Below are positions 1 through 59,826 of a DNA stretch of 59,826 bases, piece by piece (position 1 is the first letter of the stretch; each line of letters starts with the position of its first letter). The position numbers and the translations under genes were made by a program. This DNA comes from Tortispora ganteri (Eukaryota): the NCBI GenBank assembly GCA_003707115.1, contig PPNB01000037.1, positions 1-59,826 on the forward strand, written 5' to 3'. The notes beneath the pieces are model-generated. The model was not told the origin of the DNA and ran no database searches. It saw only the letters and a list, made by a program, of their open reading frames with translations.

Positions 1-398
1 ATTGGGGTAGTAGTTATCGTTAGTGACAGTTTAGTACCCGCATGAGTATTAACGGCTAATACAACAATATGCAATGGTAATAAGCGACATAATGAGACTA
101 AAATCGAATTTACGTAATCTATCACGACATCTATGAGCTAAGTATCACTAATAGTTTCGTCGGTGATTGGATGGGTGACACGTAGAGTGTATATGTACAG
201 TATGCTGCACACGAGCTACTAGCAAAGATGTACTATAAACATATAAGAAAATTATTGAACGACAATGTGAACTAAATAAGGCTGAACGATTGTTCGCCAA
301 TTCGATCATTAAATCGACAACTGATACATAGTTCGGTCTGCGTAGACATACTAGTTGGCTAGCTCAACCTATATGAATGTGTGAGGTTAGTTTTTCTA

Positions 399-1034
399 TT
401 ATAAATTCTTTTGGTTAACTAAATCTTTAGCAGGATCGGCGCCATTATTCGGGCTTTGAGGCGCTGGTTGGACCTTCTGAATCGACTCCGATTCTTGCAA
501 TAAACGTACCTTAACTTTCTTGTCTGACCAGTTCCTGAAGCTATCTGCCAGTTGGCCCGCCTTGTGAAGTTTCTGCATAGCATCGTTTCCACCCCTGCTA
601 ACGCCACCGACAATCACATTAGGAACAGTTCTCTGTCCGGTCTCTTCTGCGATATAGTCTTGCAAAGCTGCACCGTCGGGATGCTTGTCCAGTTCCACTA
701 CAATAGGTGCAGGGAACAGCTCGTACGTTTTGAACAAAAGCTCCTTGGTGGCGCGGCAGTAGGGACAGTAGGTTTTCGAAAAAATCACAACAGGTGCCAA
801 TGACAAAATAGATGCAAATTCTTTAGCGGCGTCAAATTTCATTTCTTTATCCGATTCTTTTTTGTGGTTACCAGTGTCTTCTGATATGCTGTTGAAGTTT
901 AAGTCGCCTGGTATTCCAGAAACCATGTCAAATAATGCCCTTTTGCTCTCCCGGTCTCTAGAGAGCAGAAATAAGAACCCCAGGGCAATTATAACCCCCA
1001 GTATGAGTACCCGTTGTAGTCTTTTTCCAATCAT
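399..1034 (-). CDS. Secretory-pathway glutaredoxin (Grx6/Grx7-like) with N-terminal signal anchor
   Basis: ATG at 1034 (MIGKRLQRVLILGVIIALGFLFLL, hydrophobic anchor); Grx motifs VIFSKTYCPYC, TVPNV, GG. Confidence 0.85.
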   Translation of the reverse strand: MIGKRLQRVLILGVIIALGFLFLLSRDRESKRALFDMVSGIPGDLNFNSISEDTGNHKKESDKEMKFDAAKEFASILSLAPVVIFSKTYCPYCRATKELLFKTYELFPAPIVVELDKHPDGAALQDYIAEETGQRTVPNVIVGGVSRGGNDAMQKLHKAGQLADSFRNWSDKKVKVRLLQESESIQKVQPAPQSPNNGADPAKDLVNQKNL

Positions 1035-1965
1035 TATATAGTAATAAAACCAATTCGCAAGAAAGCCAATTAGATAATGTTTCAATTATTACAGTGTAGT
1101 TTCAAAATTCGTGTCGATGCCGTAAGTCTGTCAAACCGATATTTGGTTCTATCGCTGCCGCAGAGTACGCCCCTAAGCGACCGAATAAAAGCTCCTTTCT
1201 GCTTACTTGGCTCTGAGAAAGCAGAAAATAAAAGGTGATATTAAAAAGAACAAAAATCTCAATCCTCTTAGTTGTCTAAAAGGTCGCTTATGTCTTCGCG
1301 CGAATGAGATCCTTCACAGACAAGCTCAAATTGTCGAAACAGATAGTGTTACAAAGCTGGTCGTAAAATGCTAAAAATATAGACGTCTACTTCTGTTCTC
1401 TGCTCAGAATATTATAAACACAATAAAGTAGAACCTTTAAATACCCGGAATTAGATATTTAGACACTATCGCTGCTCCTAGTTCACTTAAAACCTCGTTC
1501 ACTTATGAGCGCGTTCCAATCGTGTCGTAAGTGGAAGAGGTTGAGTAAGACATGCTTAATTATAGTATATCATCATATAAGCTTTTGTAACAAAAACCCG
1601 TAGAAAGTGTTCAATATAAAGCATGTGCAATTCTAGCACTTCACGTTGCAGCTCATGAATACGCCAAAAACAGCCTGTGTTTCTAAATCTACTGACGCTA
1701 CTCGCATCCTCGCAGTGTCCAGCTGTACTATGAATCATTATACTCATCGTTTAGTTCCCAGAAACCACCTGAATTCATCCAAAATAAGCTTCATTTATTA
1801 GGTTCAGTATGGAAGAAGACACATCAGAATCCAGACCGCCCGGTCAACCTAGTACAGTTGCTTTAGCAACAAAAGCCTCTTGTTACAGGACTAGAATCGT
1901 CTTCTTGGTCTTAATAATATATACAAAGCGTTTTCGATCGATCCGATGCCTGCATGAATCTTTAA

Positions 1966-2877
1966 TCAGTTCCCAAATATCCGGAATATTTGGGCCGTCA
2001 ATACCCCCTGCAGTGTGACTCGGAAATAGCGCGGCAGCCATCCCGCCCACATAGCCTTCAACGGCTTGTCTGACGTCAGAAACACTCTGTACATCGCCTT
2101 GAGACTGTTTCGATTGTATAACGCAGGTGCGTCGTGAACTTGCATTCGGGTTTTCACTACATCGATTGGCTGCGTCAATGCGATCACCGCCGCCGACGAC
2201 AGAAGAACACCAGCTGCTGATGCCCATGATTCGGGTACATTGCCCTCTGACAACTGCATGATAGCATTAAATGCCGTAAATCTGACTCCAGAATTGGCAA
2301 TTTGTCTTAAAAGTGTAGGACTCCACCCTTGTAGCAATCTCATTGCTCCTCCTTGTTTGATCTCGTCAAGCACAGACACTTTACCGTCCTTAAACGCTGC
2401 TCGCTCTATAGCAGCAACTTTCATGTTTTCAAACGGTATTAATGTGAGGCTCTCTGCACACCCTGCAAGCATTGATGCAAATAATATATTGGCAGCCTGA
2501 TCCATCTGTAGTTCTTGCTTCAGCATATGGTTGTACACCGTAAACCGAACGCCCGTCTTGGTTAATGATCCAACTGTCATCGCAGTCAGTCCACTATACC
2601 AAGAGAGTCCGATATTTCCTAATTCAGGAAATTGATTTGGTTTAGAAGTGTATGTTAATATTTTTTTAGGAGCTTCTAATGCTTTATTTCTTCCGAGTTT
2701 TGGTCCTTGTGGCCTGCTAGACTTTTCCTCTACAACTTTCATGGCAAATCTCGGTGCTAGTTGCTCAACAGTCTTGATATACTCTAATGGATACGTCAAG
2801 CATAACTCCGAAACTGATGCGATCATAGATAACCTCATAGTTTTGAAGTCTTTCAGGTCCAATGGCTGTTGAACCAT
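1966..2877 (-). CDS. Mitochondrial carrier family protein (CTP1/YFR045W-like)
   Basis: Three carrier signatures PLEYIKT, PFENMKV, PIDVVKTRMQ; 303 aa. Confidence 0.85.
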   Translation of the reverse strand: MVQQPLDLKDFKTMRLSMIASVSELCLTYPLEYIKTVEQLAPRFAMKVVEEKSSRPQGPKLGRNKALEAPKKILTYTSKPNQFPELGNIGLSWYSGLTAMTVGSLTKTGVRFTVYNHMLKQELQMDQAANILFASMLAGCAESLTLIPFENMKVAAIERAAFKDGKVSVLDEIKQGGAMRLLQGWSPTLLRQIANSGVRFTAFNAIMQLSEGNVPESWASAAGVLLSSAAVIALTQPIDVVKTRMQVHDAPALYNRNSLKAMYRVFLTSDKPLKAMWAGWLPRYFRVTLQGVLTAQIFRIFGN

Positions 2878-3011
2878 AGTTTCGGGCGGTTAAATATGTG
2901 TGCTAGTTAAATGGCGAGTTAAGGTTACGCAGCAGAAGGAGGTATTGAGGCACCTAAGTGTCTGCAGACCGTATTACACAGGATCTTCGCTAAGTAATAT
3001 CATTAATGATG

Positions 3012-3080
3012 TTTTTTTAACGGAAAAAAAAAAATAAAAAAAAAAAAAAGAGGGAAAAAAAAAAGGTGGGGAGAGAGAGG
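3012..3080. repeat. Poly(T)/poly(A) and GA low-complexity tract
   Basis: Long A runs and gagagagagg between the DHH1 stop and the carrier ATG. Confidence 0.8.
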
Positions 3081-3133
3081 TGGAGAAGGATAAGAGTGAA
3101 AGTGAAATGGTGCGAAAGTGAGCGGCGATATGT

Positions 3134-4567
3134 TTAAGGTCTAAACACTTGTTGAGAAACAGGTTGAAGGTCTTGAGCTCGATATGTATTGCGAGAGCTC
3201 TGTGCATTTCTATCTCTCTCTGTGTTAAAGCCAGATTGGTTGCTTCTGTGATTTGCTTGCTCGTCATTGCTTCGGTTGCGATGATTATTTCGAGTAAATG
3301 AATTAGGAGTGCTCGATTCAAGGTCAAACTTAGGACGAGGAATTGCATCAGGGTTGTCATAAACATATAGTGACTTGTCAATTTGTGGCGGAATAGGCCG
3401 AATCTCTGTGGCAAGTTCTTGTTCAATCTTGTAAAGATTGAAACGATCGCCCCAGGAAATAAGGTCTATAGCCAACCCTCGGTGACCAAAACGGCCAGAT
3501 CTGCCTATTCTGTGTAAATAGGTTTCGGCAGTTTTAGGAAAATCAAAATTAATTACCACATTAACAGCTTGAATATCAATACCGCGAGTAAAAAGATCAG
3601 AACATACTAAATTTCTAGCATTTCCGTTTCTAAAGTCATGGAAAACTCTGTTACGGTCTTGTTGAGGCATTCTGGCATGAAGATAGAATGTAGAGAATCC
3701 AAGTTCAGTCAATTTGCGTGCAAGCAATTCCACTCTGTTGGCAGAATTACAGAATATAATACATTGATTAATCTGAAGTTTGGAAAAAAGTGTGTTGAGA
3801 CAATGAAGTTTTTCCTTTTCCTCCACGAAAGCATAAAATTGTGAGATACCTTCAAGAGTTAGCTCGTCCATCAAATTTATCTCATATGGCTTGGTCAAAT
3901 GCTTATCCATAAAGGCTTTAACAACCAAAGGAAATGTTGCGGAAAACAACATGATCTGACGGTCTTTAGGGAAGAAGACCAAAAGGTCTTCGATAGTCTT
4001 TGTAAATTCACGACTGAGAAGCTTATCAGCTTCGTCCATGATGAAAAAGGGACATTTAGAAAAATCTGCGATGTTCCTTGAAGCAAGATCGAGTACCCTT
4101 CCAGGAGTAGCAACAATAACATGAATAGGGTCATTCAATCTCATGATATCGTCTTTCAGGCTCGTCCCACCAAAAGAGGACATTACTTTCAAGCCATTAA
4201 TATGCTTTCCAAGTGTTTTGCAGACATTAGCGGTTTGCAAAGCAAGTTCACGAGTGGGGACAAGAATCAGAGCCTGGATTGAGTCGATTGAAGTATCTAC
4301 CTTCTCCAGCATAGGAATGATGAACGCAGCAGTTTTACCAGTACCATTCTTCGCTCTGGCAATGATATCGCGACCCATAAGGGCGATCGGAATAGCCTCT
4401 TCTTGGACAGGTGATGGTTTCTCAAATCCGGCTTCAAAAATTCCCATAAGGAGCTCTCTTCGAAGGTAGAAATCTTCAAACTCAGTGCCCTTGGTAGCTG
4501 TGACATCTTTCGTGAGAGTCCTGGTGTCTTTCTGAGGGATGTTCAGTTCAGATTTCCAATCGCTCAT
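3134..4567 (-). CDS. DHH1: DEAD-box RNA helicase Dhh1 (DDX6)
   Basis: [49 protein letters not shown]. Confidence 0.97.
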
Positions 4568-5026
4568 ATTGGTGTTAGTGCAGAATGATTTTTTACAGTT
4601 TATTGTATTTTTTTTTTCTTTTGAGGTTCAGGAGGTAATTTCTTTCTGCGGAACCCAAGTTCGATGATAGCGGACAGCGAAGGGGGAATACGAAAAGTAA
4701 AAAGCAAAGAAAACTGGCAAAACAACTAAGAATAGGTCGCAAAAGTTCGATAGTTAGGTAACTTTTCAACAATCGTTTATTTAAATCGATTTGTGTTAGC
4801 AGGAAATAGTGCAAATAATACTTGGCTATCGAAATAAATCAGGAAAAGTAGAAAAACTCGTCAAGTATATGTACGGTGCAGAGACTCCGAAAGTATGTGA
4901 TTATAGGTGATATTGTATAGGGTTAAGGGTTATCTGGTTTGTTCGCCGATAGCCCCTGTATAATTATTGAATAGAGTCATTTGCCGTATTACTATATTGT
5001 TACCATCCCGAATATTTAATTCCGAT

Positions 5027-8000
5027 TCATTGTGAATGAGTTTTCTGTCTTGGATCAGGCATCTGAAAGATATCTACACCTTTTCGAATGCGTACATTTC
5101 CCATGTTCTGAGGTGTGATGAACAACGTTTGAAACTGTCCCTTACTATTCCCTGCAGATGATGTAGCTGCATCCATCATTAATTCCATTCCGATCTTTCT
5201 GTTCACAGCATCCATAAACACATCGAACTCGTCAAGCGCTCGTAATGGTGTAGCAATAGCTTCCCATAATGCAAGAATCAAACATATCTGTGCGAATGAT
5301 CTCTCTCCGCCAGAAAGTGTGCGAGTATTATTATTCTCAGAGACCTGATCTGAGTCTGAAGTATCAACATTGATGATTAGCTTTTCATTCTCTCTGTCAA
5401 CAATCAGGTTGCCTGAAAATCCACGATACTCCAAGCACTTGCTGAATGATTCTTTGGCCCTGACTATGACTTGCGAACTCTTTCTGTGGAAAAACATCTC
5501 TCTTTCAGAATAAGTCTCATTAAGCGTTCGATAAAGCGTATCCCATTTCTCAAGCATTTGCTTAGAGTTATCAATCTGCTCAACAGATTTATTGTACATA
5601 TCCATTAACTCGTCAATGTGGACACCAATCTCTCCAGCATACTTCTCTGACAATTGCTCTAACTCTTTTATTCTATTCGCAATTGCGCCATCATCGTAAT
5701 ATTCTTCGGCGATCTCAACCCTCTCGCACACTTTGCTAGCTTCTTCAACCATTCTGACGACATCTTGTTTGCTCTCTTCAATTGTCTGCTCAATATTCGC
5801 AATTTGCTCTATTAATGTGTCTTTCTCTTTTGAAATGTTATTCATCGTAGACTCAATTTTCATGCTTTTCTGAGTCCTGCGATCTAATAACAATTTGGCA
5901 TTATCAACATCATTCTCTAACCGTTTGAGCTCTTCGTCAGTGTTAGAAATGAATGCACTGATCTCTTCTTCTTTCTTCAAGAGTTCATCCACAGTCGCAG
6001 CAATAGCATCAGACTGAGCTTTTGTGACTTTCAATGCTTCTTCTTTTTCAGCAATATCCTCTGCCAGTTTATCTGAAGACTCGTCGTCCAATTTGCGCTC
6101 GAGTTCATAGTTGAGTTCTTTTCGCTTGGTAGAAAGGCGTTGTATTTTATTTAAAGTCTCCATAACTTGCCGCTTAGCTGTCTTAAACTGATCTTCCGTA
6201 TCTCTTATATCGCTCTCGACTCTTCTGAGCCGCGTTTTCTTCAAGTTTATGTCTTGTTCAAGCTCTGCAATATCATTCTTTAAATATCCAATAGCAGTCT
6301 TCTTGTCAATCTGTAATAAAACACTCCGCGCGCGTGCAAGTAAAGGGGATGTAGACATATTCTTTCTGCCAACCTCTAGCACGTATCCTTCTCTGTTATT
6401 TGTTTCATGACGTGCTAGACATTTAGAAACATTCGACAAGCCACCTTTTTGAATCAGTTGCAAGGCTTGTTTGCGTCCAACGACTAACATGACCTTGTTT
6501 ATATCGACCATATCGATTAAATACCGCTCAATGTAAGGCTCTTTAATGTTGAGAACGCGAAGAATAGTTAGATGGTCAGGGTGAGGTTCCGTGTACGAAA
6601 AGTTGTCATCGGGTCTATGAGCAATTTGAATACCTTGAAGTCTGTTGCGCTTGGCCATCTCGCGCACTGTCTGGTAGTCTTGATACGACTTGCAAACAAA
6701 CGATGAGAGCGTGGTTTGCGATAAATATTGCTGAATTAAGAATATCCAGGCTTGATGCTTCTCTTTGATTGACACGTAGTTACCAACTGGGCCGAAAGGC
6801 TTGTGCTTGAAAGTTCCTGGAGGGGCTCTGTCAATTAAGTCAGCCATTCTGCGAACATCGTCAGGAAATCTAGTGTTCTGAGACCTTTCAGACTTCAAAG
6901 CATTTTGAAGATCCTTGCGCTTGCCATTTAGCTCATTCTCTGCTTGATAAAGGTCATGCTTTGCCTTCTGTAGGTCCGGTCGCTCTTTTTCTAGAGCTTC
7001 GTCCAAACTGTCCATTTCAGATCTGTACTCTTCTTCTTTAGATTGCAGCTTTTCTATCTCTTTGTTAGCAGACTCTATCGATTCCTTCAGCTCGGCAATA
7101 ACTTTTGGAGCTTCGCTCAACTCGCTAAGTTGCTCTTTAATAGACTTTATTTCCTCTTCTTTAGTTTGTAGGTCTTTAAGCGATTTTTTGTAATCTTTCT
7201 GATTAGATAGTAAAGATTTACGCGTATCAGAAAGATCATCGATGACTCTCTGCACTTTGGATCGGAAATCAGCGTACTCGGTAGTCAAAGTAGAGACGTT
7301 CTCGCGAGCTTCGTCAACTTTAGCCTGCTGTTTACCTTTCGCATCAGCAAGCTTATCGAGATTATTCTGCAATGGTTCCAGTTTTCTTTTCATTTCTTCT
7401 AGAGAAGATTCGGTATCTGCTAAGTACTGTTCCATGATTCTCACAGTATTCCAAGTCTGTATTTTGGCCATATCAGCTATTTCTAGTTGCACTCTGATCT
7501 GATCTGTTGACCTCTTAACGCGATCATATATGAAGTGATTTTCGCGTTCAAGTTCTTCGAGCTCTTTAAACTTTGACTGGATGCTCTTGCCGACATTGTC
7601 TATAGCTTTCTGTAGGCAGGAAAGTTCGCTCTGCCAATCAGAAAGGGCCAGGCCCCGCATGAATAACCGGTACTTCACAGATTCGGAAGACGAAGCAATA
7701 AAAGTACGCGCAGTATCTTGGCCCATAATTACCATTGAATTATCTGCCATAAGATTGAACTGGTCTGCGATAATGTCAAGCTCGTCCCTAGATCTCGATA
7801 CAAGGGTACCAGTGTGCGAGTACAGAGCATAATATGACTTGCCTGTGATATCGAAGCGGCGTTCGATTCTTATTTGAGGTCCGTATTCTTCGTACTTATA
7901 GCTTCCAACCCCAGAGTTGGAAATAGTGACGGAAATTTTAGCTGATTTTGCGCCGCTTCGAATTAAACTCTTTATACTTGTAGCTCTCTGTGTTACAGAG

Positions 8001-8335
8001 GCTTTTCCTCCAAGACAGACCATAAGGGCGGCCAAAACGGCGCTTTTACCAGAACCGTTGTGGCCGACGATGAAGTTTATGGCTGGGCCAAGAGTTACTT
8101 CAAGGTGTTTATGGCACATGAAGTTTTCAAGAACTAGTTTGCTAATTATTCCTGGCGTATCGTCATTTTTGGCTGGATCTGGTGTAGATTTATCAGCTAA
8201 CTCCTTATTTTTGTCTAGTTCTTCGTTTTCGTTGTGATGCTGACTGTTTCGACGCGTAGCAAGTTTCTTACGCGGACTGTAGTCAGTGTTGGAATCATGA
8301 TCGGTAAGTGCATGTTTACGTTCAACTACAGGCAT
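5027..8335 (-). CDS. SMC6: Structural maintenance of chromosomes protein Smc6
   Basis: LENFMCH, GHNGSGKS Walker A, coiled coils, LSGGERSF, LDEFDVFMDAVNR; first ATG at 8335. Confidence 0.95.
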   Translation of the reverse strand: MPVVERKHALTDHDSNTDYSPRKKLATRRNSQHHNENEELDKNKELADKSTPDPAKNDDTPGIISKLVLENFMCHKHLEVTLGPAINFIVGHNGSGKSAVLAALMVCLGGKASVTQRATSIKSLIRSGAKSAKISVTISNSGVGSYKYEEYGPQIRIERRFDITGKSYYALYSHTGTLVSRSRDELDIIADQFNLMADNSMVIMGQDTARTFIASSSESVKYRLFMRGLALSDWQSELSCLQKAIDNVGKSIQSKFKELEELERENHFIYDRVKRSTDQIRVQLEIADMAKIQTWNTVRIMEQYLADTESSLEEMKRKLEPLQNNLDKLADAKGKQQAKVDEARENVSTLTTEYADFRSKVQRVIDDLSDTRKSLLSNQKDYKKSLKDLQTKEEEIKSIKEQLSELSEAPKVIAELKESIESANKEIEKLQSKEEEYRSEMDSLDEALEKERPDLQKAKHDLYQAENELNGKRKDLQNALKSERSQNTRFPDDVRRMADLIDRAPPGTFKHKPFGPVGNYVSIKEKHQAWIFLIQQYLSQTTLSSFVCKSYQDYQTVREMAKRNRLQGIQIAHRPDDNFSYTEPHPDHLTILRVLNIKEPYIERYLIDMVDINKVMLVVGRKQALQLIQKGGLSNVSKCLARHETNNREGYVLEVGRKNMSTSPLLARARSVLLQIDKKTAIGYLKNDIAELEQDINLKKTRLRRVESDIRDTEDQFKTAKRQVMETLNKIQRLSTKRKELNYELERKLDDESSDKLAEDIAEKEEALKVTKAQSDAIAATVDELLKKEEEISAFISNTDEELKRLENDVDNAKLLLDRRTQKSMKIESTMNNISKEKDTLIEQIANIEQTIEESKQDVVRMVEEASKVCERVEIAEEYYDDGAIANRIKELEQLSEKYAGEIGVHIDELMDMYNKSVEQIDNSKQMLEKWDTLYRTLNETYSEREMFFHRKSSQVIVRAKESFSKCLEYRGFSGNLIVDRENEKLIINVDTSDSDQVSENNNTRTLSGGERSFAQICLILALWEAIATPLRALDEFDVFMDAVNRKIGMELMMDAATSSAGNSKGQFQTLFITPQNMGNVRIRKGVDIFQMPDPRQKTHSQ

Positions 8336-8440
8336 TTTTGTCAACCTTTATTGCATAATATCCGATAAGTATAAATGAGTTTATGTGGTGCAAAAGGACG
8401 TGTTAAGTCAGGTGTTTTTGGTTGGTGCTAAAGAGTCGAA

Positions 8441-8504
8441 ACGCGTGAAAGAGTTCAGTTTTCAAGTGCGAACTCAGTTAAAGTTGGGACTCTATGTCAC
8501 GTGA
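8441..8504. promoter_or_regulatory. MCB (ACGCGT, 8441-8446) and Cbf1-type E-box (GTCACGTGA, 8496-8504) upstream of SMC6
   Basis: Exact motif matches about 105 and 160 bp upstream of the SMC6 ATG. Confidence 0.5.
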
Positions 8505-8576
8505 TCATAAACCTAATAATTTGATTTTGTCTATTCATGGAAATGAATGAATAAGTCGAAAAACGAGCAAGTGGTT

Positions 8577-10277
8577 TTATGAATCAAGAATCTGTAAGGC
8601 AGCATTAAACTTCGAGATCAGTTCGTCGCTATCCTCTAGCCCGACGCTTACGCGTATAAGATGCCGCTGTATCCCGAATTGGGCAGCCCATTCGAGTTCA
8701 CCATAATGGGCCAGAATAACATAAGGACTTGTTAAGGTAAAATTGGTACCTAGACTGGGTCCCTTATATGTATCAAGAGCATCATAGAACTTTATAGCGT
8801 TTTCTTCAGTGTCGAAAAGTACCGAGAAAAGACCACCATAGCCTCCATTAACTGTGCGACAGAGATCGTAGTACTTCCTTGTAGGGTTGAAATAAGGATA
8901 GTAAACTTTTTGGATGTATTTACTATCTTTCAAGAAAGTGCAAAGCTTTAAGGCATTAGTATCAATAATCTGAGCTCTAGTTGCAAAAGATCGACTATTA
9001 CGCTCAAGAATTATAGCATCTTCTAACCAAAAAGTGTCTTCGTAGATCGAATTCTGCATTTCGATCAGTTCTTTATACATTCTGCCCGTGTTGTTAATAA
9101 TAAGACAGCCAGCCATTACATTACTATCTCCGGAGAAAAGTTTTGTAAGGCTAGAGCAAACTATGTCTGCATACTGCAACACGTTGACGTTTACGTAGTT
9201 GCCGATAGTTTCATCGACCACAACAAGGAACTTGTAAGTATCTGCAAGTTCGCGGATCCTTTTCAAGTTGCCACATTTCAATAAAGGGTTCGAAGGAAAT
9301 TCACAAAATAGCGCCAAAAATCTTTCTCCAGAGGCTAGGCGTAGCTGTAAGTTGTCGAGGTCTTCATCCTCACCATTACCGTAGAACAGCATTCCAGGGC
9401 CAAACTTCTCAAGCACCTTAGGCGTATCCGCGTATGCGAACCCGAAGCAAATAGATTTAAGAGACTGCTTGCATATTCTCAACAGAAGCTGGTGTGCATT
9501 GTAAATAGAGCTCATTCCGGACGGGTAGAGGAACACATCGTTCTCTGATAGTTCATCCTTGCGGCTACTCGGTTTTGCGCGCGTTTGTACTGGTTCGCTC
9601 TCAGAGGCGATGGCTTTATCATCATCAGCTGTTCCTGCAATTCGCCGTCTAAGAGCTGTTTTAGCAAGTCCTGCCAAATTAATATTGAGAGTTCTACCAA
9701 ATCGTTCCTGCATAAACTCGTCCATTTCGTTGGACTCGAGTTGGTCAATTGTACTTGCTGGCTTTTCACGGGCGTACTGTCTGTGTGGTGGTCGTGTGTG
9801 TGCAGCGCTGGTTTGTCTATGTTTTTCGGACAGCATTCTGTAGCAGAATTCAGCAAATCTGCTAGATATAATATTGCCCGAATGCTGCCAATACTGTTTG
9901 GCGAGCGGGAACAGTTCCTGGTCGAAAAGCACTATGCAGATATTTTCGGGTTCTGCGGCCTCGATAGATGGTACCGACAACTGGATAGTACGCATTGTAG
10001 CTTCAGGAGCTCGCTTTACCACAAAGTCTCTGCACTGACATCCTATATTGTACGATCTGAATACTAGACATTTTTCGTTTGGCTTACCGTACTTCCGTAT
10101 AAGGAGATCGTTCAGACGTACTACGTCATCATGTAGTCGAAACCGCGGGTACCCAGTCTCCATACTTTTGACTACCCATTCCGCGCCTTCTTCATATCCG
10201 ATATTCGATTCCCATGTAGGCAAACTAACAGAAACAGCGTGTCTTTCTGAAGGCGGTATTGGTTTACCTAATTGCAT
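8577..10277 (-). CDS. STR2: Cystathionine gamma-synthase
   Basis: HAVSVSLPTW, GYPRF, CEFPSNP, VVDETIG, SLTKLFSG (PLP Lys), KGPSLGTNFTL; ATG at 10277. Confidence 0.92.
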   Translation of the reverse strand: MQLGKPIPPSERHAVSVSLPTWESNIGYEEGAEWVVKSMETGYPRFRLHDDVVRLNDLLIRKYGKPNEKCLVFRSYNIGCQCRDFVVKRAPEATMRTIQLSVPSIEAAEPENICIVLFDQELFPLAKQYWQHSGNIISSRFAEFCYRMLSEKHRQTSAAHTRPPHRQYAREKPASTIDQLESNEMDEFMQERFGRTLNINLAGLAKTALRRRIAGTADDDKAIASESEPVQTRAKPSSRKDELSENDVFLYPSGMSSIYNAHQLLLRICKQSLKSICFGFAYADTPKVLEKFGPGMLFYGNGEDEDLDNLQLRLASGERFLALFCEFPSNPLLKCGNLKRIRELADTYKFLVVVDETIGNYVNVNVLQYADIVCSSLTKLFSGDSNVMAGCLIINNTGRMYKELIEMQNSIYEDTFWLEDAIILERNSRSFATRAQIIDTNALKLCTFLKDSKYIQKVYYPYFNPTRKYYDLCRTVNGGYGGLFSVLFDTEENAIKFYDALDTYKGPSLGTNFTLTSPYVILAHYGELEWAAQFGIQRHLIRVSVGLEDSDELISKFNAALQILDS

Positions 10278-10376
10278 TGTGTCGAGGAAGTTACATTGCT
10301 CGAGAACCAAAAAAAAACTCTATTTTTTTTCTCTTTGCCAAACCACCGTTTTCGCTGAACTTTGATCTGAACAAAT

Positions 10377-13300
10377 ATGTCTGATAATGAAAGCTGGAAT
10401 GGTTTCGAATCAGATTCAAATAATATCGAAACAGTTACTGAACGTTCTGTTACTAAAAGACGCGCTCATGATCAAACAGACGACCAAGTACAGTCGATAC
10501 TCGATGTGAATGTGACATACAAAAGCAGCTTCTTTCATATGCAGCTTGATCGTTTATTGAAAGATGTATCTTATTCTCTAGATCATTCAGATTTTCATAT
10601 TTCAGACATAAAAAATGCAATAGAATCATCCAGTACCATTGGCCCTTTCTCTGCCAAACAGGCAATTACCTACTTCCATGATCATAGAATATCTATACCT
10701 TGGTCTAAGCACAAGCCTGAAGACTCGGAGCACTACTTATTTCAGTATCTACCACCTAAATTATCTGTTGTTGGATCATATGCGACCTCAACTCTGGTCA
10801 ACTCGTCATCGCGTCACCCAATACTTATAGACATAGACGCTATAATGCCTCCACAGCTCTTCTCCAAAAAGGATGTACTTGATTATAAATACTATCAAAA
10901 ACGAGCATTCTATGTCGCATCTTTAGCACTAACTCTAAAGCAACATAACTACTCTCCAATGTACGACTACCTACATGGAAACTTACTCCAGCCTATTCTG
11001 GTGGTACAGCTCTCGATTCCTGCAAACCCTCCTATCACTCTCAGATTCCTTCCTGCATTTTCTCCAGAGACACTCAACCTCAAAAGAATAACACTTGATA
11101 AACCAGGTATTAGGTTAGACTTAAGCGGCGCTGAAGTCTCCGAGCCAACTACATTTTATAACGCCTCTGTCTTGGTTGACTCTGCCCGTGAAACTCATTC
11201 CGCATTCTTGATAAAGTCTATCAAAAGCTCTTTTGAGTTCAAAGACGCTATGATCTTAGGTAAGGTATGGCTCAAGCAGCGTCTTCTTGGGTCTGATATT
11301 TCTGCAGGTGGTTTTGGCTCATTTGAATGGGCTATGCTTATGGCTGCTTTGATTAAAAACTCACACACTAGCGTTAACAAAACATTAATGTCTGGGTTTT
11401 CTTCATATCAATTATTCAAAGCAACTTTGACATTTATAAGTACTTCTGATCTTTTCAAAAACCCCTTGAAGTTTTCATCTTCGGAATCTAATGAATTCGC
11501 AAATACGGACCTATCAAAAATTGAAGCCCCTCACCTCTACGATACCTCAACTGGTGTTGATATACTGTATAAAATGAGTGAATGGTCTTACAGCTATCTT
11601 AAATATCAAGCTGAAATCTCGTTAAGTCTTCTAAACGACTTGAAAACTGATCATTTCAATGCTCTTTTTGTAAAACGATATTATCCGTCATTTGTTGCTG
11701 ACCTGCCATTTGAAATTCCTCAACTTTCTCCAATTAGTGATTCTCGGTACAATGCACAAGCTGTTGTACAATCAATACAGTACTACAGATTTGTGGTCCG
11801 CAGGATTTACAGAGTGATTACGCGCGGATTAACCGACCGCTGCCGATCTGTCTTTATTCTTCATAATACCACAACCAGCCCTTGGTCCGTGTCTCGTTCT
11901 TCCGGGTTCGATGAAAATTTACCTACAGATTTCTTTGTAGGTATTGTTCTTAACGTTGGCAATAATGAAGCGCCGCTATTCAAGGGACCTCTAATGGAAG
12001 AGGAAGCCGCCGCTAGGTCGTTTCGTGGATTCTGGGGCGAAAAAGCTGAACTCCGCCGCTTTGCCGACAGCACAATTCGTGAAGCTGTTTATTGGCCTAT
12101 AAGCCATGGGAAATCAGTATTAATAGAAGTATTGACTTATTTGTTTCAGCGACACTTTGAAATCCCTTTGCGTGGCGACAGTTCTCTGGTGTTTAAGCTT
12201 GATAACATCAACTATTATCTTCCGGAAAAGCCCACTTCTCATAGCATGGTATTGAACAATTTCAAAGCGATTTGGGAAACATTTGAAAAGATGGCGCGTA
12301 CTCTACGTGACCTCGATGAACTGCCCTTGTCTATTCGTTCTATCTTTCCCTCTAATTCAACTACATCTTTCACCTCTCTGAAACCTGTTGAACCGTTCGG
12401 GACGCTTGCTGAGACTTCTCTGGCTGAAGGGTACATTGTCTTTGAGTCTTCTAGCAGATGGCCGGATGAAATAGTGGCTATTCAGAAGACTAAAACTGCT
12501 TTTCTCATTACTATTGCCAATCTGCTTACTAAAGAGAATCCTTCGATAAAAGCATGTCTTGGACTCGAGAACCAAAACCAACCAACATTTAATAATTCTT
12601 ACTTGGATATTTATACTCCAGAAGGATATATTCTTAGGTACAGAGTCTACTACGATTTGGAGCACATGTTCCACTTGCGACTTGTTAACTTGGCCAATTC
12701 TGCTGCTGAGCGCCACAGTGCCGAAAAGTCGCTGGCAGAGTATCAGCAAATTGATAATATAATCTCTCATGCTCGTGAAACCAAAGCTCTAAGTTATAGA
12801 TTCTCATCGTTTTGCCAGACAGTCAGATTATTTAAGTACTGGTTATCATCACATTTTCTCTCTTCACAAATTCCTGAACCTGTCATCGAGCTTTTGGTTA
12901 TGAATATTTATCTAAATCCTATTGATGGTCACACTCCTGGAAGACCATCTTCTGGGTTTTTAGCTCTTTTGAATTTCTTAGCTAGATGGAACTGGCATTC
13001 TGATCCAATTATTGTCCAATCTGTCAATGATGAAGATCCTACGCCTAACACTTACTGGAAAAGCATCTCTGATAATGAAATGAAGCGACGTACTGCTACT
13101 GACTCTACATCTTGGTTTGTTGTGTCTTCTTCTCATAAACCATCTACTGCTCTCTTCACACAAAACGGTCCTTCAAAAGTTATTGCCAATAGAATAACTA
13201 GCCTTGCCAAAGCTGCGGTTTCTATGATAGAATTAGAAAATGCTTTGAACGTGGACGTTCTCTTTCACTCTTCACCGAGCAAATTCAACATTTGCGTGGA

Positions 13301-13664
13301 CTTGAACCCTTGGAATTATTCAAAGAAAAAGAAGTCTGAGTATAAAAATTTAGCTGCTGTAAAGGCTTACGATCTATCGCCTGAAGCCAATTGCCAGCCT
13401 CATTTGCAACTTTTTAAGGAACTCAAGTATGTCTACAAAGAATCTTTAGTTTGGTTTCATAACGAACTAAACTCAGAGCAATTTTATGCCCTTTGGAATC
13501 CTGTCTATTTGAATATAATGAACTTCAAAGTGTTAAGAGCTGCTAATACTGCACCAATTGATGCAAAAGTTCTTTCTTCTGTCACCCTTAATAAAGAAGC
13601 TATTGCAGAAGAAATAAAAAGGCTGGGTGCAGATTTGATCAATGCTGTCACGATTCAAAATTAA
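10377..13664 (+). CDS. UTP22: U3 snoRNA-associated protein Utp22 (Nrap family)
   Basis: VVGSY, KRAFY, GGFGSFEW, FWGEKAELRRFAD, SSRWPDE; 1095 aa. Confidence 0.93.
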   Translation: MSDNESWNGFESDSNNIETVTERSVTKRRAHDQTDDQVQSILDVNVTYKSSFFHMQLDRLLKDVSYSLDHSDFHISDIKNAIESSSTIGPFSAKQAITYFHDHRISIPWSKHKPEDSEHYLFQYLPPKLSVVGSYATSTLVNSSSRHPILIDIDAIMPPQLFSKKDVLDYKYYQKRAFYVASLALTLKQHNYSPMYDYLHGNLLQPILVVQLSIPANPPITLRFLPAFSPETLNLKRITLDKPGIRLDLSGAEVSEPTTFYNASVLVDSARETHSAFLIKSIKSSFEFKDAMILGKVWLKQRLLGSDISAGGFGSFEWAMLMAALIKNSHTSVNKTLMSGFSSYQLFKATLTFISTSDLFKNPLKFSSSESNEFANTDLSKIEAPHLYDTSTGVDILYKMSEWSYSYLKYQAEISLSLLNDLKTDHFNALFVKRYYPSFVADLPFEIPQLSPISDSRYNAQAVVQSIQYYRFVVRRIYRVITRGLTDRCRSVFILHNTTTSPWSVSRSSGFDENLPTDFFVGIVLNVGNNEAPLFKGPLMEEEAAARSFRGFWGEKAELRRFADSTIREAVYWPISHGKSVLIEVLTYLFQRHFEIPLRGDSSLVFKLDNINYYLPEKPTSHSMVLNNFKAIWETFEKMARTLRDLDELPLSIRSIFPSNSTTSFTSLKPVEPFGTLAETSLAEGYIVFESSSRWPDEIVAIQKTKTAFLITIANLLTKENPSIKACLGLENQNQPTFNNSYLDIYTPEGYILRYRVYYDLEHMFHLRLVNLANSAAERHSAEKSLAEYQQIDNIISHARETKALSYRFSSFCQTVRLFKYWLSSHFLSSQIPEPVIELLVMNIYLNPIDGHTPGRPSSGFLALLNFLARWNWHSDPIIVQSVNDEDPTPNTYWKSISDNEMKRRTATDSTSWFVVSSSHKPSTALFTQNGPSKVIANRITSLAKAAVSMIELENALNVDVLFHSSPSKFNICVDLNPWNYSKKKKSEYKNLAAVKAYDLSPEANCQPHLQLFKELKYVYKESLVWFHNELNSEQFYALWNPVYLNIMNFKVLRAANTAPIDAKVLSSVTLNKEAIAEEIKRLGADLINAVTIQN

Positions 13665-13729
13665 ATAATAAATAGAAGTCATAAATTTATTTTAATTCTA
13701 ATGTAGCTAAATAATCACCGCTATCCATG

Positions 13730-16700
13730 TCAGATAGTTGCAGCACAGTATCTATCTTCTACGGCCACAGGTTGATAAAATCCTTGTACCGCAGTCCATA
13801 CCGTATAGGTAAACTCTTGAATCCCTGTAACAGAATATGTATCCACCACTTGATACTGGTTACTATTCCCCACTCTCTCACTGCGAGTGTATTGAAACGA
13901 AAATGGCGGTGTGCCCGTAAAAGTGAATACAATACCCGTGTGGTCACCTTCCCTGATATGCGTATCCCCTTCCATCATTGAAACAGATGGCAAATCATGA
14001 ATAGTCATAGATACGTCTTCCACAAACAGTTTGCACGACTTGGTCTTATCTTCAATAGAAACTATAGAGAAATTTCCTGGCTGCGTCGCAACACGACTAA
14101 ATCTAAGTCCAGTGTTGGCTTTGAGGCTCACACCGTCAAATATATACTCAATGCTGAAAGGCGCCTCACCTGTAAGCGAATATGCCAATGTGTCTCCAAC
14201 GCAAGCATGCTTGGAATTGCTCAGAGGAATAATAGAGGGCTTGTCAACCACATGAATCGTAATGAACTCAGAAGAAGACACCCACGTTTGGGAACAGCCC
14301 CTATTGTCAATAACGGCGGAAATAGACACCGTGTGTATACCAAGATCTAAATCAGAGAGTTCATTGCTAATATCCCGTGTGAAATCGCTTATACCTCGAA
14401 TTGTCCTTTGATCGCTTCGTCCCGTATTATCGTGAACAATGTGCAACGTCACAGTAAATGGTGGCTCCCCAGATAATTCCAAAATAATAGGTTCAAGCCC
14501 TGAATGCGAGTCAATACAAGACTTAAAAGTACGTCCTTTAGCTCCAAAAGAAGCTCCCGGCCTCTTGCTAACCTCTTGCATGATTTTGATAGGTTTTTTC
14601 AAATTATGCAAACCCTTTCGAGATTCGTATCTTGAATCAAAAATATCATAGATAGTGTATTGATAATGCCCACTTTCATTTCCTTGTAATCTTAAGCTTG
14701 CATAAGTCGTCCCAGATCCCATTTCATCTGTGACACGAGACATCTTGACACCATTTTTCTCCCTGGAGTACAAGATACTAAATGGTGGTTTGCCAGTGAG
14801 TTGCAGTTCCACAAATGATTCCGTTCCCTCACAGATATTCTCCTTGTGATAAACAATTTCACCATCTGAATCAGAGCTTTGTCGAATCAAATCTGAGTCT
14901 TTCACAGCAACACTCGGCCTTGGCAACAATAAGACCTCGAATTCATCAAATTCATGGATTGGTGCACCTTCACAGAATTTATCTTTGACCGAAATAAGCT
15001 TATAAATTCCGGGAGTATCCACTGGAATATATGCTTTTGAATTATCAGGTATCACAACGGATTCTGTGTTTCCAGAAGGTCTTCTATATTGGATTTCCCA
15101 TGGTTTCTCTCCCATTAATCTGAGGTTCAACCGCGGGTGCTCATCTTCACGTATTGAAACCCGATAAGAGCCATCAGTATTAGGTCTGAAGCCAACAGAA
15201 GGCCTTTCACGCCTAACTTCGACTACAGCCTCTTCGCCACTTAGAAGTCGTTTGCACCCTTTGCCATCTTGAATGCTAACAAGATTGACGTGATATTGTC
15301 CTCCTCTCTGAAACTCGGGAGTCCTGATGAGATATTCAGAGGATTTAATATTATCAATTGTGTACGACTTTCTGGATCTGGAATGAACAATCTCATAAGT
15401 CAATGAGAAGGGTTCATTTCCTCGCAAAAGAACGTCTAAAGTGACAGCTTCGTTAGAGCATGTTCTTATCTGCTCCTTTACCTTAAACATCGCGTCAGCA
15501 AGCACTAAAAATGTTTGCGAAGCACTATGCGTCTTCGGATCAAGCGATACGACAGGATAAAGCTTATCAGATAGACTAAAAAACTCATAGGTGTATTCTC
15601 CGGCCTTTTCTGACTTGAACTCAAGCTTATGTCTAGTTTTATCAATCATCAAAGTCTCCGTGCGAATGTTCTTTCCATCAAGAAGAATGCGATAAGATAC
15701 GCGGAATGGAGGGGTACCAGACAAGCTAAGTTCGGCTGTAATACCAACAGATCCAGCGCAAGGATCTGTGATTTCTTCAAAGCTGACATCTAACTGAGGT
15801 CTTGGTGCAACTATAACAGCGCATTGAGCAGGATCCCGCACATCTCCACCACAATGACTTCCTTGAATAGAAAGAATTCTGTATTTACCTGGATCCTGGA
15901 GATTTAAAAACGAATACTTGTCCTTAGAGGTGATATTGAATAAACGGTATTGAGATTGGTCTTCCGAGACAAACTCCATTTCAACCTCAAACGGTCCTGT
16001 TTCCGTGCCACTGTCTATTTTATAGCTCAACTTACCAGACTCCCCTTCGATAATTTTCACAGGATTTTCAGCATCACAGCCTGTAAATTGAATTGAGGGA
16101 CGAGAAATAACGTCGATCTCACAAGCCAAATTTTTATCTCTCAAATGATGAAACTCGTTGGTGTTTGAATCAAAAGCAGAGTATTCCATGGTATTACCTA
16201 ATGCATCAGAAACTTGCTCGACAATATAGGACCATCTTCCAGCAGTGTTGAGATTTCCATCAATTTCCAGGACTACATTGTGCGGTCTGTGTCTGGAAAC
16301 CACCTCAACAGGATTGCTCAATAAGTTCGAGCCAATTAAATCTTTAGACAATTCTATGGGGACAAAATCGTCCGGTTGCACAGAGTCTATATCAAACTTT
16401 GCCGTTCGTCCTGCGACGATACGTCGATACCTAACATTGAGGGGAGGAACACCCTCCACAATAATCGTAGGGCTATAATTCTCACCTAAGCATTTCTTTG
16501 CCACAGAAGATCCCAGATCTTGAGGAATAATAGCGGCTGAAGGACAAGAAGGAACAAATGCTGATGAACCTATCAAATGAATATCAAGGTCCTGGTCATC
16601 CAAAATCTTGATAACTCTATATAGCCCTGGCGCAGAGATAGGTATATGTAAGTAAGATATTGAAGGATCTTCCGCGTCTGGCTTTAAGTTAAGGCGTTTT

Positions 16701-17719
16701 CTTATCGCAGATCCGGTCAATGAAATAATCTCTGGTCCCTCCTGCTTCGTATCAAATGAGTAGAATTCCCACTGGACCAACTTTGGCTCTGACGAATTCA
16801 TGCGCAAAGGCAAAGAAGCTTCTGAAGTAGGTGAAATACAAACAACTTCATTGTAAGGATTAAAGATTGCCGTACTTTCTGGTAGAACTGTGATTTCGAA
16901 ATGGCCGGAGATGCGATTGAATTGACTTTTTAGCTTTCTCATGTTGACCCGCTTCTCAGACAAGGCTATTTGCGGAGAATCTGAAGAATGAAAAGGTTGC
17001 GATAGCAGCAACATGAATGGTATAGTTACTCTCAGAACTAGAAGGAAGTTCATAAATGAAAAAATGACTGAGAGCGCAAAAGCAATGGCAGGGCGGAAAG
17101 AGAGCCAAGGAATGCGAAGAAGCGGTAAGAGGTTAAGGAATAGAATGTCGATAATTGTGTATTTAAAACAAATGTTCAAGTCTCTGTCGTTGTAAGGATG
17201 TCTGTATTGTATGAACATGTCGTAAAGTTTCATTGCCTGCAATGAGGAGAAAAGAATCAGAACAATGAAACGTTGGTACCCTGCTTCAAGTATATACTCG
17301 GGTATTAAGGGCGTCAATCCTTGTTTCTTAGATTTAGCCGGTAAAGCTGAGCGAGGTTCTGATGTAGATATATCATTCTTAAACTTAAGCGGTTGTTGAT
17401 CTTGGTAAAGCGGCTGTCTCGCTGCGAATGAAGTTGATGAGCTTGAAGTAGGAGTTTCCGGAGTAAACCCACCTGGCACAGATTTTCGTGGTCGGGGAGA
17501 ATTTACCTTTGCGATTCGTGTTTGACTCTTTTCGGATGAATCTATAATAGTGTGGTGACTTCTAAAAGGCGTCGGAGCACCAACAGGAGTTGAGCTAGAA
17601 TCAGGACTGTAGTGTACTGAGCCTGCGAAGCGAAGAGGGGCTCCAGGACTAGGTGCATATGCCTTGTCGGCTAAATATCCCCTCTTCTTTAAAAATTTAG
17701 ATGGAATGTCTTTCTCCAA
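13730..17719 (-). CDS. POM152: Transmembrane nucleoporin Pom152 (start codon uncertain; ORF opens at TTG)
   Basis: PLIPEYIL..QRF region and TM segments, then repeated Ig-like units (G.PPF...Y; V.D..C); 1329 aa. Confidence 0.88.
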   Translation of the reverse strand: MEKDIPSKFLKKRGYLADKAYAPSPGAPLRFAGSVHYSPDSSSTPVGAPTPFRSHHTIIDSSEKSQTRIAKVNSPRPRKSVPGGFTPETPTSSSSTSFAARQPLYQDQQPLKFKNDISTSEPRSALPAKSKKQGLTPLIPEYILEAGYQRFIVLILFSSLQAMKLYDMFIQYRHPYNDRDLNICFKYTIIDILFLNLLPLLRIPWLSFRPAIAFALSVIFSFMNFLLVLRVTIPFMLLLSQPFHSSDSPQIALSEKRVNMRKLKSQFNRISGHFEITVLPESTAIFNPYNEVVCISPTSEASLPLRMNSSEPKLVQWEFYSFDTKQEGPEIISLTGSAIRKRLNLKPDAEDPSISYLHIPISAPGLYRVIKILDDQDLDIHLIGSSAFVPSCPSAAIIPQDLGSSVAKKCLGENYSPTIIVEGVPPLNVRYRRIVAGRTAKFDIDSVQPDDFVPIELSKDLIGSNLLSNPVEVVSRHRPHNVVLEIDGNLNTAGRWSYIVEQVSDALGNTMEYSAFDSNTNEFHHLRDKNLACEIDVISRPSIQFTGCDAENPVKIIEGESGKLSYKIDSGTETGPFEVEMEFVSEDQSQYRLFNITSKDKYSFLNLQDPGKYRILSIQGSHCGGDVRDPAQCAVIVAPRPQLDVSFEEITDPCAGSVGITAELSLSGTPPFRVSYRILLDGKNIRTETLMIDKTRHKLEFKSEKAGEYTYEFFSLSDKLYPVVSLDPKTHSASQTFLVLADAMFKVKEQIRTCSNEAVTLDVLLRGNEPFSLTYEIVHSRSRKSYTIDNIKSSEYLIRTPEFQRGGQYHVNLVSIQDGKGCKRLLSGEEAVVEVRRERPSVGFRPNTDGSYRVSIREDEHPRLNLRLMGEKPWEIQYRRPSGNTESVVIPDNSKAYIPVDTPGIYKLISVKDKFCEGAPIHEFDEFEVLLLPRPSVAVKDSDLIRQSSDSDGEIVYHKENICEGTESFVELQLTGKPPFSILYSREKNGVKMSRVTDEMGSGTTYASLRLQGNESGHYQYTIYDIFDSRYESRKGLHNLKKPIKIMQEVSKRPGASFGAKGRTFKSCIDSHSGLEPIILELSGEPPFTVTLHIVHDNTGRSDQRTIRGISDFTRDISNELSDLDLGIHTVSISAVIDNRGCSQTWVSSSEFITIHVVDKPSIIPLSNSKHACVGDTLAYSLTGEAPFSIEYIFDGVSLKANTGLRFSRVATQPGNFSIVSIEDKTKSCKLFVEDVSMTIHDLPSVSMMEGDTHIREGDHTGIVFTFTGTPPFSFQYTRSERVGNSNQYQVVDTYSVTGIQEFTYTVWTAVQGFYQPVAVEDRYCAATI

Positions 17720-17970
17720 TGCGGCAGATTAAGAGGCAGAGTTATTCTGCTTGTTGTTTACTTTTGACGGTGGGGTTATACAAAAATATAGAATCATAGT
17801 GTATCAATTTAGGGTTATTTGGTTACTATGTGAAGTAGGGTATTATGCTGTCACAGTGTTCTTTTTGTCTGGCGGGGCAGTGACGCATGATGACGCCCAC
17901 AGTTGGGAGAGCAAACAATCTCGAATATACATTTAACCATCACATTTAAATAAAAAGAAATTAAGAAATC

Positions 17971-18422
17971 ATGAGTTCTGAAAAGAAGGAGGTTGAAGCC
18001 GCCATTGAACGTAAAATCCGTCTTACCCTGGTCTCTAAGAATGTAGAACTCCTTGAGGAAATCTCTACTAAGATTGTCGAGGCTGCTAAGAAGAAGATCT
18101 ACTCTGAATCCAAGCCCAAGACCAGTGTTCGCGGAAAATACGTCAAAGGACCTACCCGTATGCCTACTAAGAACTTACGAATTTCTACCAGAAAGACACC
18201 TAATGGTGAGGGTTCAAAGACTTGGGATGCCTATAACATGCGCATCCATAAGCGCGTCATTGAGTACGTATTCGGAAATATCGCGTGCAAATATATTGCA
18301 GTTTTACTAACATTTTTAGCATCGTCACAACAGCTGACTTTGTCCGACAAATCACTACTCTCTACTTCAACCCTGCTGTTGATGTTGAGATCACTGTCGC
18401 TACTGAAGATGATGAAGAGTAA
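17971..18422 (+). CDS. RPS20: 40S ribosomal protein uS10/S20; exons 17971-18263 and 18320-18422
   Basis: [28 protein letters not shown]; 56-nt intron 18264-18319 (GTACGT..TACTAAC..TAG) restores [22 protein letters not shown]. Confidence 0.95.
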
Positions 18423-18533
18423 TCTTTCTCTCTTCTCTCTATACGTCCTATCTTTATGTAGATTTATGAGGATATATTTGCAAAACAAGGAAGACAGTTA
18501 TCAGTCGTAGTATCAGCAATTTTTTTTGCAGCG

Positions 18534-20720
18534 TTATACCAATTCGATAGGAGGAGGCATCAATGGAACTTTTCCTAATGTGAATTCACTGCTTTTGAAT
18601 GCTGATAAGTCATCGTTTGTTAGTTCAGACAATGGTGTCATTGGTTTGATTCGCAAACCATACGGTAGAGATTGTTCTAAGAGCTGCACTCTTGAGATTT
18701 CTTTGGTTTCCGCTTGATCTTGTGGTTTTGCGGCTGCCCGTTCTCTCGTTGGCGTTGTCTCCATCATGTTAGTAGCACCCTTAGTCGTAGATACAAACGG
18801 GTTTGAATTGTTGGCTTCTACAGAGCCATCTTTCGCAAAAGGACTATCAGGCACATTACCGTCGGTTTTATTAGCCTGTGTCTTGAGTCCAAATGCTGCA
18901 CGAGCTTCAGTTGAAGAAGAAGTTGCTGCTGCTGATCCAAATGAGAGACCACCAATGTCCAGATCAGTGGATAACGATTCATGCTCATTTGGTTTTGTGA
19001 TGTCTTCATCAATATCCTCGTCATTATCTCCTGCTAGTACAGCAAACCTATTTCCTGTATTGGAGAAAGGAGATAGTGCCTTTTCTGGCTCCCTGAAACT
19101 GGAAGTTATGCTAGAGGGAAAGGAGGATTTTAAACCAAATGCAGAATTGCTTGATGCTGCTGCCGCAAAAGGTGAAACGGTCGACGTTGAACCAAACGCT
19201 GACTTATTGTTATTTGCAGCAACTGCCGCAAAAGGTGAAGCGGTCGACGTTGAGCCAAACGCTGACTTATTGTTATCCGCCGCAGCTGCCGCGAAAGGTG
19301 AAGCAGTCGACGTTGAACCAAACGCTGACTTATTGTTATTTGCAGCAGCTGCCGCAAAAGGTGAAGCGGTCGACGTTGAACCAAACGCTGACTTATTATT
19401 ATCCGCCGCAGCTGCTGCAAAAGGTGAAGCGGTCGACGTTGAACCAAAGGCTGACTTATTGCTGTTTGCAGCAGCCGCAAAAGGTGAAGCAGTCGACGTT
19501 GAACCAAACGCTGACTTATTGCTGTTTGCAGCAGCCGCAAAAGGTGAAGCGGTCGACGTTGAACCAAACGCTGACTTATTGTTATCTGCCGCAGCTGCTC
19601 CAAAAGGTGATGCAGTAGATGTGGCAAATGGGGACTTATTGCTATTCGAGCTGGCTACCTGAGCAAATGGAGATTGTGTGGTTCCTGAAATAGCAGGAGA
19701 AGCTTGTGTAGGTGCAAATTTAGCGAAGCCCCCGTTAGCAGTAATATTTTGGCCAGGAGACGAAGTTGCGGATGTCGTATTAGGTGTTGCCACTCCAAAT
19801 GAAGTAGCTCCAAAAGCAGGCGCAGCTCCAAATGTAGTAGATCCAAAGGCTGGGGTAGCTCCAAATGACGCAGCTCCAAAAGCAGGCGCTTGACCCGTGG
19901 CATATGTTGAGGTACCAAAAGCAGTGGGTGCCGAAGCAGTAGGGGTAGGTGTGGTTTCTGTTGTAGCCGGTCCTGGTCTCGGTGAGGGTGAGGCAGCCGG
20001 GGAGCTGAATGAAGTAGAACCAAAAGATGTGGAACCAAAGGCATTAGATGCAGGTGCTAAGGTTGATCCAAACGACGAAGAACCAAAAGCTGGTGATGAT
20101 TGCTTCGAGAATGGATTTGCTGTTGTAGAATTAGATGCAGAATAAGCGAATGGATTTGATGGCGCTGAATTATATTGTGCAAAAGGGTTTGCAGCATTCG
20201 AACTCGATGCAAGGGATTTTTGATTTGATGAGCCAAAAGAACCGAATGCGCCTGAAGGAGTTGAAGATTTGAAAGCAGTTGGTACTGGTTTAGCTAAAGA
20301 GGTAATATCTTCTTCTTTTGGTCCCCATTTCTGCATTGATTTGCCTGATTTAACTTGCTCTATGTACCTTACAGCCCAATCAGGATGAAGTTTAGTAAAA
20401 GCTAATACAGCGCGAATCCTTGTATTCTCATCATTTTCGAAATCAGTGTATTGTTTCTCTTCGCCATTTGAAACCGTTTCATAATACTTGGCCCGCAACT
20501 CCTCCGGCGACCAATCATACCCTGATATCAAGTTCGCCGATTTGCCTTCAGGGCCATAACAAGAGAAAGGATATACTGGCCAATTATCGACATCTTGCGC
20601 GATTGTTCTGCTGTCTAGTTTATCGGGAGGGTCTTCGACCCCGATTATATGCGAAAATTTGCAAGCAGAACCCTTGCGACAGTTTCCATTCAAAAAATAC
20701 TTACAAACAGATTTCGACAT
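18534..20720 (-). CDS. CCCH zinc-finger FG nucleoporin (Amo1/Nup42/NUPL2-like)
   Basis: N-terminal CKYFLNGNCRKGSACKFSH; WPVYPFSCYGP, SPEELR; many SAFG/SPF repeats; C-terminal F..EFTLGKVPLMPPP. Confidence 0.85.
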   Translation of the reverse strand: MSKSVCKYFLNGNCRKGSACKFSHIIGVEDPPDKLDSRTIAQDVDNWPVYPFSCYGPEGKSANLISGYDWSPEELRAKYYETVSNGEEKQYTDFENDENTRIRAVLAFTKLHPDWAVRYIEQVKSGKSMQKWGPKEEDITSLAKPVPTAFKSSTPSGAFGSFGSSNQKSLASSSNAANPFAQYNSAPSNPFAYSASNSTTANPFSKQSSPAFGSSSFGSTLAPASNAFGSTSFGSTSFSSPAASPSPRPGPATTETTPTPTASAPTAFGTSTYATGQAPAFGAASFGATPAFGSTTFGAAPAFGATSFGVATPNTTSATSSPGQNITANGGFAKFAPTQASPAISGTTQSPFAQVASSNSNKSPFATSTASPFGAAAADNNKSAFGSTSTASPFAAAANSNKSAFGSTSTASPFAAAANSNKSAFGSTSTASPFAAAAADNNKSAFGSTSTASPFAAAAANNNKSAFGSTSTASPFAAAAADNNKSAFGSTSTASPFAAVAANNNKSAFGSTSTVSPFAAAASSNSAFGLKSSFPSSITSSFREPEKALSPFSNTGNRFAVLAGDNDEDIDEDITKPNEHESLSTDLDIGGLSFGSAAATSSSTEARAAFGLKTQANKTDGNVPDSPFAKDGSVEANNSNPFVSTTKGATNMMETTPTRERAAAKPQDQAETKEISRVQLLEQSLPYGLRIKPMTPLSELTNDDLSAFKSSEFTLGKVPLMPPPIELV
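19165..19640. repeat. Coding minisatellite: 7 full 60-63 bp units plus a degenerate eighth (NNKSAFGSTSTASPFAAAAA)
   Basis: GGTGAA core recurs at 19171, 19234, 19297, 19360, 19423, 19483, 19543; degenerate GGTGAT at 19606. Confidence 0.95.
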
Positions 20721-20776
20721 GTGCCAGAGGTGACCACCAAATCAAATACTAAAAATAAATAAAAAAAATAGTAAAG

Positions 20777-20831
20777 TGCGATGACTGTGGATTGAACACA
20801 GGACCTTCAGATAACAATGTGACTGAGTAAA

Positions 20832-20863
<32 letters not shown>

Positions 20864-20868
20864 ACCGC
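20777..20868 (-). tRNA. tRNA-Phe(GAA) with 19-nt intron
   Basis: GCGGTGATAGCTCAGTTGGGAGAGCG TCAGA CTGAAG [19 nt] A TCTGA AGGTC CTGTG TTCAATC CACAG TCATCGCA, followed by a T-run. Confidence 0.95.
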
Positions 20869-21397
20869 TAAACTTGAAGAGTAAAAGTTTCTAATCATAA
20901 GTAAGGGCAATTTTCTGCTTGCATTCTAATAGATTTCACCCGAGGACTAGCGTATTACTTGCTATTATTATAACAATACTCTATATATAACACTTTCATG
21001 CTAATTCCTTCATAAGTAATACAAAACTAGACAGCTAAATATAAGTTTACATTGTCTTTTTTAAGCAATTACCGATACTTTGCTCCAAAAATGCGAGACC
21101 GGCTCTTCCCCACACCAGCGATCTACCCACTAAACTTTAATTTTGAGCCAACGCTTCCCCGCTAAGAAAGACACTGACCACCTTTTCTCACACTTATCGA
21201 CGCTTTCCTATTATTTAAACTGCATCATCCCCTAGAAAAGTGTGATATTTTTTTTTTTATTTATAAACTATTTTAATTTGGCCACTTTCGAAACCGTGGC
21301 TTTTCTTCTATACGATTTTTTAATATCAATTAAGGCAGAAAGAAGGGAGGAAAACCGGGCGTAACACTCTTCTTCTTTTATCCTGCCTGATTCGATC

Positions 21398-24289
21398 ATG
21401 ACTACCGCAACTTCGGATCTGTCTAATACTACAAATGGTGCAGATACTAAGCTGGAAAAAGTTATAAATGGCAAAAAATTGCGTCGCTCATCATCTGATC
21501 TAAACAAGAGAGCGTATAAGTGCCCGGAACCAGGATGCGATAAATCTTTCACAAGAGCCGACCATTTATCCAGACACAGACTAAACCACAGCCCTGCTAG
21601 AATATTACGGTGCAGCTTTGAAGGCTGCGATAAAACATTTGTCAGAGAGGATTTGCTAAAGCGTCATGAGCAGAGACAGCGTCATAGAGGTTCGAAGAAA
21701 AAAGCCGAAGCTATTATGGCTGAACTCTGTTTCGATCCAGCTCCGATTCCCGGCTCTTCTCCCTCAGGTTCTGTGAAATCTGTGTCTACTACGGGAAATT
21801 TGACCTCTAATTTCTCTAATAATCGCCAGAATTCGGTTTCTTCCGTCAGTGCAGTTCCTATCCACTCGCATGCTTATCCGTACCCTCATCCGCATGCTCA
21901 TCCTCCAGTTCATCAACCACTCACCAACTCACCGAATGCAGCCTATAGCTGGCCTGAGAGCGCTTCCACCAACGTCCGTGTAGATAATGGCACATCAGTT
22001 GATGGCCAACTTGATGAACGCTCTACTACCAAAAGCTATCGGAGCTCCAATTCCGTGGCTGTTGCTTCACCTATAATGGCAAAACCAGTTCACGCAAACC
22101 ACTCATTCGGAATTAATAATGGCACTAACAATTCATCCAATGAAGGAAATTCTGATGCACCTTTGAATGGTTCTTCGTCAGCGGAAATTCCTTCTGTCAA
22201 CGGAACTGTTGATATTGGTGTATCTTCACATCCAGTGGCGTCCTCTTCTACTATAGTTTCAGCCAGTGCTACCACCAATGCGGTTCGTACCCCCGGTGAT
22301 TCCGCTTCTGCTTCTACATCTGCGGCTTCGGTTCCTGCTTCTGTCCCTATAGCTCCAACTGCCATGTCTGCCTCTCCAACAGTTCTCGCTCCTGGCACTG
22401 ATCTCGCTTCTGCTGCACAAAATGGCGAAGGTAATGAAAACTACAATAACCTAGAATCACAATCATTGTCTGGCAAGTTTAAATTTCCCAACGCTGATGC
22501 ATATAATGGCGATAGTGTTTCACAGGATTTGATTTCTTGGCTGTTCTCCAACCAGTCTCAAGTTGAATTTGGTAGTTTTGCTCAAGATGGACACATTAAT
22601 CTTGACTCTCCTATGTCTATTCCAAACTTAATTAGCCCTCCAGCTTCTCCACAAGACACTCTTATGACTGAAGTTAAGCGCCTTGATCTTATGGCGCTAA
22701 TCCCTTCTCTCGGCAACGATTCCAACCTGAGCCTACAACTTATGGATCATTACATATATCATTATTGGAAAGACTTTCACCCTCAGTTTCCTATTCTTCA
22801 TCGCCCATCTTTTTCTTCTGTTGACACGCCATCTCCTTTACTTTGGGCAATAATCCTTGTTGGTGCGGCGTTGTCTGGTAACAATGAAATAGCTGAGAAA
22901 ATTGCCGAACCTCTACGATGGGTTATTTTTCGTCTTCCTGGGTTTAGCCCTCCTGCACAGCTTTACGTTATACAAGCATTGCTTTTGCTAGAAGCGTTTG
23001 AGAAAACTATGGGATCAAGAGCTCTTCATGAACGAGCTCATGTTCATCACGCCACTACTCTTATGCTCCTAAGAAGGAGTTCGTCCATGCATGAAAGCGA
23101 TGCATCAGCAGATACGGGTCCGTGGAACCGATGGATTCAGTTTGAGTCTCGCAAGCGTGCCACTTTTATGGCTTTTATCTTAGACGTCCTACATGCTATT
23201 CTCTTCACTCATGGTTTGATTCTTTCAGTGCATGAACTTCGCTTGTCTATGCCGTGTGAAGAATCTTTATGGGAATCATACCCTTATAACGATGAGTCTA
23301 TGTCGAAGCGGAAGCCTGTCAATATGTCATTTGGAGATGCCATGAAGTTGGCTCTAAATAATCGCCCAGTTCCGTCTGGTGGTTTGGGAAAGCGCTCTGT
23401 TTTGGCCGGTATGATTGCTTTTTCTCTTCAAATGCAACTAAGAGATAGTGAGGTTAAGGCATTAGGATGGTCTGCTTTTCCTGATACATGGAGAGCTATA
23501 TTGACTCCCGCTTTTATCACATGGAAAGAAGACTATAGCTCTTATGAACTGGATCGAATTGTCCATTCTGTTTCTAAAGAAGGATCAAATTCTGGAGTTG
23601 ACTTAAATGGTGTACAAGATATTGCAGGTACACTCCAATTAGGATGTTTAGGTGCTGAAGTATATTCTGGACTTTTCTTGCTTCGCATGGGCATGTATGA
23701 CATTTTAGCATATGCTGGACTTCCATTTCAACGTGGCCGCCCTGTGAGTGCAACCGACTTTATGCAGTATAGAAAAAGAGTCTATGAATGGGCAACTTCA
23801 CGTGGTGGACTTGAAGCTTACTTCTATGCACTTAGACCGTTGATAGAGTCGTTTATATACCCAGGGGTGAGCGGTGGTTATTCTGCAGGTCGGGATACCG
23901 TACTTCACCGTCCGTTTGTGTTGTATACAGCTACAGTGGTAGTTTGGGCGTTTGGCTATATTAATTATGGATGTGAAAGTCATGTTTTGGAAGGTGTATC
24001 AGATTTTGAAGGCATTCATGAAGATCCTATTCCACTGGAGAGTGGAAAGTCATATCTTTTGCGCATGAGCCGAGCGAGCACCCCTGAAGAAATAATGCCA
24101 TACCCCAACAAGCATCACACTATTGGGTTACTGCAACTTTGTAGAGCTTCATTTGAGGATTCTCGTTGGTTCCTTATGAAAGAAAGTCGAAAGCTTTTGA
24201 ATCACATTATGCAGCGATCCATGGGGCGTGCGGAGAATCTGCAGTGTAATGAGCTACTTCCAGAGCTAACATTGAAGACAAACACTTGA
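21398..24289 (+). CDS. C2H2 zinc-finger transcription factor with fungal-specific TF domain
   Basis: Two C2H2 fingers (CPEPGCDKSFTRADHLSRH; CSFEGCDKTFVREDLLKRH), S/N/A-rich linker, YWKDFHPQFPILHRPSF, ESRKR, MPCEESLWE. Confidence 0.9.
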   Translation: MTTATSDLSNTTNGADTKLEKVINGKKLRRSSSDLNKRAYKCPEPGCDKSFTRADHLSRHRLNHSPARILRCSFEGCDKTFVREDLLKRHEQRQRHRGSKKKAEAIMAELCFDPAPIPGSSPSGSVKSVSTTGNLTSNFSNNRQNSVSSVSAVPIHSHAYPYPHPHAHPPVHQPLTNSPNAAYSWPESASTNVRVDNGTSVDGQLDERSTTKSYRSSNSVAVASPIMAKPVHANHSFGINNGTNNSSNEGNSDAPLNGSSSAEIPSVNGTVDIGVSSHPVASSSTIVSASATTNAVRTPGDSASASTSAASVPASVPIAPTAMSASPTVLAPGTDLASAAQNGEGNENYNNLESQSLSGKFKFPNADAYNGDSVSQDLISWLFSNQSQVEFGSFAQDGHINLDSPMSIPNLISPPASPQDTLMTEVKRLDLMALIPSLGNDSNLSLQLMDHYIYHYWKDFHPQFPILHRPSFSSVDTPSPLLWAIILVGAALSGNNEIAEKIAEPLRWVIFRLPGFSPPAQLYVIQALLLLEAFEKTMGSRALHERAHVHHATTLMLLRRSSSMHESDASADTGPWNRWIQFESRKRATFMAFILDVLHAILFTHGLILSVHELRLSMPCEESLWESYPYNDESMSKRKPVNMSFGDAMKLALNNRPVPSGGLGKRSVLAGMIAFSLQMQLRDSEVKALGWSAFPDTWRAILTPAFITWKEDYSSYELDRIVHSVSKEGSNSGVDLNGVQDIAGTLQLGCLGAEVYSGLFLLRMGMYDILAYAGLPFQRGRPVSATDFMQYRKRVYEWATSRGGLEAYFYALRPLIESFIYPGVSGGYSAGRDTVLHRPFVLYTATVVVWAFGYINYGCESHVLEGVSDFEGIHEDPIPLESGKSYLLRMSRASTPEEIMPYPNKHHTIGLLQLCRASFEDSRWFLMKESRKLLNHIMQRSMGRAENLQCNELLPELTLKTNT

Positions 24290-24354
24290 ATTTAAGGCAT
24301 GCATTGTACATTTGGTTTATAAATAATTTTTGCTCATCATATTATAGATAGATA

Positions 24355-26391
24355 TTATCTAGTAAAACGCACAGAGTTAGATGCCATGAATCCAATTACC
24401 CAGAACACTTTCATCCAGAAATTCCACTGACTAGAATTCCTATTTTGCTTGTCTGCAACCCCTGATAGAGTGACTATTCTTCCGTGACATGGAATTTTGT
24501 AAATTATGGTGCTCCATCGCTCTAATATATAACACCATTCTACAGCGCTCAATGGCATACATACGAAAGAAAGAGCCTCACCGATGATCTCCTGGTGAAG
24601 TGTACCAGTTATATCAGCAAACAAATATTCAGATGAGGCAATGTTATTATCAATGAGCGGGGTAATGGCAATCCTTAATTGACAAAAGTCAATTAGCATG
24701 CGAGTAATCTCTGACGGTAGGTATATAGTCAGATCTTTGCGATCGAGATCGGTGGATTTGTCACAGTTCGAACTCAAGTCAATTACTGCGACGTACTTAT
24801 CTTTTCTGATCTTTATATCCGATAATTTGATAGATGAGATAAATTCCATCTTTCTATAAGTTCCTTGCAACAATATGATCATGCTAACTAGGCAAAGCTG
24901 AATTTGACGAAACATTATATCCAAGATATCAGAACAAGACAAGAAAGAATAAAGTTCTTGAATAATATTCAGTCTTACTGCAGAATATTCCTGTTCAAGG
25001 CTTAGTATTTCCCTTGTGTTTCCTAATAGAATGTAAAAACGCGTGATGCAGGATTCCAATGTTGACCGTAAAGAAGTCATAGTGAATTCTTTTCCGTTCA
25101 ATTCAACAAACTCGGCGGAAATTCTCATTAGAGCCCTTTCCTTTTCTATGTACTTAATATTAGCGCTCTTGAAATGCACTTTAGGTTGGATACTGTCATT
25201 ATTATGAGAGCTTTGCAAGTTGCTATTAATATTGTACAGCAAATCCCAGAAAGGTATTGCTATTTCAGCGATATTGTCAGAAATATCATCGCTGCCTGAA
25301 GAGGAGCAAGCCACCAGGAATTCTAGTACCAAACTATCATCTGAGCATTCTTCTGCAAACAGCAATGTAGCGATTTGCTTCAATACCGTACATGTTGCAT
25401 TAGAAAGTGCAGAGGCGTGAGTTTGAGTTGCAGGATCAGGATATCCAGAAAAGAAAGGTATTTCGGTTTCAGAGTCCCTAATTCTATATAATGCAAAAGA
25501 TATGAACCGTATAGTGAGTTCTATATTTTCTCTGTTTGGCGATACACTGAGCTCTTGAAGTGCATTTGCCACCGCGGTGTCAAAAATAGGATTGTATGTC
25601 CATCTTGTGGTACAGAACTTGAGAGTAATGATCTCATTGACTGTCTTATATTTTGTATACTTGTATGCAATTTCTCTTGTATTCCAGGCGGGAATATCCC
25701 GACAAGGGGGGCTGAACTCAGACGCTGGTATAAATTCATCGCGATTGGGGTTTCGTGCGATGTCTTCTGAACGAAACGTCAGGTATATGGAACCAGGAAC
25801 CTGCTGAAGTGGATTCTCGGCAGAGTTAATAAGATTTTGGAGAGAGAAATTCAGGTTGAGGTGGGGAAATGCTGTCTTTATATCGTTATCATTAGTTGGA
25901 ACTGGCAGTGAAGAACAGAACCGTGCAGACTCCACTGGCAGGTTTTCTTTATGTACAGACTTAAAGTGAGCAGCAAGTTGTGAAGGCAGACACTGTTTCC
26001 TGCATATTAAACATTCGTAAGACCTTGCTCTCCAGTTGTAAAGAATGAAATTGTTGTTGAGATCGAGCGAATTAAGTTTCGCAAAGGAGGATATGTTCGC
26101 AATCATAAGAGAGTATAGCGCACAATCGCGCGTGCTTAAAAAGCGTGAGCCGTCTTTCGTAGTATAGTATCCATCAGGTCCACGCAAAATAGCTCCCGGT
26201 AGATTCTCTTCATGTATAGTGTCTAAATGATGCAGTAGCGACGTGTAGTCACCAAAAGTCCAATCACAAAGTGGACAAGTTTTCCCATCTTCAGACACGC
26301 TGAATGCATAATTCTTAGAATCTGGAGTATCGAAATACCTTAGCAATATTGGACTAATGTGTCCGAAGAAACGCGAAGACGCGCCTTGCAT
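24355..26391 (-). CDS. Orphan C2H2/DUF3505(OrsD)-like protein with a degenerate tyrosine-recombinase-like C-terminal domain
   Basis: Long uninterrupted ORF (first ATG 26391); CPLC..HHLDTIH; CLICRKQCLPSQLAAHFKSVH; GTYRKMEFISSI..KDLTIYLPSEITRMLIDF..YLF. Confidence 0.6.
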   Translation of the reverse strand: MQGASSRFFGHISPILLRYFDTPDSKNYAFSVSEDGKTCPLCDWTFGDYTSLLHHLDTIHEENLPGAILRGPDGYYTTKDGSRFLSTRDCALYSLMIANISSFAKLNSLDLNNNFILYNWRARSYECLICRKQCLPSQLAAHFKSVHKENLPVESARFCSSLPVPTNDNDIKTAFPHLNLNFSLQNLINSAENPLQQVPGSIYLTFRSEDIARNPNRDEFIPASEFSPPCRDIPAWNTREIAYKYTKYKTVNEIITLKFCTTRWTYNPIFDTAVANALQELSVSPNRENIELTIRFISFALYRIRDSETEIPFFSGYPDPATQTHASALSNATCTVLKQIATLLFAEECSDDSLVLEFLVACSSSGSDDISDNIAEIAIPFWDLLYNINSNLQSSHNNDSIQPKVHFKSANIKYIEKERALMRISAEFVELNGKEFTMTSLRSTLESCITRFYILLGNTREILSLEQEYSAVRLNIIQELYSFLSCSDILDIMFRQIQLCLVSMIILLQGTYRKMEFISSIKLSDIKIRKDKYVAVIDLSSNCDKSTDLDRKDLTIYLPSEITRMLIDFCQLRIAITPLIDNNIASSEYLFADITGTLHQEIIGEALSFVCMPLSAVEWCYILERWSTIIYKIPCHGRIVTLSGVADKQNRNSSQWNFWMKVFWVIGFMASNSVRFTR

Positions 26392-26989
26392 TGAAACGTT
26401 TCCCGTTACGATTGACGATGTCGAGACTTTCACGATAGGCAAGAATCACGAGACCGTAACAAACGTGGAACCACCTCCTTTACTCGTGCAAGCGGTCGTA
26501 TTGCGGGCGCGATTTGAATTTTGTCGTCAGATTCACGATTTAAAAGAAAACCCACTGTTTTTAATAAGGTTAGCTGGAAGCAATGTATATGTTATCGCGT
26601 ATGGTGTCGATATGTTGGGGCTCGACAGAGGTGATCTGATAGAAGTAGCAGGTTATGTATGCGTGGAAAAGCCTACGAAATACATTTCTGCTCACAAAAT
26701 TAAACGAATAGTAGCATTTGACAATCCTAGAATTAATAGAGAGATGGAAATATGGGCTAATTTCTGCTCTAACAGGCGAAGAGATGAACGATTCAACCTC
26801 AAGAAACGAAGCTTGCACTTCGATCCATATCACATTCAAAGCAGTGGTCGAACAGAAAAGGCGATTTATTTAATCGGACCCCGACTCAGCATTGTTCCTA
26901 AAGCAAAAGTAGACGGATATCCATCGAAAGCGACGCCTGATATTAAGGACATGAAAGAATTAGATATCATCGACGTCGTTGATCATTAG
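26357..26989 (+). CDS. Putative single OB-fold protein (RPA32/Stn1-like)
   Basis: 210-aa ORF; FPVTIDDV, LVQAVV, GDLIEVAGYV, YISAHKIKRI..D..INREMEIW fit the RPA32/Stn1 OB pattern by eye. Confidence 0.5.
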   Translation: MCPKKREDAPCIETFPVTIDDVETFTIGKNHETVTNVEPPPLLVQAVVLRARFEFCRQIHDLKENPLFLIRLAGSNVYVIAYGVDMLGLDRGDLIEVAGYVCVEKPTKYISAHKIKRIVAFDNPRINREMEIWANFCSNRRRDERFNLKKRSLHFDPYHIQSSGRTEKAIYLIGPRLSIVPKAKVDGYPSKATPDIKDMKELDIIDVVDH

Positions 26990-27506
26990 GTGTGATTTCT
27001 ACAAACTTGTACTTCCTATACCTACCCCCGTGTAGCTGTTTAAAACAGATCCTGTAACCGTCAATGCCGCTCAATTCATTCATCCACTCAAGTTCTATTA
27101 TTGCGTTCTTGTCGTCCGTGTGATCTGATAGCTTGTAGATCTCATCTCCACTGACAATACGCATACCGACCTCCTCGAACACCTCGCCACACACTTTCAC
27201 TACATCGTTCGTCTTAAGCTCATTCTTCCACTTCGTGTCCGTTCGAATTCGCACTTCATATCCAAATAGATCGCGAACATTTAGTGCTGTACATTCGGGA
27301 CTTTGTAGCGATTTGACTTTGTCCACTACGCCGATTAGCACTATCTTCTCCGCAATTAGAGTCTTGATACTATCGATCACGGTACTTATCACCGTATACG
27401 GTCCAACTGCAACGCTTGTATGCTTCTCAACATTTATTAGTGCTTCGTATGGGACCTCTTCGCACTCTTCAATAATCTTACCAGTCACCGGACATGTGCG
27501 ATACAT
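26967..27506 (-). CDS. Putative single OB-fold protein (RPA32/Stn1-like)
   Basis: 179-aa ORF; RTCPVTGKII, KIVLIGVV, LNVRDLFGYEV, DVVKVCGEV..GMRIV..EIYKL.D..IELEW. Confidence 0.55.
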   Translation of the reverse strand: MYRTCPVTGKIIEECEEVPYEALINVEKHTSVAVGPYTVISTVIDSIKTLIAEKIVLIGVVDKVKSLQSPECTALNVRDLFGYEVRIRTDTKWKNELKTNDVVKVCGEVFEEVGMRIVSGDEIYKLSDHTDDKNAIIELEWMNELSGIDGYRICFKQLHGGRYRKYKFVEITPNDQRRR

Positions 27507-27662
27507 TTAAGTATGCTTCACACGGTGATAAGGATAAGTTAAGCTTCCGCGTTAGTCTTATGTTGTCTAAATAATAACAATAAAAAATCATTCTTATCTC
27601 ATACCTACTAATGATAAATACGATGAATATTAACCAAAAACAGTGCCCTCATAATCTACAGA

Positions 27663-29873
27663 CTAAGCACAGCAGCATTGTCCGGGAGAGCACTTGCAAG
27701 CTGTAGCACATCCATGCTTTTTGGAGTTACAGTTGCATCCACATCCAAGGCTAACTGGTTCCATAGCACTGGTCTTGTTCGAGGAGCAGCAGCTATCGCC
27801 CATAGCAGCTTCGCCGGATGTCTTTCCGAATGCCAGTGCAGATGTACTATCCTTCATAGCATGTAATCCAGCCTTGTTAGCCTTGACATCACTGGTAGTG
27901 ACGTTAAACGACGCGGGAACGTCCAAAGCAGGGTTTCTTAAGAAAAAGTTACGAGGCCTCAAAAGCAAGTTAATAGGCTCAGCAGGCATGATAGGGAAAT
28001 CCTCAGGTGCTGGGAAGTGTGTGATACCAAATGTATGCCAAACAACAATATCGGTGTTTTCAACGCTGGCCTTGCCATCGCCAATCCACTCAGGAAGACC
28101 TCGACTAGGCTCACCGGAAGTTTGAGGAACATGATTTCCAGCAGGATAGAATTGACGGTCAACATATGGAGTGACATGAATAGCATTTCTAGCAAATCCA
28201 GCACGCTTCCAAACAAGAGATCCAGGCTTCGGCAAAAGCAAAGGAACTTCGCGCGAGACTAACTTGTAGGTAGCAGGCTTCTTGGAGTAAGGGTGAATCC
28301 TATTCGGATTGAACATGTCGTATGTTCGGCATCTGGGGCCATCGTAGCCATATTTCGCTTCCCCACATGTTTTAGGGACAGTTCTTTCAGCATAGAATGC
28401 ATTTCCATAGAAGTTTTCAGCGCTTCCTACAGGGGCGGCAGACTGGGCGCCATCCACTACGGCAAACGAATTGCCAGGGCCATCGATTTCTGGGTTAATG
28501 CGAAGACAGAACAAGTGCTGATGGTTGTGAGCATTGACTTTGGGGTAAACTTGAGTGCCATATCCCTTGAGATCATCATCCTCGTTGCAGATATAGGTGT
28601 TCAGAATACCGGTGAGCTTAATCTCTAATTGAATAGTACCGTCCATGTGGAAAATGTAGTAGACCATGTACTCGTAATTTGCAGCAGTGAAAATGTGAGA
28701 TATGACCAAGCGAACTCCACGAGTAACAATGGTGGTCTGGAAATCGTCTCTGAAATCAGAATGCTTAAAGAGGACTCCATCATCTTCCTCATGGATACAG
28801 ACGGCGTTCTTTATGGTAGAAACATTTCCATTTCTTTCAACGAAGTCAAAATCGAGATAATGGATAACACCCTTGCAGTCACAGCCAAGGGATAAAGGAT
28901 TCGTCATGTTACCAGCACCGTATTCACCAAGGTCGAATGCGTGTTTGCGCTGATGAGGGAAAGAAGGCTCACCATAGGGGACAACCATCTCCGCCAAAGA
29001 AAGTCTGTAGAATATAGAGCGAGGAGTACCCTTGTCATTGTAGAAGATATCCGAGAGTACAAGGCCTTCACGGTAATTAAAGCCAATGTGAAACTTGAAG
29101 TTCTGCCACTCGATGTAGCGGCCGTCCATTGAGAAATTGACGCCTTGGGGTTGGGTGACAGCAATAGGCTTGACTTCGCGAATAGGACCGACATCTTTGA
29201 TATTGAAGTTAGAGTGTTTGTACTTGGATACAGGGCGACGAACAGAGGGAATATCTATGGCGATAACTTCTTTCTTAGATGAGTCAACAATAGGGCAAAA
29301 ATCCAGAGGGTGAGAGTACTGAGAGTCATCTTCGTCGGATCTATAGTACATGAGAGCCTGTTGGAGACGTTCGGAAGTTCCAAAACGCTCATCATAGCCT
29401 ATTGTCCAGGGATCACAGTAGACCTTGTGCATCTCCTCTTTAGGAATACCAGAGAGTTCGCATTGTTTAATGACTCTGGGATCTTTGCGAATAACATCCT
29501 CAACGGTTCGGAGATCATCGGTAGTGATAATAGGGCACGCTCCGCTTGTCTGGTTGCACTCTTCAATCGATTTAGTAGTAATATTGACTACACCCTCGAA
29601 AAATCCGGTGCTCAACGAATCATCAAGAATGATGAAGTAGGCTTTGCGATCGGGGATCTTAGTGCCAGTCTCCTTCCAGAACTTGAATGCAGACTTGTCA
29701 GGCTCATGGAGAGTGACAGTGTTGAATCCAATAGAGTGTCCTTTAAAGGTATCACGAACGATACTCACAACAGTAGTAAGCTCGTAGACAGAGAGCGGAT
29801 CAAGAGGATGAGGAATACCAGCTTCCTTTGACGCAGTAGTATGGTTAGCGATTTGGTTAAGACGTTCAGCCAT
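27663..29873 (-). CDS. Copper amine oxidase (peroxisomal-type) with Cys-rich C-terminal tail
   Basis: PHPLDPLS, AFDLGEYG, TPQ motif ANYEY, Cu ligands HNHQH, WHTFGITHFPAPEDFPIMP; PTS2-like RLNQIANH. Confidence 0.95.
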   Translation of the reverse strand: MAERLNQIANHTTASKEAGIPHPLDPLSVYELTTVVSIVRDTFKGHSIGFNTVTLHEPDKSAFKFWKETGTKIPDRKAYFIILDDSLSTGFFEGVVNITTKSIEECNQTSGACPIITTDDLRTVEDVIRKDPRVIKQCELSGIPKEEMHKVYCDPWTIGYDERFGTSERLQQALMYYRSDEDDSQYSHPLDFCPIVDSSKKEVIAIDIPSVRRPVSKYKHSNFNIKDVGPIREVKPIAVTQPQGVNFSMDGRYIEWQNFKFHIGFNYREGLVLSDIFYNDKGTPRSIFYRLSLAEMVVPYGEPSFPHQRKHAFDLGEYGAGNMTNPLSLGCDCKGVIHYLDFDFVERNGNVSTIKNAVCIHEEDDGVLFKHSDFRDDFQTTIVTRGVRLVISHIFTAANYEYMVYYIFHMDGTIQLEIKLTGILNTYICNEDDDLKGYGTQVYPKVNAHNHQHLFCLRINPEIDGPGNSFAVVDGAQSAAPVGSAENFYGNAFYAERTVPKTCGEAKYGYDGPRCRTYDMFNPNRIHPYSKKPATYKLVSREVPLLLPKPGSLVWKRAGFARNAIHVTPYVDRQFYPAGNHVPQTSGEPSRGLPEWIGDGKASVENTDIVVWHTFGITHFPAPEDFPIMPAEPINLLLRPRNFFLRNPALDVPASFNVTTSDVKANKAGLHAMKDSTSALAFGKTSGEAAMGDSCCSSNKTSAMEPVSLGCGCNCNSKKHGCATACKCSPGQCCCA

Positions 29874-30013
29874 GGTCGTAATAAAGCGGTAAGGAGAAAT
29901 TGAACGAAAAAGTGGTGATATTTATATCGGAGTGCATTAGACTCTGATATCCATGTTAACTGACAATCTCGTTGATAAGATTTTCTTATTGGCTAAGGTA
30001 CGATTGAGATCGG

Positions 30014-30040
30014 TCTCATTACCCGATTTGGGTAATGAGA
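30014..30040. promoter_or_regulatory. Perfect 11-bp inverted repeat containing Reb1-like TTACCC(G) sites
   Basis: TCTCATTACCC-gattt-GGGTAATGAGA about 140 bp upstream of the amine oxidase ATG; GATAAG at 29974. Confidence 0.55.
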
Positions 30041-30812
30041 GCGACGAAGGCGAGGGAACCGCCTAATAAGGAGCCAGAACTCTATTACATACTGGAGCTT
30101 TTGGTGGGCATAGTGGGCTTCCCAACTTAGCTAGCTGAGCATCGAAACAAAGGCTCGAACACCAATCCTGGCTAGCGCGGCTTCTTCGCTTAGCAAATAA
30201 TCCAAAAATAGCCAGCCATTATAGTTAAAATACATTTCAGTAGAACCTTTATGTGTGATATTCTGTAGGTGTTGGGTAATGCTCGTCTCCAAGCGGTTCC
30301 CAAATTGGTTGGTCGGGCCTTACGGCTGACGGGCATATGCCGAAAATCGTACCATCAACACGTTATATACTTCCCGGATACTATTGCAGTTTACGGCTAA
30401 ATTTTCGATCTGATTTCTTTACGGTAATTGATGCTGGTTTAACTTGGAGTAATTTTTTTTGACCAAAATATATCTGCCCCTCCTGGTTAGCAGTATCAAT
30501 AATGCTGACCAATATTGTAGTCACAACACTGCATAACGTTTGCGAAAGTTGAGCATGAACGGTGCCCGTTCATTTAATTCATAGACATAAATACTGCTTG
30601 AATAGCTGCTTATTTTACACTATAGCGAACACCGCATAACTCTGAGTATGAATTTGCTGTAAGGGACCTTGCTTGTCCTTTAACGAAAAGGGTGAAACCC
30701 AAGCTGTTTTGTAAGGGCGCGTTCTAATTTATATACTAATACTTCATAGTCCATGCGCACTTTCCTTCCTTCTGCTACTTTTACTTGCAGCTGCAGACTG
30801 GCCTTCTGAATC

Positions 30813-31643
30813 ATGAAACTGTCACCGATGATATGGGCTATAGTCACTCTGCTTCCTCTAGCGATGTCTCATAGCGATGACCTGTGGGATTTCCCGGATG
30901 ACCACGATGACCACGATGATCATCATGACCATCATGACCATCATGACCATCATCCGCCAGACTATCATGAGCATCATCACCATCGAAAGCGCACACGTAT
31001 ATGCTGGCCTAGGAATGCCTTCTTACGGCCTACAGAAGGAGGATATGACGAGTTCTTTAGAGTACACAGGCAGAATTGTTATGGTCACTATTTTGTGACT
31101 GACCGCATTGCAGATATCTGGGTAACTCCATCTTGCACTGAATGGCTTGAGCCTGGTCTGCCGGAAGCCAAATGTCATGAAAAACACGGCTGTGGCCATG
31201 CCGAGAGAGGCTGGGGCTCATGTCATGGCGGCCACGATGGTCATCATGGAGGATGCGGTTGTGGCGGCGGAGGATACCTTCTGGACCCGCACAACGTAAC
31301 GGGTGAGTTCCCAGACATTGAACCTGGCGTCAGCAAGCTCAAGGACAGGCGATCTGACGACTACGAGTCCCTCGACCAAGAGGAACGAAATAGGAAAGCT
31401 TGGTATGAAGGTCTTGGAAACGATGTCAAATCGGGCGTATTTAGAAGAAGTCCTGAGCCACTCTTACATCATCATGACGAGTGTCATCACCATCACATGG
31501 ATGATGACGATGGCCTTGGTCACAATTACAAGGGAACCTATCGACTGCAAGATTGTCCTAGTCAAAGCGCACCCTTGTTACCTGACCGAAACTCGTATGA
31601 ATGCTGGGATACAGATGTTGATGTACTCATTATTGGAATTTAG
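30813..31643 (+). CDS. Secreted His/Asp/Cys-rich orphan protein, probable Kex2-processed precursor
   Basis: Signal peptide MKLSPMIWAIVTLLPLAMS; HDDHDDHHDHHDHHDHH; dibasic sites RKR, DRR, RR-SPEP. Confidence 0.75.
   Translation: MKLSPMIWAIVTLLPLAMSHSDDLWDFPDDHDDHDDHHDHHDHHDHHPPDYHEHHHHRKRTRICWPRNAFLRPTEGGYDEFFRVHRQNCYGHYFVTDRIADIWVTPSCTEWLEPGLPEAKCHEKHGCGHAERGWGSCHGGHDGHHGGCGCGGGGYLLDPHNVTGEFPDIEPGVSKLKDRRSDDYESLDQEERNRKAWYEGLGNDVKSGVFRRSPEPLLHHHDECHHHHMDDDDGLGHNYKGTYRLQDCPSQSAPLLPDRNSYECWDTDVDVLIIGI
30898..30953 (+). repeat. 9-bp coding tandem repeat (GACCACGAT/GACCATCAT) encoding DHD/DHH
   Basis: gatgaccacgatgaccacgatgatcatcatgaccatcatgaccatcatgaccatcat. Confidence 0.9.
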
Positions 31644-32148
31644 AGCTGCCTTCGTCTTGTATTATGAATAATTTAATTGGTTTGAGTGTTTTATTTGCAT
31701 GTTTTTATTTGCATGGCTTCTTTATACCATTACCATATAATGTTTTTCCTCCTTCGTGACAGACATCTGTGCTAATTCCCGGTAAATAAAGAGAAGATTG
31801 TAAATATCAACACGCAATTTGTGTAACTTACATATTATGTAGGTATCAATTTTCGGTTATCTATGGCGTTTGGCATCTCAGGGCTGCGAAGACCATCTTT
31901 CTTGCATCACACCAGACAGTCCCTCGTTTCCTACCCGCAAGATTTCTGAATCTCTGTATACTTTATTTAGCTAATCACATATTAGATATATATGTTACAT
32001 ATCTGAACGGCGTAGTAGCTGCTGCCAATAAAGCACTGTACTTTCCACGCAAATCGCTGCGACTGGTATATACGCCTCGACCCTCCCAATGTCGTCCGTC
32101 TACTACTTCACATAGAGTCAACTGACCATTTAACACTTATAAATAACC

Positions 32149-32746
32149 ATGGTACGTACATTGTATTATTTTGCTAATATATTGGAATCGCAAATTGCTA
32201 ACGTTATAGTTGAAGCTTATGGCTATGAAGCAGAAGCAACAGGCTAATGCAGGTGGTGTTAGCGGTGGCTCTAAGACATCCGCAGCGAAACTGAGAGCTC
32301 AAAAGGACATTACAGAACTAGAGCTACCAAAGACTATAAAGTTGGATTTCCCCGACCCTAACAATGTCATGGATTTTAACGTTTATATAACGCCAGATGA
32401 AGGATTCTACAAGAATGGCACCTTTTGCTTCTCTTTCGTCGTCGACGAGAGATTCCCTCACGAACCGCCGAAAGTCAAATGCAAGAACAAAGTATACCAC
32501 CCGAACATCGACTTAGAAGGAAGCGTATGTTTGAACATTCTCAGAGAGGACTGGAAACCGGTACTTAATCTGAACTCAGTTATAATAGGTGTTCAGCTTC
32601 TATTCTTAGAACCAAACCCTACTGATCCGCTCAACAAAGAAGCAGCTAAGGAACTTATGTCTGACAGATCTCTCTTTGCTCGAAACGTCGCTTCTGCTAT
32701 GCGGGGCGGTTTAGTTCATAACGAGTATTTCGACAAGGTTTTATAA
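32149..32746 (+). CDS. UBC12: NEDD8/Rub1-conjugating enzyme Ubc12; ATG-only exon 32149-32151, exon 2 from 32210
   Basis: 58-nt intron 32152-32209 (GTACGT..GCTAAC..TAG) gives [32 protein letters not shown]. Confidence 0.95.
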
Positions 32747-32978
32747 AAATCTCCTCAGCATCCACACTTGGGGTAACGGCTACATAGTCTATTATGAATA
32801 ATAGCACAGCATACAACATGGTCGTAGATTTTCTTACTGAATGGAATAGTTCAGTGTCTCTTTTTCCAAAGACTCAGATACACTTTATCTCTCTTTTTGA
32901 CAGTACTTAGTATCAGGATATATCTGTTAACATTAAGGCACAATATATATCGCTAAATAAAAGCCGGGGCTAGCAAGT

Positions 32979-34178
32979 TTAGTCCTGGTTCTCGGGACGG
33001 AGCTTGCGGACCTCTTTTCCGACCTGCCATATCTCTTGGTTATTGATCTCTTCCAACTCCTTCTCATAGAGTTCACGGTAGTTGGGCTGAGAGTTGTACT
33101 CAAGAGAGCGCTTGGTTTCCTTGCCGGTCTTGACGGAGTTGTAGAGATCGGCAAAAACAGGCTTCAAGGTGTCCTTGAAGCGAGAGGACCAGTCGATTGC
33201 TCCACGACGAGCAGTGGTAGAGCAGGCAGCATACATGTAGTCCATGCCGTTTGCTCCAACAAGGGGATAAAGAGACTGAGTGGCTTCCTCTACAGTCTCG
33301 TTGAATGCTTCAGATGGAGAGTGGCCGTTCTCACGGAGAATCTCGTACTGGGCAAGGAACATACCTTGCAAAGCACCCATCAAGCATCCACGTTCACCAT
33401 AGAGGTCAGAGTAGACCTCACGCTCAGCAGTAGTTTGGTAAAGGTATCCTGAACCAATGGCAACTCCAAGGGCAACGGCCTTCTCTTCGGCCTTGCCAGA
33501 GACGTCTTGGATAACAGCGAAGGATGAGTTGATACCACGGCCTTCCTTGAAAAGAGACCTGACGGTACGGCCTGATCCCTTGGGAGCGACCAAGATGACA
33601 TCAATATCTTTGGGGATATCGACATGAGTAAGGTCCTTGAACACAGGGGAGAAGCCGTGGGAGAAGTAAAGTGTCTTTCCTTTGGTGAGAAGAGGCTTGA
33701 TGGCTGGCCAGGTCTCAGACTGGGCAGCGTCAGAAAGCAGGTTCATGACATAAGTACCCTTTTCAATGGCTTCATTAACATCAAAAAGAGTTTTTCCGGG
33801 AACCCAACCATCCTCGATGGCGGCCTTCCATGAAGCACCGTCTTTTCGCACACCAACAATTACATTCAAACCGTTGTCGCGAAGGTTGAGACCTTGACCA
33901 TAACCTTGAGAGCCATATCCAATGACAGCGAAGGTGTCGTTCTTAAAGAACTCAAGGAGTTTTTCACGGGGCCAGTCGGCGCGCTCGTAGACAGTCTCAG
34001 GGATGCCCGGGGCAAATTCGATTTTCTTGACACCACGAGTCTGCTGAATGACAGCAGCGGTCATACGGTAAGCATTAGGGCGAGCCTTAGCAGCAGTGAC
34101 CAAAGTTCGGGTAATCGATCTGCTAGAAGCACGAGCACAGAGTCTGCTAGCAGCTTTTTGTGAAGATCTCGATAACAT
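32979..34178 (-). CDS. ILV5: Acetohydroxyacid reductoisomerase, mitochondrial
   Basis: Presequence MLSRSSQ; IGYGSQGYGQGLNLRDNG; SDLYGERGCLMG; EAFNETVEE. Confidence 0.97.
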   Translation of the reverse strand: MLSRSSQKAASRLCARASSRSITRTLVTAAKARPNAYRMTAAVIQQTRGVKKIEFAPGIPETVYERADWPREKLLEFFKNDTFAVIGYGSQGYGQGLNLRDNGLNVIVGVRKDGASWKAAIEDGWVPGKTLFDVNEAIEKGTYVMNLLSDAAQSETWPAIKPLLTKGKTLYFSHGFSPVFKDLTHVDIPKDIDVILVAPKGSGRTVRSLFKEGRGINSSFAVIQDVSGKAEEKAVALGVAIGSGYLYQTTAEREVYSDLYGERGCLMGALQGMFLAQYEILRENGHSPSEAFNETVEEATQSLYPLVGANGMDYMYAACSTTARRGAIDWSSRFKDTLKPVFADLYNSVKTGKETKRSLEYNSQPNYRELYEKELEEINNQEIWQVGKEVRKLRPENQD

Positions 34179-34522
34179 ATTAGGTACTATTTTCTGTTCA
34201 ATAAAGAAATGTAACAATAGAATAAACTGAACACGAAATTTTCGAGAAAGTATAGGCAGAGGCCGGGTAAACTCTCAACTTAAGGTTTTAATTGAGCCGA
34301 GAGCCGATCTTTCCATACTCTATTCCTTTTTAGATATAATTTGCTATGGAAACGAAACGTCCTGACAGCTGATTAAGGTTAGGGCTTTGGCTATCCCGTC
34401 TTCGAACATTTACGCTATGTAGTTAATTGATTCGTTAGTTCGTTTTCGTTTAGCTTGCTAACGTTCTTTTGTTACTTATTTCGTCCTGTATTAGATATCG
34501 CGCTGGCGCATTCTATTTATAC

Positions 34523-36247
34523 ATGCGAGCTGTTTTTTTCCAGTTGCTGTTGCTATGTCAGTTGACCTTCGGTATCGGTGCTGGCAACTTTGAAGAATCA
34601 TTTTCATTGATATCGCATGTAAGTGCTTTTACGCGACTGTCTCTTAAGCAAGCTATCTCTGTTAGTACTGGAGTCATTCAGAGGTATTATACAAACCTGC
34701 AAAGTTTGGTGTTTGAAACTAGAAATGCTAAATTGTCTGAACAGGGACTACGCGTACTTTCCGAAGATGATTGGAACGATATCATATCCGGCAATGTTGT
34801 GCGACTATCGCAGTCTAACGAGGATGAAAGCCAAACTTCTACGTGGGGTATAAGCTACTCTGGTGAACTATATGCTGGCCAGAAAGTCGTTTATTCTTTA
34901 CCTGCGAATGGTATGGGACAAAATATCGTTACACTGATGACGTGTTCTCAACCTGCTGTATTAAATCAGGAAAAATATTTCAATGCAACTTCGCCTGGTG
35001 ACTTAACTTTGCGCATCTCAGGGATGTTCAATATCTCTAACTCTAGGAATCGTACTGCAAATACCACGGTAGCAGTTGCTAGTGAAGCTAGAACGTCTTT
35101 TGGGTATGTACAACAGCTCCTTTCGAACAGCTACGTTGGAGATATATACCTGATCGTAGAAGCGCCCTCCAATTTGACCGGAAATGTTTCATATTCGTCT
35201 GAGGATTCGTGGAGTTACATTTTGGAGCCAACTGCGCTCTCTCCTAAGTACGGGTATGTTGACTCTCCTTATCTATTCTGGGCTGATTCGGATGCTGACA
35301 GCGCATTACTAGTTTCAGCTAACCTCACTTATTTTGAATTGAGTACCAATGTATCTGTGGATGATACTGGTTTATATGTGTTGGTATACGACCAAAATTC
35401 ATATCTGAATAGCGCTGCAAACTACTTGTGCTATTCGTACTGTGCGGCAATCAATGGACCAATACTGTATACCAACGATAATGCGTCTCTATCAATATTT
35501 AAGTCAGGCACTGAAGTTGCAAAAGAGCGGTGGTTTTTTGAGAACTTAGAAACCAATAGCAGCTATGCCGCTGTTCTTACTGTTCTCGACGAGAGCGGAA
35601 GTGGAGGTATTCTTTGCAGTGCAATACCATTTCAGACTATGACAAACGACGCTTGCGAACTGATTTATGATCTCAGTTTTTGCGAGGATGTCGCATACTC
35701 TGTACCTGCTAATAATTCTTTATTTAATAGGACTGAGCTTGCGACGTTTTATGATGACCTGGCGAAATCATATTACCAGAACTTCACGTTCACAATGCAA
35801 CAAATGGATTGCGAAGCAGAAGATGAGGCTAGGTTTTCTCCTCTTAGAGATTGCGCTGATTGCGATCTCGCGTACAAAAGTTGGCTGTGTGCTACCAATA
35901 TTCCACGGTGCCTTTCTCCGGAACTGAATACGCCCTATGCGATGCTGCGAGAACCTGGGAGCTCACGAAATGAGAAAATAGATGAAGTTGTCGCACCTGG
36001 GCCGTATTTGGAGATTTTACCTTGCTATGATATCTGCTGGTCTGTTATGCAAAACTGCCCTTCAGCTCTAGTTTTTAATTGCCCTAATTCGAATTTAGGG
36101 CTCGATGTCGCTTATGCGGCTAGAGATCAAAGTGGTTTGATTACTTGCTCCTACCTCGGGGCACTGTACTTTGAGAGCAGATCTAACAGCGTACCCATTC
36201 CCTGGATTTTAATGATTTTGATGATTCTAACAGTGATTTCGGTTTAA
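34523..36247 (+). CDS. MID1: Ca2+ channel subunit Mid1
   Basis: Signal peptide, many N-glycan sequons, Cys-rich CELIYDLSFCEDVAYSVP, YKSWLCATNIPRC, EILPC..C. Confidence 0.9.
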   Translation: MRAVFFQLLLLCQLTFGIGAGNFEESFSLISHVSAFTRLSLKQAISVSTGVIQRYYTNLQSLVFETRNAKLSEQGLRVLSEDDWNDIISGNVVRLSQSNEDESQTSTWGISYSGELYAGQKVVYSLPANGMGQNIVTLMTCSQPAVLNQEKYFNATSPGDLTLRISGMFNISNSRNRTANTTVAVASEARTSFGYVQQLLSNSYVGDIYLIVEAPSNLTGNVSYSSEDSWSYILEPTALSPKYGYVDSPYLFWADSDADSALLVSANLTYFELSTNVSVDDTGLYVLVYDQNSYLNSAANYLCYSYCAAINGPILYTNDNASLSIFKSGTEVAKERWFFENLETNSSYAAVLTVLDESGSGGILCSAIPFQTMTNDACELIYDLSFCEDVAYSVPANNSLFNRTELATFYDDLAKSYYQNFTFTMQQMDCEAEDEARFSPLRDCADCDLAYKSWLCATNIPRCLSPELNTPYAMLREPGSSRNEKIDEVVAPGPYLEILPCYDICWSVMQNCPSALVFNCPNSNLGLDVAYAARDQSGLITCSYLGALYFESRSNSVPIPWILMILMILTVISV

Positions 36248-36379
36248 ATACACATCACAAATAATTATTAATAGCTTCAACCTGAAACTGTAGCTGTGCA
36301 GCCGGCCTTATTACTACTTACTGCCTTTTAAAACTCTCTCCCAAGAGCCGATCGGCTTCACCATTCTCTTCGCTGCTCA

Positions 36380-37828
36380 ATGACATCTCGCGGGTCAATA
36401 TTACAATATATTCGATGGCGGCCTATTTTGCACTTTGAATCGAGCTATTCAAGCGGCTTCCGTTATATACGAAAGTACTCTGACGATGCCGACAACAACC
36501 CAGACCGCCCACATAGAATGTCCTCATCGCCAGTGCCTACGACGCGAATCGGCAGGATGCTCCATTTCGGCGGTCTGGCTGCATCAATTGGAATAGGAGT
36601 TGTTGAAGAAGGAATTAAGAGAATAGGAAACTCTGGATCTGGTGGTGGACTAGTTTTGAGTGGCAGAAACCTCGAAAGACTTGCAAAAAAGATGAATCGA
36701 ATGCGAGGTGCCGCCTTGAAACTTGCGCAAATGCTCTCTTTTCAAGACGACAGCGTTGTGCCGCCTCAGGTTAGAGAGTTACTCTCTAAAGTTCAAGACT
36801 CTGCTGACTATATGCCATTTTCTCAATTGACCAAAATCCTTAATGATGACCTAGGTGAAGGCTGGCGAGATAGACTGTTTTCTGAATTTGAACAAATTCC
36901 GATGGCTGCAGCATCTATTGGACAAGTTCACGCTGCTCGGCTTATAAATGGAGATTATGTGGCTGTGAAAATACAGTACCCTGGTATTGCTCAGAGTATA
37001 CAGAGTGATCTCGACAATCTGACGATGCTTTTGCATGCGTCTAACCTGCTACCAAAAGGCCTATTCCTGGAGAGTACTATTGCTAATGCTCGTACCGAAT
37101 TGGGATGGGAATGCGATTACGTACGTGAAGCTAAATCGCTTATTAGATTTGAGGAGCTTCTTGCTGATGATCCTGTCTTTTACGTACCAAAGCTATACCC
37201 AGAAGCCAGCGGAGTCAAAGTGCTCACAATGGAGCGCTTGCAGGGCATCGCCGTCACTAAGGCGGCTCCTAGTTTAACGCAAGAAAAAAAGGACTGGATA
37301 GCCTCATCTATTCTTGGCCTTTCTCTGCGTGAAATTGCTGAGTTCAAATTCATGCAAACAGACCCGAACTGGACCAACTTCTTTTACAACGCAAAAACCA
37401 ACCAAATTGAACTATTAGACTTTGGCGCCGCTCGTGGCTACTCTGAGGAATTCATAGAAAAATATACTGCTCTATTGCGCGCTGCTATTAAAGAAGACTC
37501 CGCAACTTGTGAGAAACTGTCGCATGACCTAGGATATTTAACAGGTGGCGAATCTCGTGATATGATTGAAGCGCATGTAAATTCAATTCTCACTCTAGCA
37601 GAAGCGTTCCGCCCCACGGCAAGCGGAATTTATGACTTCTCAAATCAAACTATTACCGATAGAGTACGCGAGCAAATACCTTTGATGCTCTCTAAAAGGC
37701 TTACTCCTCCTCCTGAAGAGACCTATTCGCTACATCGCAAGCTATCGGGCGCGTTCTTACTATGTGCTCGACTTAAAGCTAAAGTACCATGCCATGAATT
37801 ATTTGCAAAATATATAGGTCTGGACTAA
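36380..37828 (+). CDS. COQ8: ABC1/UbiB atypical kinase Coq8
   Basis: [58 protein letters not shown]. Confidence 0.96.
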
Positions 37829-37914
37829 TGTTGGCAACTGTAGATATATGTATAAATGTTATTTATATAAATGTGCGTGATATAGGTATTAGCCGTAGTT
37901 GATAGCTATTGGAA

Positions 37915-40900
37915 CTAACCAAAATCTTCCCCGAAGCTGTCATCTAGAAAAACAGATCGGTATTGTCGATTCATTAAGTCTTGCTGTAGACTATCTTCCT
38001 CGTCTTCAAGTTGATATCCTGTCTCGGATCCTAATACAGACAGAAGAACCGGCAAGAAAATAAGGGCATGAACAGCAGCGAGCACTATGAGTGCCAACCA
38101 GACTCTGAAGTAGTAGACTTCATATATTTTAGATCGCGTAAAGGCCAAAACAATTATACCAATTAGCTTGGTCATCGTGATTCCACCTAAAACAGAGCCC
38201 CCAACTGACGCTAGTGCGGATATGACTCGCTTGTCTCGAGCCGGAATTCTACCTCTGATCAAATCCAGCACAAGAGTATTCGGGTACATAAATGATCGAC
38301 AAATATGAACACAAAATTCAACAGAAATACCCACACAGATGATTAGATTCACCAGCGACATAGCATTTAACGAAATACCCCATACGCTCATAACTCCCAC
38401 AATATCCACAATAATCATGATCACTGTCATGCCTAAGATCAATCCAGAAATTAAAGAGCCGATAAAAAAAGCCGTAACAACAATAAGAAGAGCAACTGCA
38501 AGAGAAATAAGCTGAATAGACAAGTTCTGAATGTTCAGATACTGGTCAAAGAATATGTAAAAAACGCTGTAGGGAAACACGTCAAGTCCGGTCATTTCAC
38601 TAATATGATCAGATATTGTTCGCGCACTCTTGTATGCATTTATATAGTCTGATTGACTCTTTAGAGAAGTGTGAAACGTCCTAAAATGTGAAGCAATAAT
38701 CTCTTCTGTAACATAATTAGGAACAACAGCGTTTCCAAAGGCTGCCTTTCCTCCAAGTGGGCAAGGTTCGGGACTTGCATCCAGCCATAGCTTCAAATAG
38801 TTCATGAACTCCTCCCTTTCTGGAATTCCTGTCATATTAATCGACCAGGGGTGATCTTTGAAACAAACATCACAGAATTTAGATGGGTCGTTATCACCAC
38901 ATAGCCTTAAGGACGGCAGGTCTCTTGTATCAATCAGGCAACACTGGTCTAACTCAGGATTAAGCCAGTGAAGATAAGTGTCTAACCAGCTAGCTGGCGA
39001 GTCGGCAATGTAAGATATCTTTGATCTTTTGCTCTCTTGTTCAATAATGTTAACAAGTGAAAACTCATTGCACGAAGAAAAACTTCCGCATAGCTGCTGC
39101 TGTCCGTCTAAGTAAGTGATGTTGCCTTCTCTAACAACAAAATATACAGGGGGCCCTTGTCTGTAATACTCGTCCAAATCGTTAAAGTAATGTATTAGAT
39201 AGGAAGTATCTGGCAGTGCGAGGCGTTGATCCAGCCCTAATTGTAAGTCGGGAAAACACATCAAAGCCGCTATAAATCCTGTGAAGAAAAACAGCACCAC
39301 TATTAACTTTGAAGCTTTTTTCATTAAAAATGGAGCATAATATTTCCGAATAAACGTTGACAAAGTATATGGATAGTAGTCTTCAGTGACCCCGCTCAGC
39401 AGTTGGATACAAGGAAGACAGTCAACTCGTCTAGCCTCCAGTCTTTTTTGGTCGAGGGATATGACAGCTATGAGGAAGGTCAATTGAAGCCATGCATTGG
39501 CAATAACTGCACCTGCTGCATAGATAGCAAAATTCCTCACCGCAGGCATGTCAACAATAGTGGCAATCAAAAATGTGATAGTTTCTGATAAAGTAGAGAG
39601 AAATATACTCGGTCCTACTCTAGCTAGAGCCCTGGATACTCTGTATTCCACAGTTTCAGCATTATATGACTCACTTATCAAATTCAGTTCATGAACTAAC
39701 AAGAATATGTTATCGACGCCTATAGCGAGAACTAGAAACGGAATAACTTCGGCAACAATCAAAGTCATTTTAACGCCAAATAAAGAAAAAAATCCAATTG
39801 ACATTGAAATAGACATTACCACAATTATGACGCCAACAAATCCCAATAGACCTCTTGAATCTATGATACATGCCAAAGAGGTCAAGTTAAGAAAAGATCT
39901 GCGCCCTAAAGTTATAGAAACATAGCAGAGCATCACGAGATATGAAATAATGACAATCTTGATGTCTGTGTTTCCAGATTGATTGAGTTCTTTCTTAAGC
40001 GAGCTCTCGGTAGACAAAGAAAGACTTAACCCTCGAGCCTTGGCCTCTGGAATTTTATTCAGCAGAAACTTTTCAAGTTCGGCTTCCCACAGAGTAACGC
40101 GTTCAATATAAGAAGGGGTTTCGCTGTTGCTGACAATAAACGTAACAGCAATTGCATCTGAGTCCAGAACACTCTTTTCTTCTGAAAAGTTGCTATAACC
40201 AAAAATCATCTTAGGGTCTAAAGGCTGCATGAATGGAGGTAAACATTGAACAGGAGAATCGGTGCAGTCAATCAGGTTCTGCTTGTACGAGTCAGGTTGA
40301 AAATTATCAATGTCACCGCTAAAATACTGCGTAAATGACTGTATGACACAGGCATCGCCCATTGGTTTTAAGCAAAAATTGTCAAAGGTGTCGCCATTAG
40401 AAGCAGTCAACTCAACAATGCTCTGCTCCACCTCAAACCACCAAGCCAAATTTTCATAGCTCATCACTGATTCATTCTCGCTGGCAAGGAATATTTGCTC
40501 AATCCTGTAGAAAGGCCCAAAATTACGGTCAAAGAATTCTTTCTCCTGCAAAGCACTTGAGCGAGGACCAACCCAGAGGTTAACTGGCTCGTCTTCCACT
40601 GTGAACTTTGCAACGCCAGAGGAAAGAGCACCAACAATAACCAGTGACCCTATTATGATATACACAGCATAATTGGCACAAAAATAGCCAAGGCGACCAA
40701 ACCAGCTAGACAGAAATGCGTTGACTGGGTATACATAAGAGGAGCCATCCATGATATCTCCGGCATCATAGACTAAGTCTTCTTCATAGTCAGGATACTC
40801 GTCTTCTTGAAGCAGCTGTACGTGATCAAACGTATCGATGATACCGTGTTCCTTGCAGTACAGAACCATGGCATATCCTATCACAACAAGAACGAGAACG

Positions 40901-41724
40901 CTGGCATAGAGAACTATTACACCAAATGAGAAGCAATGCAACAGCCCTACTTTGCACGTCTCGTCTATATGGGTTTGCCATGGAAGTTCTGGGCAAACAT
41001 CAGGACAATCAGAGCAAGAGCACCTAAAATCAGGATCAGAATCGTTACAAGGATGCACAGGGTTGGAAAGCAGATGCATTCCTGGAATATCAGTTTCATA
41101 ACGGAAATTTATCTGAAAAGGAGAGCCTCCAAGTAAGGGTTTTTCATCACCTAAAAACTTCAAAAATGCGGAATAGTTTTGAGCTCCTCCACCTATTAGA
41201 TCCATCACACGTCCATTCATAGAGGAGAACTTAACATCTTTGCAAGAATCATAGAACTCAGAGGCTTGCTTTGGTGAAACATAAACAGACATTTCCGTTA
41301 CTATATCCAAACCCGTAGTAGACTTGCCTATCTGAGTGACATTGATGAACGTAGATTGATCGGGGCTGCATGTCATATGACAAAACAAATCAAAGAAATT
41401 TGCTTTGCAAGCAGGACATGCTGAAAGTAAAGGCTCCACCCTTTTAAAATTTTCTCGCATCTGATCTATCTGAGACTTAACGCAGCATACATCCATATCG
41501 ACCCACTTGGACCCACATAAGTTGACTAGATCAACTCTCAGAGAGTCGTCAGGCGTTTCGGCATTGCCGTTATCGGGGCAAGGCAATTCGCTGCCCCAGA
41601 AGCTTTTCTTGCCGCACACGTCTCTATTGGCGCATACACCTTTAGAATGTATATCCGTGGCAATCACAAAGGTAAAAAAGCAGGTGAAGATATACAACCA
41701 CATCAGAGTACCGTTAATCATCAT
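37915..41724 (-). CDS. NCR1: Niemann-Pick C1-like sterol transporter Ncr1
   Basis: Cys-rich N-terminal domain (CPACKANF..CSPDQS), FGPFYRIEQ, sterol-sensing domain EVIPFLVLAIGVDNIF, GISVEFC. Confidence 0.96.
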   Translation of the reverse strand: MMINGTLMWLYIFTCFFTFVIATDIHSKGVCANRDVCGKKSFWGSELPCPDNGNAETPDDSLRVDLVNLCGSKWVDMDVCCVKSQIDQMRENFKRVEPLLSACPACKANFFDLFCHMTCSPDQSTFINVTQIGKSTTGLDIVTEMSVYVSPKQASEFYDSCKDVKFSSMNGRVMDLIGGGAQNYSAFLKFLGDEKPLLGGSPFQINFRYETDIPGMHLLSNPVHPCNDSDPDFRCSCSDCPDVCPELPWQTHIDETCKVGLLHCFSFGVIVLYASVLVLVVIGYAMVLYCKEHGIIDTFDHVQLLQEDEYPDYEEDLVYDAGDIMDGSSYVYPVNAFLSSWFGRLGYFCANYAVYIIIGSLVIVGALSSGVAKFTVEDEPVNLWVGPRSSALQEKEFFDRNFGPFYRIEQIFLASENESVMSYENLAWWFEVEQSIVELTASNGDTFDNFCLKPMGDACVIQSFTQYFSGDIDNFQPDSYKQNLIDCTDSPVQCLPPFMQPLDPKMIFGYSNFSEEKSVLDSDAIAVTFIVSNSETPSYIERVTLWEAELEKFLLNKIPEAKARGLSLSLSTESSLKKELNQSGNTDIKIVIISYLVMLCYVSITLGRRSFLNLTSLACIIDSRGLLGFVGVIIVVMSISMSIGFFSLFGVKMTLIVAEVIPFLVLAIGVDNIFLLVHELNLISESYNAETVEYRVSRALARVGPSIFLSTLSETITFLIATIVDMPAVRNFAIYAAGAVIANAWLQLTFLIAVISLDQKRLEARRVDCLPCIQLLSGVTEDYYPYTLSTFIRKYYAPFLMKKASKLIVVLFFFTGFIAALMCFPDLQLGLDQRLALPDTSYLIHYFNDLDEYYRQGPPVYFVVREGNITYLDGQQQLCGSFSSCNEFSLVNIIEQESKRSKISYIADSPASWLDTYLHWLNPELDQCCLIDTRDLPSLRLCGDNDPSKFCDVCFKDHPWSINMTGIPEREEFMNYLKLWLDASPEPCPLGGKAAFGNAVVPNYVTEEIIASHFRTFHTSLKSQSDYINAYKSARTISDHISEMTGLDVFPYSVFYIFFDQYLNIQNLSIQLISLAVALLIVVTAFFIGSLISGLILGMTVIMIIVDIVGVMSVWGISLNAMSLVNLIICVGISVEFCVHICRSFMYPNTLVLDLIRGRIPARDKRVISALASVGGSVLGGITMTKLIGIIVLAFTRSKIYEVYYFRVWLALIVLAAVHALIFLPVLLSVLGSETGYQLEDEEDSLQQDLMNRQYRSVFLDDSFGEDFG

Positions 41725-42052
41725 AAAAAAGTCGATTGTTCGCAATCTTTACGCCAAACCCATGTAGTTTTTGGGATGCTAACTAATAGTCAAGTTATAC
41801 AAGGTTGCAACAGATAAATCAGTTAGGTAGAGTTACTTTTGAAACAATCTATTCCTAGCAGGAGACGTATATAAAAGAAATATGATGAAGTATATCGAAA
41901 TACAAGATCAGATTCAGATGTGGCATTGATACAAACGAGTACCATGGCGATAATGAACCAATCATGGTGGATTCCTACAAATTAACGTTAAAGTCATTGA
42001 TAATAACTTAGGGTTATTATAAACCTGTAACCTATTGTGGGGATGGAATTTT

Positions 42053-42125
42053 GGTCTAGTGGCCTAAAGGTTAAGGCGCTGCTTTCCGGAGGCAGAGATT
42101 GCGGGTTCGAGTCCCGCCTGGATCT
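42053..42125 (+). tRNA. tRNA-Arg(CCG)
   Basis: GGTCTAG..TGGCCTAAAGGTTAAGGC G CTGCT TTCCGGA GGCAG AGATT GCGGG TTCGAGT CCCGC CTGGATC T, then TTTT. Confidence 0.92.
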
Positions 42126-42688
42126 TTTTATGCAGACTTTTTTTCAAAACACAATCTAATTGAACCTATTTTTTTTTTTTTGAGTAATATTAACTGCTAT
42201 ATACTACAGCATATAACACTCTTATACTTTTGTCCTCTATCCAAGTTTACTACACGCAACCATTCCGATATTCATCTCTGTCTCAGGGATTGAATTCTTC
42301 GCCCATAAAGAAAGCCCTGGAATGACGTCTCAATGGTGCATCATGATTGGCTGATTTTTGTTGGCAATTGAAACAGGTATTATACCACATAGTAACCAAT
42401 TCCTTTTCTTTCGATTCACTAATACCTGATCCACATACGCTTTATTTACTAAAGGTAAGTCAAAAATTCAGTATATGTACTTCCTATCCGAATATTTTGG
42501 TCGAATAGTTTTTAATTGTATTTATCGATGCAAGATTTCTCTTCAATTTAGCTTGGAGCATAAGTGCTAGTAACCTTGATTATTGTCTTGTTGTTCTCTT
42601 GGTTTTCCAATACATGTTGCCCCTCTTGCGACTTGTTGGAAAACAACGCGGCAATTGCAGCAAATTACATTTACGTCGCCAAGTAAAT

Positions 42689-42788
42689 NNNNNNNNNNNN
42701 NNNNNNNNNNNNNNNNNNNNNNNNNNNNNNNNNNNNNNNNNNNNNNNNNNNNNNNNNNNNNNNNNNNNNNNNNNNNNNNNNNNNNNNN
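42689..42788. other. Assembly gap (100 N)
   Basis: Run of N. Confidence 1.
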
Positions 42789-43510
42789 CTCCCCCCCTCC
42801 CTTCTATCCCGCTTTGACCCCCTCTTGAATTTTTTGTCTTGCGCAGTATCACGGTTAGCTGCACACTCGCTATAACTTGGATTTAGATATGGATAATTGG
42901 TCTTCATTTCTTTATCGCTTTCCAATCTTCATGTTTTTTGTGCAATATCTCTCAGATATCTGCAACTAGCGACCTACCTACCTTCACATGTTTCATGCCT
43001 CTTTTGACTTAACTATTTCACTCTGTCGACTTTGCTACATAAGGCTATCGCAGCTTTGGTTTATTTCCGTGTGATCGCCGCTTTGATTAATTTAGAATTC
43101 GCTGTTACGTCTTCTTATGTTGATTCATTAAAAGCATGCGGATCTTTTAAGTTCCCATCTCCATGGCCACCGACATTATATGGTTCGAATCGCCTATCAT
43201 GAAATGTCACAGTGGGTAGAGAAACATTGGTAGTGGTGGTATTCATTATGCGCTATTAACTATTTGTTCATCCGTGGAGCTTGACAAAGTTCAATGATGA
43301 GGTCCAGCGGCATTGTTATACTAGAGTGACGTCCTTTTCTTGAAGTGATGCTACACAGTTTGTCTGGAATTCGTTTACGATTTATATGCAGTTTCCTTCT
43401 TCTAATTGCTATCTTTGTGTTTTACTTCTTGCCAAATGTGGATTTGTGAAATGCATTCGCCTACTTTTGAAACATTAAGCTTTGTTTCTAATATTTTGTC
43501 CTCGGTACGA

Positions 43511-43526
43511 TACTAACAACTTATAG
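43511..43526 (+). other. Branch point and 3' splice site of a 5'-UTR intron of the 14-3-3 gene
   Basis: TACTAAC (43511-43517)..TTATAG ending 9 nt before the ATG. Confidence 0.7.
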
Positions 43527-43535
43527 AATATAACA

Positions 43536-44315
43536 ATGTCCTCCGAACACGATGATGCAGTTTACTTGGCCAAGCTTGCTGAACAAGCTGAGCGTTATGA
43601 AGAAATGGTTGAAAGTATGAAGAAAGTCGCCAGCGGTGATGCTGAGCTTTCAGTCGAAGAGCGCAACCTTCTTTCAGTAGCTTATAAGAATGTCATTGGT
43701 GCTCGCCGTGCCTCTTGGCGTATTGTTTCTTCTATTGAACAAAAGGAGCTCTCTAAAGGCAATGAAGAGCATGTTACGCTTATTAAGCAATACCGCCAGA
43801 AAGTTGAAAAGGAGCTAGGCGACATCTGTGAAGATATTCTCGGCGTGCTTGACAAACATTTGATTCCCAACGCCAGTTCTGGTGAATCCAAAGTCTTCTA
43901 CTATAAAATGAAGGGTGACTATCACCGTTATCAGGCTGAATTTACTTCTGATGATGTTCGTCAGAAATCTGCTGACGCTTCGCTAGAGTCATACAAGACT
44001 GCCGCTGAGATTGCCACTACTGAATTGCCTCCTACCCATCCCATTAGACTTGGTTTGGCTCTGAACTTCTCTGTCTTTTACTATGAGATCCTCAACAGTC
44101 CCGACCGTGCTTGCCATTTGGCGAAGCAAGCTTTTGATGATGCTATTGCTGAGCTCGATACTCTTAGCGAGGAGAGTTATAAGGATTCTACACTGATTAT
44201 GCAATTACTTCGTGATAACTTGACCTTGTGGACCTCTGACATGACTGAAGTTGGCACTGAAAAGGACACTGAAGAAGCTCCTGTCGAAGCTACTTCTGGT
44301 GAAGATAAGCAGTAA
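43536..44315 (+). CDS. BMH1: 14-3-3 protein (Bmh1/Bmh2 family)
   Basis: [51 protein letters not shown]. Confidence 0.97.
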
Positions 44316-45062
44316 TCTTGCACTAAAAAATATATTGGAATTGACTTTGGAGCTTTAAGTTCCGTTGTTTTGCCTGCTATGGAATTCACAAGAACTGATT
44401 TACTCCGTGATTACCAGCTTTTCGAGATTGTTGTTATTTTTTCTACCGCTCCATGTTAGACCGCTATTTTCTCTTTTCATATTGTGATTTCTGGTTACAT
44501 CTGAACATTATAGCGCCTAGCAATGCTCTCATGTTTAAACCTGCTTTTCTTCGATATCTCTTATAGATCTACATATCTCAATTTCGCTTAACTGGGTTTC
44601 ATTCTACGTTTTGGTGAGTTATCGATTACTTTTCCTTTCCAATGAGCAGACATGACACGTTGCTGAATAGCAATCAAGTTTATCATATTGTTTTGATCTT
44701 TCCTTTATATTTGCTTCGGTGACATAAATCCTAGTTGTATCTGCTATTTCATTATTTTTCATCTTGACCCGTAAGCATTATGGCTTGCTTAAGTTATTAT
44801 TCTGGCTTGAGCCTAGTTGGATTATAACTACCACCGTAGCAACCCACTCATTATCTTCACTTTCGACTTCATATCTGTTTTGTTGTAGGCCTTGTGTTTT
44901 TACCAACTACATATACCTGCCTGCTCTAAATAATAAAGACTTGTACGGGATTTTTCTTCAAATTGCTTACGACTTGTTATTAGTTCGTTTGGTCTACCTC
45001 AACCGTAGGTCTGGCTCTCTTTCCCTTGCGAAACTTTCTGTTGATACTAATACACGTAAATA

Positions 45063-47126
45063 ATGGAAGATCGAAAGCGAACAGTCTCCGATATCGATGG
45101 AAACGCATTGCCTTACTCGAAAAGACAGGCTTTTGACAAATCTGAAGACGTCGATGTCGACCTATTGTCTTCCCAAGGATTAGAGAACGTTCGCAAAGAT
45201 GCTATTTTACGGCAGATGAAGGCCTATAAACGTGACATAGAGGTTCAGGATCTACGACTGAACAATCTTGAAGGAACTATTTTAAAACTAAGCAAGTTTG
45301 TAGGATGCTTTGAGGCCTTGTTAGATCAAGTCGTCAGTGATTTGGGTGGCGCCGCTAAAGCCGAGAATTTACCTGACTGGCCATCGAAGCTATTATCTGA
45401 ATCACCCGACATCCAAGAAGCCCTTCAATCGCGAGCCTCTTCCATTAAAACTCTCTTATCATATTTTCCGAGTACTGCTGTATCAAGCGAGTCTAATTCT
45501 CAAACTGTACTGCTTTCGAAGGAGGTTGCCGAATTGCGCAGTGAGATTACTGCTTTATCTGCTACTAATACATCCTTAGAAACTTCGCTTGAGGAAATAA
45601 CCGATAAGTATAGAGCATCTGCAAAAACTATAGACAGACTCCGAAGTCCTATAGTTGCTGCAGTTAATCACAACATTGCTTCTGCCGATTCGAAGTTAGG
45701 ATCTTCGCTATCTGCTGATGAAAGCAAGCCCGCTTCCGACGAAGATTCGTCGAGCATGAAAAAACTTGCTGATCTTGAACTTTCATTAACTCAATCCAAA
45801 GCAGTAATATCTCAGCAAAGTGATACGATAGCGAAACTGGATAAAGAAGTGTTAGAATTGCAATCTAAAGTTTTGAGCTTTGAATCGCGGGTTAAGAACA
45901 TGTCCGACGAGGAAGTTATCAAAAGTGCACCATATAAGATTTTGAGAGAAAAGTATGATGCCACAAGTACTAAGCTCTCCTCTTTGTCGGAGCGGGAAGC
46001 TGCTTTAGCTGCTCAACTGGCTACGTTACAGAATGTTAACAGTTTGTATAGCAGTACCGTTCAATCTGAGCTTAAGAAAACCAATAGTGACCTCCAGCAA
46101 CAGTTAGGCAGAGCTGAGCAAGATGTAAATCGAATTAGGGCTGCTAGGGATGAATTACTTCAAGAGTTAGCCATTCTGAAATCTCGAGATACGGTTTCTG
46201 CAAACAAAGAAACTATCAAGCTATCAGAAGTGCGCTTAGAGCGTATTAAGCAGCTTGAGAGTGAAATTGCGATTTTAAAAAGCGAAGACAGCCCACAAAA
46301 TCTCACGGAAAACGGAACAGATAGTTTACCTGATACTGTTGATGAGCTACGAATATTAGTGAAAAAACTTCAGCGCAAGAATTCATCGCTGTTATCTCAG
46401 CTTCCTTCTCTTGAAGCGGCATTTAAAAAAGCACATGAAATTGCTAGCTCAAGGGTATCAGATTCTTTAGATAAGGATGAGCGGATGCTTAGACTACAAG
46501 CGGAAAAGGCCAAAGCTGATCAAAAATATTTCACGGCTATGCGTGCTAAAGATGCTCTATATTCTGATAAGAAATCATTGGAGCATCAGGTTATAAAGGG
46601 TACTGATGCTATTAGCCAGCTTAAGGAATCTGAGAAGGTTCTTCAGTCTAAAGTCACAAACCTGCTAGCTCAAATTGCAGAACTAGAACTAAAACTTCGA
46701 TCCAGTGAAGATATTGCTTCTCATAAATCCATTGAAGTGAAAGAAAAGACCCGAGATGTTGAAAGTTTGAATGATCGTATTAATTCACTGACCTCTGAAT
46801 TGCATTCTTTTACAACGCGTATGAAGAATGAGTCAGAGTTGCGCCGAAAGCTGGAAGAGCAATTAGCGCGGTCCAGAGCCGAAAACGAGCAACGACGTAA
46901 AATTGCCACTATGGGTGGTAATACATCTAGTGCAGAATTTGAAGCTTTACGATCTATTGCAATCTGCTCTGTTTGTTCGCGCAATTGGAAGGATACTGTT
47001 ATTAAGTCTTGTGGTCATGCCTTTTGTATGGAATGTGCTAAAGATCGCCTTAACGCTAGGCTAAGAAAATGTCCAACCTGTAATCAGCAATATTCTCACA
47101 ATGATCTTCTGTCTATTCATCTCTGA
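45063..47126 (+). CDS. BRE1: H2B E3 ubiquitin ligase Bre1
   Basis: MEDRKR, KDAILRQM, coiled coil, KAKADQKYFTAMR, C-terminal RING CSVC..CGHAFC..C..RLRKCPTC. Confidence 0.94.
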   Translation: MEDRKRTVSDIDGNALPYSKRQAFDKSEDVDVDLLSSQGLENVRKDAILRQMKAYKRDIEVQDLRLNNLEGTILKLSKFVGCFEALLDQVVSDLGGAAKAENLPDWPSKLLSESPDIQEALQSRASSIKTLLSYFPSTAVSSESNSQTVLLSKEVAELRSEITALSATNTSLETSLEEITDKYRASAKTIDRLRSPIVAAVNHNIASADSKLGSSLSADESKPASDEDSSSMKKLADLELSLTQSKAVISQQSDTIAKLDKEVLELQSKVLSFESRVKNMSDEEVIKSAPYKILREKYDATSTKLSSLSEREAALAAQLATLQNVNSLYSSTVQSELKKTNSDLQQQLGRAEQDVNRIRAARDELLQELAILKSRDTVSANKETIKLSEVRLERIKQLESEIAILKSEDSPQNLTENGTDSLPDTVDELRILVKKLQRKNSSLLSQLPSLEAAFKKAHEIASSRVSDSLDKDERMLRLQAEKAKADQKYFTAMRAKDALYSDKKSLEHQVIKGTDAISQLKESEKVLQSKVTNLLAQIAELELKLRSSEDIASHKSIEVKEKTRDVESLNDRINSLTSELHSFTTRMKNESELRRKLEEQLARSRAENEQRRKIATMGGNTSSAEFEALRSIAICSVCSRNWKDTVIKSCGHAFCMECAKDRLNARLRKCPTCNQQYSHNDLLSIHL

Positions 47127-47219
47127 CCCGGACTTTTTTATTGTGTGTTTGGCGTGTGTATAATAGATGTTGCTACTGTCACACCTTGTAGAATATGTAT
47201 GAATATTGAATCATTGAAG

Positions 47220-50102
47220 TTAAACGTAGTCAGATGTTTGTCCCCTGGATTTAAGCCACATTTCCTTGACGATTTCTGTAGTTTTCGCACCACCCCGCAG
47301 TACCAGTGACTTAGAGATAAATTGGTCAATTGCTTGCTGTGATATATCTTTAGGCTGCAGAGCGCCGATCGCTTGCGGAAGCCATTGCTTCATTTGGATC
47401 GGAAGCTTGAAAATCATTTTCTTATATAATTCGCTGACTCGAATCAGTTCGCTTCTCAACGCTTGTCCGAATATCAACTTGACGACAGATAAACAGAGAG
47501 AATAGCCTGTACTTTCTATGAACGGAGCAAATAGTCCTTCTCTAACTGAGTCCTTGTTGGTTAGAAGTGTTTGCCAGAACATTAGAGCACTCTTCTTCAC
47601 AAAGAGCTCCGAGTATCCTATGAAGAATATTATGAAATCTGCTATATCGCCCGCATAAATGCTCTCGAAGAAAATATTTGGGTAGTTTAGGATGATTGCC
47701 TTGAAGAAATCTATTATTGTGAAAATATTGTCCGGGTTCGATGCATCTGTGGACGCAATTCTTTTGGTAACAGCGCTAAAGAGCTGTTGTATAACTGGTG
47801 AACTTTCGGGCTCTCCGCTATTCTTCAGACTACCTAGCACGGCTATTGCTAGTCGTATATATAAATAACCAGTTTCCGAAAAGTTTGCGCTAGTTCCAGC
47901 TTCAATAAACGAAATTGCTTCGAGCGGTGCAATGCATAACAGGCTGTCTTCAACGCCCGCATCATATAGTCCAGCTTTGATAATAGATGTAGCATGTTCT
48001 ACCACCGTAGGATCATTGCAAGGACCCCATCTATCAAAGACAATATCGCGAGTTATTGCTAATATTTTAGCTTTTACTGCAACTTTGTCTTCGTAACTAT
48101 ATACTTGCCCATGGAAGGCTTGGTCTCCATCAACGGTGATAGCATTTTCAATTTCATTAGCTTCATCTGCATCGTCGTTCACAGCACTGCAGAATGCATC
48201 GAGCATAATTAAAGCATTCTCAGCGTCATTCCAGTTATTTTGAGACATGTTCTGCGTATGCATTTGTATCAGGCTTAAGATTTGGAGAAACTCGGCAACG
48301 CGGGTCGGAATATTTGGTTCTGCATTGACAATTGTTGTGAGCCCAGATACTATACGCTCCCGCACTAGTGCATCCAGAGTACTAAAAATATCGTTGGATA
48401 TTACAGACATTAAACTCGGAAGCATTTCATGTAATCTGTTTCGGTACACAAGACAAAGACTTTGTATAGCTTTGGACGCAGGAAGTGCTAGAAGCTTGTC
48501 TGTGATAAATGAAAAAAGAATAGACATGAGCCTTTGAATAAACTCATAATCTGCGCTTAGTGCAATATAGTGCTCATAGTTTGAAATAAGTCTCACGAAA
48601 GTATTGGCTATGAACGGAACAGACCTAGACGCATCCATTTGGCTGATGAAACTATCATTCCAGAATATAGACAACAGTTGAGCGACTTCAGCACTTTTTA
48701 CTGGAAGGGTGTACGAAATCCCGTTAATAAAGCATATATATGCTTCTAGTCTTGTTGGCGTCTGATCAGCTAACGAGTTCGCTGCCATTTGTGTGAGATA
48801 AGACAAGGTCTCATTGCCCAGTGGAGTCAGTGTAAATTCTAGGTAATCACATAGTTCGCGTCTAAACTGGTTAAATTGGTCTTTTTCATCACTGTTCCAG
48901 GAATTGAATGCCTCTATTGACGGGATAATCGCTCTCAGGGTTAACACGGTGATCGATCTCTGGATTATGGATTTGCAGAAAGGCGCATGCGGACTTTCTT
49001 CTTGTAACAATTCGTCAGTTGTGTCACAGAAATTGTTCCAGAATTCAATTGTATGAGAGAGAACTTTATACTCGTTCTCTATTGGTGTGGTTGTTATGAC
49101 TTTGAAGAGCGCCTCTAAGGCATCTTGGCATAATGACATCGTCAGTGTTGTTTCTATGCTGTGTGAAGATGCAGACGAGAATAGCTCTATCCATGCTGTT
49201 AAAACGTCAGAGTCGTATTCAGCTTCTTTCAGTATGTCGTCCACTAAGGGTAAGCATGTGCTTATGGTGCTGGCTAACATGTCGTTGTTAAACAGCGTGG
49301 GTACTTGATCAATGAGGTCTGATAACGATGACGCCACCATTTTGAATAACTCGTTATTTTTCAGGTAGTTTATTGCAGTTGGTATAAATTCTCTTAGCCG
49401 TAGGATTGATGAGTCGGTCAGATGAGTGCGTATTAGAATGGCCCAAGCCTGCAAGAGACCGATCCAATCCAGAGGATATATTGCGGGTGTAGCTAGCAGT
49501 TGTTCCATGACTATACACGAATTATTTAGCATTTCTGTAAATTCTGATGAAGGTGCGTTCTTGTCTAAGTCTTCAGCGAAAACCTTACATATGAAGAGAA
49601 AAAGATGAAGCGATTCTGGTGCAAGGCCGGTTAGCATTGCCGATATGGTAGATGGGTTTTGAGCACTTTCGTCGGCGATTTTGCAGTCCTCTGTGCTGAA
49701 ATGAGGTCTCTCATCGCAAATCGACCAGAGAAGACAAAATAGTGGGTTTTTAATTACATCGGGGTATTTCGCGATTAGAGCACTGAACGCACCAGCGAGT
49801 TTTATGGTGACCACAAGCACATCTGATCTCTTGATAGATACTGCAATAAGGCTAGCTATATCCAATATACGATTTTGGTCTAAACATTCAATGTTAATTC
49901 GAACAGATACGGTCAAGGCTCCCACAAATCGGCAGTTTGGATCTGAATGTTGAAGAAGTGCTAGTGCCAGATCCCACCCATTCGGCCCTCTTTGGAAGGC
50001 TTGCAGTTGCTTTTGAATACTGATGACGTCGTACTGGTTTGTACCACTTGTGTATAGCTTCTGTATAAGCGATATCGTCTCATTTATGGCACTGTCGCTC
50101 AT
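47220..50102 (-). CDS. KAP122: Importin-beta family karyopherin (Kap122/Pdr6, importin-13-like)
   Basis: IQKQLQAFQRGPNGW..RFVGALT importin N-terminus; HEAT-like helices; C-terminal LRG...VKEMW..SRG. Confidence 0.7.
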   Translation of the reverse strand: MSDSAINETISLIQKLYTSGTNQYDVISIQKQLQAFQRGPNGWDLALALLQHSDPNCRFVGALTVSVRINIECLDQNRILDIASLIAVSIKRSDVLVVTIKLAGAFSALIAKYPDVIKNPLFCLLWSICDERPHFSTEDCKIADESAQNPSTISAMLTGLAPESLHLFLFICKVFAEDLDKNAPSSEFTEMLNNSCIVMEQLLATPAIYPLDWIGLLQAWAILIRTHLTDSSILRLREFIPTAINYLKNNELFKMVASSLSDLIDQVPTLFNNDMLASTISTCLPLVDDILKEAEYDSDVLTAWIELFSSASSHSIETTLTMSLCQDALEALFKVITTTPIENEYKVLSHTIEFWNNFCDTTDELLQEESPHAPFCKSIIQRSITVLTLRAIIPSIEAFNSWNSDEKDQFNQFRRELCDYLEFTLTPLGNETLSYLTQMAANSLADQTPTRLEAYICFINGISYTLPVKSAEVAQLLSIFWNDSFISQMDASRSVPFIANTFVRLISNYEHYIALSADYEFIQRLMSILFSFITDKLLALPASKAIQSLCLVYRNRLHEMLPSLMSVISNDIFSTLDALVRERIVSGLTTIVNAEPNIPTRVAEFLQILSLIQMHTQNMSQNNWNDAENALIMLDAFCSAVNDDADEANEIENAITVDGDQAFHGQVYSYEDKVAVKAKILAITRDIVFDRWGPCNDPTVVEHATSIIKAGLYDAGVEDSLLCIAPLEAISFIEAGTSANFSETGYLYIRLAIAVLGSLKNSGEPESSPVIQQLFSAVTKRIASTDASNPDNIFTIIDFFKAIILNYPNIFFESIYAGDIADFIIFFIGYSELFVKKSALMFWQTLLTNKDSVREGLFAPFIESTGYSLCLSVVKLIFGQALRSELIRVSELYKKMIFKLPIQMKQWLPQAIGALQPKDISQQAIDQFISKSLVLRGGAKTTEIVKEMWLKSRGQTSDYV

Positions 50103-50172
50103 GTTTGGAAGTAGCTATTGTAAGCAGCTAATGTTGATAGCGAGAAGTTGAATACAAAAACTCGGCCACTAT

Positions 50173-50240
50173 TCACGTGACATCTGACTTTAACCCACTC
50201 AACTACTGCTGCTACCTTTTGGCGGCACGACATTCACGTG
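50173..50240. promoter_or_regulatory. Two TCACGTG E-boxes in the divergent KAP122/aminopeptidase P promoter
   Basis: TCACGTGA 50173-50180 and TCACGTG 50234-50240. Confidence 0.5.
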
Positions 50241-50292
50241 TTAAACGAAATTCGATTAACACCAGTTTATCTATCAGTTTCATTTTCGATTG

Positions 50293-52257
50293 ATGAATTC
50301 TTGGATCGGGGCTGTTAGATCTTTGAGGCTACCGTACACGAGTTCTGCGCCACTGAGTCATTATTGCACCAGCTCCATGAGATTCACTACAGTGGATACG
50401 TCAGAGCGGCTTGCCCAGCTCAGGGCAGAAATGAATGCACATGATATTCATCTTTACATAGTTCCGAGTGAGGATTCTCATCAAAGTGAATATACAGCTC
50501 CTTGTGATAAACGCCGTGAGTACATATCGGGTTTCACGGGGTCCGCTGGAATAGCCCTTATCACTCACTCTGAAGCGGCACTCTCTACAGATGGACGATA
50601 CTTCAACCAGGCTTCTCAGCAGCTAGACTCGAATTGGTCTTTACTAAAACAAGGTATGAAAGATGTTCCGACACCACATGAGTGGATCCTTTCTCGTACG
50701 CGCTGTAATGACAAGGTCGGCGTCGATCCACAACTTATGTCCACCTTACAGTTCAACTCTTTAAAAGATAAACTCAGCAAGAGCTCCGGTGCAGAATTGA
50801 TTCCTTTGTCTTTGAACCTTGTGGATATAGTATGGCACGATCGGCCGCCTCGTCCCGCTAACCCTGTTAATATACATTCCCTCAAGTACTCTGGCGTCTC
50901 TGCCCATGAAAAGATAGTCAGGCTCCGTAAATTCATTGATGATAAGCATGCTAGATTTATCGTACTGACTGCATTGGACGAGATAGCCTGGCTTTTCAAT
51001 CTTCGCGGGAGTGATATTCCTTACAACCCTGTGTTCTTCAGTTATGCTATAGTCTCTAGCGATGCTGTTCAGCTTTTTGTTGACAAATCGCGAATCGATA
51101 CAGAGACTACCAATTATATTTCAGAGTTTGCTACCATAAGACCGTACCAGTCTTTTTTTGATGACCTTCGTATGTTCACTGAATCGTCTGTGTGCAACAC
51201 TTCCGCATCCATAGAAAAGCCACCGTTAGTGGCGTCAAACAAAGAACACTCATTATGCTTGCTTCCTGAAAATGTACCTTATGCTGTCACTATGACTGTT
51301 GGCCAGAATAATGTCAGATTTGCTCCCTCTCCTGTACAGAAATTCAAGTGCGTCAAAAATAGCACTGAATTAGCTGGAATGATTGCGTGCCAGGAACGTG
51401 ATGGTGCTGCGGTGGTTGAGTACCTTGCTTGGCTTGAGTATCAAATGGTCAGTGGAGCTGATATTGATGAGGTGCAAGGTGCTGATGTCCTCGAAAGCTG
51501 TCGAGCAAAGAAAGATCTCTTCGTGGGCCTAAGCTTTGATACCATCTCAAGCTCGGGTCCGAACGCTGCAGTGATACACTATTCGCCCATAAGCGGAAAC
51601 TGCAGAAAACTCTCAACAGCTGAGATATATCTATTGGACTCTGGTGGACAGTATTTAGATGGAACTACCGATACCACTCGTACTGTGCATTTCGGCGTCC
51701 CAACTGAGGAGGAGAAGACGTGCTATACATTGGTCCTGAAAGGACACATCAGCCTAGCTACTGCTGTGTTCCCTATGGGTACTGGTGGTGGTACACTCGA
51801 TATCCTTGCTAGGAGACCACTCTGGGAGAATGGCCTTGATTACCGCCATGGCACGGGACACGGCGTGGGAAGCTATTTAAACGTGCATGAAGGCCCTATG
51901 GGTATTAGCTCGGCAGCTACACCCAGTGGACGCGTCCCTCTTGAGCCAGGTATGGTGATATCTAATGAGCCTGGCTTTTATAAAGACGGTGAATTTGGCA
52001 TACGCATTGAAAGCGTTGTAGTGGTCCGCAAAGCTGATACGCCATTCTCATTTGGTGACAAACTATTCTACCGATTTGAGACCATAACTGCTGTTCCCTT
52101 CATGCGCCGCCTTATTGACTTAGACTTGCTAGATGATGACGAGATTCACTGGATAGACCGGTATCATCAGCTTGTCAGGACAAAGTTGTTGCCATTTCTT
52201 GACGGTAATGACCTGGCTTTAGCATGGTTAGAACGAGAAACTGCGCCACTGCGTTAG
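50293..52257 (+). CDS. Xaa-Pro aminopeptidase P (Fra1/XPNPEP1-like)
   Basis: DSHQSEY, SGFTGSAG, LFNLRGSDI, DSGGQYLDGTTDTTRT, HGTGHGVG, SNEPGFY, GIRIE. Confidence 0.95.
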   Translation: MNSWIGAVRSLRLPYTSSAPLSHYCTSSMRFTTVDTSERLAQLRAEMNAHDIHLYIVPSEDSHQSEYTAPCDKRREYISGFTGSAGIALITHSEAALSTDGRYFNQASQQLDSNWSLLKQGMKDVPTPHEWILSRTRCNDKVGVDPQLMSTLQFNSLKDKLSKSSGAELIPLSLNLVDIVWHDRPPRPANPVNIHSLKYSGVSAHEKIVRLRKFIDDKHARFIVLTALDEIAWLFNLRGSDIPYNPVFFSYAIVSSDAVQLFVDKSRIDTETTNYISEFATIRPYQSFFDDLRMFTESSVCNTSASIEKPPLVASNKEHSLCLLPENVPYAVTMTVGQNNVRFAPSPVQKFKCVKNSTELAGMIACQERDGAAVVEYLAWLEYQMVSGADIDEVQGADVLESCRAKKDLFVGLSFDTISSSGPNAAVIHYSPISGNCRKLSTAEIYLLDSGGQYLDGTTDTTRTVHFGVPTEEEKTCYTLVLKGHISLATAVFPMGTGGGTLDILARRPLWENGLDYRHGTGHGVGSYLNVHEGPMGISSAATPSGRVPLEPGMVISNEPGFYKDGEFGIRIESVVVVRKADTPFSFGDKLFYRFETITAVPFMRRLIDLDLLDDDEIHWIDRYHQLVRTKLLPFLDGNDLALAWLERETAPLR

Positions 52258-52397
52258 TCGTGGCAATTTTCTATTCAGCTCCTAGGTGGTGAATGTACTT
52301 GTTTTAAACTTGCTTTGTAAAATGATGGATTACACTTAACAAACTGACTAAGAAATTATGGATAGATACGAAACGTGGATATCATTTGGATAACGGC

Positions 52398-53651
52398 CTA
52401 GGCAAGAAGCATCTTTCGAGGATCTTCGATGTACTCTTTGACAAGACGGAGGAAAGTAACGGCCTCACGTCCATCGAGCATGCGGTGGTCATATGTAAGA
52501 GCTAGATACATCATTGGCCTTGCTTCTACTTTTCCATCAACCACAACCGCGCGTTCTTTGACTGCATGTAACCCAAGTACTGCTGTTTGAGGCATGTTGA
52601 TGATTGGGGTTCCGTATAGTGAACCAAAAACACCTCCATTAGAAATGGTGAAAGTTCCACCAGCCATATCCTCAAGGGTGAGCTTGTTGTCACGAGCCTT
52701 GGTACCGAGGTTGAGAATTTCATTCTCAATCTCAACAATACTACGAGATTCAGCATTGCGGAGAACCGGCGTAACGAGACCCTTCGGAGTAGCTACAGCA
52801 ATTGATACGTCGACATAGTCGCGATAAACCATAGTGTCATTACCCTCGATGGCAGCGTTGACAGCAGGAATCTCTTTCATGGCGAGAGTGCAGGCTTTAG
52901 TGAAAGCGCCCATGAAGCCAATCTTGACACCAGATTTCTTTATGATTTCATCCTTGTATAGCTTTCGCATTTCCATAAGAGACGACATGTCGCATTCGTT
53001 GAAAGTCGTCAATGAAGCAGCAGTGTTTTGGGATTCTTTGAGTCTCTCAGCGATACGAAGACGCATTCTGTTCATCTTGATTCTCTCTTCGGTGCGGCTA
53101 AAAGGAGCACTGGGTGTAGCTGCTTCAGGTTTCGATTTTTCGGGGGCAGCTGCCTTGGTAGCGGTTTCTTTCGGAGGTGGAGACGAAGGCGCAACTATTT
53201 CCTTCTTTGGTTCTTCGGCGGATTTTTGCTCGGCTGGCGCGGCTTTGGCTTCTTCGGCTGGTTCGGAAGTAGCTGGCTCTTCTTTCTTTGGGGTTGGAGT
53301 AGAACCTTCGCTTCCTTCTTCGATGACAAAAAGATCCTGGCCAACGGTAACGGTATCACCTTCAGCAACAAGTGCTTCCTTTATGACACCGGCAAATGGA
53401 GCGTTTACGGGAACATCGATCTTATCGGTCTCAATCGATGCAACTTCTTCATCTTCTGCAACGGATTCTCCGACAGATTTAACCCATTGAGCGAGTGTGC
53501 CTTCTGTGATGGACTCGGCCATTTGAGGCACCTTCACGGTGTGCGAGGCATGTCTAAGTGCTGTCATTATTGCAGGCGTAATGACTGGCCGCACTGATCC
53601 AAATCTAGCGCTAAGGCATAATGTTCTGATAGCTGTATGAGCGAAAGTCAT
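52398..53651 (-). CDS. KGD2: 2-oxoglutarate dehydrogenase E2 (dihydrolipoamide succinyltransferase)
   Basis: Lipoyl IETDKI, AERLKESQNTAASLTTFNE, LTYDHRMLDG. Confidence 0.97.
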   Translation of the reverse strand: MTFAHTAIRTLCLSARFGSVRPVITPAIMTALRHASHTVKVPQMAESITEGTLAQWVKSVGESVAEDEEVASIETDKIDVPVNAPFAGVIKEALVAEGDTVTVGQDLFVIEEGSEGSTPTPKKEEPATSEPAEEAKAAPAEQKSAEEPKKEIVAPSSPPPKETATKAAAPEKSKPEAATPSAPFSRTEERIKMNRMRLRIAERLKESQNTAASLTTFNECDMSSLMEMRKLYKDEIIKKSGVKIGFMGAFTKACTLAMKEIPAVNAAIEGNDTMVYRDYVDVSIAVATPKGLVTPVLRNAESRSIVEIENEILNLGTKARDNKLTLEDMAGGTFTISNGGVFGSLYGTPIINMPQTAVLGLHAVKERAVVVDGKVEARPMMYLALTYDHRMLDGREAVTFLRLVKEYIEDPRKMLLA

Positions 53652-53970
53652 TTTAATGGTTACTTGGTAAGGAACCAGCGGCTAATGATATAAAATAGAG
53701 AGCCTTCCTCGAGTTTGTATTGACGGAGGAACGGGCCTGGGGGGTAAAAGCGGATCGCGTTTTCTTAATGTATGAGCGCGACTAGCCGTCTTGGTTTAGT
53801 TCGATGCGAAGCAGCACTGATGCGATATTTCTTTATTTTCCGGCGATGAGCAGGCGAAACCGGATTCTGTAAAGTTGTCGGTAGAAAGAAGCCAGTTTTA
53901 AGGGTGAACTAAGAAGATCCATATTAGAGCGGGAGGGCTAATACAGTATGTATTAGGGTTTTGCTGTCAG

Positions 53971-54032
53971 CCAATGGTAGCATCCCAAATAGTGTTGTTT
54001 CCGAGGTCTGCCGGTCTTTACATGGACCAATG
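53971..54032. promoter_or_regulatory. Two CCAAT boxes in the divergent KGD2/NDUFB9 promoter
   Basis: cagCCAATgg and ggaCCAATga between two respiratory genes (HAP complex inferred). Confidence 0.4.
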
Positions 54033-54165
54033 AACAACCATCAGGAAAGTCACTTCATCTATTCTAAAAGGTTGGCATTTTCATACGTAAACGGCGAAAT
54101 CCCGATAAAAGGCTGAAAGAAAAGTCTAGCTTTTTAGAATAATCTTTACACACAAGTAAGCAGCC

Positions 54166-54492
54166 ATGGTCCCCAAAATAATTGCTCCGTTTACCGAAGC
54201 CAACAAGGCCTATGTCTCTTCACTTTATAGGCAGGCATTGCGAACAAGTTTGAACTGGACTATTGATCGCAACTTATATAGAGTGGAGGCCGTCGGAATC
54301 AGGAGAAAATTCGACATAAATAAGAACGTTGCAGACCCTGCGATTTTGAAAAGTATCTACACTGTTACGGAGCAGATGCTGTACGAAACCACACATCCAG
54401 AACCTATCATCCCTCCGCAGAGGCCAGGTGGTACCAAATTCGAGCGTAATGCTCCTCCTGTTATGGACGAGCCTCTTCCCGGTCATTATTAA
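54166..54492 (+). CDS. Complex I LYR subunit NDUFB9/B22
   Basis: SLYRQALR..NW.IDR.LYR..IR.KFD.N; HPEPII.P..PGGTKFERN. Confidence 0.9.
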   Translation: MVPKIIAPFTEANKAYVSSLYRQALRTSLNWTIDRNLYRVEAVGIRRKFDINKNVADPAILKSIYTVTEQMLYETTHPEPIIPPQRPGGTKFERNAPPVMDEPLPGHY

Positions 54493-55211
54493 GCGTGTTT
54501 ACTGCCCCAGGATTCGTTATGTCTATATCATGATTAGCAATTGTTTTACCATTTGCACCTATATATATGATTCGTAGTCTTCCATATCTACCCCCTATCA
54601 GTTCTTACTCTCGAGTACGTACTCTTTGTATATACTATACGTTTGTCCTCGTTCCTTACGTTATTGGAGTCTATTTGGTCTTTTGTATCATTTTATATAT
54701 TAATACTATCGCCATCCTGTACAAGTTGTATTTTTACGTGCAGCGATTCCGTATTGTAAACTTATCCTAGCCCTTGGGTTCATAACATATAGCCTTTCCA
54801 GTAAATTGGGAAGGAAAGAGGCGAATATACCATAGAATTCAATGTAGATAAAATAGAAAAACTAGACGCCACTTAGCTTAATATATGATATATATAATAC
54901 ATTACACACTTGTTATGTACCAATGCTTTCTGCCAGCAAATAATTTGTTCAATTCGATCCTGTCCATCGAGGCTATGGAATCAATCGCTCTTAATCGATT
55001 TGTTGGCTATTGTTGAATCTATGACCTGCAAGGTCGCCATCAAGGCATGCACTGGGCGATTTAAGAGCATATTATACTGAAAGCGGTATAACATAGCATA
55101 ATAGAATACCAACAAACCAAGTTAGGGGTGACCGGACTACGATAGAAAACTACGCATAAATTTTCATTTCAAGTTCATCAGCTACTGTACAAACCTAGAT
55201 AGTCACCCAAA

Positions 55212-55610
55212 TTACAACTCCTGGCTAGCCTTACCTGGCTTAGCAGATTTCTTGGGCAACAAATTCTGGTGAATGTTAGGAAGGACACCACCTTGCGCGA
55301 TTGTGACGTGTCCAAGCAACTTATTCAACTCCTCATCATTGCGGATGGCCAACTGAAGATGGCGAGGAATGATACGAGTCTTCTTGTTGTCACGAGCAGC
55401 GTTACCAGCCAGCTCAAGAATTTCAGCTGCAAGGTACTCAAGGGCAGCAGCGAGATAGACAGGGGCACCAGCACCGATACGCTGAGCATAGTTGCCTTTG
55501 CGAAGAAGACGGTGAACACGTCCAACAGGGAAAGACAATCCTGCCTTAGCAGAACGAGATTGAGACTTAGAGCCAGAAGCAGCTTTTCCACCAGATTTTC
55601 CTCCAGACAT
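55212..55610 (-). CDS. HTA1: Histone H2A
   Basis: [18 protein letters not shown]-terminal SQEL. Confidence 0.98.
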
Positions 55611-55745
55611 GATTTATTGATTTATTATTGTGTTAACTTTTTGTCGGATTAGACACAAAACTTGATCACAGATGACAAGAACTGAAAGTCGAGTAATCCC
55701 ACCCTATTTATAGTTTCTTGCCATCAACGGTCCGGCGGCGCCTTG

Positions 55746-56143
55746 CATAGCAACCATCAACAAACAATGCCACCATTCCCACGATTCCCATAGCAACCAT
55801 CAACACTTTCACAATTATATTGGTTGCCATGCGGGAATTACGATGTTTTTTGTCTCCAATATTTTGTATGGGATTTTTCAATGTCATGTGCTTGGGGTAT
55901 AAGCAATTCGTTCGAAAATTCTATATTGATTTAAACCAGCTTATTGGAAAATAATAATATAAAACAGATGTAAAAATTATATCAAAATGTAGCCAATAGT
56001 TTAAGCTTGTCTATAGAAATATAATTAGGCATATTTACTGCATAGTATGGTCAGTAGCAAAGAATTTTATGGTGAAATTTGGCAAGCCTTCAGATTAAGC
56101 TCAACATTCCTGTGTTGTCATGCAGTAATTGATGGTTGCTATG
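55746..56143. promoter_or_regulatory. Repeated CATAGCAACCATCAA element in the H2A/H2B divergent promoter
   Basis: 17-bp direct repeats at 55746-55762 and 55789-55805; inverted 15-bp copy at 56129-56143. Confidence 0.7.
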
Positions 56144-56279
56144 TAAACATCACCGTTGATGAAGAATTCAGGTTTCAACTATAAATACTCCCACTTCACC
56201 CCAGTAGTCGTTTTCCTGACCATCGTCTGAAATCTTGTACACCTGCAAGAAAAAGTAACACATATCTATAAACACAACA

Positions 56280-56684
56280 ATGGCCCCCAAAGCAGCTGAG
56301 AAGAAACCGGCCTCCAAGGCCCCCGCTGGAAAGGCTCCCTCTAAGGAAGCCGGAAAGAAGACCACTGCAGTCTCTGGCGATAAGAAGAAGCGCACTAAAT
56401 CTCGCAAGGAGACATACTCTTCGTACATCTACAAGGTCCTTAAGCAAGTCCACCCCGACACTGGTATTTCCAACCGTGCCATGTCTATCCTCAACTCTTT
56501 TGTCAACGATATCTTTGAGCGCATCGCCACCGAAGCCTCCAAGCTTGCCGCTTACAACAAGAAGAGCACTATTTCCTCTCGGGAAATCCAGACTGCTGTA
56601 CGTCTGATTCTTCCTGGTGAGCTTGCCAAGCACGCTGTATCTGAAGGCACTAAGGCTGTCACCAAATATTCTTCCAACGAGTAA
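56280..56684 (+). CDS. HTB1: Histone H2B
   Basis: [40 protein letters not shown]. Confidence 0.98.
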
Positions 56685-57077
56685 ACTGTGCCGCGTGGCT
56701 AATGGTTCGGGTATGGTGTCATGTATTACTCTTTGTACAATATGAAACTGCTATAATGTTCCTCCGCGTATGCCGTAGATTTAGTGAGCGAATGCTATAA
56801 TATGACGTATAGTCTCTTTTAAATTGACGCGAGTAAATTTACGTGGGTAGATTTAGAAGAGACTTCAAGGTATGAAACTTAAAGGTTTTCAGGCGTTGCG
56901 CGTCATGGTGGCTGACGAAGCTGATGTTTTACCATTAATTCTTCTATCTACGGATCGCTCTCGCCTAATTCAGTACAATAGAAAGAAATACGTGTTCAGT
57001 TTCAATACATCTATAATTCCATATATATTTTTATTCTACTTTGTTTAATATCTGGTGGCGGCAGAACCAGAACTTTT

Positions 57078-58079
57078 TCATTCTTTTCCGCCAAGCCATC
57101 TGTACACTACACTAAAGTCACGACCGGCGCAGTCTGGCTCCTTTTCTGCTGCCTTATAAACATTGTATGCGTCTTCTCCCAATGAAAGTTTAGATTCGGA
57201 GGTTTTAGCCGCTTCCAGGGCCAATCCAAGATCTTTGCGCATCAAGGATATGCCAAAACCTCCCTGATAATCGCGAGAAGCTGGCGCGGTCTCGATCACA
57301 CCCGGTACGGGATTGTTGACTTCCGAGGGCCAGCATCTACCGGTTGAAGTGTTCAATATACTGGCCAATACCTTTTTATCCAACCCAAGACGAATACCTA
57401 AGTTCATAGCCTCGGCAGTTGCAATGTTGTGAATAGCTAACGCGTAGTTGTTCGCCAACTTAGCTGCAATACCTGTTCCAGTCGCCCCACAGTTGACAAT
57501 GCGGCTACCCATAGTTTTTAAAAGTTTCTCAGCTTGAATGAATTCATCGCTCGGGCAGCCTACCATAAAAGTAAGTGTCCCGTTCTTTGCCCCGACAGTG
57601 CCTCCGGATACCGGAGCATCCCAAAAGGAAACGCCGAGCTTTTGCTTTACCAACGCAGCTATATCCTTTGTGGTTTGGGCATCAATAGTGCTACAGTCAA
57701 CAAATGTAGTGGTTTTGACATCACCTTTTAGAATCTCATCAAAAACCCCTCGAACGTGTTTCGGTTCTGGCAACATAGTTACGACAGTGTCAGACTTTTT
57801 GGCTACTTCGGACACATTGGTAGCTGCTGATACCTTTTCGGGGTGCTCTTTCATGAAGCGATGTAGGCTGTCTGCAACCACATCGAATACAACAAGGCTA
57901 TCATCCGGTTTTAACGACTTGTGAAGATTAGAAGCCATCGGGTAACCCATGTTTCCTAAACCAATAAACCCGTACGACTTATTCGCAAAGCTCGTGGTTG
58001 AAAACGACATTCGCGAAGAAGTCTTACTTAGGCTCGTAAGTTTTATTCTTAATAGTCTCATAGATTTCGGAGTAGCCAT
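57078..58079 (-). CDS. 3-hydroxyisobutyrate dehydrogenase, mitochondrial
   Basis: GFIGLGNMG, DAPVSGG, GTLTFMVG, AKLANN, STGRCW, GGFGISLMRKDLGLA. Confidence 0.93.
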   Translation of the reverse strand: MATPKSMRLLRIKLTSLSKTSSRMSFSTTSFANKSYGFIGLGNMGYPMASNLHKSLKPDDSLVVFDVVADSLHRFMKEHPEKVSAATNVSEVAKKSDTVVTMLPEPKHVRGVFDEILKGDVKTTTFVDCSTIDAQTTKDIAALVKQKLGVSFWDAPVSGGTVGAKNGTLTFMVGCPSDEFIQAEKLLKTMGSRIVNCGATGTGIAAKLANNYALAIHNIATAEAMNLGIRLGLDKKVLASILNTSTGRCWPSEVNNPVPGVIETAPASRDYQGGFGISLMRKDLGLALEAAKTSESKLSLGEDAYNVYKAAEKEPDCAGRDFSVVYRWLGGKE

Positions 58080-59826
58080 AATATTACAACGTGTATACAA
58101 GAGTGAAGTTTTCGAGTAGGAGAAGTTTTACCAATTACCGGAGAAAGGTGCGGAGTCATCTTACCCCGGACAATTCAACCAATCACATGTACGAACCCCG
58201 CCTAACTATATCAGTTCATCCAGAATGTACGCGGTAAGGATTTTCTCTGGTTGATTTTAGTACCTAACAAACATACAATTCAGAAACTTTGTAAGAATTC
58301 TAAAATATCACGATAACAATATTCAGGCTAGGGGAAAGGTCTACTGCCTCTCATGATCTCTATAGGAGCTATATTAACTGGCTAAAATGTCGGCTACCGC
58401 ACTAGCGACTTCTTCTCAAGTTTTATACTCATGAAAGTTTACAGGATTATTAGCATTCAGCTTATTATATTTAACTAGGCTGAATAAAACAGATTATCAA
58501 AATAAATACACACACACGCTGGATCAGTTGGGATCCAATTATGTGCCGAAGCTGGTTAATGCAATATCTTATCGATCGCTAACATATCGTGGGTAGTATA
58601 AAAATGTAATTGTCCTCGCCAGACTAAGTAGACAGTAACAGAAATATGAGGTATTTCTAGCAGCACTAGAGCTAAACTTTTGCCTACCAGCCATATTTTT
58701 AAGGTACCGACAACTACCGTCATAATGTCGCTACCGTCTATTATGTTATCCCAAGCTAACCCACAATAATTACAAATCTCTTATATAAGAAAATCGTCAA
58801 TGGCGCATCTTGAAATTCATGTTTGTATACTCCAAAAGTAGCCAAAAGCTTCAGAGGTATCGTACAAGGCTACAATCAAGGCCCTTTGCACCGTATATAC
58901 TGTAGCGCAATCAACAATATAAAGGTATCCTTCTGGGCTATCATTCGGTGTAATTCCTGCAAAAGAAACAAATAGCCGTACTTTTCTAACGCATTGCTAA
59001 AGTAAATATATTTTAAAAGTCAGACAAACTCACTTTGCTATGTCACTTAACAACCTTTATCTAAGAAGGTACGCAAAGAAAATAGAATTCAACAAGAGAT
59101 ATTAGGTTGCTTCACTACAATAAGTCAAAAACAAAACATCATCGGTAAACCACGAGAGATCTCTCAAGAATAGCGTAAAAATATGACACGGAATCAAAAT
59201 TTTAAGCAGCACGATTTGCTCTTGTAGTAACGTACAATCAAAAGTCGCAGCACTGCGTAGTACGTATCCATAGTAGCCGATACTGCGGAATAGTACCGTA
59301 GTAGCAACGCTCCGCTCGGTAGAAGGCTCACATGCACTAACACAGAGAAGGCTCAGCCATAATAATAAGAACTTTAAGTGAACTCACTTTCTTGAGCAGA
59401 ATTATTCTCTACTATCTAGGACTAATGCCATATCATCTATAACATTACTCCTTCATGGGATCCCTAGGAGCTAATTGCAAGCACTCAGCCAATAAGCTTC
59501 ACCGGGTATTGGATATTTAGACAAAATCCTAAACCTTGTCCATTTGACGCCATGCTGACACACAAATGGCGACGCAAATACGATCAGACTATTGCAAGGC
59601 GAATCCATGTACTCAAACCTTATCTCCTGGCCGTTACAACCGTCGTGCGGCTGTTAAGATTATTGATGGTGTCAAACCTTATTCTAAACGAGCCTGTCAA
59701 TCGCCCCGTCATATATACAACTCCCTCCCACCGCCCCCAGCCACCTTCACATCCGTCGCGGCTCATGTACTACATGGTAAAGCCCGCCAAAACCAAGCAA
59801 TCAACCAGTGAAATCCGTGATTGAGC

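What the first reader, a model, noticed from the sequence alone, without database searches (positions are those of the whole stretch)
24355..27506. Cassette of three overlapping orphan genes: recombinase-like zinc-finger protein plus two RPA32/Stn1-like OB-fold genes
Seen in sequence: three non-housekeeping ORFs are packed with no spacers between a transcription factor and the amine oxidase. The large ORF and the 210-aa ORF overlap head-to-head (26357-26391), and the two small ORFs overlap tail-to-tail (26967-26989). By eye, the large protein resembles the N-half of fungal telomere-linked RecQ helicases, and both small proteins resemble ssDNA-binding OB folds. Inference: a DNA-transaction module, either a captured or domesticated mobile/subtelomeric element with its own SSBs, or a lineage-specific telomere/meiotic complex. 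I know of no described system with this combination.
Basis: partly seen in the sequence, partly recalled or inferred. Interest (0 to 1): 0.8.

Follow-up and report, generated by a model that had tools for sequence, protein, structure and literature searches.

The report
Three packed orphan genes in Tortispora
Three tightly overlapping genes found only in the yeast genus Tortispora are real and conserved, but the idea that they form a DNA-handling module rests on weak hints only.

Summary
ORFs of 678, 210 and 179 aa sit at the stated coordinates, with a 35-nt head-to-head and a 23-nt tail-to-tail overlap. These are the only 2 coding overlaps among 25 gene junctions in the window.

The 678-aa and 179-aa proteins each have one relative, in Tortispora caseinolytica (81% and 88% identity, no indels). 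Their accession numbers are consecutive, so the genes are probably neighbours there too. An exhaustive search of 1.84 billion proteins found nothing else beyond generic zinc-finger matches.

The 210-aa ORF has no annotated relative. However, an ORF that long arose in only 1 of 200 simulated windows, and it shows coding codon usage in its own frame only.

No profile search supports an OB fold or a recombinase fold, and no fold comparison was possible because both AlphaFold runs failed at pLDDT 31-32. The tyrosine-recombinase catalytic tetrad cannot be placed.

Only language-model neighbours point to OB-fold families (210 aa) and to OrsD-finger fungal proteins (large protein). Both are leads, not tests.

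There are no transposon hallmarks, and the locus lies among housekeeping genes with no telomere-linked genes in view.

Verdict: real lineage-restricted genes with conserved linkage; function unresolved; the DNA-module reading stays speculative.

The parts
24355..26391 (-). Gene for a 678-aa protein: two isolated C2H2 fingers, then a variable linker, a helical middle and a conserved C-terminal region.
   Evidence: ORF. Ortholog P0001 (T. caseinolytica) is 81% identical over 678 of 678 columns with no gaps. Codon score +0.124 in its own frame only. Pfam gives only sub-threshold zf-C2H2.
26212..26277 (-). C2H2 finger 1 (aa 39-60: C39, C42, H54/H55, H60), followed by E-N-L-P.
   Evidence: Pfam zf-C2H2 at 38-60, E 8.9e-4, 20 bits, below the 25.2 cut-off. 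All ligand residues are invariant in P0001.
25951..26013 (-). C2H2 finger 2 (aa 127-147: C127, C130, H142, H147), also followed by E-N-L-P. It looks like an internal duplicate of finger 1, 87 aa downstream.
   Evidence: Read directly from the translation. Ligands are invariant in P0001. Weak PDB matches to Kaiso fingers at 118-153, E 0.9.
24358..24864 (-). Conserved C-terminal region (aa 510-678) of unknown fold. By eye its spacing resembles a tyrosine-recombinase catalytic domain, but without the catalytic residues.
   Evidence: 84% identity to P0001, against 73-77% for the linker and middle. There is no Tyr after aa 631 and no H-x-x-R. No profile hit. The AlphaFold model is unusable, pLDDT 32.
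26357..26989 (+). 210-aa ORF, probably a gene, not annotated in the relative. Candidate single OB-fold protein with putative core at aa 40-140 (26474-26776).
   Evidence: ORF. First ATG lies 15 codons after the upstream stop, and no canonical intron signals extend it. An ORF of at least 210 aa arose in 1 of 200 simulations. Codon score +0.092 in its own frame only. Atlas neighbours are OB families at 0.85-0.89. No homolog, Pfam or PDB hit.
26967..27506 (-). Gene for a 179-aa protein of unknown fold. Its putative core (aa 50-150, 27057-27359) aligns collinearly with the 210-aa core.
   Evidence: ORF. Ortholog P0002 is 88% identical with no gaps. Codon score +0.054 in its own frame only. Core alignment is 21% identical, with 2-14 of 1000 shuffles reaching its score on hand-picked cores but 57-115 of 1000 on the full lengths.
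26357..26391 (.). Head-to-head overlap of the two start regions (35 nt). Each gene's promoter and 5' UTR must lie inside the other's coding sequence.
   Evidence: Coordinates. It is the only divergent junction below 99 bp in the window.
26967..26989 (.). Tail-to-tail overlap of the two small ORFs (23 nt).
   Evidence: Coordinates. Other convergent gaps are 23-232 bp.
27507..27662 (-). 156-bp spacer serving as upstream region of the 179-aa gene and downstream region of the amine oxidase gene.
   Evidence: One ACGCG at 27548-27552 (-), not significant.

Best explanation
These are three single-copy, protein-coding genes restricted, as far as the databases reach, to the yeast genus Tortispora. They sit in a chromosome-internal, housekeeping part of a very compact genome and their linkage is conserved. 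They are not an active mobile element.

Shown:
- The genes look real.
- The 678-aa and 179-aa proteins are conserved without indels.
- Those two genes are adjacent in a second species.
- No catalytic domain is recognisable.
- There are no transposon hallmarks.

Inferred, and my committed guess:
- The large protein is a non-catalytic nucleic-acid or chromatin-binding protein. Its duplicated C2H2 pair belongs to the OrsD-type finger module that filamentous fungi carry on telomere-linked helicases and other selfish-element proteins. That would make it a domesticated remnant that kept DNA binding and lost any enzyme part.
- The two small proteins are distant paralogs of each other with a single OB-like barrel plus a C-terminal helix (the Ten1 / RPA14 / RMI2 class rather than full RPA32 / Stn1).
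- They would pair through those helices to bind single-stranded DNA, possibly recruited by the large protein.
- The overlapping 5' and 3' ends would couple their transcription.

I put gene reality at about 0.9 or higher for each ORF, lowest for the 210-aa one. I put the functional-module mechanism at about 0.2-0.3.
For: Gene reality: ORF lengths against simulation (at least 210 aa in 1 of 200, at least 179 aa in 8 of 200). Codon score is positive only in-frame for all 3.

Conservation: P0001 is 81% and P0002 88% identical, with 0 gaps in 678 and 179 columns. The finger region (86%) and C-terminal region (84%) are better kept than the linker (73%) and middle (77%).

Linkage: P0001 and P0002 carry consecutive GenBank protein accessions and share the same longest contig of 2,610,682 bases.

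Restricted range: the word-index searches found 1, 0 and 1 relatives. Exhaustive phmmer of the large protein gave 4 proteins at E up to 1e-3, of which 3 are generic multi-C2H2 proteins matching only aa 35-160.

Not mobile: only 14-29-nt imperfect repeats around the cassette. Clusters have one member each. Flanks are SMC-like, Nrap, Pom152, KARI, Mid1, NPC1, 14-3-3, Bre1 and others. There is no GC anomaly.

Fingers: two C2H2 sites with invariant ligands and the same E-N-L-P tail.

OrsD lead: Atlas ranks 1-3 are OrsD clusters at 0.90, 0.90 and 0.88, sharing 172-178 of 256 features. OrsD sits on subtelomeric helicase genes (passages).

OB lead: all ten best family-bearing Atlas hits of the 210-aa ORF share one clan.

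Paralogy hint: the cores align collinearly at 21% identity with a shared E-x-E-x-W-x-N stretch after the last predicted strand; 2-14 of 1000 shuffles reach the score.
Against: - No profile or sequence method supports any fold. Pfam at E up to 1-10 gives nothing for the 210-aa ORF, only a sub-threshold SPC25 hit for the 179-aa protein, and no OrsD, DUF3435, integrase, Stn1, Ten1, RMI2 or RPA row for any of them. The PDB sequence searches are blank or noise. PHROGs and NCBIfam give noise.
- The Atlas scores fall in the range the tool itself calls leads only. For the 210-aa ORF, recognition is 1885, below the 2300 that 91 in 100 known-family proteins reach, and a third of shuffled proteins also get ten-of-ten clan agreement. 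For the large protein only 4 of the ten best family-bearing hits agree, which the tool reads as 'family probably wrong'.
- Paralogy of the small proteins is not significant without my hand-picked cores. Full-length local alignment is reached by 57-115 of 1000 shuffles, hhalign gives probability 4%, and BLASTP gives E 0.11 off-register.
- The 179-aa protein has no OB evidence at all beyond that alignment.
- The 210-aa ORF is not annotated in T. caseinolytica. Its head-to-head overlap leaves no room for a conventional promoter.
- Both AlphaFold models failed (pLDDT 31.0 and 32.3).
- Nothing links the three functionally except position, in a genome where everything is close together.
Confidence: 0.3

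Rival explanations
1. Three functionally unrelated, fast-evolving lineage-restricted genes that sit together only because this genome is very compact. The overlaps are by-products of compaction, not a sign of a module.
For: 76% of the window is coding, convergent gaps go down to 23 bp and divergent gaps to 99 bp. No family, fold or interaction evidence ties them together. Codon scores at the low end (+0.05 to +0.12) fit weakly expressed young genes.
Against: Adjacency of at least two of them is kept in a second species. The weak collinear likeness of the two small proteins would be an odd coincidence for unrelated neighbours. True CDS overlap occurs at only 2 of 25 junctions, and both involve this cassette.
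Confidence: 0.3
2. The small proteins are highly diverged orthologs of universal small OB-fold proteins that evolve too fast for profile searches (Ten1, a short Stn1, Est3 or Rfa3). That would make them ordinary telomere or replication genes that happen to be neighbours, and the large gene would be unrelated.
For: Sizes of 179 and 210 aa fit single-OB proteins. Atlas neighbours of the 210-aa ORF include Stn1 and Ten1_2 clusters. Such proteins are known to be poorly conserved (general knowledge, not tested here).
Against: No hit to any of those Pfam families even at E up to 10. I could not check whether the genome has other candidates for these roles, because no genome is held. I know of no yeast with adjacent Stn1 and Ten1 genes (recalled).
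Confidence: 0.15
3. The 210-aa ORF is not a gene. The locus is then two tandem minus-strand genes with an ordinary 575-bp spacer that happens to be open on the other strand.
For: It is not annotated in T. caseinolytica, where the flanking genes have consecutive accessions. A 575-bp tandem spacer is typical here (most are 132-931 bp). The head-to-head overlap leaves no promoter space. The Atlas recognition value is low.
Against: An ORF of at least 210 aa arose in 1 of 200 simulated 60-kb windows, so the chance of one exactly filling this 0.6-kb gap is far smaller. Codon score is +0.092 in-frame and -0.26 to -0.73 in the other five frames. It is not the antisense shadow of another gene, since it overlaps neighbours by only 35 and 23 nt.
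Confidence: 0.1
4. The cassette is an active or recently captured mobile or subtelomeric element (Crypton-, Starship- or TLH-like) carrying its own ssDNA-binding proteins.
For: Atlas neighbours of the large protein include OrsD and, lower down (0.83-0.84), DUF3435 clusters. Fungal selfish elements carry such domains.
Against: No terminal or flanking repeats. A single ortholog and single-member clusters in the relative. No catalytic tetrad, helicase or transposase domain. Housekeeping neighbours. No compositional shift. The same neighbour pair is kept in two species.
Confidence: 0.03

Closest known systems
OrsD-domain (Pfam PF12013, formerly DUF3505) proteins of Ascomycota, including the N-terminal parts of subtelomeric RecQ-like helicases
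   Same: Two separated C2H2-like zinc sites near the N-terminus of a long fungal protein. The nearest language-model neighbours of the ortholog are OrsD clusters of 644-933 aa. OrsD is reported on subtelomeric helicase genes (passages in bioRxiv 10.1101/721753 and 10.1101/2023.02.05.527183).
   Different: No Pfam OrsD match at E up to 1 (window protein) or up to 10 (its ortholog P0001). No DEAD or Helicase_C domain. Single copy. Flanked by housekeeping genes rather than telomere-linked ones. That OrsD is defined by two C2H2-like segments is recalled, not from a call.
Domesticated Crypton tyrosine-recombinase derivatives in yeasts (Gcr1, Msn1, Hot1, Cbf2/Ndc10) and DUF3504 genes of animals
   Same: A precedent for a recombinase-derived, catalytically dead DNA-binding protein kept as a host gene (passages of PMC3212892). 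By eye, aa 505-600 have the spacing of a recombinase Arg-I helix, beta-hairpin Lys and following helix. The low-confidence AlphaFold secondary structure has the same helix, three-strand, helix order.
   Different: No GCR1_C, NDC10_II, DUF3435, DUF3504 or Phage_integrase hit. The R-H-R-Y tetrad is absent. DUF3435 clusters score only 0.83-0.84 in the Atlas, within its noise range. The resemblance is mine by eye.
Single-OB subunits of RPA-like complexes: Ten1, RPA14/Rfa3, RMI2, and the N-terminal OB of Stn1/RPA32
   Same: Size. The Atlas neighbours of the 210-aa ORF are tRNA_anti-codon, RMI2, Stn1 and Ten1_2 clusters. The strand-like hydrophobic pattern ends in a helix, and there are two such genes side by side, as expected for a heterodimer.
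   Different: No profile hit, no PDB hit, and no usable model. There is no winged-helix C-terminus, so these are not RPA32 or Stn1 proper. No OB evidence at all for the 179-aa protein on its own.
Helitron-encoded RPA-like proteins (recalled)
   Same: A selfish-element protein travelling with its own OB-fold ssDNA binders.
   Different: No Rep or helicase gene here, no element ends, single copy. The comparison is recalled from general knowledge and was not tested.

Membership tests
Pfam OrsD (PF12013) | Match to the family HMM at or above the gathering score | tested here: not met
   No OrsD row for the window protein at E up to 1 or for P0001 at E up to 10.
Pfam OrsD (PF12013) | Two separated C2H2-like zinc-binding segments (definition recalled) | tested here: met
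   C39/C42/H54-55/H60 and C127/C130/H142/H147 are all invariant in P0001, and both are followed by E-N-L-P.
Pfam OrsD (PF12013) | Similarity to family members by an independent method | tested here: inconclusive
   Atlas ranks 1-3 are OrsD clusters at 0.88-0.90 with 172-178 shared features, but only 4 of the ten best family-bearing hits agree.
Tyrosine recombinase (Phage_integrase / Crypton / DUF3435) | Profile match to a recombinase family | tested here: not met
   No such row in Pfam, PHROGs or NCBIfam. PDB phmmer gives only finger noise.
Tyrosine recombinase (Phage_integrase / Crypton / DUF3435) | Catalytic tetrad R...H-x-x-R...Y in order (as stated in PMC3212892) | tested here: not met
   Of the residues conserved in aa 499-678, there is no H-x-x-R, the only conserved His is H636 (H-G-R), and there is no Tyr after Y631.
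Tyrosine recombinase (Phage_integrase / Crypton / DUF3435) | Recombinase fold | tested here: inconclusive
   AlphaFold mean pLDDT 32.3, no residue at 70 or above. The Atlas's own model has pLDDT 0.43 and its structure hits have TM 0.16-0.22.
Fungal telomere-linked RecQ helicase (TLH) | DEAD and Helicase_C domains | tested here: not met
   Absent from the 678-aa protein.
Fungal telomere-linked RecQ helicase (TLH) | Subtelomeric, multi-copy | tested here: not met
   Housekeeping genes for 24 kb and 32 kb on either side. One ortholog in T. caseinolytica. Copy number in the window's own genome is untestable.
RPA32 / Stn1 | OB-fold domain recognised by tRNA_anti-codon or Stn1 profiles | tested here: not met
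   No row at E up to 10 for either small protein or P0002.
RPA32 / Stn1 | C-terminal winged-helix domain(s) after the OB | tested here: not met
   No RPA_C hit. About 70 aa (210-aa ORF) and 29 aa (179-aa protein) remain after the putative core, which leaves no room for Stn1's winged-helix domains. The ~70-aa tail of the 210-aa ORF could in length hold a single RPA32-type winged helix.
Ten1 / RPA14 / RMI2 (single-OB subunits) | Profile match | tested here: not met
   No Ten1, Ten1_2, Rep_fac-A_3 or RMI2 row.
Ten1 / RPA14 / RMI2 (single-OB subunits) | OB fold (five-strand barrel plus C-terminal helix) | tested here: inconclusive
   Atlas feature neighbours of the 210-aa ORF are OB families at 0.85-0.89. 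The AlphaFold model of the 179-aa protein failed, pLDDT 31.0.
Ten1 / RPA14 / RMI2 (single-OB subunits) | Heterodimer with a second OB subunit | not testable with these tools
   No usable prediction was obtained; it needs deep alignments or an experiment.
DNA transposon or other mobile element | Terminal repeats, target-site duplication, multiple copies | tested here: not met
   Only 7 direct and 10 inverted short imperfect repeats (14-29 nt, 72-93%) in 23500-28500, and none bracket the cassette. Single-member clusters.

The most novel reading that the evidence does not exclude
A Tortispora-specific three-protein DNA-end or ssDNA-handling module. It would consist of a domesticated, enzyme-less descendant of the OrsD-finger proteins of telomere-linked or Crypton-like selfish elements, working with a dedicated heterodimer of two paralogous single-OB proteins (an RPA14/Ten1/RMI2-like pair). 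All three would be encoded in one block whose overlapping 5' and 3' ends couple their expression. This would be a yeast case of a selfish-element protein domesticated together with its own ssDNA binders.
Probability: 0.12. Interest if true: 0.7.

Novelty: new member of a known kind. Interest (0 to 1): 0.35.

Why it matters
If the module reading were true, it would show a budding-yeast lineage building a private RPA/CST-like accessory complex from selfish-element parts. It would also give the widespread but unstudied OrsD finger module a tractable, single-copy representative.

As the evidence stands, the value is more modest. There are three well-behaved taxonomically restricted genes, one of them apparently missing from the public annotation of the sister species. 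There is also a rare true head-to-head CDS overlap in a yeast, which makes a clean case for studying promoter sharing in compact genomes. The case further shows that current single-sequence structure predictors give nothing for such orphans, so genus-level alignments are needed.

Tried and rejected
- **Complex prediction of the 210-aa and 179-aa proteins.** Verdict 'no answer', score 0.00 in two runs, controls not run. This is no evidence either way.
- **AlphaFold2.** The 179-aa protein with a 2-sequence alignment gave pLDDT 31.0. The 678-aa protein with a 2-sequence alignment gave pLDDT 32.3. Both are unusable, so I ran no fold search on them.
- **Own-genome search.** No genome is held, so copy number and the presence of other Stn1/Ten1/Rfa genes could not be checked.
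- **Collection scans.** Metagenome scans with the large-protein alignment and the 210-aa ORF and viral-contig scans with both small proteins found pattern matches but 0 confirmed relatives.
- **A profile made from the two aligned small-protein cores against the PDB.** 10 hits at E 0.24-1.6 (coat protein, CSK kinase, SH3 and others), none an OB protein.
- **Fetching reference Stn1/OB sequences for profile-profile comparison.** The held genomes and controls are prokaryotic, Pfam Stn1 matched nothing, and I dropped this route.
- **Earlier notes of this scan.** Nothing relevant.
- **Literature on the two T. caseinolytica locus tags.** One unrelated paper. A search for 'telomere-linked helicase' with 'tyrosine recombinase' and 'fungi' found 0 papers.
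- **MCB-like ACGCG motifs around the gene starts.** There are 4 within 1.2 kb, but window-wide the count is 63 against 53 +/- 8 expected, so I rejected this as evidence of G1/S control.
- **Intron rescue of the 210-aa ORF's awkward start.** No canonical splice signals in place.
- **2-micron-like plasmid or retroelement remnant.** Considered and rejected: no inverted repeats and no RT or Flp-like hits.

Full report
**What is there.** On the left is a C2H2 plus Fungal_trans transcription factor (21398-24289, +). On the right is a copper amine oxidase (27663-29873, -). The large ORF and the 210-aa ORF overlap head-to-head by 35 nt. The two small ORFs overlap tail-to-tail by 23 nt.

**Wider context.** The window is a compact yeast chromosome segment. 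ORFs of at least 150 aa cover 76% of it. Among 25 junctions, these two are the only coding overlaps; other divergent gaps are 99-1811 bp and other convergent gaps 23-232 bp. The other genes are ordinary housekeeping genes: glutaredoxin, mitochondrial carrier, DEAD-box helicase, SMC-like ATPase, Nrap, Pom152, KARI, Mid1, ABC1 kinase, NPC1, 14-3-3, Bre1 and others. So the locus is chromosome-internal in character, not subtelomeric. GC content shows no local shift. Rfam and ARAGORN find only two tRNAs, both outside the cassette.

**Are they genes?** In 200 first-order Markov simulations of the window, an ORF of at least 210 aa arose in 1 and one of at least 179 aa in 8. A codon-usage log-likelihood trained on 16 long ORFs of the window is positive for each of the three only in its own frame (+0.124, +0.092, +0.054 bits per codon). 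It is negative in all five other frames. That puts them at the low end of the window's range of +0.10 to +0.37. One other ORF (30813-31643, no Pfam family) scores as low, at +0.065.

The large and the 179-aa proteins each have one relative in a 5.8-billion-protein index, both from Tortispora caseinolytica NRRL Y-17796. P0001 is 81% identical over all 678 residues and P0002 is 88% identical over all 179, each without a single gap. The window is therefore from another Tortispora-like yeast; this is an inference from best hits only.

The two T. caseinolytica proteins have consecutive GenBank accessions and share the same longest contig. So they are almost certainly neighbouring genes there too, with no annotated gene between them.

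The 210-aa ORF has no annotated relative: 158 candidates were examined and none reached E 1e-3. Its ATG is the first after an upstream stop 15 codons away, and no canonical splice signals offer another model. I rate it a real gene at about 0.9, on ORF length and codon usage. The rival is that the locus is just two tandem genes with an ordinary 575-bp spacer.

**Range.** An exhaustive phmmer of the large protein against 1.84 billion representatives gave 4 proteins at E up to 1e-3. One is P0001. The other three are weak (1.2e-4 to 6.7e-4), match only residues 35-160, and prove to be generic multi-C2H2 proteins. Metagenome and viral-contig scans found no relatives. As far as these databases reach, all three are restricted to Tortispora.

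**The large protein.** Pfam gives only sub-threshold zf-C2H2 at residues 38-60 (E 8.9e-4, 20 bits against a 25.2 cut-off). The sequence shows two classical C2H2 sites 87 residues apart: C39/C42/H54-55/H60 and C127/C130/H142/H147. Each is followed by the same E-N-L-P, and all ligands are invariant in P0001. This looks like an internal duplication.

Conservation is highest in the finger region (86%) and the last 169 residues (84%). It is lower in the linker (73%) and the helical middle (77%).

The ESM Atlas holds P0001. Its nearest feature neighbours are Ascomycota clusters carrying Pfam OrsD (0.90, 0.90 and 0.88; 172-178 of 256 features). DUF3435 clusters appear further down at 0.83-0.84. However, only 4 of the ten best family-bearing hits agree, which the tool reads as a probably wrong family. 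The structure search is meaningless, with TM 0.16-0.22 on a model of pLDDT 0.43.

OrsD/DUF3505 is reported on large subtelomeric helicase genes of Fusarium, Colletotrichum and Pyrenochaeta (passages of bioRxiv 10.1101/721753 and 10.1101/2023.02.05.527183). Against membership: the Pfam OrsD model does not match at E up to 10, there is no helicase domain, the gene is single-copy, and the locus shows no telomere-linked genes.

**'Recombinase-like'.** By eye, residues 505-600 have the spacing of a tyrosine-recombinase Arg-I helix, beta-hairpin lysine and following helix. The low-confidence AlphaFold secondary structure has the same helix, three-strand, helix order. But no recombinase profile matches.

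The defining R-H-R-Y tetrad (as stated in PMC3212892, passages) cannot be placed. There is no conserved H-x-x-R and no tyrosine after residue 631. At most this is a catalytically dead derivative, as described for Gcr1, Cbf2/Ndc10 and the animal DUF3504 genes. I treat that as a possibility, not a finding.

**The small proteins.** Neither has a Pfam hit at E up to 10, apart from a sub-threshold SPC25 row for the 179-aa protein. Neither has a PDB sequence hit.

The Atlas neighbours of the 210-aa ORF are all OB-fold families (tRNA_anti-codon, RMI2, Stn1, Ten1_2). The scores are 0.85-0.89 with recognition 1885, which the tool calls a lead only. A third of shuffled proteins also get ten-of-ten clan agreement.

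The two proteins are not detectably paralogous by BLASTP (E 0.11, off-register) or hhalign (probability 4%). Their hand-picked cores (aa 40-140 and 50-150) do align collinearly with two small gaps at 21% identity, and share an E-x-E-x-W-x-N stretch after the last strand-like segment. On those cores 2-14 of 1000 shuffles reach the score. On the unselected full lengths 57-115 of 1000 do. The result is suggestive but not significant. A profile of the aligned cores finds no OB protein in the PDB.

Both proteins are too short for Stn1's winged-helix domains. If they are OB proteins, they resemble Ten1, RPA14 or RMI2 rather than full-length RPA32 or Stn1.

**Structure.** AlphaFold2 with the only available two-sequence alignments failed for the 179-aa protein (pLDDT 31.0) and the 678-aa protein (pLDDT 32.3). 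I therefore ran no fold searches. Fold remains untested, not refuted.

**Mobile element?** Nothing supports this. Only short imperfect repeats (14-29 nt, 72-93%) occur in 23500-28500, and none bracket the cassette. There are single orthologs and single-member clusters, no transposase, helicase, RT or active recombinase, housekeeping flanks, and the same gene pair adjacent in two species.

**Reading.**
- *Shown:* three real-looking genes, two of them conserved under evident constraint and linked in two species; all taxonomically restricted; no enzyme domain; not a transposon.
- *Inferred (about 0.2-0.3):* the large protein is a non-catalytic DNA- or chromatin-binding protein built on an OrsD-type finger pair, possibly a domesticated remnant of a selfish-element protein. 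The two small proteins are a diverged pair of single-OB proteins that could bind ssDNA as a heterodimer. The overlapping ends would couple expression.
- *Rivals:* unrelated orphans brought together by compaction (0.3); highly diverged orthologs of Ten1, Stn1, Est3 or Rfa3 (0.15); the 210-aa ORF not being a gene (0.1); an active mobile element (0.03).

**What is left open.** Four things could not be tested:
- copy number and the presence of canonical telomere or RPA genes, because no genome is held;
- conservation of the 210-aa frame in T. caseinolytica, because no DNA of that species could be reached;
- fold.

No paper mentions the two T. caseinolytica locus tags: the search returned one unrelated paper. 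A search combining 'telomere-linked helicase', 'tyrosine recombinase' and 'fungi' found none. I opened no supplementary files.

**Verdict.** Interest is moderate to low until genus-level alignments allow real fold assignment.

Noticed in passing
27663-29873 (-) and 30813-31643 (+): The Pfam enzyme domain of the copper amine oxidase ends at residue 650 of 736. The last ~45 residues are a Cys-rich, metallothionein-like tail (CC, CGCNC, CKC, CCC). Its divergent neighbour is a 276-aa protein with a signal-peptide-like start, long His/Asp runs and a GCGCGGGG stretch, and no Pfam family. They may form a metal-handling pair.
   Followed up: no
18534-20720 (-) and 18766-19662 (+): The 728-aa ORF has only a CCCH finger at residues 6-24. 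It carries a 298-aa antisense ORF whose codon-usage score (+0.341) exceeds that of the 728-aa ORF itself (+0.268). Either low-complexity sequence keeps both strands open, or the gene model needs checking.
   Followed up: no
47220-50102 (-): A 960-aa ORF with no Pfam family at E up to 1e-5. It is another possible lineage-restricted or fast-evolving gene.
   Followed up: no
53652-57077: A 3.4-kb stretch without any ORF of at least 150 aa, in an otherwise 76%-coding window. No Rfam family was found there.
   Followed up: no
26371-26383, 26596-26600, 27548-27552; also 8441-8446: ACGCG (MCB-core-like) occurs four times around the starts of the cassette genes. ACGCGT occurs upstream of the SMC-like gene. 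Window-wide the motif is not enriched: 63 found against 53 +/- 8 expected.
   Followed up: partly
17971-18510 (+): A 179-aa ORF with a Ribosomal_S10 domain only at residues 17-99 of the ORF, covering 70 of 98 profile positions, with a 737-bp gap upstream. The gene model may include an intron or an over-long ORF.
   Followed up: no
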